Part shown: positions 1 to 41,546 of the stretch, one piece after another | How the letters are laid out: every line of letters starts with the position of its first letter | Numbering within the stretch: the stretch's first letter is position 1 | Virus record (IMG/VR): IMGVR_UViG_3300035684_000007 | Coordinates: 1 to 41,546 of that record | DNA: 41,546 nucleotides | DNA from: a virus | Direction: 5' to 3' (one strand) | Position numbers and translations under genes: made by a program | Notes under the pieces: generated by a model | Databases searched by the model: none | What the model was told of the DNA's origin: nothing | The model's input: the letters and a program-made list of their open reading frames with translations, nothing else

Positions 1-127
1 GGCGGCCTTTGGAAACCCGACAAGGAAGACCGGCCGCTTTGCCGCCTGCTTCAAGAAGCTTAGGCACCGCTGGATCAACCGCACGATCGACTCCCGAACC
101 GTGAAGCACACGAACAAGCTTCAGATC
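1..127. repeat. Terminal direct repeat, copy 1 (identical to 41420-41546)
   Basis: Base-by-base reading shows ggcggcctttggaaacccgac...aacaagcttcagatc at both window ends. The repeat is bounded by the window edges. Confidence 0.95.
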
Positions 128-853
128 CAAAAGTGGATCGACGACTACGGGATCGATTCGGACTTCGTCCGCGTCCGTGTTCGCGGTCTTGAGCCTAATG
201 CGGGCGACTGCCAATTCATACCGAACGACTCGATCGACAACGCCCGCGGGAAGCATCTGAACCAATCTCAGTACACTTTTGCGCCAGTCATCATCGGAGT
301 GGATCCAGCGCTCTATGGGGATGATGAGTGCGTGATCGTGCTCCGCCAGGGGCTCATGTCCAAGGTGCTTGCTTCCTATAGGAAGATTCAAGACGACCTG
401 ATTGTCGCAGGCTACGTCGCGAAGTTTGAAGACGAGTACCAGGCTGATGCGGTCTTCGTCGACTTTGGACTCGGCACAGGGATCGTCTCGGGCGGCAGGC
501 AGCTGCAACGTCATTGGCAGCTTGTGCACTTTGGTGGCGCGGCCTCTGATCCTCAGTACGCCAACAAGCGAGCTGAGATGTGGGGCGAAATGAAGAAGTT
601 CCTGAGAGACGGTGGGGCAATCCCCGACGACCAGGTTCTCTGCGATGAGCTCCCGGCGCCCGAGTACTTCATCAACATGAAGGGGCAAATTCAGCTCGAG
701 AGCAAGGATGACATGAAGGCCCGCGGAGTGCCGTCCCCTAACAGGGCGGATGCGCTCGCGCTCACGTTCGCATTTCCAGTTCAGAAGAAGATTAGGGACG
801 GCCACGGCGGTCGCCTCGAATTTACACGTCGAGAGTATGACCCTCTCGCATAA
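2..853 (+). CDS. terL: Terminase large subunit, C-terminal (nuclease) part, continuing the ORF that leaves the window at 41546
   Basis: The frame of tracked ORF 101..853 is open back to base 2 and is in phase with 40800..41546 through the repeat. It carries RNaseH-like acidic motifs VIIGVDPALYGDDE, VFVDFGLGTG and NRADALAL. Confidence 0.85.
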   Translation, partial: AAFGNPTRKTGRFAACFKKLRHRWINRTIDSRTVKHTNKLQIQKWIDDYGIDSDFVRVRVRGLEPNAGDCQFIPNDSIDNARGKHLNQSQYTFAPVIIGVDPALYGDDECVIVLRQGLMSKVLASYRKIQDDLIVAGYVAKFEDEYQADAVFVDFGLGTGIVSGGRQLQRHWQLVHFGGAASDPQYANKRAEMWGEMKKFLRDGGAIPDDQVLCDELPAPEYFINMKGQIQLESKDDMKARGVPSPNRADALALTFAFPVQKKIRDGHGGRLEFTRREYDPLA

Positions 854-872
854 CGGATAAGGAGTTCTCAAT

Positions 873-1397
873 ATGTGCATGGCAGGTGGAGGCGGGAAGC
901 CGCAAGCGGCAGCTACGAGTGGTCAGGTTAGCGGCGTAAGGGATCAGCAAGGCCTTCAGGGTGGGAAGGTTCGCGCCCCATCCGAAACACCCCCTCCTCC
1001 GGTTTGGATGCCTGACTTGGGTGTTGATCTGTCGAGTATCCCCGTCGAAGAATCTCCGTTGGAGATCGATCCAGAGAAACTTGGTCCGAAGCCATTGACC
1101 CCGTATATCGGCCAACTCGACAGCGTAATGGTTGGAGGGCCGCCCCCGACAGGTGACCCTTACGCAGCCCCGCCTGCTCCTACTTCGGATGCTGGCTCAG
1201 GGCTCGCTGCACCTAATCCCACGACTAATGATCCAAATCCCCAGGAGACCGCGGCCCAGCGACTCAAGCGCATCTCGAAGCTTAGGCTTGGCCTTGCGAA
1301 GACAGTCCTGACCTCATCCCAGGGGGTGACCAATTCCCCGCTCGTATCGACCCCCTCCCTCTATTCGCCCGGAACGAACTCGAAGCTTGGACAGTAA
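873..1397 (+). CDS. Proline-rich hypothetical protein between terL and portal
   Basis: A TAAGGAG ribosome-binding site sits 9 nt upstream of the ATG. The protein is low-complexity and P/G/T-rich with a basic C-terminal segment RLKRISKLRLGLAKTVLTSS. No family was recognised. Confidence 0.5.
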   Translation: MCMAGGGGKPQAAATSGQVSGVRDQQGLQGGKVRAPSETPPPPVWMPDLGVDLSSIPVEESPLEIDPEKLGPKPLTPYIGQLDSVMVGGPPPTGDPYAAPPAPTSDAGSGLAAPNPTTNDPNPQETAAQRLKRISKLRLGLAKTVLTSSQGVTNSPLVSTPSLYSPGTNSKLGQ

Positions 1398-1410
1398 GGA
1401 AACCTGACAG

Positions 1411-3066
1411 ATGTTTGATCGGAAAGCAGCCCAACGAAGACTCGACGCCCTCCGAATGGAGGCCCAAAGCTGGCAACCCCAGTGGAAGGACCTCTCTCGC
1501 TTTGTCCGCCCAACCCGCGGGTTCTTTGGCGATACGCCGAACTCGGGGCGCGCTCCGGACTACAAGGCCCTGATCGATGGCACCTCGACTCGTGCTGCCC
1601 GGATCTTGGGCGCCGGAATGAGCTCAGGCTTCACCTCCCGGTCCCGGCCGTGGTTCAAGCTGATGCTTCCGGATACGGATCTCTCAAACTATCAACCCGT
1701 TCGCGAGTGGCTGGATCTCGTGCAAAGCCGAATGATGATGGTCTTTGCGAAGTCCAATACCTATGGCGTTTTGCACTCGATCTATGAAGAGATCGGTGCT
1801 TTCGCCACCGCTGCAAGCCTGGTCCTCGAGGACTACGACCAGGTCATCCGTGGCCGCAATTTCACGATCGGAGAGTACTACCTCGGTACTGGATCCGATG
1901 GTCGGGTGAATACTTTTGGCCGGGATTCCTGGTTTACGATCGGCCAACTCGTTCAGGAGTTCGGGATCAACAACGTGAGTGAGCAAGCCCGAGCTCAGTT
2001 CCGAAGCGGGGAAGTGGACCAGTGGGTGAAGGTGTGTCACCTGATCGAGCCCAATCCAGACCGCGATCCCGACAAGCGCGACAATCAGAATATGCCCTTC
2101 CGATCCTTGTACTGGGAGGAGGCTTCAAGTCAGGATGAGTTCCTGAAGCGCGCAGGCTACGAGGAGTTTCCGGTTCTCGCGCCACGCTGGGATCTTACGA
2201 CGACTGCTGATTGCTACGGCAAGGGTCCAGGCTGGGACGCCTTGGGTGATATTCGCATGCTCCAGAAGCTTCAGCGCGACAAGCTGATTGCGCTCGATAA
2301 GCTCGCGGATCCCCCGGTCCAGGCTGATACGAGCGTCCAGGGCGAGGTGAATACTTTGCCTGGTGGTGTAACAAGATCGAATAACAATACAGGTGGAATC
2401 CGCCCTGCGTACCTGGTGAATCCGGATCTGATGGCGATTGAGAATTCAATCCGCGCCACACAGTTTGCCATCGATAAGACGTTCTACACTGATCTCTTCC
2501 TCATGCTGGCGAACACGGACCGCTCCAATATGACGGCAAAAGAAGTCGCCGTCCGGCACGAAGAAAAGCTCCTCATGCTGGGACCCGTGGTTGAGCGCCT
2601 CGAGGGCGAGCTTGCCGACCCCCTGATTGATCGGACCTATGGCATCATGACCCGAAACGGTCTGATCCCTGAGGCTCCTCCCGAACTCGACGGCATGGAT
2701 CTCAAGGTCGAGTACATCTCGATCTTGGCCCAGGCCCAGAAGCTGATTGGCGTCTCCTCGATGGAGAAGTCGGCAGCCTTCATTGGCAACCTGGCTGGAG
2801 CCAAGCCCGAGGTCCTTGATGTCTATGACTTCGATCAGATGGCCATCGAGTACGGCGAAGTTCACGGTCTTCCCCCACGGATCATCCGCGGCAAGGAGAA
2901 GATCGAGGCGATTCGTAAACAGCGCGAGCAGGCTCAGGCTGCCGCTCAACAGCAGCAAAATGCCATGGCCATGGTTCAAGGTGCAAAGGTCCTCTCCGAC
3001 ACCCAAGTGGGTGGTTCGAGCGCTCTTGACGCTCTTCTCGGTACGACTGGAGCGATCACGCCATGA
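1411..3066 (+). CDS. Portal (head-to-tail connector) protein
   Basis: The 551-aa ORF lies after terL and before the scaffold and capsid genes. Its N-terminal pattern (W..W.DLSRFVRP...IDGT..RAARILGAGMSSGFTSRSRPWFKL) is typical of podovirus connector proteins. Confidence 0.85.
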   Translation: MFDRKAAQRRLDALRMEAQSWQPQWKDLSRFVRPTRGFFGDTPNSGRAPDYKALIDGTSTRAARILGAGMSSGFTSRSRPWFKLMLPDTDLSNYQPVREWLDLVQSRMMMVFAKSNTYGVLHSIYEEIGAFATAASLVLEDYDQVIRGRNFTIGEYYLGTGSDGRVNTFGRDSWFTIGQLVQEFGINNVSEQARAQFRSGEVDQWVKVCHLIEPNPDRDPDKRDNQNMPFRSLYWEEASSQDEFLKRAGYEEFPVLAPRWDLTTTADCYGKGPGWDALGDIRMLQKLQRDKLIALDKLADPPVQADTSVQGEVNTLPGGVTRSNNNTGGIRPAYLVNPDLMAIENSIRATQFAIDKTFYTDLFLMLANTDRSNMTAKEVAVRHEEKLLMLGPVVERLEGELADPLIDRTYGIMTRNGLIPEAPPELDGMDLKVEYISILAQAQKLIGVSSMEKSAAFIGNLAGAKPEVLDVYDFDQMAIEYGEVHGLPPRIIRGKEKIEAIRKQREQAQAAAQQQQNAMAMVQGAKVLSDTQVGGSSALDALLGTTGAITP

Positions 3067-3392
3067 ACTACTTTATGGACCCCGAAGCCGCAGACCGGGA
3101 GAAAGCACGCCGAGAAGAGGCCCATAAGCGGCTGGTTGAGCGCGAACGCGATGACCTCAAATTCGTTCTCTCCTGGCCGGAGGGAAGACGCCTGATCTGG
3201 AGGATCCTCAGTGAGGCTGGCGTCTTTCGTAGCTCCTTTACCGGAGGAGGCAAACGGACGTTCTTCAACGAAGGTAAACGAGACCTCGGTCTCATGATTT
3301 TGATCGACCTCATGGCAACGGATCCTGAGGTCTTTGCAAGGATGCAGCACGAAGCGGCAGCCGAATCCAAGAAAGAGGAAACACGGAAATGA
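3063..3392 (+). CDS. Bbp19-like small phage protein
   Basis: The start overlaps the portal stop (ATGA). The motif DDLKFVLSWPEGRRLIWRILSEAGVF...FNEGKRDLGLMILIDL resembles the Bbp19-like domain found after BPP-1-type portals (recalled from memory). Confidence 0.55.
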   Translation: MNYFMDPEAADREKARREEAHKRLVERERDDLKFVLSWPEGRRLIWRILSEAGVFRSSFTGGGKRTFFNEGKRDLGLMILIDLMATDPEVFARMQHEAAAESKKEETRK

Positions 3393-4171
3393 GTCAGCCA
3401 ATTACCCCCCAAGCTACCCCAACTCCAGCAGCAACTGCGGCACCGGCTCCGGTCGCAACGCCTATCCAGGCTCAGGCCGCACCGGCACAAGCACCATCCC
3501 CAGCGGCAAGCCCAGCACCCGTGGCGCCGGCTCCCGAAGCGCCTAAAGCGGATGCTCCTGCCCAAGTCCCTGCTGCGGACGACTCCGGCAGCCTGCTGGA
3601 TGAAGGCTTCGCTGCCCAGGAAGAAGCGGCGAAAGCTGACGCTCCGGCAAAAGATGAGCCCAAGGCTGAGGCTGATGCCAAGGCTCCTGAGAAAGACGTA
3701 AAGGCGGGAGCTCCTGAGGCATACGAAGACTTTGCGATCCCTGAGGGATTGCAAGCTGCGCCCGAGGCTCTGGAGCAGTTCAAGTCGTTGGCCAAGTCCA
3801 TGAACCTTTCGCAAGAGAACGCCCAGAAGCTTGTCGACATGCAAGCCTCGATGATTGCAACTCAGGCTGAGGCGGCGCTTCATCAGTACAAGCAAACCAC
3901 GGAGAACTGGAAGTCTGAGACCAAACAGATGTTGGGACCCGACTATAAGAAGCAGCTCGCGGTCGCTGCCAGGGCGATCGAGCGCTTCGGCACTCCGGAG
4001 CTCCGTACCCTCATGAATGAGACTGGGCTTGGTAACCACAAGGCCTTCGTGTCGTTTGCGATGAAGGCAGGCCATGCGATTGCTGAGGACAAGTTTGCTG
4101 AAGGAAGACCCGGTGCAGTCGGCCCGAAGAGTGCAGCAGAGACTCTCTATCCGGACCACTCGCGGCGCTAA
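3389..4171 (+). CDS. Scaffolding protein (putative)
   Basis: The gene lies between the portal and major capsid genes. It has an A/P-rich N-terminus, an acidic and helical remainder, and an ATGA overlap with the upstream gene. Confidence 0.6.
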   Translation: MSQPITPQATPTPAATAAPAPVATPIQAQAAPAQAPSPAASPAPVAPAPEAPKADAPAQVPAADDSGSLLDEGFAAQEEAAKADAPAKDEPKAEADAKAPEKDVKAGAPEAYEDFAIPEGLQAAPEALEQFKSLAKSMNLSQENAQKLVDMQASMIATQAEAALHQYKQTTENWKSETKQMLGPDYKKQLAVAARAIERFGTPELRTLMNETGLGNHKAFVSFAMKAGHAIAEDKFAEGRPGAVGPKSAAETLYPDHSRR

Positions 4172-4189
4172 TCTATAAGGAGATATAGA

Positions 4190-5188
4190 ATGGCGACGAT
4201 TGGAACTTCAGTAACTCTTCTCGACATGGCCAAGCGGTCAGATCCGAATGGAAAAGTCGACAAGATCGTCGAAGTGCTTCAACAGACCAATGAGATCCTC
4301 GCTGATATGCGATGGATCGAAGGGAACCTGCCGACCGGTCACAAGACGACGATCCGGACGGGCCTTCCTACAGCTACTTGGAGGATGCTCAACTACGGTG
4401 TCCAGCCGTCCAAGAGCTCAACTGCCCAAGTGACCGATACTTGCGGGATGCTCGAGTCCTATGCCGAGGTTGACAAGGCCCTGGCCGACTTGAACGGGAA
4501 CACCGCTGACTTCCGTTTCTCGGAAGACCGCGCGTTCTTGGAATCCATGAACGTCGAGATGGCACGGACGCTCATCTATGGGGACACGCGAGTGAACCCT
4601 GAGCGTTTCTTCGGGTTCGCACCTCGCTTTGACGCCTCTGACACGGACCCTATGAAGAGCGGCTCGAACATCATCAAGGCAGGTGGCGCTGGTGCGGACA
4701 ATACTTCGATCTGGCTTGTGGTTTGGGGTGAAAACACCGTGCATGGGATTGTCCCGAAAGGATCCAAGGCTGGTTTCCAGCACAAGGACCTGGGCGAGCA
4801 AACCCTCACGGATGCCAACGGTGGCCGTTTCCAGGGTTACCGGACTCACTACAAGTGGGACTGCGGCCTCACGGTGCGCGACTGGCGCTATGTGGTTCGC
4901 ATCGCCAACATCGACGTCTCTGATCTGACTAAAACCGGGGCGACGGGAGCAGACCTTCCGAACCTCATGACCCAGGCTCTGGAACTCGTTCCAAACCTTG
5001 GCATGGGAACGCCTGCCTTCTACTGCAACAGGATCGTCAAATCGTTCCTGCGTCAGCAGCAGGTCAACAAGGTGGCAGGTTCGACCCTCACGATGGAGAA
5101 TATCGCGGGCGCACCAGTCCTCTCCTTCGGTGGGGTTCCAGTTCGTCGTTGTGACCAGATCCTGAACACCGAAACCGTTGTGGCGTAA
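4190..5188 (+). CDS. Major capsid protein (HK97-fold, BPP-1 Bbp17-like)
   Basis: The 332-aa ORF has a strong AAGGAGA ribosome-binding site. Its N-terminus (MATIGTSVTLLDMAKRSDPNGKV..IVE.L...NEIL.DM.W.EGNLPTGH) is typical of this capsid family, and synteny fits. Confidence 0.85.
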   Translation: MATIGTSVTLLDMAKRSDPNGKVDKIVEVLQQTNEILADMRWIEGNLPTGHKTTIRTGLPTATWRMLNYGVQPSKSSTAQVTDTCGMLESYAEVDKALADLNGNTADFRFSEDRAFLESMNVEMARTLIYGDTRVNPERFFGFAPRFDASDTDPMKSGSNIIKAGGAGADNTSIWLVVWGENTVHGIVPKGSKAGFQHKDLGEQTLTDANGGRFQGYRTHYKWDCGLTVRDWRYVVRIANIDVSDLTKTGATGADLPNLMTQALELVPNLGMGTPAFYCNRIVKSFLRQQQVNKVAGSTLTMENIAGAPVLSFGGVPVRRCDQILNTETVVA

Positions 5189-5233
5189 TCGGAAACCCTT
5201 AGCTGATCACTGATCAAGAATAGGAAAACCAAA

Positions 5234-5635
5234 ATGGTTATCGATAAACAGCTGATGTTCTCTGAAGCACAAGCAGTGACCGGATCCGCAGCATCCCAGA
5301 ATGTCATTAACCAGGGTGCAGCCGGTGACGCTTATGATCACCCTTTGTTCCTGGTCGCCCAGGTGAAGCAGGCTGCGGCCGCGGCAGGTGCTGCGACCGT
5401 GAATTTTGTTCTGCAGACGGATGGCAACGAAGGGTTCACCACGCCTCGGACGGTTTATGATTCGGGTCCGATTCCTGTGGCCGAGCTCACGGCAAAGGCT
5501 GAACCCGTAAAGGTGAGGCTACCAGCTGGGCTGAACCAGTTCTTGCGGGGCTACTTTGTTGTGACTACTGGCCCGCTCACCGCGGGGAGCTTCAACCTGT
5601 TCCTCGCTCATGACGTGAAGGTAGGTAAGCAATAA
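5234..5635 (+). CDS. Capsid cement/decoration protein (Bbp16-like)
   Basis: The 133-aa ORF directly follows the capsid gene. It shows the pattern QLMFSEAQAVTGSAASQNVI......ATVNFVLQT....F......SG.IPVAEL.A......LP....FLRGYFVVTTGPLTAGSFN.FL. Confidence 0.6.
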   Translation: MVIDKQLMFSEAQAVTGSAASQNVINQGAAGDAYDHPLFLVAQVKQAAAAAGAATVNFVLQTDGNEGFTTPRTVYDSGPIPVAELTAKAEPVKVRLPAGLNQFLRGYFVVTTGPLTAGSFNLFLAHDVKVGKQ

Positions 5636-5877
5636 TGCCAAGGTATGAGGTGCTCCGCGATTGCTTCGGTTTCCAGCGAAAGTATTGGAAGCGAGGAGAG
5701 ATCGTTGAGCTTGAGTCAGGCATTGAGGTTCCGAAGTATTTTCGGCGCCTTCCAGACGACTCCCCAGCACCTCCCTCGGGGTCCGCGCCTGTCGTTTCCC
5801 AGGCAGCGGATTCCGAGGTCCCGGTGCAGCCTCATACAAAGTCCAAGTCCGATAGAAAGATGAAGTCTACGCGCTGA
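5635..5877 (+). CDS. Hypothetical protein
   Basis: The 80-aa ORF has a start overlapping the upstream stop (TAATG). No family was recognised. Confidence 0.45.
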   Translation: MPRYEVLRDCFGFQRKYWKRGEIVELESGIEVPKYFRRLPDDSPAPPSGSAPVVSQAADSEVPVQPHTKSKSDRKMKSTR

Positions 5878-5975
5878 ACTGAAACAGCTCGTAGGTCGTC
5901 GCAGGGGAAGCAGGGAGAGTCATGGATGGCTCTTCCTGCGACCTCTTAAGAGAGAGAAAGAGAAGAGAGTAGTAG

Positions 5976-6572
5976 ATGATTTCACAAGTCGATATCTGTA
6001 ACCTTGCCCTGACTCACCTCGGGGTCAAGCCGATCACCTCGCTCGAGGACTCGTCGGCTCCCGCTCGCGCTTTGAAGCTCATCTTTAACAACACCCGCGA
6101 CGCGGTTCTCAGAGCTCACAACTGGAACTTTGCATCCAAGACCGAAGCACTCGCCGAGATCTCAGGTGAGCCAGTCTTGGGCTGGAGCCATCTCTACAAG
6201 TATCCCTCGAATGCTCTGTTCATCCGGAAAATCATGAACGATCAGACGCTCTCGATCACAACTCCCCAGGAGTTCAAGGAGTGCCTATCGCCCAGGACGA
6301 ATCAGAAAGCGATCGCAGCGAAGATCCCGCTCGCCTACGCCGAGTTCACGGTTCGTATTACCGATTCCAACTCCTTTGATGCCAACTTCGTCGACGCACT
6401 TTCCTACCGGCTGGCGGCCACGCTCGCACAGCCTCTGACCGGTGACGCAGGGATGGGGAGCCGCCTTCTGGGAGTTTACGACGTCATGATCAGGGACGCG
6501 CACCGGGCAAACATGTCCGAGGGAACCGAGTCAGTTCGCAGGACCTCGAGCTTCGTGGATGTAAGGGGCTGA
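5976..6572 (+). CDS. Head-tail adaptor / tail tubular protein A (T7 gp11-like)
   Basis: The 198-aa size matches T7 gp11, and the gene sits immediately upstream of the nozzle gene. The N-terminal pattern IC.LAL.HLG...I.SL.D.S..A..L...F...RD.VLRAH.WNFA is common in this podovirus family. Confidence 0.6.
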   Translation: MISQVDICNLALTHLGVKPITSLEDSSAPARALKLIFNNTRDAVLRAHNWNFASKTEALAEISGEPVLGWSHLYKYPSNALFIRKIMNDQTLSITTPQEFKECLSPRTNQKAIAAKIPLAYAEFTVRITDSNSFDANFVDALSYRLAATLAQPLTGDAGMGSRLLGVYDVMIRDAHRANMSEGTESVRRTSSFVDVRG

Positions 6573-6576
6573 GACG

Positions 6577-9120
6577 ATGCCTGTCCATACGTTACAACCC
6601 TCCTTTGCCGGAGGTGAATTTGCGCCAAGTCTATACTCCCGCGTTGATCTTCAGAAGTACGGGGTAGGCCTGAAGAAGAGTCGAAACGGAATCAGCCATC
6701 CGCACGGAGGCTGGAGTAACCGTAGTGGAACCAAGCTCGTTCGGGCAGTGAAATATTCGAACCGGAAGACTCGCATCGTGTCGTTTGAGTTCTCGGTCGA
6801 GCAGGCCTATGCCATCGAGTTTGGGCACCTCTATTGCCGCTTCCACCTAGACGGCGGGACCATGCTCACAGGCAGCATCCCATATGAAGTCGCTACCCCT
6901 TACACCGAGGAGCAGCTCGAAGACCTCAAGTTCACCCAAAGCGCCGACATCCTCTATATCGTTCATCCGGATCATCAGCCGCGGATGCTTTCTCGATATT
7001 CTGACTCGCCCCCAGATTGGCGCCTTGACCTTTTTTCATTCGAGGGCGGCCCATTTATGACCTCGAACATCGAACCCACAAAGACGCTCGCGGTAAGTGG
7101 AGGGTCCCTGATTAAGGGGAGTACGGTGACCCTGTCCTCGAACTTCGACCTCTTTCAGTCTGAGCACGTGGGATCTCTATTTCGACTGCGACATCAGATT
7201 TCAGGGCAAGCGATGAGCCAGGCTCTGTCCTTCAATGCCGTGTCCGGTGGAAACATCAAGTGTGGCGGAACCTGGAGAGTGATCACGCACGGGAACTGGG
7301 GCGGAAAACTGAGCCTTGAGAAGTCGATCGACAATGGGTTGACCTGGACGCTCCTTCGTCACTTTTCTTCCAATTGGAATGCGGGCACTTCGGAAGGGGA
7401 CTTCAACGTCAATACCTTCGGGACCGATGAGGGCGTGTTTCTCCTCCGTGTCCGGATGGAAGGCCATCAGGGTGGAACCTGCAATGTCGACCTCTCGTCT
7501 GATCCCTTTGAGTCGACGGGAGTCGTGAAGATTACAGCTCGAGCGAATCTTCGCAGCTGTACTGCAAAGGTCATGTCCGAGGTCGGGAGTACTGCAGCTA
7601 TTTTTGATTGGGCCGAAGGCTCGTGGTCTGAAGCCCGCGGATATCCCTCCGCGATTGTCTTCTTCGAGGACCGCCTTTGCTTTGGTGCGACCTCGGCTGA
7701 ACCGCAGACCATTTGGATGAGTAAGACGGGTGCCTACAACGATTTTGGCCGGAGCCAGCCGCTCGAGGATACTGATGGTGTCACCGTGAATCTGCCGTCA
7801 CGCAAGATGAACGGCATCAATAATCTGGTAGGTCTTTCGGAGATCCTGGCCCTGACCTCTGCGACTGAGTGGCAAATCGGTCCATCCGATCAGGGCGCGG
7901 TCACCCCGACCTCGATTCAGTCCAAACTCCAAGGGTACCGCGGCTGTAGCACGGTGGATCCGGTCCACGTAGGTAACCGTGTGGTCTATGTCCAGCCCAT
8001 GGGCGCGATCATTCGTGACCTGGGCTATGACTACCAGTCGAGCGGCTACGCAGGCAATGACCTGTCGATCTTCGCAAACCATCTCTTCAGCGGGCACACC
8101 ATCACTGAGATGGCCTATCAGCAGGAGCCGGATAGCCTGATTTGGTGTGTTCGGAGTGATGGCAAGCTTCTCGCCCTGACCTACGTCAAGGAACACGATA
8201 TCGCCGCATGGTCCTGGCACGATACCCAGGGCCAGTTCGAGTCGATCTGCACAATCCCAGCTCAGGGCTATGACGAGCTCTGGATGGTCGTCAAACGGGG
8301 AAGCTCCCGTTTCGTCGAACGCATGGCTCATCGGGTAGCCTCCACGAATGCGAAGCATCAGTTCTTTGTCGACTGCGGCATAAGCTACGACCAGCCAAAG
8401 TCCATCACTGGGATCTCAAAGGCCGCATCCGCCGTAGTCACGGCAGCAGGGCATGGGTTCCTGCCGGGCGACCTGGTTGACCTCTCTGACATCGAGGCCG
8501 AAGCCGGGGGGATGAGTGCCCTGAATGGCCTTCGCTTCTTGGTCGGCGCAGTGACCACCAATACCTTCCAGCTTCTCGGTTCGGATTCAAGCCTCCCGGT
8601 CGATACCACGGGCTATCTCGCTTACTCGTCAGGTGGCGTAGCCAGGAAGGTCGTGACCGTTGTTGCTGGCCTTGAGCATCTTAATGGGAAGACGGTTTCG
8701 ATCCTTGCCGATGGAAACGTTCATCCGGCTCAAGTGGTTTCAAGCGGCCAAGTCACCTTGAACCCGGGCGCCTCGATCGTTCACGTGGGTCTCGCTTTTG
8801 AGAGCGACTTCCAGACCCTCAACATCGAACTCAGGCTCGGGGACGGGACGACGCAGGATCGTCGGGTGAAGATTCCCGAAGTCACCTTCAGATTTCTTAA
8901 CTCGCGTGGCGGCTGGATTGGTCCGGATTCGGACAACCTCACCGAAATCAACCAGCGGACGAATGAGGCACTCGGTGCTCCGATTGAGCTGATCACGGGT
9001 GACTATGTCGAGACGCTCAACTCCGGCTACGAGCGAAGCAGCAGTGTCTTCTTCCGCCAGCGGGATCCTCTGCCAGTTACCATCCTTGCTGTGATGCCCA
9101 AGGTCACGTTGGGAGGATGA
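6577..9120 (+). CDS. Tail nozzle / tail tubular protein B (T7 gp12-like)
   Basis: The 847-aa ORF occupies the gp12 position. Its N-terminus PSF.GGE..P.L..R.DL.KY..GL......I..P.GG...R.GT is typical of this family. Confidence 0.7.
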   Translation: MPVHTLQPSFAGGEFAPSLYSRVDLQKYGVGLKKSRNGISHPHGGWSNRSGTKLVRAVKYSNRKTRIVSFEFSVEQAYAIEFGHLYCRFHLDGGTMLTGSIPYEVATPYTEEQLEDLKFTQSADILYIVHPDHQPRMLSRYSDSPPDWRLDLFSFEGGPFMTSNIEPTKTLAVSGGSLIKGSTVTLSSNFDLFQSEHVGSLFRLRHQISGQAMSQALSFNAVSGGNIKCGGTWRVITHGNWGGKLSLEKSIDNGLTWTLLRHFSSNWNAGTSEGDFNVNTFGTDEGVFLLRVRMEGHQGGTCNVDLSSDPFESTGVVKITARANLRSCTAKVMSEVGSTAAIFDWAEGSWSEARGYPSAIVFFEDRLCFGATSAEPQTIWMSKTGAYNDFGRSQPLEDTDGVTVNLPSRKMNGINNLVGLSEILALTSATEWQIGPSDQGAVTPTSIQSKLQGYRGCSTVDPVHVGNRVVYVQPMGAIIRDLGYDYQSSGYAGNDLSIFANHLFSGHTITEMAYQQEPDSLIWCVRSDGKLLALTYVKEHDIAAWSWHDTQGQFESICTIPAQGYDELWMVVKRGSSRFVERMAHRVASTNAKHQFFVDCGISYDQPKSITGISKAASAVVTAAGHGFLPGDLVDLSDIEAEAGGMSALNGLRFLVGAVTTNTFQLLGSDSSLPVDTTGYLAYSSGGVARKVVTVVAGLEHLNGKTVSILADGNVHPAQVVSSGQVTLNPGASIVHVGLAFESDFQTLNIELRLGDGTTQDRRVKIPEVTFRFLNSRGGWIGPDSDNLTEINQRTNEALGAPIELITGDYVETLNSGYERSSSVFFRQRDPLPVTILAVMPKVTLGG

Positions 9121-9127
9121 GGGAGAC

Positions 9128-9613
9128 ATGAGCGTGCTTTACCAGGACAGGCAATTCAGAGTGAGACCCTCGGTCCTCGAGGACGTGTGCTCCTTGAGGG
9201 ATAGGCTCCGCCCTGAGCATGTGGATGAGGTCATGGCTTCTCACCGGTTTACTCCGGAGCGGGCACTTCTTGTGTCCTATCTCAATTCCCAGGACTGCTT
9301 CACCTTCGAGCACCAGGGCAGGCCGATTGCGATGTTCGGCGTAGCTCAAGACCCACTTACCCCAGGGGCTGGCTCCATCTGGCTTCTCGGGAGCACCGAG
9401 GTCACCGCGGTTCCGCGGATGTTCCTTAAGCTCAGCCGGAGGTGCCTGGCTCACTTTCGAAGCAAGTACTGGCTTCTTCAGAACTGGGCCGATGCCCGCT
9501 TCAATGATTCGATCCTTTGGCTCAGGTGGCTGGGTGCGGAGGTCCATCCCGCTATCCGCTACGGGGCTCAGGGTCTACCGTTTCACTACTTCAAATTTCA
9601 AAGAGGATTTTAA
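9128..9613 (+). CDS. Internal virion protein A (T7 gp13-position, GNAT-like/DUF2833-like)
   Basis: The 161-aa ORF directly follows the nozzle gene. It shows the pattern FRVRP....D...LR..LRPE.V.E.......P...L..S......F.....G.PIAMFGV......G.IWLLGS.E...........L.NWADARFN.S..WL.WLGA. Confidence 0.5.
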   Translation: MSVLYQDRQFRVRPSVLEDVCSLRDRLRPEHVDEVMASHRFTPERALLVSYLNSQDCFTFEHQGRPIAMFGVAQDPLTPGAGSIWLLGSTEVTAVPRMFLKLSRRCLAHFRSKYWLLQNWADARFNDSILWLRWLGAEVHPAIRYGAQGLPFHYFKFQRGF

Positions 9614-9615
9614 CC

Positions 9616-10158
9616 ATGTGTTCAGTACCAGGAGCAATCATCGGCGGATTGCAGTTGGCCGGTAGCGCCATGAGCGCTTACGGCGCGTACAAAGAGGGTC
9701 GGGCCAAGGAAGACTATTACAACGCAGTCGCTGAGACCAACGATTCCCAGGCGAAGGAAGTTCTTAAATCTGGCGTCGCAAACCAGACGCTGATCCAGGA
9801 TCAAGCGCTGCGGGACACCGTGACCATCAAGCAGCACGGCAAGCAAGTCTCTGCCGGTCAACGTGCTTCCATGGCAGCCAATGGGGTGGCTCTTAGCTCA
9901 GCCACTGCGGAAGACGTCCAGCGTGATGTTTTTACCCAGGAGAAGCTCGATGAGCTTGCGATCCGTTATTCGGCCGACCAAAAGACGCGTGAGATCGGTG
10001 ACTCGGCGAGCTTCCAAGCCAAGGACCTCCGAAAGCAGGCTCAGCTGAACCGGCAATCCGCACGGGAGGCTCGTCAGGCGGGTGCCTTCAACCTCGGTGC
10101 GACGCTACTGGGGAGTGCAGGTGCTGTTGGGTCTAGTTGGTATGGGAAGAAATCGTAA
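9616..10158 (+). CDS. Internal virion protein B (T7 gp14-position), membrane-active
   Basis: I start it at the ATG at 9616, which has an AAGAGGA ribosome-binding site, rather than the tracked 9517. It has hydrophobic G/A-rich N- and C-terminal segments (IIGGLQLAGSAMSAYGAY; AFNLGATLLGSAGAVGSSW) around a polar core. Confidence 0.55.
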   Translation: MCSVPGAIIGGLQLAGSAMSAYGAYKEGRAKEDYYNAVAETNDSQAKEVLKSGVANQTLIQDQALRDTVTIKQHGKQVSAGQRASMAANGVALSSATAEDVQRDVFTQEKLDELAIRYSADQKTREIGDSASFQAKDLRKQAQLNRQSAREARQAGAFNLGATLLGSAGAVGSSWYGKKS

Positions 10159-10176
10159 GCAGTAGAGGTAAGTAGT

Positions 10177-11985
10177 ATGCCAAGAGTTCCAGTATACGAC
10201 AGGCAGGCCCAGGTCAAAACGACCGAAGTCGGGACACGGGTCATCAGTAAGCCCCAGCCCATGGGGACCGAAATGGCGGAAGCCGCGGGCCGAGCAGGTG
10301 CCGCCCTGATGAACACAGGCAATGTGCTTGCCCAGCATATGGCCGAGCGCCAGAAGATCGAAGATGAACGCCAAGTCATGGAGCGTGACACGGCCGCCAG
10401 AACCGAGCTTCAAGACCGTCTTTACAAGCAAGATGTCGACGAGAATGGGAGGCCAGTAGGCTTCCTGAATCGCCAGAAGAACCATGCTACCGGATTAACA
10501 CCCGAGTTTGATCAGACCTTCCGCGAGCTGAAGCAGAAGTACGTGGGCTCGCTTGCGAACGATACTCAGAAGCAGCTCTTCTCGAAGATGATCGACAACC
10601 ACTATGAAGGGCTTCGCGGCACAGTAATCCGGCACGAGGCGGAGCAGGGGAGAGAGCTCTTCAAGGAGACGGTTTCCTCCGCAGTCAAGCAGCGCATCTC
10701 CGAGGCCGCGACCATCTCGGATCCAAGCCTCCTTCTGAAAGCGATCGACGACGCCCAGGGGCTTCAGACCGGGGGCCTCAAGCGAATGGGGTCGCAGGAC
10801 GATGTCGTGGGCGCTCACAACCAGGTCCTCGCAGGCGAGCTTGTGAAGTCCTCGTTCGGACCACTCCTGTCTCAAGACTACCGGAAGGCCGAGGCCGTCT
10901 TGAACGCCGCACGCTCCCGGGTCCCGGCCGATGTTGCAGCCGAGATGGACAAGGCGCTCGAAGGTCGGAAGCTTGAGGACGAGAGGGTTTCCACCTGGAA
11001 GCAGGTCGCAGGCCACCGCCTGGCCGACGGAACGCCTGACACGAACCGGATGCAGAACTCCATCTTTGCGCGTGAGGACCTCACGACCGAAAAGAAAGAG
11101 AAGCTCTGGGATTATGTGAAGGTTCGGGCCGCCGAAGAGAACCAGCAGAGAAAACAGCAGGAGGTGGCCACAGACCACTCCTTCAAGAACGAAGTCTTCG
11201 CCGCGAAGAAGGGGGGAGCGAACCTTGATGCTGCCCTAAAGCTTGTCTCCAAGTACGGCGGCGACGAGGTGGCTCAACAAGAGCGCACCGAGATCGTCAA
11301 AGCGCTCTACACCACGAAGACGATCACTGATCCGGTCACCTACAACAAGCTTTGGGAAGGTGTTCAGGAAGGCAAAATGGGGAAAACCGAGCTCAACGTC
11401 GCTTTCGCCCAAGGCAAGATCTCCTCGTCTGATTTCATGGAGCTCACGAAGACTGGCTACAACGCTCTCCATAAGGAAGATGAGTTCTACAAAAAAGAGA
11501 TCATCGACCGCGTGAAGGACCTCGCGCAAACCGAGTACGGATCGAACGAGAAGAAGCGGAATGGTTTCCTCTATTCGGTCCTCATCAGCTCCCGAGGCAA
11601 GACACCTGAGGAGACCTGGAAGATCGCGCAGGACTTGACCAAGAATGACCCGAGCACGGGCGCGTTCTCCTTCACCCAAGATGCCCAGTGGGAGACGAAT
11701 GTGAAGCGTTCGGACGCTCAGAATCTCGTGTGGGGGAAGCTCCACCAGGACATCGGCCAGGACCAGGTGAAGGCTATCGGCCAAAGCGCACTCATGACTG
11801 GGAAGAAGACCTGGGGAGTCTCGGACGTCGAAGAGTTTGCAACTGCCTTGGGCGGCTACGAAAAGCTCAAGAAGGGTACGCCCGAGAACACCGCGATCGA
11901 CTCCCTCGTTCGCAAAAACAAGCAAGTCACCCCTGAGGCCGTCAAAGCGGTTCTCAAAGTACACCCGGACGGAGTCTGGAAATGA
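10177..11985 (+). CDS. Internal virion protein C (T7 gp15-position)
   Basis: The 602-aa, largely helical and charged ORF lies between the gp14-like and gp16-like genes. The assignment rests on synteny only. Confidence 0.5.
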   Translation: MPRVPVYDRQAQVKTTEVGTRVISKPQPMGTEMAEAAGRAGAALMNTGNVLAQHMAERQKIEDERQVMERDTAARTELQDRLYKQDVDENGRPVGFLNRQKNHATGLTPEFDQTFRELKQKYVGSLANDTQKQLFSKMIDNHYEGLRGTVIRHEAEQGRELFKETVSSAVKQRISEAATISDPSLLLKAIDDAQGLQTGGLKRMGSQDDVVGAHNQVLAGELVKSSFGPLLSQDYRKAEAVLNAARSRVPADVAAEMDKALEGRKLEDERVSTWKQVAGHRLADGTPDTNRMQNSIFAREDLTTEKKEKLWDYVKVRAAEENQQRKQQEVATDHSFKNEVFAAKKGGANLDAALKLVSKYGGDEVAQQERTEIVKALYTTKTITDPVTYNKLWEGVQEGKMGKTELNVAFAQGKISSSDFMELTKTGYNALHKEDEFYKKEIIDRVKDLAQTEYGSNEKKRNGFLYSVLISSRGKTPEETWKIAQDLTKNDPSTGAFSFTQDAQWETNVKRSDAQNLVWGKLHQDIGQDQVKAIGQSALMTGKKTWGVSDVEEFATALGGYEKLKKGTPENTAIDSLVRKNKQVTPEAVKAVLKVHPDGVWK

Positions 11986-14900
11986 GCGACATATTGAATC
12001 AGCTTCCTGATGCGGTCTTCCCAGCTGAGGGCCAGCTTGCGCAGGCCCAAGTTCAGGATCCAGGCCCGTCTCTCGACAGCTTACCTGACCTGGAGAGCCC
12101 GTTGAGCCAGGCCTACCGCGAGTCCGCCAAGATGGATCCCGCTCGTGCGGCCCAGGTGATGGACCTCGCCAAGAAGATCAACGAGCCTGAAGCTTTCGTT
12201 GACCGCAACTTGCCTGAGCTCCAGAAGGCGGTCTCTGCCCCGAGCTCCGCCTTTTGGCAGGAATATGAGCGTGAGCATCCGGAAGCTGCGAAGTTTCTGA
12301 TGGATCGCCGGAACATGGTGGTCGCGCAGGACGACTTCGACAACTTGGGGAAGCTCGAGAGCTACATCAAGCAGATGAGCACAGGTCTGCGGAAGGGGAA
12401 CCTTGAGGCCCGCCAAGCCGAGCTTTGGGCCGAACGATTGGCTGAAACCCGGAAGTCAGGAGTACTCAGTTCCAAGTTTGATGCTGAGCTCCAGTCTTTG
12501 AGTAAGGAGCTTGAGCCCTTCGCGATGCTCGATGAGAAAGTCGGGAAGGGCTTCCACCCTCTCTATCAGTTCAGCGCCCAGGTCCCTAATATGACCCGCT
12601 CGCTGTTCAAGTTTGGAGCAGGCGAAAGCCTTTCGGACTTGCCGGGGCCTGCACTTGTACGCGGCGCTCAAGGTGCTGCCGCGGGGGCCGCCGCAGGCGC
12701 TGCCGTAGGGGCCGCTACGGGTTCAATCGCCCTTGCTCCAGGGGTGGCCATCGGAGCCGGTGCTCTCGCTTCCACGGGGGCTGCAAACGGGGGGAGAGTG
12801 GGTGCCGTCGCGGGCTTGGCCGAGTACGCCTACCAGCTCGAGGCCGGCAACGCTTTCCGGGAATATTCCGCAGCGCGCGATGTGAGTGGTGCGTCAATTA
12901 ATCCGCAGGTTGCTGCGGATGCTGCCCATACGGTCGGCATGGTCAACGCGGCGCTTGAAACCGCAGGCGACCTGCTCCTCATGAAGGTCCTGAAACCTGT
13001 CGGCAAGCTGGCGGGCGGCATGGCGAGTGACGCTGCTGTCAAAGCACTCACGAAGATCAAGGTCCCCGGCGCTGAGAAGATCGCGTCCGCCATCGCGGCC
13101 CGGCCTGAGCACTTCGCTGGCATGACCCTGGGCAAGGCGGTCCGTGAAGCCGGCAAGCTCTGGGCGCTTGGGATGGTAGGGGAGATTTCGACCGAATTCG
13201 CCCAGGAGGTCTCAACCGGCATAGGAGCTGAGTCCGCCAAGGCGAGCTCAGGCCAGACCTTTGCCGATGGCAAGGGCATGGCTCAGATTCTGGACGACGC
13301 TACCGGCGTCATCTACCCCACCTTCCAGGCAATGCTTATCCCAAGCGGATTGGGCGGCGGCGCGCGCGTCGCCCTCTCGGTCCGCGAGATCAAGCGCGCG
13401 GAGCAGACTAAGGAGATCTATACCGCCCTGGGCGCCTCCGCCGAGGCCTCGAAGGTCCGCGGGCGCCTGCCGGAAGTCCATCGCCAGTTCGTCGAACAAG
13501 TCACGAAGGGCTCTCCGGTTGAGAACATCTTCATCCCGGCCCAAGCCTTTGAGACCTACTTCCAGTCCAAAAAGCTCGATCCCAAGGAAGCAGCAGCCGA
13601 GCTCGGGGTGGGGGAGGACTTTGAGACCGCGCGGGAGACCGGGGGTGACCTGAAAATTCCCCTTTCGGTGTTCACCGAGAAGGTCGCCGGCACCGAGCAC
13701 CACCACGGCCTGGCCGATGATGTGAAGTTCTCCCAGGAAACCCTATCGGTGAACGAAGCCAAGCAAACCAAGGCGGATGCCGAAGCCCGTGTTGAGGCGG
13801 AGTTCGCCAAGCTCGTTGAAGCTGCTCCCGAGCACGAGAAGCAGCAGCAGGAGTACGACACGCTCAAGGCCCGTGTCAGGAGCGAGATCGAGTCGGCTAA
13901 GCCACGGGAGATGTTGCCCGACGACGAGAAGGAGTACCATCAGCAGCTCGACGCCCAGGCTGAGCTCATTGCCAAGATCACTGCGATCGAAGCCTTTCGT
14001 CGGTCTCAGAATGGGGATCAGGTGACGGCCACCCAGCTCTACGATGCCCAGCGAATCCAATGGCAGAACGAGGGCGGTGCCCTCAGCTCGAGCCTGCCCT
14101 CACGGACCCTTTTCCAGAAAAGGCAGGATGGCCTCAGCTTCGTGAAGAATGACGAGGTCGACCAAACTGAGCACGAGCTTCCCATGTCAGTTGCAGTCAC
14201 GACCAACGATCAGGTTCAACCCATCGACATCAAGGCGCCAAACCCGGCTCTGGAGAAGGTCCTGACCGCACGAACGAAGCGCGGACGCTACCTCAATGAG
14301 CACACCAAGATCTCCATTACCGTCAACGAAGATTCAATCGGTAAAGTCTTGAGCCAGGGCGCGAAGTTCATCAAACGAAAGAGCGATACGGCTTTCCGTG
14401 AGCACCTTCAAACCCTCCAGTCGATTGATGCGCTAGTGAAGAATGCGGTCTATCTGACGACGAAGTCAGAGAAGAAAGGCCGCACGACTGAGCAGTGGCT
14501 CTACTTTTTCGCCCCTTTGAAAGAAGGCAATGTCGAGTCACTCGTTAAGTTGCAGGTAAAGAAAGAAGGGGAGAAATACACTCTCCACAATATCGCGAGA
14601 GTAAGAGAATCCGGCAGAGGTAGGGCTAAAACCCTGGTCGGACAAGAAGCCAACTCCATCCCTGCCGGGCCCTTAGATTTACTCGAGTTTTCGTCCCGCG
14701 TCAAGGCTGCCCGCGAGACCTATACCTTCTTCCAGGATGACCAGGATGATGCCTATGGCCGGATCCAATTCGGCCCTAATGGCCCAATTGTCACCCTATT
14801 CCGGAAGGCGCATGCTTCAACCCCTGTTCATGAGTTTGCCCATGCGTACCTGAAGGACGTATTCGACTACGTCCGTTCGCATCCAGAGAAGCTCTCGGCC

Positions 14901-17900
14901 GACTACCAGGCTCACTGGAAGCTCATCGTCGACTACCTGGGGATTGAGGAAGGCCAGACGGCCCTCACTGAGGAGCAACAGGAGCGGTTCGCCCACGGCT
15001 TTGACGACTACCTTCAAAAGGGGGAGGCCCCTTCCGAAGCGCTCAAGCAGGTCTTCACCCGGTTCAGGCGCTGGCTCACTGCAATCTACCGTAGGGTCAA
15101 GCAGGAGAACCTCCCAATCGATCCGCGCGCCAAGGCGATCTTCGACCGCATGCTTGCGACCGAAGACGAGATCCAGGCCGCTGAGGCTTCAGCCGGACGT
15201 GCAAAGCTTCAGGACAAGGTCGAAGGGCTTACTGAGGCAGAGGTGAAGCGCCTCTCGAAGCTCCAGGAGCGGGCCCACGAAGAGGCCATCTCCCTCCTGA
15301 TGAGGCGCCAGCTTGAGGAGCTCAAGGAGGAGCGGAAGGAGTTCCTGGTCCTGAAGCGTACTGAAGCTGAGAAAGAAGCCAAGCAAAAGACCGCAGCGCT
15401 TCCGATCTACAAGATTCAGGACGAGCTAAAGAGAAGGATGAAGACGAGTCAGAGTGCTCGCTCCATTGCGCAAGCCTACTCCAAAGGGAAGCTCACCGAG
15501 GAGCGCCAGGTCCAGTTCGAGCTCCATGCCGAGCTCTCCGGATACTCCTCGGGTGATCACCTGGCAAAAGCCATCCTGGACTCCGAGCGCTTCAGTGACG
15601 TGGTTGCTCAACGCGTCCGAGAAGAGATGGCAACCTATGCCGATCTCAAGGACACGAGCGCCCTTCGGGAAGAGGCTCTAAAGGCCATCCACAACGAACG
15701 CTCCTATGAGCTCATGGCACTTGAAAGCGAGATCCTGGAAAGCCTCGTGAAGGGCGAGGAGACCCGTGCTGAAGCCAAAGCGCGTCGGGTGGAGGAAGCC
15801 AAGATCGAGGCTGCGGCGATTAAGGCCAGGGCCAAGGAGCTTATGTGGAAGCTCAATGTCCGGGGGGCGACCGCCCATGGACCGCTCATCACGAGCGAGC
15901 GTCGCGCGGCCGAAGGGGCTGCCAAGGCTCTCGCCAAGAAGGACTTTGAGCGGGCCGCGGCGCTCAAGCGCCAGCAGATGCTCAACCACGCGCTCGCCCA
16001 AGAGAGCCTCAAGATCAAGGCCAAGGTCGAGAAGTGGACCGACTACCTGAAGGATCTCAGGTCTCGCCACTTGGAGGCCTTCAAGAAGGAAGAGCACTTC
16101 TACCAGGCGGCCGAGATTCTCTCCCACTTGGGTATGGGTCGGAACGATTATGATCCGACTCGCAGGACCGAATCCTTAAGGCAGTGGGCCGAACGGATGG
16201 AGGCGCAGACCAACATCCTAAACATCCCAGACTGGGTCTTCGAAGAGGGCAAAATTCGGGATCACAAGGAGCTCACCGTTTCTGAGCTTCAGGACGTGAT
16301 CAACACGCTCAAGAACATTATGAAGGTTGCCAACTTCGAAGACCGCGCCTTGGTCATCGCTGAGGGTGCCACCATGGAGGATATTAAGACGCGCCTTCGG
16401 ATGGAGTTTGCTCTCTCCCAGCGTGGCAAGGAGCCTCGAGCCCAGCGCATCGGAGCGGCAACTCCTGTGGACCGCATCAAGCGCATGGGTTCAAAGTACC
16501 TGCTTTCACTCATCCGGGTGCAGAACTTGCTCAGGGGCATGCAGGGGTTCCGTGAAAACGGGGCCTTTACCGAGGTGCTCGAAAAGCCTGTGGATGCGGC
16601 TGCCGACCACGAGAGCAAGCTCATGGTGTGGGCTACCGAGGGCCTCAAGAAGGCCTTTAGCATCTACTCCGCGAAGGAGCAGCAAGAGCTCCTGAATCGT
16701 CAGGTCTACCATCCGGAACTGGGGAGCTCAGTCCCCAGGATGACCCTGATCATGATGGCCCTGAACCTCGGGAACGAGGACAACAAGACGAAGCTCTTTG
16801 GGACAAAGCCTGTCGGCGTGCCTGAGGAGATGGAGTGGAACGACATTGTGGGCATGGGGCTCCTCCAAAGGGGTCTCACTGAGAAGGACTGGGAGTTTGT
16901 TCAGTCCGTCTGGGATCTCATCGGGGAGCGCTGGGAGGACATTTCCTCCCTCCATCGCCGCATGACGGGATTTGCGCCAGGGAAGGTCGCAGCCGTGCCC
17001 TTCAACGTGAGGCTTTCGGACGGCAAGGTCCTCACCCTCAAGGGCGGCTACTTCCCGCTTAAGCAGGATCCTCGTGGGAACCGAAAGGCCAACCTTCGCG
17101 AGGCGCTCGATACGCCGCTTTACACGGAGCAGAACCCTGGCTGGAAGGCAGTGACCAAGACGGGCCATACCAAGGAACGAACGGGAGCCCAATACGCAGT
17201 ATCCCTGGATCACTCGATCATCTTCCGCCACCTCCGCGACGTGATTCATGACATCGCCTTTCGCGAGGTCGTCACCGATCTCAGGCGCCTAGTCGCAAGC
17301 GAAGAGGTCGCAGCCATGGTCGTCCAAGCTCATGGCGAAGACGGCTATCAGATCCTGAACGAATGGGTGAACTCGGTTGCAGTCGGCCAGGCTTCGAACG
17401 TGACTGACGTCTTTGGCCAGGCCATTGCGGAACTCAGGAAGAGGACCACTGCCGCCATCCTGACCTGGAGGATCTCGAATATCGTCCAAAACTTCGCAAA
17501 CGTCGCTCTCTATGCCAACGCCGCTGAAGGCTTTGGGCAAAAAGAGGTCTTCTCGGCGATGCTGGGCCGCGGCCTTCCGTACTGGGCGAACTTCTTTGTT
17601 AACCAGGCCGAACACCAGGTCATGAAGAACTTCGTCTTTGAGCGCTCAGCCTTCATGCGCGACAAGCATTCGAACCCGGATTTCTCATTTGCCGAGCTCC
17701 AGGGGAGCGTCTTCCGGGAGCGCGGGCCCATGCGTGAGATTCTGGCCGAGAAGCTTGGCCAAGACTCCAAGGTCGTCGAGGCGCTTGATCTTGCTGCCGA
17801 CAAACATGAAGCTATCCAGGAGTTTGGAAAGGGACTTGCGGCGGGAACGGACGAAGCCACCTCCATCCCAATCTGGGTTCATGCCTACAATCTCGCGCTC

Positions 17901-18596
17901 GATCGAAACTTCGAGCATGAGGAAGCCGTCCAGTACGCAGACTCTGTCATCAAGAACTCCATTGGATCGGGGCGAAAGTATGACGCCCCGTCCATCCAGC
18001 GGGGAGGGGAGACTGCGAAGCTCGTCTCCATGTTCATGACTTTCCTCAATGCCGAGTTCAACCGCTGGTATCTGGAGGCCGGCAAGGCAACCGTTGGGAG
18101 CCGAGGCGCAATCCGTGCTGCTGGAAAGCTTGCCATGAGCCCCAGGTTCCTTGGGTTCCTCGCAAGCCGCATCATCATCTTCAACGTGGCGTCTCTTCTG
18201 ATCTCTGGGAAGGGTCCGGACGAAGGAGAAGACGAACTCAAGTGGTGGCTCAAGCAGGCGGTCTTTTACCCGATTAGCTTCTTTCCGGGCGTTCGGGATG
18301 TGGCTGATGTGGCGCTCGATCAGCTCTTTGGTCTCAGGAGCTTTGGGTATCGTCCATCTGCAGCCGGCGCAGGCATCAATGCCGCAGTCGATTTCGGAAA
18401 GAGCGCCACGAAGTGGAGTGAGGGGAGTGAGGAGTTCTCGCGTGTTGCCGAGTCCTTCACGAAGCTCATGTCCTTTGCAGCCCCCTACCCAGATCAATTC
18501 AACGCTTGGCTCTGGAACGCCCACGACTATGTCACTGATGGGATGAAGCCAGCGCCTCAGGATCTCTATCGTCGCCGCCCTAAGAAAGAGCGGTAA
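11982..18596 (+). CDS. Giant internal virion / DNA-ejection protein (T7 gp16-position) with polyvalent-protein-like insert
   Basis: A single 6.6-kb ORF (2204 aa) starts with an ATGA overlap. It has G/A-rich hydrophobic segments near residues 225-290, an HEFAH zincin motif at 14829-14843 and long E/K/A/R coiled-coil tracts. It sits upstream of the tail fibre. Confidence 0.8.
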   Translation: MSDILNQLPDAVFPAEGQLAQAQVQDPGPSLDSLPDLESPLSQAYRESAKMDPARAAQVMDLAKKINEPEAFVDRNLPELQKAVSAPSSAFWQEYEREHPEAAKFLMDRRNMVVAQDDFDNLGKLESYIKQMSTGLRKGNLEARQAELWAERLAETRKSGVLSSKFDAELQSLSKELEPFAMLDEKVGKGFHPLYQFSAQVPNMTRSLFKFGAGESLSDLPGPALVRGAQGAAAGAAAGAAVGAATGSIALAPGVAIGAGALASTGAANGGRVGAVAGLAEYAYQLEAGNAFREYSAARDVSGASINPQVAADAAHTVGMVNAALETAGDLLLMKVLKPVGKLAGGMASDAAVKALTKIKVPGAEKIASAIAARPEHFAGMTLGKAVREAGKLWALGMVGEISTEFAQEVSTGIGAESAKASSGQTFADGKGMAQILDDATGVIYPTFQAMLIPSGLGGGARVALSVREIKRAEQTKEIYTALGASAEASKVRGRLPEVHRQFVEQVTKGSPVENIFIPAQAFETYFQSKKLDPKEAAAELGVGEDFETARETGGDLKIPLSVFTEKVAGTEHHHGLADDVKFSQETLSVNEAKQTKADAEARVEAEFAKLVEAAPEHEKQQQEYDTLKARVRSEIESAKPREMLPDDEKEYHQQLDAQAELIAKITAIEAFRRSQNGDQVTATQLYDAQRIQWQNEGGALSSSLPSRTLFQKRQDGLSFVKNDEVDQTEHELPMSVAVTTNDQVQPIDIKAPNPALEKVLTARTKRGRYLNEHTKISITVNEDSIGKVLSQGAKFIKRKSDTAFREHLQTLQSIDALVKNAVYLTTKSEKKGRTTEQWLYFFAPLKEGNVESLVKLQVKKEGEKYTLHNIARVRESGRGRAKTLVGQEANSIPAGPLDLLEFSSRVKAARETYTFFQDDQDDAYGRIQFGPNGPIVTLFRKAHASTPVHEFAHAYLKDVFDYVRSHPEKLSADYQAHWKLIVDYLGIEEGQTALTEEQQERFAHGFDDYLQKGEAPSEALKQVFTRFRRWLTAIYRRVKQENLPIDPRAKAIFDRMLATEDEIQAAEASAGRAKLQDKVEGLTEAEVKRLSKLQERAHEEAISLLMRRQLEELKEERKEFLVLKRTEAEKEAKQKTAALPIYKIQDELKRRMKTSQSARSIAQAYSKGKLTEERQVQFELHAELSGYSSGDHLAKAILDSERFSDVVAQRVREEMATYADLKDTSALREEALKAIHNERSYELMALESEILESLVKGEETRAEAKARRVEEAKIEAAAIKARAKELMWKLNVRGATAHGPLITSERRAAEGAAKALAKKDFERAAALKRQQMLNHALAQESLKIKAKVEKWTDYLKDLRSRHLEAFKKEEHFYQAAEILSHLGMGRNDYDPTRRTESLRQWAERMEAQTNILNIPDWVFEEGKIRDHKELTVSELQDVINTLKNIMKVANFEDRALVIAEGATMEDIKTRLRMEFALSQRGKEPRAQRIGAATPVDRIKRMGSKYLLSLIRVQNLLRGMQGFRENGAFTEVLEKPVDAAADHESKLMVWATEGLKKAFSIYSAKEQQELLNRQVYHPELGSSVPRMTLIMMALNLGNEDNKTKLFGTKPVGVPEEMEWNDIVGMGLLQRGLTEKDWEFVQSVWDLIGERWEDISSLHRRMTGFAPGKVAAVPFNVRLSDGKVLTLKGGYFPLKQDPRGNRKANLREALDTPLYTEQNPGWKAVTKTGHTKERTGAQYAVSLDHSIIFRHLRDVIHDIAFREVVTDLRRLVASEEVAAMVVQAHGEDGYQILNEWVNSVAVGQASNVTDVFGQAIAELRKRTTAAILTWRISNIVQNFANVALYANAAEGFGQKEVFSAMLGRGLPYWANFFVNQAEHQVMKNFVFERSAFMRDKHSNPDFSFAELQGSVFRERGPMREILAEKLGQDSKVVEALDLAADKHEAIQEFGKGLAAGTDEATSIPIWVHAYNLALDRNFEHEEAVQYADSVIKNSIGSGRKYDAPSIQRGGETAKLVSMFMTFLNAEFNRWYLEAGKATVGSRGAIRAAGKLAMSPRFLGFLASRIIIFNVASLLISGKGPDEGEDELKWWLKQAVFYPISFFPGVRDVADVALDQLFGLRSFGYRPSAAGAGINAAVDFGKSATKWSEGSEEFSRVAESFTKLMSFAAPYPDQFNAWLWNAHDYVTDGMKPAPQDLYRRRPKKER

Positions 18597-18625
18597 GTCA
18601 GTAACGTTTTACAAGGATGTAAAAG

Positions 18626-20647
18626 ATGACCGTATCAGCAGCAGTTGGCAAGCACGTCTATAATGGCAATGGAGTTACCATCTATTGGCCGTATTCCTTT
18701 CCGATTAGTGAAGGGGATGAGATCAAAGTCCATTTGACTGACGCACTGGGAGTCGTCACCCAGCTCAACTCAGGGTACCACGTCGATGAGGACAATGCTC
18801 GGGTCGTATACCCAGCCTTCGGATCCGGACTGAACCCACTTCCAGTAGGCTCGAAGATCACGCTCCTTCCTGTCACCAAGCTGACCCAGGAGTTGGATCT
18901 CAAGAACCAGGGCCCATTCAATGCGGAGGTACTTGAGAGGGCTTTTGACAAGCTGACCATGATCGCCCAACAGACCAGGGAAGTGCTCTCACGGACAGTG
19001 AAGTACCCGGTTCATGAGACGCCCACGGCGGACGATACCGATGCCTTCTTGACCCGGATTGAGGCTGCCCGTTTTCAGGCCGAAACGGGGGTGAACGCTG
19101 CAGCCACTTCCGCCACCAATGCGGCCACCTCAGCCGCTTCTGCGAGCTTGTCTGCCCTGGATGCGATCTCAAGTGCTACGTCTGCAGCATCGAGCAAGGC
19201 AGATGCGGCCGTAAGCGCAACCGCCGCATCGAGTGCGGCGACCGCGGCTTCAGGGAGTGCAACGTCCGCTGCCAGTTCTGCTGCCGGGGCAAGCGCATCG
19301 GCGACGGCAGCCGCGGGATCCGCGAGTGCTGCGAGCACATCGGCGACAGCTGCTGCGGGGTCCGCGAGTGCCGCTAGTACCTCGGCTACGGCTGCTGCGG
19401 GATCTGCGAGTGCCGCTAGTACCTCGGCTACGGCTGCTGCGGGATCCGCATCTGCTGCGAGCACGAGCCAAACAGCAGCCGCTGCCAGTGCAGCGGCTGC
19501 TGCGACCAGTGCATCAAACGCTTCCGGTGCTGCTTCCACCTATGTGGCAAGCGCGCGCAGTGCAGCCAATGGGATCGGCTCTCTCGGACCAGACGGAAAG
19601 CAGCCGATGAGCGAAGTACCACAGGCTATGCTCGGCGCTAATATCTACCAAGGCGTGTGGAATGCCACAACCAACACGCCGGCCCTTGCCTCGGGTGTAG
19701 GATCAAAAGGGCATTACTACATTGTCAGTGTAGTGGGTGCTACCGCACTTGACGGTGTGACGGACTGGAAGCTTGGCGATTGGGCAATCTTCAACGGTAG
19801 CGTTTGGGAAAAGGTCGATAACACCGATGCCGTGATATCCGTAAATGATAAAACCGGCGCGGTGACTGTCACAGCTGACGACGTAGGGCGGAATACCGCT
19901 CAGTGGAACGCTTCAAAAATACACAGTCGAGATGTCGCATCTACCGCACCGAATAACGGCGAAGCCTTTGTTTGGAACGGACTCGCCTGGGCGCCTGCTC
20001 CAATTGCAAGCGGAGCTGGCATGCCCCCTGTTGGCAGTATCATCGCTTGGACAGGTGGATACTTCACGAGCGGCTCGAACGGAACTTACACGCGTACGCT
20101 AGGTGCCACTAACGACGCTTCCGGTGTGAACGCCTATATCGGTGACTCATGGCGCGTGTGCAACGGAGCTGCGTTCAACGATGCGGCCAGCCCAATTTTC
20201 AACGGCACAGGACGCTACCTGCCAAACATTACTGATAGTCGCTTCCTGATGGGTTCGACAGCTGCTGGCGGCGTAGGCGGAAGCAACACCAATTCGCATA
20301 CTCATGCCGTGCCTGCGCACTATCACGGCAAGGGCACGCTGGCCATCGGAAGCTCCGGCAGTCACGCTCATGACATCAAGACATCCGATGGACAGTTCCC
20401 TGGAGCCACGGCCTACGACTCTGCCTTCAACTATGCAGGAGGAAATGTCCATGGTTTGCTGAAAATCGGAGGCATGGACATGTGGGCAGATTACGCAAGT
20501 CATACTCACGACAACTCGGCATTCAGCGGCGTGGTTGGTAACGGGGCCGGATCGAACGGTGATGCTGCTTTCAACACAGGCGCGGCTAGCGACACCGAGA
20601 ACCGTCCTGCCTATTTATCAATATTTTACATCATTCGTGTGAAGTGA
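18626..20647 (+). CDS. Tail fibre / receptor-binding protein
   Basis: The N-terminal fibre-attachment pattern is present (Y.GNG....W.Y.F.I....I.V.L.D..G....L...Y.V........V.....LTQ..DL.N.G.F.AE.LE.AFDKLTM..Q). It also has an A/S/T repeat shaft, the motif G.WNATTNTPAL.SG.G..G.YY.VS..G and a tail-collar-type C-terminus ending ENRPAYLSIFYIIR. Confidence 0.85.
   Translation: MTVSAAVGKHVYNGNGVTIYWPYSFPISEGDEIKVHLTDALGVVTQLNSGYHVDEDNARVVYPAFGSGLNPLPVGSKITLLPVTKLTQELDLKNQGPFNAEVLERAFDKLTMIAQQTREVLSRTVKYPVHETPTADDTDAFLTRIEAARFQAETGVNAAATSATNAATSAASASLSALDAISSATSAASSKADAAVSATAASSAATAASGSATSAASSAAGASASATAAAGSASAASTSATAAAGSASAASTSATAAAGSASAASTSATAAAGSASAASTSQTAAAASAAAAATSASNASGAASTYVASARSAANGIGSLGPDGKQPMSEVPQAMLGANIYQGVWNATTNTPALASGVGSKGHYYIVSVVGATALDGVTDWKLGDWAIFNGSVWEKVDNTDAVISVNDKTGAVTVTADDVGRNTAQWNASKIHSRDVASTAPNNGEAFVWNGLAWAPAPIASGAGMPPVGSIIAWTGGYFTSGSNGTYTRTLGATNDASGVNAYIGDSWRVCNGAAFNDAASPIFNGTGRYLPNITDSRFLMGSTAAGGVGGSNTNSHTHAVPAHYHGKGTLAIGSSGSHAHDIKTSDGQFPGATAYDSAFNYAGGNVHGLLKIGGMDMWADYASHTHDNSAFSGVVGNGAGSNGDAAFNTGAASDTENRPAYLSIFYIIRVK
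19301..19468 (+). repeat. Four in-frame imperfect 42-bp tandem repeats encoding ATAAAGSASAASTS
   Basis: The units read directly as 19301-19342, 19343-19384, 19385-19426 and 19427-19468. They are embedded in a longer Ala/Ser/Thr low-complexity shaft. Confidence 0.9.
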
Positions 20648-20657
20648 GGAGCTAATC

Positions 20658-20903
20658 ATGACCTACACCGTTAAGTACAAAAAGGTGGGCTCTTGGGTGT
20701 CGAAGACCTTGAGGAATGTAAAGGGTGACGGCTTCGTTGAACATGGCAATAGCCGCTTCTTCGTTCTGAGTGACGAGTCTCGTGTAGAGGTTCCAACGGC
20801 TGGGATGGAGTTCTGTTTTAGTAAGGACCGTTTCATCGCAATTCGCAAGGCGATGGAGGTCCAGACTGGGCATCCGATTTCCACTAACTCAGGCGTGAGC
20901 TGA
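20658..20903 (+). CDS. Hypothetical protein downstream of the tail fibre
   Basis: The 81-aa ORF has a GAGGAG ribosome-binding site upstream and is more AT-rich than the virion genes. No family was recognised. Confidence 0.45.
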   Translation: MTYTVKYKKVGSWVSKTLRNVKGDGFVEHGNSRFFVLSDESRVEVPTAGMEFCFSKDRFIAIRKAMEVQTGHPISTNSGVS

Positions 20904-21406
20904 TGCCCAAATTACCTTCCAAAATACTACTGGTATTGCTGGTGGTGATCTTAAGCCACTCCGAGGTCACGCTCGCTGACCCCACGATCTCTGTTGGAAT
21001 CGGCAAGGGTGCCTTCGGCAAGAGCGGCACTGCCTTCGAGCGTGCCGCCGCTTTGGGTTACGAACACACATTCCCCATCGGAGTCTTTGTCCGGCCTGAA
21101 CTGGGCTGGTTCATGGACATCTCAGGTCATGGGAAGTCATCTGTGTTCGCGGCCCCCCTAGTTGGGGTTCGTTCTGGATCTCGCGTGGGTCCCGAGGTCC
21201 ATCTCGCGATGGGACCTGGGTACCTTCAGAACCCTGATGAGGTTCTGGGTGGCCACTTCCAATTCAGCCTTGAAGGGGGGATTGCTATGCGTGACGAGAA
21301 CTTCTCAATCGGCGTCGTCTGGAAACACTTGTCGAGCGCCGGCTTCAATATGCCGAATCGGGGTCGTGATTTCATCACGGCTCAGGTCCGGGTGCACGCC
21401 TTCTGA
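20903..21406 (+). CDS. pagL: PagL-like lipid A 3-O-deacylase / acyloxyacyl hydrolase, outer-membrane beta-barrel
   Basis: It has a signal peptide (MPKLPSKILLVLLVVILSHSEVTLA). The block VVWKHLSSAGFNMPNRG matches the catalytic PagL block (H-x-S-N-A-G-L-x-x-P-N-x-G), and the protein ends in Phe (RVHAF) as outer-membrane proteins typically do. Confidence 0.75.
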   Translation: MPKLPSKILLVLLVVILSHSEVTLADPTISVGIGKGAFGKSGTAFERAAALGYEHTFPIGVFVRPELGWFMDISGHGKSSVFAAPLVGVRSGSRVGPEVHLAMGPGYLQNPDEVLGGHFQFSLEGGIAMRDENFSIGVVWKHLSSAGFNMPNRGRDFITAQVRVHAF

Positions 21407-21417
21407 TTGGAGTTGTT

Positions 21418-21849
21418 GTGAGTGACCGTGACTTTCAAATCTTTCTCGCCCTCGGCCCGTTGCTTGGGATGGCCTTATTGGGATTCTTCGCACGCGCGAT
21501 CGGCCGGAAGATCGACGGCTGGGACAAAAGTATTCAACAGAATACGGAAGCACTTACCTGCTTGAGGGAGAACCTGGTTGAAACTAAGTCCCAAGTTGCA
21601 GTTCAGGGGACCAAGATTGAGGCCACGAACAATCGGTTCGACTCGGTGGAGCGCGATATCCAGCGCGCCATTCTTGAACTTCGAACCGTGCAAGCGCGGA
21701 ACAATGACGACATCGAGGTTCTCGGCGATCGAACCCATGGGCTGACCAATGCAGTCCTCACACTCTGGGGGATGGCAAAGCACGAAGGGTGGAAGATGCC
21801 CACCGAGCAGCCCGAGATTACGTCACGGATAAGAGTGAAGAGTCATTAG
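21418..21849 (+). CDS. Membrane-anchored coiled-coil protein (i-spanin-like topology)
   Basis: It has a GTG start and an N-terminal transmembrane segment (IFLALGPLLGMALLGFFARAI), followed by about 100 aa of predicted coiled coil. It lies in the lysis region. Confidence 0.45.
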   Translation: MSDRDFQIFLALGPLLGMALLGFFARAIGRKIDGWDKSIQQNTEALTCLRENLVETKSQVAVQGTKIEATNNRFDSVERDIQRAILELRTVQARNNDDIEVLGDRTHGLTNAVLTLWGMAKHEGWKMPTEQPEITSRIRVKSH

Positions 21850-21891
21850 AGATTTCTCCGCACGAAGCGGAGGAAAACAGAGGAGAGAGAG

Positions 21892-22137
21892 ATGGAACTA
21901 GAAGCGATTGTTCAGCAGCTGACTGCAGGTTCTCCGGTCATTTCAGTAGGGCTCATGATCATGGGCACTCTTGTAATGACCGCAACGGTCGTCGTGAAGC
22001 TTACGAAGAGTGACAAGGACGACCAGGCCCTGGCCAGGATCCGGGCACACGGCGTGGCCGGCCCGATCCTTCGATTCCTGGAGCGCTTCTCGGTGATCGT
22101 GCCGAAGGCGGCCCTGGAGCAGCTGAAGGCTCAGTAA
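21892..22137 (+). CDS. Single-TM small membrane protein (holin candidate)
   Basis: The 81-aa ORF has a GGAGAGAGAG ribosome-binding site and one hydrophobic span (PVISVGLMIMGTLVMTATVVV), followed by a charged C-terminus. Confidence 0.45.
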   Translation: MELEAIVQQLTAGSPVISVGLMIMGTLVMTATVVVKLTKSDKDDQALARIRAHGVAGPILRFLERFSVIVPKAALEQLKAQ

Positions 22138-22186
22138 CTTCCTCACGGAGCGGCGGGATGGGAGACCTTCCCGCCGACACCTCTCA

Positions 22187-22423
22187 ATGTTTACCTCACT
22201 CGCCAATGCTTTAGCCTTTGCCCTGTCGATCTGGAATCACGAGCAGAAGACCTTGTTCCAGCGACAGCTTATGGATTTGAAACGGAAGTATTATGAAGAG
22301 CAGAATAAGCCTGCCGATCGCCGCGATGATGCTGTCCTTGATCATCTTGAATTTGAGCTGCGCCTCCTTTGCGACAGTCTCTGTTCCGGACTTAGCCAAC
22401 CGAACTCTCCGGATCAGCCCTGA
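22187..22423 (+). CDS. Hypothetical small protein with weakly hydrophobic N-terminus and helical charged tail
   Basis: The 78-aa ORF overlaps 22293..22586 out of frame. Whether it is coding is uncertain. Confidence 0.35.
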   Translation: MFTSLANALAFALSIWNHEQKTLFQRQLMDLKRKYYEEQNKPADRRDDAVLDHLEFELRLLCDSLCSGLSQPNSPDQP

Positions 22424-22586
22424 CTTCGCCGGCTTTGAGTACCAGTATGAGGTTTGTCTCAAGGAGGTCCTTTGGATTTGCGTCCGTCGCGAGATGCGAA
22501 AGGAGACGTTCGATTTGAACGATCTGGAGACGCGAAAAATGCTGATCGCCATGGGATTTGTTGCCCGCGTTCGGGAGAGGCCATGA
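22293..22586 (+). CDS. Putative secreted protein or lipoprotein (o-spanin-like position)
   Basis: It has the signal sequence MKSRISLPIAAMMLSLIILNLSC with a Cys after the hydrophobic core, but the lipobox is non-canonical. It starts inside the preceding ORF. Confidence 0.4.
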   Translation: MKSRISLPIAAMMLSLIILNLSCASFATVSVPDLANRTLRISPDFAGFEYQYEVCLKEVLWICVRREMRKETFDLNDLETRKMLIAMGFVARVRERP

Positions 22587-22649
22587 TGGAACAGCTCAGT
22601 GGTCTGGCATGTGCGTTGCTCAACGGGCATGACCCAAAAGAATCACGTG

Positions 22650-23180
22650 ATGGCTGAAAAGTGGAAAGTGGTCCCTGGATTCCCCGATTACGAGGTTTCC
22701 ACGCTGGGACGATTGAGATCGATCCGGCGGAGACGCGGAGTAAAGCTTAGAGTCGCCAAGGGATGGGTTGTTCGAAAACCTGGCTATCCCATGGCGATAA
22801 AAGTCGGCCTTCGACGGGACGGCAGAACCTTTGAGTTTCGACTTCACCGTCTGATTCTGATGACCTTTGTAGGACCCTGCCCGAAAGGCATGGAAGCTTG
22901 CCACAATGACGGGAATCCGCTGAACAATCGACTGGAAAACCTTCGTTGGGATACTCATTCGGCGAACATGCAAGATTGCATTCGCCATGGAAAGAAGCGC
23001 AAGCCGCCGGTACACTATGGAGAGAGACATCCGAATACCGTTCTGACAACAGCGGACGTCAAGGCAATTCGTTCAACACCGATTGTCCATGGGGCTCGGA
23101 TTCGGCTGGCTCGAATATTTGGAGTTAGCCTGCCAACGATATGCAGGATTTTGAGAAGGGAAGTTTGGAGGCATGTCTGA
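22650..23180 (+). CDS. HNH homing endonuclease (NUMOD4 + HNH_3 type)
   Basis: It shows MAEKWKVVPGFPDYEVSTLGRLRS, then CHNDGNPLNNRLENLRWDTHSANMQD and a C-terminal HTH. I chose the ATG at 22650 over the tracked GTG at 22599. Confidence 0.85.
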   Translation: MAEKWKVVPGFPDYEVSTLGRLRSIRRRRGVKLRVAKGWVVRKPGYPMAIKVGLRRDGRTFEFRLHRLILMTFVGPCPKGMEACHNDGNPLNNRLENLRWDTHSANMQDCIRHGKKRKPPVHYGERHPNTVLTTADVKAIRSTPIVHGARIRLARIFGVSLPTICRILRREVWRHV

Positions 23181-23595
23181 CCGCTTGACGGATCTACTTA
23201 TCCGTCACGAAGGACTGAGGCTGAAAGTATATACCTGCTCGGCAGGTAAGCCCACAATTGGAGTAGGGCGCAATCTTCAGGACGTCGGCATATCAAAAGA
23301 GGAGGCCCTCGCGATGCTGGCCGCGGATCTCTCCCGCGTCCGATCGGAGGCCTCCCAGGCCTTCCCTTGGTTCAAGGGTCTGGATCCGGTTCGTCAAGAC
23401 ATCGTGCTTTCGATGGTCTTCAATCTGGGCCTTGCGGGCTTACGCGGATTCCGCGGGATGATCGCTGCTCTCGAGCGCCACGACTACCGGGGGGCCGCAC
23501 GGGAAATGCTCGACTCCCGCTGGGCCGGCCAGGTGGGATACCGTGCACGCGAACTCGCCACCATGATGATTACCGCCAAGTACCCTCCGGGCTGA
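23173..23595 (+). CDS. Endolysin, GH24 (T4-lysozyme-like) muramidase
   Basis: The motif LLIRHEGLRLKVYTCSAGKPTIGVGRNL carries the catalytic Glu, followed by the D/T motif spacing. No signal or SAR segment is present. Confidence 0.9.
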   Translation: MSDRLTDLLIRHEGLRLKVYTCSAGKPTIGVGRNLQDVGISKEEALAMLAADLSRVRSEASQAFPWFKGLDPVRQDIVLSMVFNLGLAGLRGFRGMIAALERHDYRGAAREMLDSRWAGQVGYRARELATMMITAKYPPG

Positions 23596-23651
23596 TCTCT
23601 GCTGCCCGGCGTGGGTGTTGCAATGCTGCTACGCAATAGGGGGAAGATTCC

Positions 23652-23855
23652 ATGGAGGACGATGGCAGGAAGATTGGGGAGAACCTCGACAGGCTGGAGC
23701 GCGAGATGGTGGAGCTCAAGGAGCATTGGCCACAGAGCTGGCTTACGCTGGTGATGCATGTCGAACGCAGGATTATCGAGCGCGAAGTCCGCGAGATCGA
23801 TCAAGAGCGCAGGATCCGGCAGTCCGTAGTCGACCTGGTGGGAGTCGGGATTTAG
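23652..23855 (+). CDS. Hypothetical coiled-coil protein
   Basis: The 67-aa ORF has an AGGGGGAAG ribosome-binding site. It is the last plus-strand gene before the convergent accessory island. Confidence 0.4.
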   Translation: MEDDGRKIGENLDRLEREMVELKEHWPQSWLTLVMHVERRIIEREVREIDQERRIRQSVVDLVGVGI

Positions 23856-23972
23856 TAAATGACGATTGTTTGGCATCCTGTCAGCTGAGGTCAGCCTTCA
23901 ATTGGAGGCACCTATGGCCTCCGCTGTCAGGTTCCACTCCGATGACTTCCGGAATTGATCTACCAAAAAATT

Positions 23973-24722
23973 TCATTCCAATGGCGTTGCCAGCATGAGG
24001 TGAATGTTCCAAAGGGAGAACTCTTCGGAATCCGAATAACCATTGGCCATGTTCTCCCGATTGAATGCTGAGAGTTTTTCGTAGATCGAATACAAGAGAG
24101 CGTCGATTTGCATGATCTGGGAAGGAGTGTACCGATCAATAGCCAGGTAACAAAATCGTTTGGCTCGGTATGCGGGATCTGAGATTTTCTCGAGGTATCG
24201 ATCGGCCGAGAGTGTGGCAAGTTTATGATGCGTCTGGAGCGTTCTCTTGACGTCGCTCTTGTTGTAGCTCCGATTAATGTGTTTCTGAATGTACTGGTTT
24301 CCGCGTTTGGCCAATACCCCTACGTGGTAAAGCTCGTCGAGCGCGATTCGAATTGCTCGCGCGGGATAGCCCTGCTTCGAAAAAGTCTCAACTGTGATTT
24401 CTTTGGTCGCAGCGGAATACGCCAGCAGATGGATCTCAGACTTGTAGACTGTAGCTTCGACTTCGGGTGGCATGGTCACAAGCTCCGTCATTGAAGCCTC
24501 CGCCGCAGCGATGATCTGCGCTGGCTTCACAGCGAGGCGCTGAGCAAGCCTCAGGAGCTGCTCAACTGTCAGGCGGGATTTTCCATTAAGGAGTCGTGAG
24601 GCCTGAGGTTGATTCACTCCGAGAATTTCACCAACTTCCTTTCGTGAGAGGCCTTCCTCCTTGATCCTCCGATTTAGTTCAGCCAGGAGTGCATCGTAGT
24701 AGTTTGACAGATAATCCTTCAT
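23973..24722 (-). CDS. XRE-type HTH protein with DUF4423/TIGR02147-like C-terminal domain
   Basis: The HTH reads LSRKEVGEILGVNQPQASRLLNGKSRLTVEQLLRLAQRL. The roughly 170-aa C-terminal region has the layout I recall for TIGR02147. The start is ambiguous, with a GTG at 24773 also possible. Confidence 0.6.
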   Translation of the reverse strand: MKDYLSNYYDALLAELNRRIKEEGLSRKEVGEILGVNQPQASRLLNGKSRLTVEQLLRLAQRLAVKPAQIIAAAEASMTELVTMPPEVEATVYKSEIHLLAYSAATKEITVETFSKQGYPARAIRIALDELYHVGVLAKRGNQYIQKHINRSYNKSDVKRTLQTHHKLATLSADRYLEKISDPAYRAKRFCYLAIDRYTPSQIMQIDALLYSIYEKLSAFNRENMANGYSDSEEFSLWNIHLMLATPLE

Positions 24723-24833
24723 GCCGAGATAACATAGCATGCATCTGATGTATGGGTAGTGCGATATAATCACTTGACCGCTGAACGGGACATAAGTAAA
24801 CCCTGTCGAATTCAGGGGGGACTTATTTTGAAG

Positions 24834-25013
24834 ATGCTTTCTTTTTGTTTGGTGTTTCTATACTCCGCGTCTTCCTTCGCTGGAGGCGAGGGGGGTGGAG
24901 GTCCCTATCAGGCACGGCTTCGGATCAAAATCGGAGAAAAGCTGGTCTTGATTGGTGGCGATGTAAATGGACCGCAAGTCCTAGATCGTAAGAATAAGCA
25001 GATCGGAAAATAG
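24834..25013 (+). CDS. Small secreted peptide (putative)
   Basis: An internal ATG of tracked ORF 24759..25013 gives MLSFCLVFLYSASSFA/GGEGGGG, which looks like a signal peptide. The product would be 59 aa. Confidence 0.3.
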   Translation: MLSFCLVFLYSASSFAGGEGGGGPYQARLRIKIGEKLVLIGGDVNGPQVLDRKNKQIGK

Positions 25014-25150
25014 AAAAGGCCCACCGCTGGGATCTTGCTGCGCGAACAGCAAGTCAGGGTGAGCCCACACGCCCGAAAGCGTGCGCTTTTCCTATCTCAG
25101 TGTGAGCCTCACATGCAAGTGGTCAAGGGCTACACTGGCCCACATTCGAA

Positions 25151-25387
25151 ATGGATTTGGCATGGGGGAATGCTGACGTGTGTAAAGGAATGATCAAAGA
25201 GCGCTGCGAAGCGTGCAGGGCAGCGGAGCGAATTCGCGCGCTGGATGAAATGGCTAATGACTTCCTCGCAAAGTACCACGCGCTTCGAGAGCGCGAGGCG
25301 CGAGAAGCGGAGCGAACTCCGTCACGCCCCGGCAGGGCAAAGCTCTACGTTCTGCCGAGCAGAGGCGGAAGCTTCAATGCTTCGTGA
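25151..25387 (+). CDS. Hypothetical protein
   Basis: The 78-aa ORF has no clear ribosome-binding site and no recognised family. Confidence 0.3.
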   Translation: MDLAWGNADVCKGMIKERCEACRAAERIRALDEMANDFLAKYHALREREAREAERTPSRPGRAKLYVLPSRGGSFNAS

Positions 25388-25452
25388 GCTTTGTAAATGC
25401 ACTGCGATCGCGCGCTTTTAAGCAATAAGGCTCAAGGTTCGTTACTGGGAAA

Positions 25453-25743
25453 TCACTCTGGGGAAACCAAGAGTGCTGTCACACGCTGGATTTCCTGCAG
25501 AAGGCGCGCTTCGATTGCAGGAGTCTCAATTCCCGTGAAAGTAATCTCAGCAAGGACGAAGCTCCGCCTGGCTAGACACATCAGGAGTTCGTTGAAGAAA
25601 CTCTGGGTAACCACTTCGATGCCTGAAAAGTCAAACGCGAGCTCGTTCCCGGAGACATCCTCGCGGAGGCTGGCGACGATTTCCTGGGCATGGGCCCGGC
25701 TGGCCAGACACTTCTCTTCGTTTCTCAAGGAGATCGTCGTCAT
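25453..25743 (-). CDS. STAS-like domain protein (DUF4325-like)
   Basis: The 96-aa ORF has the core ELAFDFSGIEVVTQSFFNELL, characteristic of the DUF4325 STAS-like family (recalled). It lies 23 nt downstream of the antitoxin gene on the same strand. Confidence 0.55.
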   Translation of the reverse strand: MTTISLRNEEKCLASRAHAQEIVASLREDVSGNELAFDFSGIEVVTQSFFNELLMCLARRSFVLAEITFTGIETPAIEARLLQEIQRVTALLVSPE

Positions 25744-25766
25744 CGAATCGGTGCCCGCATTATCGC

Positions 25767-26267
25767 TCAGGCTGCGGATTCCCAGCCGTGTCCATTGAGC
25801 TTCAGGTCAATTCGCTTGAGTTCTTTCCCGGAATCATTGGTGATCAGGTCGTGAAGATCGTAGTGCCGGTCAGGGGTTTTGTTTTGAACCAAAGCGCGTA
25901 GCAGTAGGTCATAGGCTTGGGTTGCCTTAGTTCTTCCATTTTCTATGCGGGACTGGTGCTCCGAAGTCATACCCACAAGGCGGGCATAGGTCGCGCCAGA
26001 GTACCCCATATGCGACCGCAGGAAGCGAACCTCTTTGCCATCGAGGAGGCCTTTCTTTTGGATGAGCTCGGCAGCGATCTGAGCGTGAAGCTGCTCAAGA
26101 TCACCATAACCAACATAGTCTTCGCCACATTTGTCGCAGCGAGTGTACTCGACACCATGAAGAGTGACGTTCTCGAGCCCGCAGTCGGTGTATTTGTAAT
26201 TAATTCTCTTTTGCTTCAGGGGTTTCTTGTTGTCGCAGTTCACGCAATACATGGTCATTTTCTCCAT
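25767..26267 (-). CDS. MqsA-type antitoxin (YgiT zinc finger + XRE HTH)
   Basis: It has CVNC...CDKCGEDY zinc-ribbon pairs followed by LDGKEVRFLRSHMGYSGATYARLVGMTSEHQSRIENG. The start may instead be the ATG at 26258 (ATGA overlap with the toxin stop) or the one at 26252. Confidence 0.8.
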   Translation of the reverse strand: MEKMTMYCVNCDNKKPLKQKRINYKYTDCGLENVTLHGVEYTRCDKCGEDYVGYGDLEQLHAQIAAELIQKKGLLDGKEVRFLRSHMGYSGATYARLVGMTSEHQSRIENGRTKATQAYDLLLRALVQNKTPDRHYDLHDLITNDSGKELKRIDLKLNGHGWESAA

Positions 26268-26563
26268 CCTGAAACGACTGCTAGAGAGGTCTGTGTGTCA
26301 AAGGCCACACAGATTCCAATCAAGTTCGTCTCCACCGTGTAACGCCAGGATCCATCCTTGAAGTCCGGCATGTTCTTGATGTGAGCTGAGGACGATTTCA
26401 AAACGTTCAGCGCATCCACGGTCGTGAGATCATCCTTCGCTAGTTCCTTTCTCGCGTGCTTACTGAAGCGGACGTTTGAAGGGTAGCGACTCATGATCTC
26501 GGTGACAAGCTTCCTTGCTTGCGTCTTATCTAGACGAGTTGATCTATAGTCAAATGTTGACAT
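26255..26563 (-). CDS. DUF4258-like toxin (RelE/BrnT-superfamily-like)
   Basis: The 102-aa ORF shows VRFSKHARKELAKDDLTTVDALNVLKSS...GSWRYTVETN...VVSGWRK, the DUF4258 layout. It sits upstream of and overlaps the antitoxin gene. Confidence 0.6.
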   Translation of the reverse strand: MSTFDYRSTRLDKTQARKLVTEIMSRYPSNVRFSKHARKELAKDDLTTVDALNVLKSSSAHIKNMPDFKDGSWRYTVETNLIGICVAFDTQTSLAVVSGWRK

Positions 26564-26697
26564 AATATCAAGTTCCTACAAGTCGAAAATTCAGGGTGAG
26601 GGAAGCGAGCCACCGGCATAGCACGAAATCGGCTTGGAGGTTTTCTGTTGTCTGGAAATCGTTGGGATTTTCAGCGCGGCAAATGCGGCCGAATCAT

Positions 26698-27204
26698 CTA
26701 CCCGCGGTTTCCCTGTCCGGCCGCGCCGGCCGCGGGATCCACCGCAAAAGTCTTGAGCACCGCCGCAACGGTGCGAAGCTTGTCCTCAGGGATCCGGGCG
26801 ACCAGGTCGAGGACCTCTCGGCGGGCCGGGGTGAGTGCGGGAGAGGAAGCGGGCTGGACGTAGTGGCGCCCCTCGAGTTCTTGGTCGGGGCCGAAGAGGC
26901 TTGGATCCCCAGGCTTTCTGAGCCTTTTGATTTCGGCCAAGATATCGGCGAGCGTGGGTTCCGGCTTCGTGATTGGGACAGGCGGAGCGGCGTCCGGGCG
27001 AATTAAATCCCAGGGGTCTCGTTCCAGTACCAGCGCAATTCGGTCGAGCGTGGATAACGAGATGTCGCCGGTCGCATCCTCGGCGATGATTCGGTAGATC
27101 GCTTGAGGCTTCATGCCGACTTTGCTGGCAAGTTCGGCAAGTGCTCCTCGCACATCTCGCATGGCGCGGAGCTTATTCCTCAAAACATCCGCCGACTTGA
27201 TCAT
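26698..27204 (-). CDS. CI-like prophage repressor (HTH, no recognisable S24 peptidase domain)
   Basis: It has the N-terminal HTH ELASKVGMKPQAIYRIIAED..GDISLSTLDRIALVL. It is divergent from a Cro-like gene across a 59-bp palindrome-rich spacer. Confidence 0.65.
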   Translation of the reverse strand: MIKSADVLRNKLRAMRDVRGALAELASKVGMKPQAIYRIIAEDATGDISLSTLDRIALVLERDPWDLIRPDAAPPVPITKPEPTLADILAEIKRLRKPGDPSLFGPDQELEGRHYVQPASSPALTPARREVLDLVARIPEDKLRTVAAVLKTFAVDPAAGAAGQGNRG

Positions 27205-27255
27205 TGTAACACACCGGTTGTTTTGAGGTTGCAGTATGACAACCTAAATGTTACA
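27205..27255. promoter_or_regulatory. Operator region of the lysis-lysogeny switch
   Basis: Two inverted copies of TGTAACA-N4-GGTTG lie at 27205-27220 and 27240-27255. An inner inverted repeat AGGTTG(27226-27231)/CAACCT(27240-27245) is also present. Both flanking ATGs lack a clear SD. Confidence 0.55.
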
Positions 27256-27263
27256 TCAGCGCC

Positions 27264-27473
27264 ATGAGCATCACCGAGATAAAGGCCGGAATGCGGCGTC
27301 TTAAACTCAGCGAAAGACACATTGCCTCCAAGGCGGGGATCGACCGCCGTACGGTAATGCGATTTCTTGAGACCGGTCAGACTCGAAGTATTGCCACCGA
27401 AGAGGCCATTTTTAAGGCCTACCGTGAATTGGTTCGAGAACGCTCAGTTACCAAGGAACCCGTAGCGGTTTAA
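27264..27473 (+). CDS. Cro-like HTH regulator
   Basis: The 69-aa ORF has the HTH LSERHIASKAGIDRRTVMRFLETG and is the first gene of the rightward operon. Confidence 0.6.
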   Translation: MSITEIKAGMRRLKLSERHIASKAGIDRRTVMRFLETGQTRSIATEEAIFKAYRELVRERSVTKEPVAV

Positions 27474-27510
27474 ATCTCAGTCTGAGGTCAATTAGCACTG
27501 GTCGTCAATA

Positions 27511-27549
27511 CCGGCAAGCGCTGGTGGGGATTTGTTTGTCCCGAAAGGA
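27511..27549 (+). repeat. Hairpin-containing repeat, copy 1 (upstream of the nuclease gene)
   Basis: ccggcaagcgctggtggggatttgtttgtcc matches 28030-28060 at 27 of 31 positions. A stem with an AAGC tetraloop is followed by GGGGATTTGTTTGTCC. Confidence 0.75.
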
Positions 27550-27554
27550 ATCAT

Positions 27555-28025
27555 ATGGGTACGACAAAAGACATCGGAAACTGGGGTGAACAAGTCGCTA
27601 GAGAGCACCTCGAGGCTCTTGGTTATAGAGTACTTTGGCAGGCGCGATCTGGGGGCCCTGACCTTGTCTGTGAAAAGGATGGTCAGGTTATCGCGGCCGA
27701 AGTGAAGACGGCTCGGGATGCGGGGCAATGTTGGAAGACCGCACCTGTGCATCCACTGCGGCGGCTTGACGATATGGTCGCTATCGTAATGCCGAATCGT
27801 AAGGTGCATGTGTGCAGCATGGCTGAGCATTTGGCGGCTGCTGATAGATCGACGAGGCGTTCTGTAAGCCAACTCGTCAGAGAGTATTGCCCAGAGGCAT
27901 TCACCCAAGCCGGTCTCAGAGAAAGTCGCAACCTTCGTGCACGAAGACGTGCCGGGGCGGACGGAAAGTATGCGCGAGAAGAGATCGTCCAGATCCTTCG
28001 TGAGCGCGGAGAACGTATCGCCTAA
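27555..28025 (+). CDS. PD-(D/E)xK nuclease (YraN/Hjc-like)
   Basis: GNWGEQVAREHLEALGYRVLW....GGPDLVCEKDGQVIAAEVKT contains the GE...D...E-x-K core typical of YraN/UPF0102 and archaeal Hjc-type nucleases. Confidence 0.6.
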   Translation: MGTTKDIGNWGEQVAREHLEALGYRVLWQARSGGPDLVCEKDGQVIAAEVKTARDAGQCWKTAPVHPLRRLDDMVAIVMPNRKVHVCSMAEHLAAADRSTRRSVSQLVREYCPEAFTQAGLRESRNLRARRRAGADGKYAREEIVQILRERGERIA

Positions 28026-28029
28026 CCTG

Positions 28030-28068
28030 CCCGCAAGCGCGGGCGGGGATTGGTTTGTCCTGAGGAGG
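28030..28068 (+). repeat. Hairpin-containing repeat, copy 2 (downstream of the nuclease gene)
   Basis: cccgcaagcgcgggcggggattggtttgtcc has an 8-bp stem (ctgcccgc/gcgggcgg) with an AAGC loop. Two stem positions differ from copy 1 in a pairing-preserving way. Confidence 0.75.
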
Positions 28069-28075
28069 GGCGGGC

Positions 28076-28213
28076 ATGAGCGCAGAGAGCGTCTGGTTTG
28101 GAGCAATTCCGTTCGCAGCACTTGCACTCAGCCTTTCCAAGGCCTGCTGGGCTTGGCGCCTTCGCCGGCCGGATCTAACCGAAAGCTTCGAGCGTGCAGA
28201 GAGAGACTTCTGA
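28076..28213 (+). CDS. Small single-TM protein (45 aa), not in the ORF track
   Basis: A GAGGAGGGG ribosome-binding site lies 6 nt upstream of the ATG. My own translation gives MSAESVWFGAIPFAALALSLSKACWAWRLRRPDLTESFERAERDF. Confidence 0.35.
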   Translation: MSAESVWFGAIPFAALALSLSKACWAWRLRRPDLTESFERAERDF

Positions 28214-28259
28214 AGCAATAGTACCGGACATTTAACGAAGTACCTGAAGGAGAAATTAA

Positions 28260-28490
28260 ATGGAGCCGACAATAAGCCCAGGAATTCAAATGGACAACAC
28301 TTACCAGGCCATCAGCCTTCTGTTGAAGAAGCGGGTGACGCTCGACGAGGTTAATGGACAGTGGCGCTTCTCCTGGACGGACGTCATTCCAGGCCTGGAT
28401 CCAGCCGAGACCTACCCGAGTTTCGAAGCAGCGGTACAGAGGCTTGCCGAGGTTCTCGGACAGCAGCGTGAGTGGCGGAAGGCCGCATAA
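28260..28490 (+). CDS. Hypothetical protein
   Basis: The 76-aa ORF has a GAAGGAGA ribosome-binding site. No family was recognised. Confidence 0.5.
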   Translation: MEPTISPGIQMDNTYQAISLLLKKRVTLDEVNGQWRFSWTDVIPGLDPAETYPSFEAAVQRLAEVLGQQREWRKAA

Positions 28491-28696
28491 ATCAGAGTAA
28501 GTCCGTGCATGTGATGACAGTTACCTTGCGCGGAAACGGGGCGGATGGTGGGTATATTCGAATGGCAGCGCCTTCGAGTGGCCCGGAAGCAGCTCACCAT
28601 CCGGTCTCGATCAACCGAAGGAGGCACCATGGAGCAGAAGCCTAGCATCGGACAGAGGGTTCACTACCAGAGATTTGGAACCTCTGGAGGCGAGCA

Positions 28697-28966
28697 ATGA
28701 GACTTCAAGCTGAAGTGAATCTTGACCCAGGGAGGGCTCAAGTGGAGACCGCGAAAGGCACGGTTCAGAAGTTACTCTATACGACGGAGGAGATCTCGGA
28801 GGCTACCGGAGTACCAGTTGAAACTTATGTCTGGTGGCGGCAGATAAACGAAGGTCCACCCTACGTGAAGCTGGGTCGAAACGTCCGTTATTCGCTCAAG
28901 GCGGTCATGCAGTACATCGAGCGCAAGACGCATGATCCTGCGCGAGGTATGAGAAGGAAAAAATGA
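28697..28966 (+). CDS. xis: Excisionase / AlpA-MerR-type HTH DNA-binding protein
   Basis: It shows LLYTTEEISEATGVPVETYVWWRQINEGPPYVKLGRNVRYSLKAVMQYIE, the excisionase-family HTH layout. Its stop overlaps the integrase start. Confidence 0.6.
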   Translation: MRLQAEVNLDPGRAQVETAKGTVQKLLYTTEEISEATGVPVETYVWWRQINEGPPYVKLGRNVRYSLKAVMQYIERKTHDPARGMRRKK

Positions 28967-30192
28967 ACTCTAAGAAGAGAAGGCGCTCCTCGAGGCGGCA
29001 AAGTGAGAACCGCTCCAAGGATTACATCCACCTCTTCAAGTATCCGAAGCGTTCGCGCTTCTGGGTTTATCGCCGCTTCTCTGGGGAGAAGGGCGAGGAG
29101 TTCTACTATTCCACTGGCGAGGAAACAAGCGAGAGGCTTGCTGACGACATCGGAGGCAAGGCCTACCATGAGTGGCTGGGCTTGGAGGCTAAGCCTGAGG
29201 CGGGCGATGGGACTGAGGTAGGAATTCCGACCTTCGGGCCGTTTGCTCAGGCTTACTACAACGATAAGGAAAAGCGGCCGGAACACGACTTCTCGCGGAA
29301 ATCAAAACTCAATTCCAGACGAGCAACGGAGCAACTGATTGAGGCCTTCGGTCACCTCACGATCGACCAGGTCACCGCTGAACGAGTAAAGAGCTGGTGC
29401 AACGAGCGCTTTGCCGAAAAGCCTCAGAAGTTCTTCAACCGGCTCAAAGAGCTTCGCGAGATCTTAGGTGCTGCTCACAGGGCAGGGCATATCCGCGTGT
29501 TGCCGAAGATAGCGAATCCTGACAAGCCTGCCGAGGAAGGGCAATGGTTTGAGGATGAGATTGTCGAACGGCTGCTTGTAGTGGCGAGTCCCACGCTAAA
29601 TCTGCTGATCGATACCATGTGGCGGCAGGGTCCCCGTCCGGCTGAGGCCCTTCAATACCGCTTTTCCATGATCCGCTGGGATGAGGGAGCGCACGGACAG
29701 ATCCATATCCCCGGAGAGATCACGAAGACCCGCAGGGGCCGAGTTATCCCACTCAACTCCGTGATTAGTGCGAGGTGGCAAGCGATCCAGGATCACTCGG
29801 AGTGCGACTGGATTTTCGAGTCACCGAACTTCCCAGGAGAGCGGGTGACGTCCTACCGGGATAGCTGGGAGCGGACCCGGGACCGGGCTATTTCGATCCT
29901 CCGGGCCGAAGTGGATATCCTTAGGGCCTACGGTCGCGGCCTGGTCGAGCAAGGGCTTATGGACGCCGAGACGCGCGCGAATGCGCGCAAGCGTGAGTCA
30001 AAGCTTTCTTCCTTCATCCGGAAGCTTGAGAACGGGGTCCTCTATGACCTCCGTGCCACTTTTGTGACGAACAAAGCCAAGAAGGGCGACCCTATTCTGA
30101 TGGTCGCGAAGTACATCGATTCGTCGATCAAAATGATCGAGCCTTTCTATGCCAAGGTTGAAGCTCACATGCTGGAGGACATCGCCGAATGA
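28963..30192 (+). CDS. int: Tyrosine integrase
   Basis: The 409-aa ORF has box I (RPAEALQYRFSMI), a later LYDLRATFVTN and a C-terminal KYIDSSIKMIEPFYAK with the presumed catalytic Tyr. It is adjacent to attP. Confidence 0.85.
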   Translation: MNSKKRRRSSRRQSENRSKDYIHLFKYPKRSRFWVYRRFSGEKGEEFYYSTGEETSERLADDIGGKAYHEWLGLEAKPEAGDGTEVGIPTFGPFAQAYYNDKEKRPEHDFSRKSKLNSRRATEQLIEAFGHLTIDQVTAERVKSWCNERFAEKPQKFFNRLKELREILGAAHRAGHIRVLPKIANPDKPAEEGQWFEDEIVERLLVVASPTLNLLIDTMWRQGPRPAEALQYRFSMIRWDEGAHGQIHIPGEITKTRRGRVIPLNSVISARWQAIQDHSECDWIFESPNFPGERVTSYRDSWERTRDRAISILRAEVDILRAYGRGLVEQGLMDAETRANARKRESKLSSFIRKLENGVLYDLRATFVTNKAKKGDPILMVAKYIDSSIKMIEPFYAKVEAHMLEDIAE

Positions 30193-30199
30193 ATTCTTC

Positions 30200-30221
30200 A
30201 CCGTGCACTCACCGTGTAAGT
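30200..30221 (+). repeat. attP arm-type site, left (ACCGTGcactcACCGTGtaagt)
   Basis: This 22-mer repeats at 30431-30452 with one mismatch. Each copy holds two ACCGTG hexamers 11 bp apart. Confidence 0.7.
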
Positions 30222-30264
30222 CAAATTTTCGGCGACCCGTTTCAGAAGAACGAGCGACTGCGCA

Positions 30265-30314
30265 TCCGCCTTCTAAGCGGACGGTCGGGGGTTCGAATCC
30301 CTCCGAGGTCGCCA
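30265..30314 (+). other. attP core: 3-prime portion of a tRNA-Arg(UCU)-like gene (anticodon arm to CCA), not a complete tRNA
   Basis: The fragment reads tccgc-cttctaa-gcgga (anticodon TCT at 30272-30274), variable loop cggtc, T-arm ggggg-ttcgaat-ccctc, acceptor 3-prime strand cgaggtc, then g and cca. No matching 5-prime acceptor or D-arm lies upstream. Confidence 0.7.
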
Positions 30315-30388
30315 CTTCAAAACAGCGGAAAAACCGCATTTTCCTCGCAAATACTGCAGAAAAGTAGCGCGCATCACATTACTGCATC

Positions 30389-30418
30389 ATGTGGTGAGAT
30401 GTGGTCAGATGTGGGGGC
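30389..30418 (+). repeat. Three tandem 10-bp repeats ATGTGGTGAG / ATGTGGTCAG / ATGTGGGGGC inside attP
   Basis: Read directly from the sequence. The helical-turn periodicity suggests phased binding sites for an accessory protein (Xis/IHF-like). Confidence 0.6.
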
Positions 30419-30430
30419 AAAAGGGGGCCT

Positions 30431-30452
30431 ACCGTGCACTTACCGTGTAAGT
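30431..30452 (+). repeat. attP arm-type site, right (ACCGTGcacttACCGTGtaagt)
   Basis: This is a direct repeat of 30200-30221 on the other side of the tRNA-like core. Confidence 0.7.
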
Positions 30453-30583
30453 GCCGATGGTCTCGGGGGGTTGACTGATCGTCTCGGTCATTGCTTTCCG
30501 AGGCTCGAATTCACGCTTTTGCGGCGCGTTCAACATGCTGACAGCTCGCCTGGTGGCCGTCAAATCTTTCCAGGGGGTGAGGT

Positions 30584-31165
30584 ATGAGGGCCGAAGCCTT
30601 CCCACTTTCCTGGCCAGCCGGGTTCCCTCGCGCCAAAAATCGAACGCTGTCCATGTTCAAGCGGCAGACGTTCGCACAAGCCCGAGACGCACTCCTTGCC
30701 GAGGTCCGTCGACTTGGTGCATCGCAGTTGGTTCTCTCAACGAACGCACCCTTGAACCGTGATGGCCTGCCTCGGGGAGACCTAGGGCGGCTCAAAGATC
30801 CAGGCGTCGCCCTGTACTTCACTTGGAGAGGGGCGCCCAGGGTGTTGGCCTGCGACCAGTACGTTCGGATTGAGGACAACATGCGTGCGCTCGAGCTGTC
30901 AATCGATGCCATGCGGGGGCTGGAGCGATGGGGGGCAAGCGATATGCTCAATCGGGCATTCACAGGGTTCACCGCCCTGCCAGCTCCCGAGCAGTGGTGG
31001 GACGTGCTCGACGTCCGGCCGGACTGCTCTCTCGAGGTGGCAGAGATGAACTATAGGGCCAGGATCGTAGGTGCCCACCCAGATCTTGGTGGATCACATG
31101 ACCTCGCGTCCAAGCTCAATTGGGCAATCGCAGAGGCGAGACGCGCGAAGGGAAGAGCTGCATGA
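30584..31165 (+). CDS. J-domain (DnaJ-like) protein with N-terminal phage-specific domain
   Basis: The C-terminal WWDVLDV...EMNYRARIVGAHPDLGGSHD is a J-domain with the HPD motif. The N-terminal LSWPAGFPR...STNAPLNRDGLPR...DPGVALYF...ACDQY matches a recurrent prophage family. Confidence 0.75.
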   Translation: MRAEAFPLSWPAGFPRAKNRTLSMFKRQTFAQARDALLAEVRRLGASQLVLSTNAPLNRDGLPRGDLGRLKDPGVALYFTWRGAPRVLACDQYVRIEDNMRALELSIDAMRGLERWGASDMLNRAFTGFTALPAPEQWWDVLDVRPDCSLEVAEMNYRARIVGAHPDLGGSHDLASKLNWAIAEARRAKGRAA

Positions 31166-31338
31166 GCGCGCCGAAAAACACAAAGCCGCCCTGACGTTGT
31201 GTGGCGCTCGGGAAAGTGAGCTGACGTCAGGACGGCTGAAAGCAACATCGCATGGATGCAAAAAATCAGGAAGTGCCAATTGAGGAGCGTCTCCCGGTGT
31301 GGGGTGGAGGCGATCCATGGAAAAGGGGAAGTGGCAAC

Positions 31339-32121
31339 ATGGCTGACAAACTCAGCAAGCAGGTCTGGATCAAGGTGACAAACTGGAGGCAGTACAATCC
31401 CAGGACGGATGTTGAGAAAACGAGGTGGTTTCGAATGGAAAACACCCTCCTCGAGAGCGCAAAATTTGCCTCATTTTCGCTCGCAGAAATCGTCACAACC
31501 ATCTTTATTTTCTCACAATGCTCACAGGCAAATTCTGAAACTGTCCTCGTGAACTTGGAGGTGCTTCGGACGAAACGAGGCATTTCCATCAAACAAGCTT
31601 GGGGTGCGATTCACAAGCTTGCTCACAAAATGATGAATGTTATCGAGCTTGTGGATGATCCGTTCAAGGCGGGTGACGGTGAATCGGCGTTACGTGGACA
31701 ACACGCGGGACGTGACGCCAGTGAAGCATCCGACGATCGTGAGGCGTCGCATCGGCGTACCCCTACGTTACGTAACGATACGGAACGAGACGATACGAAA
31801 CAGAAAGACAAGAAAGTAAAGCCAGTAGTCGTGGTCCCCTCCGACAAGCATGTGCTGGTTAATAAGAGCGGGAAAGCAAGTCTTGGGGATAACTCCACAA
31901 GCGATGTGGATAACTTCCATGCCCAGCTGGATAAACCCATAGATCACACAGATCCTCCCGATGTCCTTGTGGATAACTCCGCTCAGGTCGGCGCGGATCC
32001 GCCTCCTGGGCCTATTACGCAGGAAGAAGCTCTAGCTCAGGAGCGACTGATCAAGAAGCGTCGCGACCTCGGGCTCAACGATGACGGCACCGAGAAGTGC
32101 ACTTTCCTGAGGATCGTATGA
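31339..32121 (+). CDS. Putative replication initiator / replisome-organiser-like protein
   Basis: I start it at the ATG at 31339, which has an AGGGGAAG ribosome-binding site. It has a winged-helix-like N-terminus (WIKVTNWRQYNP....WFRMENTLLES.KF), a charged low-complexity linker containing DNA repeats, and a C-terminal domain. The functional call is weak. Confidence 0.4.
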   Translation: MADKLSKQVWIKVTNWRQYNPRTDVEKTRWFRMENTLLESAKFASFSLAEIVTTIFIFSQCSQANSETVLVNLEVLRTKRGISIKQAWGAIHKLAHKMMNVIELVDDPFKAGDGESALRGQHAGRDASEASDDREASHRRTPTLRNDTERDDTKQKDKKVKPVVVVPSDKHVLVNKSGKASLGDNSTSDVDNFHAQLDKPIDHTDPPDVLVDNSAQVGADPPPGPITQEEALAQERLIKKRRDLGLNDDGTEKCTFLRIV

Positions 32122-32158
32122 TTTCCCCGCACCAGAAAAACGAAAGGATCAACCGGCT

Positions 32159-32527
32159 ATGAACGACCACGACCCGAAGCTCAAAGAAGCCATGGAAGAG
32201 ATTAAGGTCATCCTGAGAAAGTACGACGTGGGCGCCTCAGTGACCCTCGTCTCACCAACCCACTCGGAGTTTCTGTACGAACTTGAGCCCACTTGGAGCT
32301 GTGTTCGGTTCACAAACGACCCAAAAGGGCAACCTGCGCTCAGATTCACCGCCACCCTTGAGCGCTATGGCAGCGCAGAGAAGAGGCAGGAGGCTGCAGA
32401 GCTCACGACCCATATGCTTCTTCAAATCCGTGATCTTGGGGGGAAGACTTTCATGACGTTCGAAGAGGTCAGAAAGCAGCTCGAGCGCTTCTTCAAGATC
32501 GATCACAAGCCGTTCAGCAAAGGCTAA
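32159..32527 (+). CDS. Hypothetical protein
   Basis: The 122-aa ORF has coding-like composition. No family was recognised. Confidence 0.5.
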   Translation: MNDHDPKLKEAMEEIKVILRKYDVGASVTLVSPTHSEFLYELEPTWSCVRFTNDPKGQPALRFTATLERYGSAEKRQEAAELTTHMLLQIRDLGGKTFMTFEEVRKQLERFFKIDHKPFSKG

Positions 32528-32530
32528 CCC

Positions 32531-32767
32531 ATGACCCCCTCACTCTCAGAAAAAAGACTCCAGGAATACGCAAGAGGTCTAAGCTCAGACCGATGCCTAG
32601 GCGGCTGTGGGAAACGCGTTTGTAACGCCACAGGGATCTGTCGAGCGTGCTCTCAGCAAACGTGTCGGCACTGCGAACGCACCTACGCGCTGAGCGCCAA
32701 GGGCAAGGTTCGGTGCTGTGCGGATTGTGCGGAGAAACGGAAAAGGATGGGGGAGGTGGCTGCGTGA
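32531..32767 (+). CDS. Cys-rich zinc-ribbon protein
   Basis: The 78-aa ORF has several CxxC pairs (CLGGCGKRVC, CRAC, CRHC, CADC). Confidence 0.5.
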   Translation: MTPSLSEKRLQEYARGLSSDRCLGGCGKRVCNATGICRACSQQTCRHCERTYALSAKGKVRCCADCAEKRKRMGEVAA

Positions 32768-33195
32768 GCAAGCGTGGGAAGAAGCTCAACCAATACCAGA
32801 TCACTGCAGACGAGGAGCACCTAGCCGTCATCATGACCGCGCTCGATCTCTATTTCCGTATTGGCATGGGTCAGTTCGACCGGATCCGCGACGTGGGCAA
32901 ATGGTGGCGAAAGTGGGACGAGCACAATGTTGGAGCGTACATGGACCGGGCGCATGAGCTTCTGACGGGGCTCCCAAAAAACGCGTTTCACAGTATCGGC
33001 TCACCACGAATCTCCGATGACTTCAGGCAAGCCTGCGAGATTTACCAAATGATCAGGCACAGGCTCTCTTGGGACCGTAATCCCAAGGGCGGGTGGACGG
33101 TCAACTACGATGATCCGAAGTCGTTCCGCATGACGGATCGGCCGCTGATCGAGATCGAGCGGATTGAATCCAAGCAGGAAGTGAGGAAGCCATGA
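32764..33195 (+). CDS. Hypothetical protein
   Basis: I start it at the GTG at 32764, which overlaps the upstream stop (GTGA), rather than the tracked 32647 start, which lies inside the previous gene. Confidence 0.45.
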   Translation: MSKRGKKLNQYQITADEEHLAVIMTALDLYFRIGMGQFDRIRDVGKWWRKWDEHNVGAYMDRAHELLTGLPKNAFHSIGSPRISDDFRQACEIYQMIRHRLSWDRNPKGGWTVNYDDPKSFRMTDRPLIEIERIESKQEVRKP

Positions 33196-33650
33196 CCACC
33201 CGCCTCGATGAAATCAGGAAGCGCGTGGAACAGGCAACACCCGGGCCTTGGGAAAGAAGCGACTTCGCTCACGCGGTCGACGACACCTTTGAGGTAAAAT
33301 CGCGCGGCAAACTCTACCAGAACGGGTATCCGAGCCTAGTCGCCAGCGAGGCCGATAGGCGCGACGCCAACTTCATCGCCCACGCCCGCGAGGACATCCC
33401 TTGGCTGATTGCGGAGGTGGAGAGGCTCCAGATGGAACTCGCTGAAGCAAGAAAGCAGCGCGACCATGAGGCAACACGCCGGGCGAGTGCCTTCAAGGAA
33501 TTGGAGCGCACCGAGGAGGAGGTGGAGCGGCTCAGGGAACCGCTCAGCGTGATCGACTACACGGCTCGCTCACGCGGGTATCCCACACCGAAGGATTGGG
33601 ACGAGCTCGTGCGGCTAGTTCGCGAAGCCCTCAGAAAGGAAACCCCATGA
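33192..33650 (+). CDS. Hypothetical protein (Ead/Ea22-like flavour)
   Basis: It has an ATGA overlap start. The motif ATPGPW...NFIAHAREDIPWLIAEVERL followed by a coiled coil is a pattern common in early phage genes. Confidence 0.5.
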   Translation: MTTRLDEIRKRVEQATPGPWERSDFAHAVDDTFEVKSRGKLYQNGYPSLVASEADRRDANFIAHAREDIPWLIAEVERLQMELAEARKQRDHEATRRASAFKELERTEEEVERLREPLSVIDYTARSRGYPTPKDWDELVRLVREALRKETP

Positions 33651-33856
33651 CCAAGGAAGAATACATGGCGCTTCCACCTCATGACCCGATCGCCCACAGC
33701 TGTAAGCCCGCGAGTCAGGACGGCTATCGAAAGGAATGTCGAAGGTGCCGCTTCGTCTTCGGCAAGCAAAGCAACAAGCTCAAGCCGAGGTTCAGCATCA
33801 TCCGGGCCGCCTTGAATCGAATGGAGGCAGCCAAGCTTTCGGAGGAAACCCCATGA
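33647..33856 (+). CDS. Hypothetical small protein
   Basis: I start it at the ATG at 33647 within the conserved junction AGGAAACCCCATGA. The product is 69 aa. Confidence 0.45.
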   Translation: MTKEEYMALPPHDPIAHSCKPASQDGYRKECRRCRFVFGKQSNKLKPRFSIIRAALNRMEAAKLSEETP

Positions 33857-34032
33857 AACACCCGATCAATCGCTGGCGAATCCTCGCAGCTCAGGCACTC
33901 GATGCGGCGACTGACGCAGCAACAAAGCAGCATCATCCGGATTTTGCAATCCATCTTCTCTGTCAGTACCTGGCACGAGCATACGAGCTTGGACGTGAGG
34001 AAAATGCGGCCGAAGGAAAGGAAACCCCATGA
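33853..34032 (+). CDS. Hypothetical small protein
   Basis: I start it at the ATG at 33853 within the same 14-nt junction. The product is 59 aa. Confidence 0.45.
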   Translation: MKHPINRWRILAAQALDAATDAATKQHHPDFAIHLLCQYLARAYELGREENAAEGKETP

Positions 34033-34823
34033 CCCAATTCAAGGTAGGCGACCGCGTGCGACTCAAGGGCTTCGCAATGGACGATTTCAACGGGCAGGCC
34101 ATATATGTCGAAGGCAGAAAGGCGGTTTTGGAAAAATTCAGCGCAGACGAATGGCTTTGCCGCACTGTTGAAGATGAAGGCGGATTGCGGGTAACACCCT
34201 CCCAATGCCGCCGCCTGAAGCCGAAAGAAAAGCCCCAACTACCACCAGTAGGAGAAAGTAGTAGCAAATTAGTAAGTGAGCCCGTGAAGCCGCGCGTGTG
34301 GTCCTGCAAGATCGGCGGTGTGGATACCGAGGCGCTACCCCCCGGCGCTGACTGGCCGCTCCGCCAGGCTGTCAAAGAAGCATATTTCAAGCTGACCGGG
34401 AAAGAGTCCGACTTCTGCTTCTCCGGATGGGGCGCTGAACTTACCGAAGATGAAGCGGCTGTCGCAGAACGGCTCGCGCCCGTGAAGCCACGCGGTTCCC
34501 CCGCAGGGGAGGAAACTCGGAGGACATCCCCCGGTAGCGGCGGGGGAGCACCGCTGTCTTCCTCCGAGCCGCGTGAGGTGTGGATAGATAAGCACATTTG
34601 CGACCAGCTCGACGAGATTCCAGCTCTTATCGCATTCACACGCAAGGCATGGAAACGCATCCGCTTCCTCGAAGCACCCCCTGGGGCCACTGTGGTGACA
34701 AAGGAGACGCTTGCGAAGGCGTGGGACAGGTTCGTCAAGGGCAGCGGGTATAAGTACTGTGCAGCTGAATCCGGTCACTTTGAGGCCTTCTGCCGCGCGC
34801 TGGGGCTCGGGGGTGGGGAGTGA
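34029..34823 (+). CDS. Hypothetical protein
   Basis: The 264-aa ORF starts in the third copy of the junction 14-mer. It has an SH3/KOW-like N-terminus (FKVGDRVRLKGF). Confidence 0.5.
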   Translation: MTQFKVGDRVRLKGFAMDDFNGQAIYVEGRKAVLEKFSADEWLCRTVEDEGGLRVTPSQCRRLKPKEKPQLPPVGESSSKLVSEPVKPRVWSCKIGGVDTEALPPGADWPLRQAVKEAYFKLTGKESDFCFSGWGAELTEDEAAVAERLAPVKPRGSPAGEETRRTSPGSGGGAPLSSSEPREVWIDKHICDQLDEIPALIAFTRKAWKRIRFLEAPPGATVVTKETLAKAWDRFVKGSGYKYCAAESGHFEAFCRALGLGGGE

Positions 34824-35509
34824 GCGACCGCCTTGACTATACAACGATAACGTTTCGCGGCACCGCCTACGTGCTGGAAACGGAATTCATTGCTCATGTG
34901 AGACGGCTTGACCGCGAGCTTGCCTCCGCGCGGGCGGAAGTGAAGAGACTGAAACATAGTCGCGATACTGTGGAGTTCTGGATGAAACAGTTTGATTACC
35001 AGACAGACCGTATCCGAAATATGAGCGACCAAACAGCGATGTTTCAATCAGAGATAGACCGGCTTGAGTTCCGTGCCGACTGGATGGCTGCAAGGCTTCA
35101 GCGAGTTCAAGACATGCTTAGACCTACTGAATTCTGGCCCCAGGCAGCGGCAATTCTCGCCAACGGTACAGCATCGTCAGATGAACCTCCAATTTACGCA
35201 CAGCAACTGAGCATTAGCCGTCACCAGCGGGACGCTGCCCGCGCCGAAGCCTCCCACCTTCGGGCATCGCTGGAAAAGATTTACTATGGACCTGCCCCGA
35301 TTGGATTGGATTACATGCCCTGGGCGATGGGCATTGCCCGCGCCGCCCTCCAATCCTCCGACGCTGGCAGCACTTGGCTGGAGGCCGCGCGCGGGATGGC
35401 AGGCGCTTTGAGGGAGGCATTGCCTATTTTGGAGGAGGACATGATTTACAACAAGTGCGTAAAGGTCCTCGCCCTCTGGGACGCGCTCACCGGGGAGGGG
35501 AAACCGTGA
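34820..35509 (+). CDS. Hypothetical protein, C-terminal module paralogous to 35715..36170
   Basis: It has a GTGA overlap start. It shares AEASHLRASLEKI and ALQSSDAGSTWLEAARG with the downstream paralogue. Confidence 0.5.
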   Translation: MSDRLDYTTITFRGTAYVLETEFIAHVRRLDRELASARAEVKRLKHSRDTVEFWMKQFDYQTDRIRNMSDQTAMFQSEIDRLEFRADWMAARLQRVQDMLRPTEFWPQAAAILANGTASSDEPPIYAQQLSISRHQRDAARAEASHLRASLEKIYYGPAPIGLDYMPWAMGIARAALQSSDAGSTWLEAARGMAGALREALPILEEDMIYNKCVKVLALWDALTGEGKP

Positions 35510-35718
35510 TGAATCGTGCTCGTGGATTCAATCACCTAAGAGAAGTCCAAGTCGAAAACTTTCTGATGCAGTCATGGAATCCACGTCAGATGGCCACGAA
35601 GCTCGCGGAACTCGGTTATATCTCATTCAGCAATTTGGAAGAGGTGGAGGACTGGCTCAAATGCTTCGCAATATCTATACAGAAGAAAAATGCGCTCACC
35701 GAGGAGGTGAGGAAATGA
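35509..35718 (+). CDS. Hypothetical small protein
   Basis: The ATG at 35509 overlaps the upstream stop. The product is 69 aa. Confidence 0.45.
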   Translation: MNRARGFNHLREVQVENFLMQSWNPRQMATKLAELGYISFSNLEEVEDWLKCFAISIQKKNALTEEVRK

Positions 35719-36170
35719 GCAACGCGAAAGATGGGCACCACAAGTTCATTCCCTGCGAGTGTCCTGGGTGCAAGGCAGGCAAAGAGTGCGTAGCTCATCC
35801 TGACCTGATGGACCATCCCTACGGGTCTGAGTCTCCTCTGGAAGTAGAAGTGAATGTACTGCGCGCCGAAGCAGCCCACCTTCGGGCGGCGCTGGAGAAG
35901 CTCCAACCCTTTGTAGAGGCGGTCGCAGATGCGTTGGCACCTGACACCCCTACAGGAAAAACAAAGGCGGAGGCAACTATCCTTGCCGCCCTCTCCTCCG
36001 ACGCTGGCCGCGAGTGGCTGGAGGTGTTCCGCGCGGTCGTTAAGACTGGGCACGATTTGGGAAGGGCTTTCGATGAATTCGGTGCAGAGCCCGCAGCTAT
36101 TGGCGAGCATGTTCAGCTTCATATGGATGCGCTCGCTCGCGCCCAGGCGCTCACCAGGGAGGGGAAGTGA
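35715..36170 (+). CDS. Hypothetical protein with Cys-rich N-terminus, paralogue of the 34820..35509 C-terminus
   Basis: It has an ATGA overlap start at 35715. It shows CECPGCKAGKEC, then AEAAHLRAALEKL and ALSSDAGREWLEVFRA. Confidence 0.5.
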   Translation: MSNAKDGHHKFIPCECPGCKAGKECVAHPDLMDHPYGSESPLEVEVNVLRAEAAHLRAALEKLQPFVEAVADALAPDTPTGKTKAEATILAALSSDAGREWLEVFRAVVKTGHDLGRAFDEFGAEPAAIGEHVQLHMDALARAQALTREGK

Positions 36171-36370
36171 AAGCCAAATACACCCGGAAGCAGGACGGCG
36201 CTCACGTCCGTCTGGAAGAGAAATTCAAAACAGAATGCTGCGATTGCGGGCTCGTGCACTTATGGGAACTGGAGAAGTTGCCCGACGGAAAAACTTTCGC
36301 TTTTAAGGTGACCCGCGACATACGGGCTACAGCCCAGCGTCGACGAGTGCGCAAACAGGAGGGGAAGTGA
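36167..36370 (+). CDS. Hypothetical small protein
   Basis: It has a GTGA overlap start in the junction GGAGGGGAAGTGA. The product is 67 aa. Confidence 0.45.
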   Translation: MKAKYTRKQDGAHVRLEEKFKTECCDCGLVHLWELEKLPDGKTFAFKVTRDIRATAQRRRVRKQEGK

Positions 36371-37047
36371 TGGAGCTTGTCGAGAAGTTCTGTGAGGCTG
36401 GATGCGGGAAGGGTTTTCGGGTCATGCCGACGAGTCCGCAGAAATATTGCTCATTCGACTGTGAGCTTCAGAAGACGGGTGCGACCGTGAGTCCCTGGAG
36501 GCCAAAAGGGCATGAGAAGCTGAGGGCAGATAGGGGAAAGGATTTTGTGATGGCGAAGAGTAAAGGTGTAAGCGAAGGCGTGCTTTCGATCGGAGGTCTG
36601 TCGGAAAAGCTCAACATCTCGAAAGCGACCCTCTACTTCTGGGCATCCAAGGAGAAGATTCCATCCAAGCGAACCAGTTCGGGCCAGGTCTTTGACCTAG
36701 AGGCAGTCAAAGCTGCCATCGAAAAGAATGGTCTTGGGACGCGGAAGAGGAAAGCTGATGTCAGGAAGGATCGGGAGCCTGAAACTCAAGTCGTGCAGGC
36801 AACTCGTTCGGTAGCTGTGGACGTGATCCAGATCAAGCAGAAGGCTTGGAGGCTTGCGCGTGAAGCTTTCAAGCAACACATCCTTTCTGAAGCTAGGCGG
36901 GCCGAGGTGAAGGCCGACCACGCGACCGAGCTTGCGCTCCTCAAAGAATTGGTGAGGAGCGAGGCCTTGTTCGATGTGCATCTCGGAATTGATTCAAGTG
37001 GTGAGACAAACTCTCCGATGGACGCGCTCGCCGGAGCGGGGAAGTGA
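36367..37047 (+). CDS. Zinc-ribbon + MerR/excisionase-type HTH DNA-binding protein
   Basis: It has an N-terminal CEAGCGK...CSFDC, then LSIGGLSEKLNISKATLYFWASKEKIPSKRTSSGQVFDLEAVKAAIE. Confidence 0.55.
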   Translation: MMELVEKFCEAGCGKGFRVMPTSPQKYCSFDCELQKTGATVSPWRPKGHEKLRADRGKDFVMAKSKGVSEGVLSIGGLSEKLNISKATLYFWASKEKIPSKRTSSGQVFDLEAVKAAIEKNGLGTRKRKADVRKDREPETQVVQATRSVAVDVIQIKQKAWRLAREAFKQHILSEARRAEVKADHATELALLKELVRSEALFDVHLGIDSSGETNSPMDALAGAGK

Positions 37048-37208
37048 CCCGCGTGCTCCTTCTCCTGCTCACCGTCCAGGTCGCCTGTGGGTCCGGAAAG
37101 CCGCCTCCGAAGCCAAGCCCCATGCCTACCGGCTGCTATCCGGTCAAGTGGGAAGGCCAAACACGCTGGATGTGTGAAGATGGATTGAGGGAGGGGAGTG
37201 ATCCTTAA
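37044..37208 (+). CDS. Small lipoprotein candidate (54 aa), not in the ORF track
   Basis: A GTG at 37044 sits in the same GGGGAAGTGA junction used by upstream genes. My own translation gives VTRVLLLLLTVQVAC|GSGKPPPKPSPMPTGCYPVKWEGQTRWMCEDGLREGSDP. It is followed by a strong terminator. Confidence 0.4.
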   Translation: MTRVLLLLLTVQVACGSGKPPPKPSPMPTGCYPVKWEGQTRWMCEDGLREGSDP

Positions 37209-37277
37209 GCCCGCCACTTGCATTCCTTTTCTGTGACGATAATGAGCGATTCATTTTACTCCTTTCTCAAAATGGCG

Positions 37278-37309
37278 GGCGCCGGGTTGACCTCCCCGGC
37301 GCCTTTTTT
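37278..37309 (+). terminator. Rho-independent terminator ending the early operon
   Basis: It has a perfect 9-bp GC-rich stem ggcgccggg/cccggcgcc, an 8-nt loop and then TTTTTT. Confidence 0.85.
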
Positions 37310-37404
37310 CATGCCGGCTGTTAGCCTTTGTTAACCTCCGGTCGACGCGCAAATTGCACAAAAAGTGAACTTAGGCTTGGCCCATCCCTTGCGCACTGAC
37401 GCGC

Positions 37405-37656
37405 ATGCGAAATTTCACTGATCCCACGAATGACCCGGTTTTCCTCGATCTAGCGGCCCGGATGCTGGCCTTCTCAGTCCGATACCCGGACGGTCGGGAG
37501 GTTCTTAGGACGTGGCTTGAATGCCTCGAGGAGGAGGCGGACACTTACAGTGAAAGCGAACCTTACCCGGGTAAGTCCCGCCCGCGGCTCCGCCTGGTCG
37601 AACGAGACAGTGTGCTTCATGAGTCCGGAAAGGGTACCCCAGTTAAATTTTCTTAA
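37405..37656 (+). CDS. Hypothetical protein
   Basis: The 83-aa ORF is the first after the terminator. No family was recognised. Confidence 0.4.
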   Translation: MRNFTDPTNDPVFLDLAARMLAFSVRYPDGREVLRTWLECLEEEADTYSESEPYPGKSRPRLRLVERDSVLHESGKGTPVKFS

Positions 37657-37707
37657 CCCGCGACTTTGAGCGCCGTGTTGAGGAGGGTGAGTGGGTAAAG
37701 TCCTGAG

Positions 37708-37896
37708 ATGGCAAAAAGTACCCCGCTTTGTGTTGGCTGTGGCCATTCTGACGTGAAAATCAGGAGCCACGGGATCCCCGTGTGCTCCGCCTGCAAGCTC
37801 GTCGAGGAGCCAGATGCTGAAGGCGGAACGGTGGTCTATGTCATCGTCGACTTTGGGAAAGAAAAGAAGCGCGTGAAGTACCTGCCGAAGAAGTGA
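37708..37896 (+). CDS. Small zinc-ribbon protein
   Basis: The 62-aa ORF has CVGC...CSAC pairs. Confidence 0.45.
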   Translation: MAKSTPLCVGCGHSDVKIRSHGIPVCSACKLVEEPDAEGGTVVYVIVDFGKEKKRVKYLPKK

Positions 37897-37910
37897 AGGG
37901 AGTGAGGCAC

Positions 37911-38132
37911 ATGAAGAAGGTAAAGCTCGATTTGTTTGATAAGAATTTCGGAAAGAAGCTTAAGGAAGCTGTCAATGACAAGGTCGAGGAGGCAATCGAA
38001 GAGCGGATTCGAAAAGAAGCCAAGGGAATTCCTCTGAGCTTGGCAAAGGAAGCTGCACGTCGCGTGGCGAAGGGTGAGAAGATCAACGTCGTGAAGGACG
38101 ACGCAGGACACTTCAAAATCGTGAGAGGATAG
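37911..38132 (+). CDS. Lys/Glu-rich hypothetical protein
   Basis: I prefer the ATG at 37911, which has a GGGAGTGAGG ribosome-binding site, over the tracked GTG at 37893. Confidence 0.45.
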   Translation: MKKVKLDLFDKNFGKKLKEAVNDKVEEAIEERIRKEAKGIPLSLAKEAARRVAKGEKINVVKDDAGHFKIVRG

Positions 38133-38144
38133 GGATCCAAATCC

Positions 38145-38465
38145 ATGAAGCACGTCAGAAAAGAAGCTGTCAAATGGGCTCAAGGGGCAAGTCACGTCGA
38201 ACGCTGGCCTAAAGATGAAGCTTGGGAAGATCGCGTGAAACTTGGCTTCGAGGCAGGTTACCGCTTGGCTAGGGCCGAGGCAGCCAAAGGCCTCGAGGAG
38301 GCTGCTTCATTACTTAAAGATCCGGCAACCGTTGAGGATCCACGTGAGAAAGTGGCATGGCACTTCAGTAAGAAAGCCTTTGAGACTGCGAGTGAAGCTA
38401 TACGAACGATGGGCGATGAGGATACCGATGCTAGCCGGGCCGCTTTGACCAAGCCCTCCGGCTGA
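38145..38465 (+). CDS. Hypothetical protein
   Basis: The 106-aa ORF is helical. No family was recognised. Confidence 0.45.
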   Translation: MKHVRKEAVKWAQGASHVERWPKDEAWEDRVKLGFEAGYRLARAEAAKGLEEAASLLKDPATVEDPREKVAWHFSKKAFETASEAIRTMGDEDTDASRAALTKPSG

Positions 38466-38478
38466 GGTAAGGCCACCG

Positions 38479-38868
38479 GTGGTGAATCAGGATCAGTGGA
38501 GTCTAAAGCATGTCGACCGTCTGAGCGTCCGTAAGGCTCGGATGGCGACTTTTGATAAGTATTATCCTCTTCTATGCAAGGGCGAGTGTACCTTCGACGA
38601 TGTTCCGGATGAAGCGCTTCGAGATTGCTGGCACCACCTAGTCTCCGAGAATATAGGGATCGCGCGAAGTTTTCGCGAAAGGGATGAAGCGATCTTTCGA
38701 GCTGAGATCGAGCGAAGAAGCGCAGATAAGGAGCATCGCGAATCGATAGCGAATGCGCAAGCGGCCGCTCGGAGTGCGCAGAATGCTACCTATGCGGCAT
38801 GGGTCGCGGCGTTAGCAACAGTGGGACAAATCCTGATACAGCTCATTCAGCTCGCCCGCGGAAGGTGA
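38479..38868 (+). CDS. Hypothetical protein with C-terminal hydrophobic anchor
   Basis: It has a GTG start with a GAGGTAAGG ribosome-binding site. The C-terminus is YAAWVAALATVGQILIQLIQL. Confidence 0.45.
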   Translation: MVNQDQWSLKHVDRLSVRKARMATFDKYYPLLCKGECTFDDVPDEALRDCWHHLVSENIGIARSFRERDEAIFRAEIERRSADKEHRESIANAQAAARSAQNATYAAWVAALATVGQILIQLIQLARGR

Positions 38869-39323
38869 TTGATCAGGTCCCGCCAGATCTCATCCACCTG
38901 AGCAGGCATCTCATCGATCCCAATCCCCATGACCCGGCTGATGGCGCCGACCAGATCGTCCTTCGTGATCTCCACCGTCTCCGGAACAATCTCCAAATGC
39001 GATCGTGCAGGCGGATCCCCGAGCACCTCAAATCCAAAGCGCTTAAGCACGGCATTGAGCACCGTACTCGGATGGGCCCAATATCGGCCTTCAGTGTCGG
39101 CTTCCTTCTTCGCGTCTTGAAAGGCTTCAGCGATCGCTTTCCTGACCTGGGAGGGGGTAACCTCGGTACGCGGTTCCTCAAGCTCCCAGTCCTCGGCCAG
39201 GACGTCGTCCGGGCTGAAGACCGCAGTTGTATGGTCCAGGCGATCTGCCAGAACCCAAAAGCTTTTGGCCCAGGCCTTACGCCGGTAGCGCTTCCCGCTT
39301 CGGATAGCTTCCACCAACGTCAC
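38847..39323 (-). CDS. DUF2829-like (Tad2-family-like) N-terminal domain fused to an unknown C-terminal domain
   Basis: MTLVEAIRSGKRYRRKAWAKSFWV......FSPDDVLAEDWELEE follows the DUF2829 signature (A...GK...R..W ... D.LA.DWE). It lies on the opposite strand to its neighbours. Confidence 0.45.
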   Translation of the reverse strand: MTLVEAIRSGKRYRRKAWAKSFWVLADRLDHTTAVFSPDDVLAEDWELEEPRTEVTPSQVRKAIAEAFQDAKKEADTEGRYWAHPSTVLNAVLKRFGFEVLGDPPARSHLEIVPETVEITKDDLVGAISRVMGIGIDEMPAQVDEIWRDLINHLPRAS

Positions 39324-39327
39324 AGGC

Positions 39328-39660
39328 TCACCCCATCTTCTGCTTGAGCTTCCCGGATGCCTTGAGCGTCTCGTAGATGGGAGGAAGCTTCTCTCTGAGA
39401 AAATCCCTGAGCTTGTCCGTCACATCGGTGTGTTTCGCGCACACGCCCCAAAGCGCATGGAGTTCAGAATCCACGCATAGGCTGATTCGTTCATTCAGCT
39501 TCTTGTCATCCGTCTTGAGCCTGATTTCTGGTTCCATAACGGAAGTGTAATGCAACTCCAACTCCCCTTGAAAGTGCACGCTTCGGTAAACTGCACGAAA
39601 CGTGGAGTAAACCTTCGGTTTACCCTGTCCGTCTGCTCTCATAGTTAGAACGCGTTGCAC
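39328..39660 (-). CDS. Hypothetical protein with possible C-terminal ribbon-helix-helix
   Basis: The 110-aa ORF (or a start at the ATG at 39642) has ISLCVDSELHALWGVCAKHTDVTDKLRDFLREKL, which looks RHH-like. It is co-directional with and 4 nt upstream of the DUF2829-like gene. Confidence 0.4.
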   Translation of the reverse strand: MQRVLTMRADGQGKPKVYSTFRAVYRSVHFQGELELHYTSVMEPEIRLKTDDKKLNERISLCVDSELHALWGVCAKHTDVTDKLRDFLREKLPPIYETLKASGKLKQKMG

Positions 39661-39838
39661 CAGACAGGCTGCTCACGGAAGAGCACCACCTCTCTCACGG
39701 ATGAGAGAGGAAAAGTCGACCGATGGCATCGTGTGATGTCTTCGGCAGCCTCGGTTCTCCGACCGGGGTCGTAACAGGCGTGGTCCCGGTCCTGGCCGAT
39801 CACGGGACGCCATTTGAGAGAGTTGGAGTAGGGATTCA

Positions 39839-40183
39839 ATGAATCGGGATCAGTTCGCAAAACACTGCGAAGTTCTGCTTTCTGCCGTGAGCAACAAGCT
39901 TTCGGCCTATCTGAACGCGCTCCCAGATGATGGCTTGGTCTGTGTCCACCTAGCTGAGAACGTTCTCCTGAACCTGCTTGCAGACCTTGTGCTGGAATCG
40001 ACTTCCTCGCATCAGTCCCGGAAGGCCTACTTCGAAGCCCTGGGGATGAAGCTTGCGAGGCTTGAGACCACGCTTGGGGAGATTGTGCTTTTCAAGGCGG
40101 ACCTCCGTCCGAAAGGGAAGGGGAAGTCCAAGTCGAAGGGGATACCCAAAGCCCGGGCACCGCTTGCTGATGGGGTTCACTGA
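39839..40183 (+). CDS. Hypothetical protein upstream of terS
   Basis: The 114-aa ORF has a GGAGTAGGG ribosome-binding site, and its stop overlaps the terS start. Confidence 0.5.
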   Translation: MNRDQFAKHCEVLLSAVSNKLSAYLNALPDDGLVCVHLAENVLLNLLADLVLESTSSHQSRKAYFEALGMKLARLETTLGEIVLFKADLRPKGKGKSKSKGIPKARAPLADGVH

Positions 40184-40800
40184 TGAGTGAAAAGAAGCCT
40201 CTCTCATCGAAGCGAAAGCCGCTCGAGCTCACCGAGAAGAAGAAGCGATTCGTTGCCGAGTACCTGGTCGATCGCAACCAGACCCAGGCTGCGATCCGCG
40301 CCGGCTATTCTCCCAAGACCGCAAATGAGCAGGCCTCCCGACTCATGACCCAGAAGGCAGTCAAGGCAGCCATTCGGGCCGGATCCAAAGCCCAGGAGAA
40401 GAGGACTCGGATCACGGCTGACCGGGTACTTCGCGAGCTTGCTCACATCGCGTTCCTGGATATCCGCCGCGCCTACGAGGAGAACGGCAGCCTGAAGAAC
40501 ATCCACGCCATGCCGGCAACGGTTGCACGCGCCATCGCCGCGGTCGAGACCGACGACCTCTTTGAGGGCTCAGGCCAGGACCGCTTCCATATCGGCCAAA
40601 CGAAGAAGCTCAAGCTCAACGACAAAGTCCGGGCACTCGAGCTCCTGGGTAAATACTTCAAGATGTTTACCGACAAGATCGAGGTTGAGGATTCCTCAGG
40701 TCTGGGGGCTCTCCTGAAAGAGGCGCGTGAACGTGTTGCCAAGGCCAAGGCTGAGCTTGAAGCAGATCAGCCTGAAGCCGAAGAAGGGGTGGACGCCTGA
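40183..40800 (+). CDS. terS: Terminase small subunit (Terminase_2-type)
   Basis: KKKRFVAEYLVDRNQTQAAIRAGYSPKTANEQASRLMTQKAVKAAI is the classic HTH of this family. It sits directly upstream of terL with an ATGA overlap. Confidence 0.85.
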   Translation: MSEKKPLSSKRKPLELTEKKKRFVAEYLVDRNQTQAAIRAGYSPKTANEQASRLMTQKAVKAAIRAGSKAQEKRTRITADRVLRELAHIAFLDIRRAYEENGSLKNIHAMPATVARAIAAVETDDLFEGSGQDRFHIGQTKKLKLNDKVRALELLGKYFKMFTDKIEVEDSSGLGALLKEARERVAKAKAELEADQPEAEEGVDA

Positions 40801-41546
40801 TGGCCAAATCCCCCCTGAAGCTCAGCAATCCAAGTGAGCTCGAACTGATCCGGGCCATGGGATCCTTTCAGAAAGACCCCTACGGCTGGGTCATGTATTC
40901 GTTTCCTTGGGGCAAGGGTGAGCTCCAGCATTTCACGGGGCCCGAAGCCTGGCAGAAGGAGCTCCTGATTGCGGTTGGTGAGGGGCTTCTCACTGTCAAC
41001 GAGGTCATCCAGATTGCGGTTCGCGCCGGCCACGGGATCGGCAAGTCGGCACTCGTCTCCTGGCTCATCCTCTGGTCGATCTCGACCTTCGAGGACACCA
41101 AAGGGGTTGTGACCGCCAACACTGCCCGTCAGCTTGAGACCAAGACCTGGCCTGAAGTGGCCAAGTGGCATAGGCTCTTCATCGCCTCCCATTGGTTCGT
41201 TTACACGGCGACCGCGATCTATTCCGCTGATCCTGCCCACCAGAAGACTTGGAGGATCGACGCGATCACCTGGTCGGATACCAATACCGAGGCCTTCGCA
41301 GGTCTCCACAACCAGGGCAAGCGCATCGTCCTGATCTTCGATGAGGCTTCAGCAATCTCGGACGCCGTCTGGGAAGTAGCCGAAGGGGCACTCTCCGACA
41401 AGGACACGGAGATCATCTGGGCGGCCTTTGGAAACCCGACAAGGAAGACCGGCCGCTTTGCCGCCTGCTTCAAGAAGCTTAGGCACCGCTGGATCAACCG
41501 CACGATCGACTCCCGAACCGTGAAGCACACGAACAAGCTTCAGATC
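40800..41546 (+). CDS. terL: Terminase large subunit, N-terminal (ATPase) part; the ORF runs off the window end and continues at base 2/128
   Basis: This ORF is not in the track because it has no stop in the window. My own translation gives MAKSPLKLSN... with Walker A RAGHGIGKS and Walker B RIVLIFDEAS. It is open through 41546 in exact codon phase. Confidence 0.85.
   Translation, partial: MAKSPLKLSNPSELELIRAMGSFQKDPYGWVMYSFPWGKGELQHFTGPEAWQKELLIAVGEGLLTVNEVIQIAVRAGHGIGKSALVSWLILWSISTFEDTKGVVTANTARQLETKTWPEVAKWHRLFIASHWFVYTATAIYSADPAHQKTWRIDAITWSDTNTEAFAGLHNQGKRIVLIFDEASAISDAVWEVAEGALSDKDTEIIWAAFGNPTRKTGRFAACFKKLRHRWINRTIDSRTVKHTNKLQI
41420..41546. repeat. Terminal direct repeat, copy 2 (identical to 1-127)
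   Basis: See copy 1. Confidence 0.95.

What the first reader, a model, noticed from the sequence alone, without database searches (positions are those of the whole stretch)
20903..21406. Phage-encoded PagL-like lipid A deacylase in the moron slot between tail fibre and lysis genes
What is seen: the 167-aa ORF has a clear Sec signal peptide, alternating beta-strand-like composition and a terminal Phe, which together suggest an outer-membrane barrel. The block W-K-H(142)-L-S(144)-S-A-G-F-N-M-P-N-R-G lines up with the catalytic His/Ser block of Pseudomonas PagL as I remember it (I-H-Y-S-N-A-G-L-K-Q-P-N-D-G). Upstream segments also align (FQFSLEGGIAM..NFSIGV versus FEDRIGAGLKF..GQSVGV). Its start overlaps the stop of the upstream small ORF (TGATG). 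It sits where lysogenic-conversion morons usually sit. Inference: a temperate phage that remodels lipid A, rather than O-antigen, could change outer-membrane charge and packing. That could affect superinfection by other phages, antimicrobial-peptide sensitivity or innate immune recognition. It could alternatively act late to weaken the outer membrane at lysis. I am not aware of a characterised phage PagL.
Basis: partly seen in the sequence, partly recalled or inferred. Interest (0 to 1): 0.7.

Follow-up and report, generated by a model that had tools for sequence, protein, structure and literature searches.

The report
Phage-encoded PagL-like lipid A deacylase
A temperate, epsilon15-like phage carries, welded into its late tail-fibre/lysis operon, a gene for an outer-membrane enzyme of the PagL family that strips a fatty acid from lipid A; it belongs to a sizeable, undescribed clade found so far only on phage-like contigs, which suggests that phages remodel the lipid anchor of LPS and not only its sugars.

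Summary
ORF 20903-21406 (167 aa) has a signal peptide, eight predicted beta-strands and a terminal Phe, and its start overlaps the upstream stop. It passes Pfam PagL (34.9 bits against a 23-bit cut-off). Profile-profile comparison with canonical Pseudomonas PagL gives 95.7% probability. Its best PDB fold match is PagL 2erv. H142, S144 and D156 are invariant in 29 homologues and align with the catalytic His126/Ser128/Glu140.

The window is a near-complete epsilon15-like temperate podovirus. Close homologues (49-72% identity) lie in at least six unrelated phage backbones. They almost always sit directly behind the distal tail-fibre gene, abutting or overlapping it, and upstream of lysis genes. 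None is on a contig longer than 176 kb, whereas canonical PagL lies on Mb-scale chromosomes. No member was found in PHROGs, in 50,697 GenBank phages or in the searchable literature.

The "moron" reading is only half right. The slot is a variable accessory slot; epsilon15 keeps its O-antigen conversion genes there. But this gene has no promoter, no terminator and no compositional anomaly, and it reads straight into the lysis genes. Late lytic expression is therefore favoured.

Activity, substrate and purpose are untested. The purpose could be progeny protection or exclusion, lysis assistance, or lysogenic conversion.

The parts
18626..20647 (+). Tail-fibre gene (673 aa). Its N-terminal tail-attachment domain is shared with other epsilon15-like phages. 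It contains an Ala/Ser-rich 42-nt x4 tandem repeat at 19292-19464.
   Evidence: PHROG tail-fibre and tail families, E down to 1e-22. The N-domain is 46-55% identical to the fibres of L040-L043. Tandem repeat.
20658..20903 (+). orf81 (81 aa), unknown function. It starts 10 nt after the tail-fibre stop, and its own stop overlaps the PagL start by 1 nt.
   Evidence: No Pfam, NCBIfam, PHROG or PADLOC hit. The gene is also called in the NCBI contig.
20903..21406 (+). PagL-family outer-membrane esterase (167 aa), a predicted lipid A 3-O-deacylase.
   Evidence: Pfam PF09411, 34.9 bits against a 23-bit cut-off. hhalign against canonical PagL: 95.7%. AF2 model pLDDT 90.8 with 8 strands. Foldseek top hit is 2erv.
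20903..20977 (+). Sec signal peptide (aa 1-25, cleavage TLA|D).
   Evidence: Hydrophobic segment. Helix 6-23 in the model. The A-x-A|D motif is conserved in the family.
21326..21370 (+). Catalytic block, H142-L-S144-S-A-G-F-N-M-P-N-R-G-R-D156. H142 and S144 lie at the end of strand 7, then comes a loop, and D156 lies at the start of strand 8.
   Evidence: K141, H142, L143, S144, S145, G154, R155 and D156 are invariant in 29 sequences. They align to H126/S128/E140 of 2erv. The motif is present in about 180 of 200 family sequences.
21418..21849 (+). orf143: an N-terminal TM helix plus a long coiled-coil-like domain. It is a candidate i-spanin or T4-T-like holin. It starts 11 nt after the PagL stop.
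   Evidence: TM at residues 5-29. Only weak family hits. No terminator-like structure at the junction, z = 0.0.
21892..22137 (+). orf81b: a small single-TM protein, holin-like.
   Evidence: TM at residues 10-38. phrog_402 at 7e-5, function unknown.
22293..22586 (+). orf97: a signal peptide ending in LNLSC. It is a possible lipoprotein and o-spanin candidate; the lipobox is weak.
   Evidence: The gene is called in the NCBI contig.
22599..23180 (+). HNH homing endonuclease inserted in the lysis region; a compositional outlier.
   Evidence: phrog_1492 at 3e-44. GC 0.524 and CAI 0.54.
23173..23595 (+). Endolysin (T4-lysozyme-like).
   Evidence: phrog_7 at 1e-23.
23973..24773 (-). HTH repressor-like regulator; a marker of temperate lifestyle.
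   Evidence: phrog_1373 and phrog_8.
28963..30192 (+). Tyrosine integrase; a marker of temperate lifestyle.
   Evidence: phrog_1 at 2.5e-23.

Best explanation
The gene encodes a Sec-exported 8-stranded outer-membrane beta-barrel serine esterase of the PagL family. Insertion by the BAM machinery is inferred. The catalytic residues are H142 and S144, with D156 in place of the canonical Glu.

By homology, the enzyme hydrolyses an ester-linked (3-O) hydroxyacyl chain of lipid A in the outer leaflet of the host outer membrane.

In this epsilon15-like temperate podovirus the gene is translationally coupled into the late tail-fibre -> orf81 -> PagL -> lysis-gene string. It is therefore most probably made together with virion and lysis proteins during lytic growth, and it remodels the LPS of the doomed cell.

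What is shown: family membership, fold, motif conservation, phage context and recurrent synteny.

What is inferred, with my probabilities:
- Substrate is lipid A: about 0.6.
- Timing is late: about 0.65.
- Purpose:
  (a) about 0.35: altering LPS so that debris and vesicles no longer capture or trigger progeny virions, or so that competing phages are excluded. This would be analogous to receptor-modifying genes that sit beside receptor-binding-protein genes.
  (b) about 0.30: loosening or curving the outer membrane to help the last step of lysis.
  (c) about 0.20: conversion of the lysogen's envelope.
  (d) about 0.15: something else.
For: Identity:
- Pfam PagL above the gathering score.
- All 29 aligned homologues hit PF09411 and nothing else.
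- hhalign against canonical Pseudomonas PagL gives 95.7% probability, E = 9e-9, over 132 columns.
- The only PDB sequence hit is 2erv, with the His, Ser and acid columns in register.
- The AF2 model has pLDDT 90.8 and shows a signal helix plus 8 strands.
- Foldseek's top PDB hit is PagL 2erv, E = 8e-6, TM 0.62-0.68, ahead of NspA, OprF, OmpX and OmpA.
- H142, S144 and D156 are invariant, and the motif is present in about 180 of 200 family sequences.

Phage context:
- The window contains portal, protease, major capsid protein, tail tube, fibre, endolysin, integrase, repressor and terminase genes.
- The portal is 43-45% identical to those of epsilon15 and DC33.

Recurrent synteny behind a distal tail or fibre gene, with gaps from -4 to +18 nt, in podovirus-like, Mu-like and contractile-tail backbones: L001, L007, L008, L033, L036, L037, L038, L039. 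A holin or endolysin lies immediately downstream in L001 and L036.

Late-operon embedding:
- 1-nt overlap upstream and an 11-nt gap downstream.
- No promoter-like or terminator-like site.
- The junction fold has z = 0.0.
- GC and codon usage match the phage.

Known PagL effects that make (a) and (b) plausible:
- Active PagL, but not the H163A/S165A mutant, increases vesiculation, and deacylated lipid A is proposed to destabilise and bend the outer membrane (PMC4958258).
Against: - No enzymology has been done. Sequence identity to the characterised PagL is only about 17-23%, so the substrate could differ.
- The promoter scan is a sigma-70 consensus scan on an unknown host, so an internal promoter active in lysogens cannot be excluded.
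- In L005 the homologue is a lone gene on the opposite strand, which is moron-like.
- Several carriers are temperate: the window, L033 and L029.
- Against purpose (a): the upstream fibres are mostly unrelated to each other, so PagL is not tied to one receptor specificity. No evidence exists that 3-O-deacylation affects phage adsorption.
- Against purpose (b): spanin-like candidates exist in the window and in other loci. These are a TM plus coiled-coil protein and lipobox proteins. PagL therefore does not obviously replace a missing spanin.
Confidence: 0.6

Rival explanations
1. Classical lysogenic-conversion moron. PagL would be expressed from the prophage and would deacylate the lysogen's lipid A. 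That would change membrane charge or packing, vesicle production, peptide sensitivity or susceptibility to other phages, to the benefit of the lysogen.
For: - The phage is temperate, and other carriers have integrases.
- The equivalent slot in epsilon15 holds its LPS serotype-conversion genes.
- Presence of PagL is variable among related backbones.
- L005 has the gene as an independently oriented unit.
- A related phage, L043, carries another outer-membrane barrel as an opposite-strand gene.
Against: - In the window and in most close homologues the gene overlaps or abuts the tail-fibre gene and the following lysis-region gene.
- No terminator or promoter was detected.
- Read-through from any upstream promoter would express holin and lysis genes in the lysogen.
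- There is no compositional anomaly.
- Distant relatives sit in replication or early-type modules of phages with their own polymerase, primase or RecA, which suggests lytic-cycle roles.
Confidence: 0.2
2. Lysis accessory. Late-made PagL would thin and curve the outer leaflet, giving fewer acyl chains per lipid A. The outer membrane would then fail or vesiculate more readily once the endolysin has removed the peptidoglycan. In this reading PagL acts alongside spanins, or partly in their place.
For: - Adjacent to lysis genes in the window, L001, L005, L013 and L036.
- Late-operon coupling.
- PagL activity increases vesiculation, and deacylated lipid A is proposed to destabilise the outer membrane (PMC4958258).
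- The link is independent of fibre type.
Against: - In L037, L038 and L029 the gene sits among fibre genes, not lysis genes.
- Spanin-like candidates co-occur.
- Removing one acyl chain is a mild perturbation in bacteria that do it naturally.
- No precedent exists for an enzymatic outer-membrane lysis factor of this kind.
Confidence: 0.3
3. A PagL-fold esterase with a different substrate, such as outer-leaflet phospholipid, another lipid A ester position or a lipoprotein. Alternatively, an outer-membrane barrel used structurally, as a receptor mask or adhesin like lambda Lom, rather than catalytically.
For: - Identity to the characterised PagL is low (17-23%).
- The acid residue is Asp, not Glu.
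- The clade is separated from cellular PagLs by a large score gap.
- Many phages carry generic 8-stranded outer-membrane barrels.
Against: - The strict invariance of His, Ser and Asp and of the P-N-x-G-R-D loop across sequences 24-72% identical argues for catalysis.
- The whole active-site block aligns with that of PagL.
- There is no Ail/Lom or OMP_b-brl Pfam hit.
Confidence: 0.12

Closest known systems
PagL lipid A 3-O-deacylase (P. aeruginosa PA4661, PDB 2erv; Salmonella PagL; Pfam PF09411)
   Same: - Same Pfam family, with a match above threshold.
- Same 8-stranded outer-membrane barrel.
- Same H-x-S-[SN]-A-G...P-N-x-G active-site block at the end of strand 7 and the start of strand 8.
- A signal peptide and a C-terminal aromatic residue.

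   Different: - Only about 17-23% identity.
- The acid residue is Asp156 instead of Glu140.
- Encoded on phage genomes rather than chromosomes. Canonical relatives lie on contigs up to 7.1 Mb, whereas this clade never exceeds 176 kb.
- Embedded in a late structural/lysis operon rather than under PhoPQ-type control.
- Activity is untested.
Epsilon15 / P22 / Sf6-type LPS serotype-conversion genes (O-antigen polymerase and inhibitor, Gtr, Oac)
   Same: - Phage-encoded LPS-modifying functions placed next to the tailspike or tail-fibre gene of a temperate podovirus.
- In epsilon15 they occupy exactly the fibre -> [slot] -> lysis position.
   Different: - Those genes act on the O-antigen from the inner membrane.
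- They are transcribed independently; in epsilon15 they lie on the opposite strand after a terminator.
- They are expressed in lysogens.
- This gene targets the lipid A anchor from within the outer membrane and is co-oriented and coupled to late genes.
Lambda Lom / Bor and other phage outer-membrane-protein morons (own knowledge); L043 OMP_b-brl gene
   Same: A small outer-membrane beta-barrel encoded beside tail-fibre genes of a temperate phage.
   Different: - Lom belongs to the non-enzymatic Ail/OmpX family and has its own expression in lysogens.
- This protein has no Ail/Lom hit and carries a conserved hydrolase triad.
Receptor-blocking and progeny-protecting genes linked to receptor-binding-protein genes (T5 Llp; Cor of phi80/N15/T1) (own knowledge)
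   Same: Genetic linkage to the fibre or receptor-binding gene, with action at the outer membrane of the infected cell.
   Different: - Those are lipoproteins that bind a specific protein receptor.
- Here an enzyme would act on a generic lipid, and the associated fibres are diverse.
Spanins and disruptin (phiKT gp28), the outer-membrane step of phage lysis (own knowledge)
   Same: Late expression next to holin and endolysin genes, with the outer membrane as target.
   Different: - There is no sequence or architectural similarity.
- PagL is an integral barrel enzyme.
- Spanin-like candidates co-occur.

Membership tests
PagL (PF09411) lipid A 3-O-deacylase | Significant match to the family profile above the curated threshold | tested here: met
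   34.9 bits against a gathering score of 23, E = 1.9e-8. 29 of 29 homologues match PF09411 only. hhalign against canonical Pseudomonas PagL: 95.7%, E = 9e-9, 132 columns.
PagL (PF09411) lipid A 3-O-deacylase | Eight-stranded antiparallel outer-membrane beta-barrel | tested here: met
   AF2 pLDDT 90.8, pTM 0.79, 8 strands after the signal helix. Foldseek top PDB hits are 2erv_B and 2erv_A, E = 8e-6, TM 0.59-0.68.
PagL (PF09411) lipid A 3-O-deacylase | Export to the outer membrane (signal peptide, C-terminal beta-signal) | tested here: met
   Signal peptide with a conserved A-x-A|D site and a terminal Phe, or a hydrophobic residue in homologues. Localisation itself is inferred.
PagL (PF09411) lipid A 3-O-deacylase | Catalytic His and Ser in an H-x-S motif (His126/Ser128 in P. 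aeruginosa; H163/S165 essential in Salmonella, PMC4958258) | tested here: met
   H142 and S144 are invariant in 29 sequences and aligned to the catalytic pair. The motif is present in about 180 of 200 family sequences.
PagL (PF09411) lipid A 3-O-deacylase | Acidic third triad residue on the neighbouring strand (Glu140 in P. aeruginosa; own knowledge of Rutten et al. 2006, paper not held) | tested here: inconclusive
   The aligned position is Asp156. It is invariant in the close clade and is Asp in 162 of 181 motif-bearing sequences. The chemistry is conserved but the residue differs. Spatial juxtaposition could not be measured because no coordinates were available.
PagL (PF09411) lipid A 3-O-deacylase | Removes the 3-O-linked hydroxyacyl chain of lipid A | not testable with these tools
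   Needs expression and lipid A mass spectrometry.
Lysogenic-conversion moron | Carried by a temperate phage, with variable presence among relatives | tested here: met
   Integrase and repressor are present. Absent from DC33, epsilon15 and L040-L043, which share the backbone.
Lysogenic-conversion moron | Autonomous transcription unit (own promoter and terminator) that allows expression from the prophage | tested here: not met
   1-nt overlap upstream and an 11-nt gap downstream. No promoter-like or terminator-like site. Junction fold z = 0.0. The promoter test has low power because the host is unknown.
Lysogenic-conversion moron | Atypical base composition relative to the phage | tested here: not met
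   GC 0.569 against 0.568 for the genome. GC3 and codon adaptation are like those of neighbouring genes.
Ail/Lom/OmpX-type phage outer-membrane barrel | Match to Ail_Lom or OMP_b-brl profiles | tested here: not met
   PF09411 is the only Pfam hit at E <= 1. OmpX and Ail are lower-ranked fold hits.
Spanin / disruptin (outer-membrane step of lysis) | Spanin architecture (lipoprotein o-spanin, TM coiled-coil i-spanin) or a cationic amphipathic peptide | tested here: not met
   The protein is a beta-barrel with a Sec signal and no lipobox. A functional role in lysis was not testable.

The most novel reading that the evidence does not exclude
PagL-like outer-membrane esterases would form a widespread clade restricted to phages. 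The profile search finds 503 clusters at 50% identity with E <= 1e-3, and every context inspected was phage-like. The gene would move as a cassette between unrelated tailed phages, always landing behind the distal tail-fibre gene. It would constitute a previously unrecognised, enzymatic late-infection function: remodelling lipid A of the dying cell, either to complete outer-membrane disruption or to stop LPS-bearing debris from capturing or triggering progeny. That would make it the first lipid-A-directed phage enzyme and an addition to the holin/endolysin/spanin picture.
Probability: 0.3. Interest if true: 0.8.

Novelty: new variant of a known kind. Interest (0 to 1): 0.62.

Why it matters
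Known phage-encoded LPS modification concerns the O-antigen. An enzyme aimed at lipid A itself, conserved in many uncultured phages and wired into the late operon, would add a new way in which phages manipulate the Gram-negative envelope. It could bear on several things:
- how the outer membrane is breached at lysis;
- how progeny avoid being wasted on debris and vesicles;
- superinfection exclusion;
- vesicle production.

For applications, it bears on the endotoxin structure released by phage lysis.

It is cheaply testable by heterologous expression, lipid A MALDI-TOF and triad mutants. The family profile (alignments A1 and A3) can be used to annotate a gene family that PHROGs and NCBIfam currently miss.

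Tried and rejected
- NCBIfam, PHROGs and PADLOC gave no hit for the protein.
- Direct phmmer against the PDB was weak on its own: 2erv at E = 0.37, or 0.023 with the profile. Profile-profile comparison and fold search were needed.
- tblastn of four divergent family members against 50,697 GenBank phages found nothing. Megablast of the genome found nothing.
- The genome-contig scan found one weak, short MAG contig. IMG/VR gave 3 distant loci. The metagenome scan gave 16 loci, mostly short. These scans are motif-seeded, so absence is weak evidence.
- Host identification failed. There is no tRNA (aside), there are no host flanks, and the nearest cultured relatives share only about 45% portal identity and span Limnohabitans, Cobetia, Salmonella and others.
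- Hypothesis that PagL co-transfers with one receptor-binding domain: only L001, L007 and L036 share fibre C-terminal segments, and the window's fibre is unrelated. Rejected as a general rule.
- Hypothesis that PagL replaces missing spanins: not supported. A TM plus coiled-coil protein and lipobox candidates are present in the window, L001, L007 and L033.
- Hypothesis of recent acquisition with anomalous composition: rejected.
- Literature searches for a phage PagL returned only author-name artefacts or unrelated co-mentions.
- The P. aeruginosa PagL structure paper is not held.
Full report
OBSERVATION. The product begins with a typical Sec signal, MPKLPSKILLVLLVVILSHSEVTLA|DPT (hydropathy peak). 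It ends in Phe. Its ATG shares one base with the TGA of the preceding 81-aa ORF, in the sequence gcTGATGccc. WKH(142)LS(144)SAGFNMPNRGRD(156) aligns to AIH(126)YS(128)NAGLKQPNDGIE(140), and FQFSLEGGIAM..FSIGV aligns to LNFEDRIGAGLKF..QSVGV.

FAMILY. Pfam PF09411 (PagL) is the only hit. It scores 34.9 bits against a gathering score of 23, with E = 1.9e-8. NCBIfam, PHROGs and PADLOC have nothing. A homologue search returned 51 proteins at 34-72% identity, 50 of them with a precomputed PF09411 hit. In an alignment of 29 of them, K141, H142, L143, S144, S145, G154, R155, D156 and the LGGxFQF block are invariant, and all 29 hit PF09411 and nothing else.

As a stronger membership test I retrieved canonical Pseudomonas PagL relatives, using the 2erv segment printed as the query. 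I aligned 16 of them and ran hhalign against the phage-type alignment. The result was 95.7% probability, E = 9e-9, over 132 columns that span the barrel, with the His, Ser, Pro-Asn and acid columns in register.

AlphaFold2 on the family alignment gives a confident model (pLDDT 90.8, pTM 0.79). It has a signal helix at residues 6-23 followed by exactly eight strands. H142 and S144 lie at the end of strand 7, and D156 at the start of strand 8. Foldseek against the PDB ranks PagL 2erv first (E = 8e-6, TM 0.59-0.68), ahead of the generic 8-stranded barrels NspA, OprF, OmpX and OmpA.

Two limits remain. I could not measure the triad geometry, because coordinates are not exposed. The acid residue is Asp rather than the Glu of P. 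aeruginosa PagL. It is Asp in 162 of 181 motif-bearing family sequences.

WHAT THE WINDOW IS. The window is a near-complete genome of a temperate podovirus. On the + strand it carries:
- the C-terminal half of TerL (101-853)
- portal
- protease
- major head protein
- tail tubular proteins A and B
- a lysozyme-like internal protein
- a 2204-aa protein
- the tail fibre
- orf81
- PagL
- three small membrane or secreted proteins
- an HNH endonuclease
- a T4-lysozyme-like endolysin

After these come a repressor on the - strand, an integrase, TerS, and the N-terminal half of TerL, which runs off the end of the window. The identical gene lies on a 42,059-bp metagenomic contig in GCA_034691665.1. The portal is 43-45% identical to those of Limnohabitans phage DC33, epsilon15, SPN1S and relatives. 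No GenBank phage matches at the DNA level. The host is unknown: there is no tRNA and no host flank.

A PHAGE-BORNE CLADE. Contexts of the close homologues are all phage-like, and they belong to different backbones.
- L001: a Collar-domain fibre, then PagL, then a Phage_holin_4_1 holin.
- L008: a Mu-like baseplate, a 792-aa protein, then PagL after a 1-nt gap.
- L007: a 713-aa protein, then PagL.
- L033-L035: temperate. The stop of a 743-aa PTL_trimer protein overlaps the PagL start, and the next gene overlaps PagL by 4 nt.
- L036: contractile tail, with DNA polymerase A. A 680-aa protein, then PagL, then a 1-TM protein, then an endolysin.
- L037: a collagen-like fibre overlaps PagL by 4 nt, and more fibre genes follow.
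- L038: P22-type portal. PagL sits among fibre-like genes.
- L039: the closest relative on a long contig, at 71% identity, yet in a contractile-tail phage. PagL overlaps the stop of a 1200-aa protein.
- L005: the exception. PagL is a lone gene on the opposite strand, convergent with an M15 endolysin.

The junction sequences are listed.

An exhaustive profile search finds 503 clusters at 50% identity with E <= 1e-3, and 315 with E <= 1e-10. Two distant representatives that I could inspect also sit in phage-like neighbourhoods, with Toprim, UvrD, RNA ligase, RecA, SbcCD-like, SLT and M15 genes. Other distant members lie beside a DNA polymerase, a peptide deformylase, or a tail fibre with an integrase nearby.

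A census with a broad profile shows a clean gap. All clade members (>= 117 bits) are on contigs of at most 176 kb. The first protein on a Mb-scale contig appears only at 47 bits. In the same database, canonical PagL relatives sit on contigs up to 7.1 Mb and carry names such as 'acyloxyacyl hydrolase' or 'lipid A 3-O-deacylase'. A motif-seeded scan of 185,579 species-representative genomes found a single weak hit on a 2.9-kb MAG contig. Four divergent queries found nothing in 50,697 GenBank phages. The viral structure library returned only generically named outer-membrane barrels. I found no paper that describes a phage PagL.

IS IT A MORON? Partly.

The slot is a genuine accessory hot spot. 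In epsilon15 the tail fibre is followed by a terminator. Then come the O-antigen conversion genes, a polymerase-type protein and the alpha-polymerase inhibitor, both on the opposite strand. The lysis cassette, attP and int follow. Four IMG/VR contigs share the giant protein and the fibre N-domain of the window phage but lack PagL. One has a reverse transcriptase right after the fibre. Another has an OMP_b-brl barrel on the opposite strand after the lysis genes. DC33 has other small genes at this position.

But the PagL gene itself is not an autonomous unit.
- Its start overlaps orf81, which starts 10 nt after the fibre gene.
- The next gene starts 11 nt after the PagL stop.
- No promoter-like or terminator-like site lies near it, and the counts do not exceed those in shuffled sequence.
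- The junction folds no better than shuffled sequence, z = 0.0.
- Its GC (0.569 against 0.568 for the genome), GC3 and codon adaptation are those of its neighbours. The HNH gene, by contrast, is a clear outlier.

Because nothing can stop transcription between PagL and the membrane and lysis genes, constitutive expression in a lysogen would read into the lysis region. I therefore favour expression with the late genes (about 0.65). The caveat is that the promoter scan has little power for an unknown host.

HOW IT MOST LIKELY WORKS. The protein is exported by Sec. Its insertion into the outer membrane by BAM is inferred. There the His-Ser-Asp site, at the outer-leaflet end of strands 7 and 8, hydrolyses an ester-linked acyl chain of lipid A. 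This is inferred by homology; I put the probability that the substrate is lipid A at about 0.6.

Experimentally, active PagL, but not the H163A/S165A mutant, increases vesiculation in Salmonella, and deacylated lipid A is proposed to destabilise and bend the outer membrane (PMC4958258). [quoted passage not shown]

For a late-expressed enzyme, two benefits are plausible.
(a) Changing LPS so that debris and vesicles no longer trap or trigger progeny, or so that competitors are excluded. This fits the constant linkage to the fibre gene and the precedent of receptor-modifying genes beside receptor-binding-protein genes. Against it, the associated fibres are mostly unrelated, and no effect of 3-O-deacylation on adsorption is known.
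(b) Weakening the outer membrane to help the last step of lysis. This fits the adjacency to holins and endolysins and the independence from fibre type. Against it, spanin-like candidates co-occur, and some copies sit among fibre genes only.

Lysogenic conversion remains possible (about 0.2), especially for the L005-type arrangement.

COMPARISON AND NOVELTY. The protein works like PagL and passes every membership feature that could be tested, with one variation (Asp for Glu) and one feature unmeasured (triad geometry). It differs from known PagLs in three ways:
- It forms a distinct clade that has so far been seen only on phage-like contigs.
- It moves between unrelated phages while keeping its place behind the distal tail gene.
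- It is wired into a late operon.

It differs from known phage LPS-conversion systems in targeting the lipid anchor from within the outer membrane.

I rate it a new variant of a known kind, with interest 0.62. The finding is solid at the level of identity and context, it is not recorded in the databases and literature I could search, and it is directly testable. Its activity and its purpose are still inferences.

Noticed in passing
window 22599-23180: An HNH homing-endonuclease gene is inserted inside the lysis region and overlaps the endolysin start (23173). It is the compositional outlier of the region, with GC 0.524 and codon adaptation 0.54 against about 0.57 and 0.63-0.75 for other genes. 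It is probably a mobile intruder.
   Followed up: partly
window 19292-19464 (within tail fibre 18626-20647): A 42-nt tandem repeat, 4.1 copies at 84% match, encodes an Ala/Ser-rich repeat (AAAGSASAASTSAT) in the shaft of the tail fibre.
   Followed up: no
window 11982-18596: A 2204-aa virion-module protein carries LPD22 and LPD3 ('large polyvalent protein') domains. Equivalents of 1981-2334 aa precede the fibre in the related contigs L040-L043.
   Followed up: no
window 21418-22586: The lysis region is unconventional. It contains a 143-aa protein with an N-terminal TM helix and a coiled-coil-like domain (i-spanin-like or T4-T-like holin), an 81-aa single-TM protein (phrog_402), and a 97-aa secreted protein with a weak lipobox (LNLSC). 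The 97-aa ORF overlaps an alternative 78-aa ORF (22187-22423). No canonical Rz/Rz1 pair follows the endolysin.
   Followed up: partly
L016 (PQ492659.1, Limnohabitans phage DC33): The GenBank taxonomy line files this 39-kb phage under Tubulavirales/Inoviridae. Yet it encodes an epsilon15-type portal (45% identical to the window's) and a podovirus-like gene order. This is an apparent misclassification.
   Followed up: no
L040 10553-11587: A related epsilon15-like viral contig has a reverse transcriptase (RVT_1, 1.9e-18) about 320 nt downstream of the tail-fibre gene, after a 70-aa ORF. This suggests a diversity-generating retroelement aimed at the fibre, in the slot that holds PagL in the window.
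   Followed up: no
L043 11874-12545 (- strand): Another related contig carries a 222-aa OMP_b-brl outer-membrane barrel gene on the opposite strand just after its lysis genes. It is a different, moron-like outer-membrane protein in the same neighbourhood.
   Followed up: partly
L007 10001-10606 (P0047): This PagL homologue has an aberrant, Arg/His-rich C-terminus from the P-N position onward and has lost its Pfam hit. This is probably a frameshift, from either an assembly error or a decaying copy.
   Followed up: no
L001 11007-12031; L008 11437-11808; L033 11239-11896: Downstream of PagL, several unrelated phages share a conserved protein of about 120-175 aa of unknown function (motif ...AEQIF.DLVW...). 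In L001 and L033 it is followed by a lipobox lipoprotein (for example LSAC in L033). This is possibly an undescribed lysis or spanin-type module.
   Followed up: no

Follow-up and report, generated by a model that had tools for sequence, protein, structure and literature searches.

Three minus-strand genes in the lysogeny arm of a temperate phage

The window analyzed here is the whole 41,546-nt stretch of viral DNA in IMG/VR record IMGVR_UViG_3300035684_000007, which apparently is the complete genome of a temperate T7-like podophage. Three genes lie head to tail on its minus strand, where the ORF list agrees with the original prediction on their positions. Gene 1 (26255..26563) encodes a 102-aa putative RNase toxin of the DUF4258 family (BECR fold), and gene 2 (25767..26267, a 166-aa ORF) encodes an MqsA/YgiT-family antitoxin with a zinc ribbon, an XRE helix-turn-helix (HTH) domain, and a C-terminal extension. 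Gene 3 (25453..25743) encodes a 96-aa stand-alone STAS-like DUF4325 protein. All three have homologues elsewhere and thus are genuine genes, not ORFs that arose by chance. The two toxin-antitoxin (TA) genes have GC contents of 0.48 and 0.51, against 0.55 in gene 3 and 0.57 in the phage.

Genes 2 and 3 are separated by a spacer of 23 nt (25744..25766, minus strand), the gap that had been described before. The terminator scan found no terminator-like site in it, so the two genes are probably co-transcribed and a functional link between them is possible. Inspection of the spacer sequence revealed a mini-ORF, MRAPIR*, whose TGA overlaps the ATG of gene 3 (ATGA); no Shine-Dalgarno-like motif precedes gene 3 within the 23 nt. 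On the other side of the module, the 134-nt intergenic region upstream of gene 1 (26564..26697, minus strand) may hold the promoter and operator of the TA genes. An AGGA motif is located about 10 nt before the ATG of gene 1. The region contains no operator-like palindrome of more than 9 nt, and the promoter scan, which returned fewer promoter- and terminator-like sites than shuffled sequence did, gave no sigma-70-like site on the minus strand there; its single promoter-like site is on the wrong strand.

Next upstream on the minus strand is a gene for a 168-aa XRE/Cro-C1-type HTH protein (26698..27204), which matches HTH_26 (23 bits) and HTH_3 and is paired divergently with a plus-strand 69-aa Cro-like HTH ORF (27264..27473) that has weak HTH and PHROG repressor matches of its own. 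The original prediction placed the module in the lysogeny arm, directly downstream of a CI-like repressor on the same strand. The position in the lysogeny arm is supported and the strand is right, but with weak matches to PHROG repressor families the 168-aa protein is an HTH protein and a candidate CI repressor, not an established CI. Downstream of gene 3, the minus strand continues with a gene (23973..24773) for a 266-aa XRE HTH protein with an uncharacterized C-terminal domain; it matches HTH_3 and HTH_37 (36 bits each) and PHROG regulator families, and it is mentioned here as context only.

Genes 1 and 2 form a widespread DUF4258-MqsA pair

The assignment of gene 1 to DUF4258 does not stand on its own HMM score, as the match to Pfam DUF4258 (PF14076) reaches 21 bits (E = 4e-4) and the gathering score is 25. 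It is rescued by the homologues. The toxins encoded upstream of gene 2 homologues are 50 to 68% identical to gene 1, and four of the five aligned toxins, gene 1 counted, match DUF4258 at an E value of 0.01 or lower, the best at 1.8e-9. DUF4258 is the sole HMM match of gene 1, which is not MqsR (PF15723), and the pair is therefore not mqsRA in the strict sense. PDB sequence searches with gene 1 were empty. The DUF4258 toxin family has been called "undescribed in the literature" and has not been studied experimentally (PMC11980606), and a 2026 preprint assigns DUF4258 to the colicin-like branch of BECR proteins (Ntox49) instead of RelE/ParE (10.64898/2026.08.28.747851).

For gene 2, the MqsA/YgiT architecture that had been read from the sequence is confirmed. 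The protein exceeds the cut-offs of both Pfam MqsA_antitoxin (PF15731; 32.4 bits against 30) and TIGR03830 (71.2 against 61.8), and its two CxxC pairs (C8/C11 and C44/C47) are followed by the XRE HTH. Its best PDB match by Foldseek is Escherichia coli MqsA (3gn5_A, E = 4e-3, probability 0.99). A search against PADLOC gave noise only for gene 2 and no match for gene 1 or gene 3.

The overlap of the toxin stop with the antitoxin start, also part of the original prediction, depends on the start codon. It holds, as ATGA, if gene 2 begins at the ATG at 26258. The alignment with 29 homologues and the spacing of a GGAG motif favor the ATG at 26252 as the likely true start; it lies 2 nt past the toxin stop, and the protein would then have 161 aa. 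Genes 1 and 2 are tightly coupled under either start.

The C-terminal tail of the antitoxin, described earlier as an extra feature of roughly 45 aa, is in fact about 35 to 37 aa beyond the MqsA models and belongs to the whole family. In the family alignment its motif, P-DRDYDLHD...GW, is kept throughout in the absence of gene 3. The AlphaFold2 model of gene 2 (pLDDT of 89) shows the tail as a helix and a beta-hairpin, and the extension is thus predicted to be a folded part of this antitoxin subfamily. We rejected it as a chaperone-addiction or gene 3-docking element for the same two reasons, conservation without gene 3 and a predicted fold.

More than 525 relatives of gene 2 were found in metagenomes. 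In 60 of the 70 homologous loci that could be evaluated, the antitoxin gene directly follows a gene for a gene 1-family toxin, as it also does in the four context loci examined first (L001 to L004). Genes 1 and 2 are adjacent, coupled, and co-conserved, as is required of a type II TA module, and the toxin-first reading proposed for them is borne out. Gerdes (2025) has catalogued DUF4258-MqsA modules, including 17 DUF4258-MqsA fusions (PMC11980606). The pair described here resembles these modules in its protein families, its toxin-first order, and its tight coupling, and it differs from them in the conserved, predicted-folded extension of about 35 aa. With E. coli mqsRA it shares the toxin-first operon and the two-domain antitoxin architecture, but the toxin is DUF4258 instead of MqsR and the antitoxin carries the additional C-terminal module.

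The third gene is not part of the conserved module

The original prediction made its three-part reading depend on conservation of the third gene with the TA pair at homologous loci. Among the metagenomic and viral TA loci with enough downstream sequence, none of 59 has a co-directional DUF4325 or STAS gene, and the third gene is also absent from the four context loci (L001 to L004). In 34 ORFs from the downstream sequence, Pfam searches identified neither a DUF4325 nor a STAS domain. At one locus (L073), a distantly related DUF4325 gene adjoins the TA genes in convergent orientation; a search of cultured phages with its protein returned nothing. The triad, which was to be looked for in other genomes and prophages, is a single independent instance: L012 and L013, the two other contigs that carry it, match the window at 100% identity. 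Single-protein IMG/VR scans with gene 2, gene 3, and the candidate repressor returned nothing. Gene 3 is not a conserved third TA component.

Gene 3 is an intact, divergent STAS-like protein

Profile support for DUF4325 had been named as a point on which the prediction could fail, and here it held: gene 3 scores 29 bits against Pfam DUF4325 (PF14213), with a cut-off of 23, and has the motif DFSGIEVVTQSFFNELL. The AlphaFold2 model (pLDDT of 86) has a beta-alpha-beta-alpha-beta-alpha layout. Similarity to bona fide STAS proteins is weak. Foldseek gave nothing below an E value of 0.25, with the STAS domain of SLC26A7 at the best TM-score (0.55) and MlaB, a stressosome protein, and 4xs5 among the other weak matches. 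When a gene 3 profile was searched against the PDB, the top matches were again STAS proteins at weak E values (0.09 to 0.27).

A word-indexed homologue search with gene 3 recovered only gene 3 itself, and its relatives came from an exhaustive HMMER search. We rejected the two strongest HMMER matches, P0037 (3041 aa) and P0038 (1337 aa), each with 13 to 18 repeated stretches; P0038, the one inspected, is a translated tandem repeat, in which a chance similarity is multiplied by the repeats. With a narrower gene 3 alignment, L008 was recovered again as the only genome locus, and IMG/VR yielded none; cultured phages gave no tblastn match to gene 3 or to its relative P0043.

The gene 3 ORF is full length, with N and C termini that are right for the family. 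It is the most divergent member, holding 11 of the 14 conserved positions, the lowest number in the family. At two sites where the other 21 sequences never vary, gene 3 has substitutions (S14A and S51N), and the SGRS motif carries G15S. The seven residues shared by every sequence of the full family alignment are all kept, including Q47-S48. In the predicted structure the invariant serine, S48, would lie at the N terminus of helix 2. This is where anti-sigma antagonists have their phosphorylation site.

Relatives of gene 3 are usually coupled to a GHKL ATPase

In eight of nine independent contexts, the relatives of gene 3 have a GHKL ATPase gene of about 275 to 300 aa immediately upstream, with overlapping stop and start codons. 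The ATPase gene is present in L005, L006/7, L009 to L011, L014, and L015 to L018, as well as in three cultured phages, BF1-TP2, ES-S-0173-01, and vB_E188. A small XRE HTH gene often precedes the pair. The ATPase has a STAS-like region at its N terminus and is similar to the N-terminal part of a PADLOC DrmA model. The neighboring genes encode AbiEii, integrases, PIN_4, DUF3800, and PDC-M19 proteins, which are mobile- or defense-type surroundings. As a system, the cassette is absent from PADLOC-DB v2.0.0 (2023), and a search of plasmids with the GHKL ATPase returned nothing.

SpoIIAA/SpoIIAB and RsbV/RsbW each consist of a STAS anti-sigma antagonist and a GHKL serine kinase, usually together with a PP2C phosphatase. 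The relatives of gene 3 match them in pairing a STAS-like fold with a GHKL protein, and in gene 3 the modeled position of the conserved S48, where helix 2 begins, may be a further likeness. The differences are that gene 3 is only weakly similar to bona fide STAS proteins (E = 0.09 to 0.3) and that the window holds no kinase, phosphatase, or sigma factor.

By family, gene 3 is the small-protein half of this cassette. Temperate phages carry the cassette in accessory regions too, with examples in Clostridioides phage ES-S-0173-01, Bacteroides phage BF1-TP2 (gp43/gp42), and Burkholderia phage vB_E188 (gp10/gp09). The phage that encodes gene 3, however, lacks both the ATPase half and the small XRE regulator. 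No GHKL ATPase was found in any of the six frames of the window, where the best E value was 0.35 for the first profile and 6 after refinement. As a hidden ATPase we considered the 266-aa HTH protein and an ORF of 274 to 289 aa (31252..32121), and the GHKL profile matches neither. Gene 3 is thus an orphan. Partner switching, which the original prediction proposed from the STAS-like fold, fits the relatives with their GHKL partner, but in the phage itself that partner is missing.

The GHKL ATPase is not the only neighbor of such proteins. One gene 3 relative follows a PDC-M19 candidate defense pair instead, and coupling to DUF4325 has been reported for a VapC/PIN group, PIN.4 (PMC5499597). DUF4325 proteins thus have different partners, and the recruitment of one to a new toxin is conceivable.

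Origin and function of the three-gene arrangement

We consider it probable that the locus contains two unrelated accessory ("moron") units that lie side by side in the lysogeny arm, a TA pair and the orphan gene 3. Genes 1 and 2 would be a bicistronic type II TA module made up of a DUF4258 putative RNase and an MqsA-family antitoxin. By analogy with mqsRA and higBA, the antitoxin would bind and neutralize the toxin and would probably also repress the TA operon, and the module may serve to stabilize the prophage or to abort superinfection. The second unit would be gene 3 as a minimal STAS-like protein, whose relatives are coupled to a GHKL ATPase or kinase-like protein in a manner resembling SpoIIAB/SpoIIAA. 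It is probably co-transcribed with the TA pair only through its landing place, and it could be either the leftover of a broken cassette or a protein acting in trans on a GHKL partner encoded elsewhere.

The original prediction saw in the triad a tripartite system, in which gene 3 gates the toxin or antitoxin upon infection and the prophage thereby carries out abortive infection. In favor of this, the genes are closely packed on one strand and no terminator separates them, DUF4325 proteins have variable partners (GHKL ATPase, PDC-M19, and PIN.4; PMC5499597), and the substitutions unique to gene 3 could reflect adaptation to a new partner. Three-part systems based on MqsA also exist. The view that none was known overlooked MqsRAC, a system of toxin, antitoxin, and SecB chaperone (PMC9519451), although the locus itself does not match it. 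Like MqsRAC and other TAC systems (PMC9519451; bioRxiv 10.1101/2024.02.24.581848), it has three co-directional genes, a tailed MqsA-type antitoxin, and a small third gene, but in place of a SecB-like chaperone this third gene encodes a STAS-like DUF4325 protein, the tail is conserved without the third gene and has a predicted fold, unlike a chaperone-addiction tail, and the three-gene arrangement is not conserved. The absence of gene 3 from all 59 homologous and all four context loci, the single independent instance, an antitoxin tail that is kept without gene 3, the lack of a PADLOC match for gene 3, and the lack of a kinase or phosphatase to drive a partner switch make a tripartite system improbable. 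There is no evidence for a new three-part TA or defense system.

The other two alternatives concern gene 3 alone. It may be a nonfunctional leftover, not yet purged, of an XRE-GHKL-DUF4325 cassette that lost its ATPase gene. The divergence of gene 3, with two otherwise invariant positions lost, and the missing Shine-Dalgarno motif would fit such decay, and MRAPIR* ends like the C termini of the cassette ATPases (VPIL*, VPIQ*, VPIV*, and EPIL*) and might be a vestige of the deleted gene, an argument that comes down to two residues. However, the ORF is full length with correct termini, 11 of the 14 conserved positions are kept, the fold is confidently predicted, and dead genes seldom stay in compact phage genomes, which argues for some retained function; we regard a mere remnant as unlikely. 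Alternatively, gene 3 might work in trans as a STAS decoy against the GHKL ATPase of a cassette in the host or in a rival mobile element, binding it or being phosphorylated by it and so disarming or rewiring the cassette, much as orphan antitoxins do. Phage-borne orphan antitoxins that neutralize TA-type defenses are an established counter-defense strategy (PMC11825919, PMC11481870). An intact and confidently predicted gene 3 in a window without a GHKL partner, the seven family-invariant positions it keeps (Q47-S48 at the start of helix 2 among them), and a cassette with mobile- or defense-type neighborhoods and an ATPase that resembles the N-terminal part of a DrmA model are all consistent with a decoy. 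Against it, the putative conflict cassette is not a PADLOC system, S14A, S51N, and G15S could abolish ATPase binding, gene 3 has no Shine-Dalgarno motif, and a second orphan copy was not found in the phages searched by IMG/VR scans and by tblastn of cultured phages. We regard a decoy as quite unlikely. If it were true, the cassette would be a new conflict system of the partner-switch type and gene 3 its first countermeasure.

With two separate units as the preferred reading, each half of the locus offers its own lead. The widespread DUF4258-MqsA subfamily, with its conserved C-terminal antitoxin module, is a candidate for the first experiments on a DUF4258 toxin. The orphan gene 3 is a natural experiment on the small STAS-like half alone. 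More interesting than the triad is the uncharacterized XRE-GHKL-DUF4325 cassette defined here in mobile islands and at least three cultured phages. Francisella phage KIRK, in which a 293-aa hypothetical protein and a DUF4325 protein follow CI, may by its description carry the cassette as well (PMC7924643).

Organization and annotation of the three genes

The open reading frame (ORF) list places three genes on the minus strand at 26255-26563 (gene 1, 102 aa), 25767-26267 (gene 2, 166 aa), and 25453-25743 (gene 3, 96 aa), as originally predicted, with the expected 23-nt gap between genes 2 and 3. The toxin stop was also thought to overlap the antitoxin start, which it does as ATGA if gene 2 begins at the ATG at 26258. 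However, the ATG at 26252, 2 nt past the toxin stop, is favored, because 29 aligned homologs start with M-[KY]-C-x-x-C and a GGAG lies 9 nt upstream. Genes 1 and 2 are tightly coupled whichever start is right. A terminator scan showed no terminator-like site between the three genes, and no recognizable Shine-Dalgarno motif for gene 3 was seen in the sequence.

The annotation of the three genes proved correct. Gene 1, called a DUF4258 toxin, by itself scores below the Pfam gathering score (21 versus 25 bits); this weak call is rescued because homologous toxins match DUF4258. Toxins encoded upstream of gene 2 homologs are 50 to 68% identical to gene 1, and four of the five aligned toxins, gene 1 counted, match DUF4258 at an E value of ≤0.01 (best, 1.8e-9). 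Gene 2 exceeds the cutoffs of both Pfam MqsA_antitoxin (32.4 bits; cutoff, 30) and NCBIfam TIGR03830 (71.2 bits; cutoff, 61.8) and has two CxxC pairs (C8/C11 and C44/C47), which confirms an MqsA-type antitoxin. Its AlphaFold2 model, built on 30 homologs, is confident (pLDDT 89), with Escherichia coli MqsA (3gn5) as the closest PDB match (E value of 4e-3, probability of 0.99). The DUF4325 assignment of gene 3 is upheld by a score of 29 bits (cutoff, 23). The gene 3 model, also confident (pLDDT 86), shows a beta-alpha-beta-alpha-beta-alpha layout. The structure search gave no significant PDB match for it; the top TM-score was 0.55, to the SLC26A7 STAS domain, and MlaB, stressosome proteins, and the STAS protein 4xs5 were also among the matches. 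STAS proteins led the PDB matches of the sequence profile as well (E values of 0.09 to 0.27). Together, these results are consistent with, though short of proof of, a STAS-like protein. S48, invariant in the gene 3 family, starts helix 2 in the model and may be equivalent to the position phosphorylated in anti-sigma antagonists. Genes 1 and 3 had no PADLOC matches.

Conservation of the toxin-antitoxin pair

Relatives of gene 2 are numerous and about 163 aa long. At four loci with available DNA, a gene 1-type toxin lies directly upstream of the gene 2 homolog, and no DUF4325 gene lies downstream. A metagenome scan with gene 2 found at least 525 relatives, from which 80 loci were kept; five IMG/VR loci were added. 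The antitoxin is directly preceded by a toxin in 60 of the 70 evaluable loci, which bears out the toxin-first arrangement. Genes 1 and 2 thus make up a genuine two-gene module that is conserved and of an already catalogued kind, a member of the DUF4258-MqsA class, whose pairs and fusions have been listed for a toxin family "undescribed in the literature" and without an experimentally tested member (PMC11980606). According to a 2026 preprint, DUF4258 falls in the colicin-like BECR branch (10.64898/2026.08.28.747851). By analogy with mqsRA and higBA, the toxin would be a putative RNase, which gene 2 would neutralize by direct binding while probably autoregulating the operon, and the module might have a prophage-stabilizing or abortive-infection role. 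Because its toxin comes from another family, the pair does not count as mqsRA strictly speaking.

The third gene is not conserved with the pair. A co-directional gene 3-family gene was found at none of the 59 toxin-antitoxin loci that had 400 nt or more of downstream sequence, and none of the 34 ORFs downstream of homologous pairs encoded a Pfam DUF4325 or STAS domain. The only other contigs with all three genes, L012 and L013, are 100% identical to the window in DNA, so there is one independent instance. The C-terminal tail of the antitoxin, at first taken as extra, is kept throughout the family whether gene 3 is present or absent; it has the pattern P-DRDYDLHD...GW, with R, Y, H, D, and W invariant in the family alignment, and is predicted by AlphaFold2 to form a helix and a beta-hairpin. 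Because this tail is independent of the third gene and there is no SecB-like chaperone, the locus also differs from MqsRAC and other toxin-antitoxin-chaperone systems. At one of the homologous loci, L073, a distantly related DUF4325 gene (2904-3287, minus strand; Pfam E value of 4e-14) converges on a DUF4258-MqsA pair at a contig end that cuts off its upstream partner; this looks like a neighborhood coincidence.

Gene 3 belongs to a family usually paired with a GHKL ATPase

An exhaustive HMMER search with gene 3 showed its family to be small and made up of stand-alone proteins of 82 to 107 aa. Two very long repeat proteins, P0037 and P0038 (E values of 1e-34 and 1e-22), matched via 13 to 18 repeated short stretches and were rejected as artifacts, since inspection of one of them, P0038, showed a translated tandem repeat. 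In five independent contexts (loci L005, L006/7, L009-11, L014, and L015-18), the family gene overlaps the stop of a gene for a 272- to 281-aa protein with the GHKL motifs FTELA[DN]N..YH, D.G.G, and G.RG.GL and weak to threshold-level matches to HATPase_c; at two of these loci, L006 and L015, the pair comes after a small XRE HTH gene (63 to 72 aa). Three cultured phages carry the pair with more distant DUF4325 proteins: Bacteroides phage BF1-TP2, where the two are annotated "ATP-binding protein" and "DUF4325 domain-containing protein," Clostridioides phage ES-S-0173-01, and Burkholderia phage vB_E188, where they adjoin an integrase and a BrnTA pair.

The resulting cassette (L005-L018; L105, 2572-3815; L106, 2264-3477; L107, 2090-3297) comprises, at some loci, an XRE HTH gene, then a GHKL ATPase of about 272 to 308 aa with a STAS-like N-terminal region, overlapped by a DUF4325 gene of about 90 to 119 aa, an arrangement resembling SpoIIAB/SpoIIAA partner switching. 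Besides cultured phages, mobile islands carry it, with AbiEii, integrases, PIN_4, and DUF3800 as neighbors. The ATPase matches residues ~36 to 280 of the PADLOC DrmA model PDLC02567 (E values down to 4e-18); PADLOC does not define the pair as a system. Francisella phage KIRK, in which a 293-aa protein and then a DUF4325 protein are described directly behind CI (PMC7924643), may be another example. The sole exception among the closer relatives of gene 3 (L008/L019, 2257-4288, in the Bdellovibrionales MAG contig CBDANC010000013.1) follows the PADLOC candidate pair PDC-M19A/B (E values of 1e-105 and 1e-106) in place of the usual GHKL ATPase; DUF4325 proteins thus have more than one kind of partner. 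A survey of PIN-like domains likewise reports coupling of DUF4325 genes to a group of VapC proteins (PMC5499597).

Origin of the orphan gene 3

Profiles of the GHKL partner found no match in any reading frame of the window (best E values of 0.35 for the first profile and 6 after refinement). Gene 3 is a DUF4325 member, yet it stands without the upstream ATPase of its own subfamily. It retains 11 of the 14 positions that are highly conserved in the family, the lowest number among 22 members, and is alone in carrying S14A and S51N, where the other 21 sequences do not vary. We propose that gene 3 represents the smaller partner in a different, uncharacterized GHKL-DUF4325 cassette and has lost its ATPase in this phage. 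Its place behind the toxin-antitoxin pair most probably reflects the gathering of accessory genes at this point of the genome, as vB_E188 has a toxin-antitoxin pair side by side with a complete cassette.

We therefore regard two independent modules as the probable reading, whether the orphan is a remnant or acts in trans as a decoy. Gene 3 could alternatively be a newly recruited regulator. A genuine tripartite system is improbable: with no third gene at the 59 loci and a single independent instance, the new three-part architecture of the original prediction is unsupported. The points of interest are instead the orphan STAS gene and the uncharacterized cassette defined here.

A mini-ORF, MRAPIR* (25740-25769, minus strand), follows the stop of gene 2 in the same frame, and its TGA forms an ATGA overlap with the start codon of gene 3. 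Its last residues are similar to the C termini of GHKL partners (VPIL*, VPIQ*, VPIV*, and EPIL*), and it could be what remains of a deleted ATPase gene, an argument carried by two residues.

Phage genome and neighboring genes

The window matches contig JAXMNJ011852523.1 of GCA_034691665.1. The way L012 maps onto it indicates a rotated version of a circular assembly, which makes a complete phage genome of about 41.5 kb probable. It appears to come from a T7-like podophage, with a portal protein that shares 43 to 45% identity with those of the T7-like podophages Limnohabitans phage DC33 and Cobetia phage Carin1, and the phage is temperate, judging by an integrase gene (28963-30192) and an HTH_17 excisionase-like gene (28697-28966). 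Upstream of the module, a 168-aa XRE/Cro-C1 HTH protein, the candidate CI repressor, is encoded divergently from a 69-aa Cro-like ORF. GC content differs slightly (0.48 and 0.51 in the toxin and antitoxin genes, 0.55 in gene 3, and 0.57 in the phage).

No tRNA gene was found in the window, and a 2204-aa ORF spans 11982-18596. Adjoining the Cro-like gene, a 156-aa ORF (27555-28025, plus strand) has weak, subthreshold matches to the UPF0102, Mrr_cat, and PD-(D/E)XK nuclease families. The candidate CI repressor shares its strand with another repressor-like gene (23973-24773, minus strand), whose 266-aa product has an XRE HTH at the N terminus (HTH_3 and HTH_37, 36 bits each) plus a C-terminal domain, ~170 aa long, that has no family match. 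The ~680-nt stretch at 24774-25452 has no assigned gene apart from a small ORF between gene 3 and this HTH gene (24759-25013, plus strand), which is called as a gene of 59 aa in the source assembly and has a hydrophobic, signal-peptide-like N terminus (MLSFCLVFLYSASSFAGG...).
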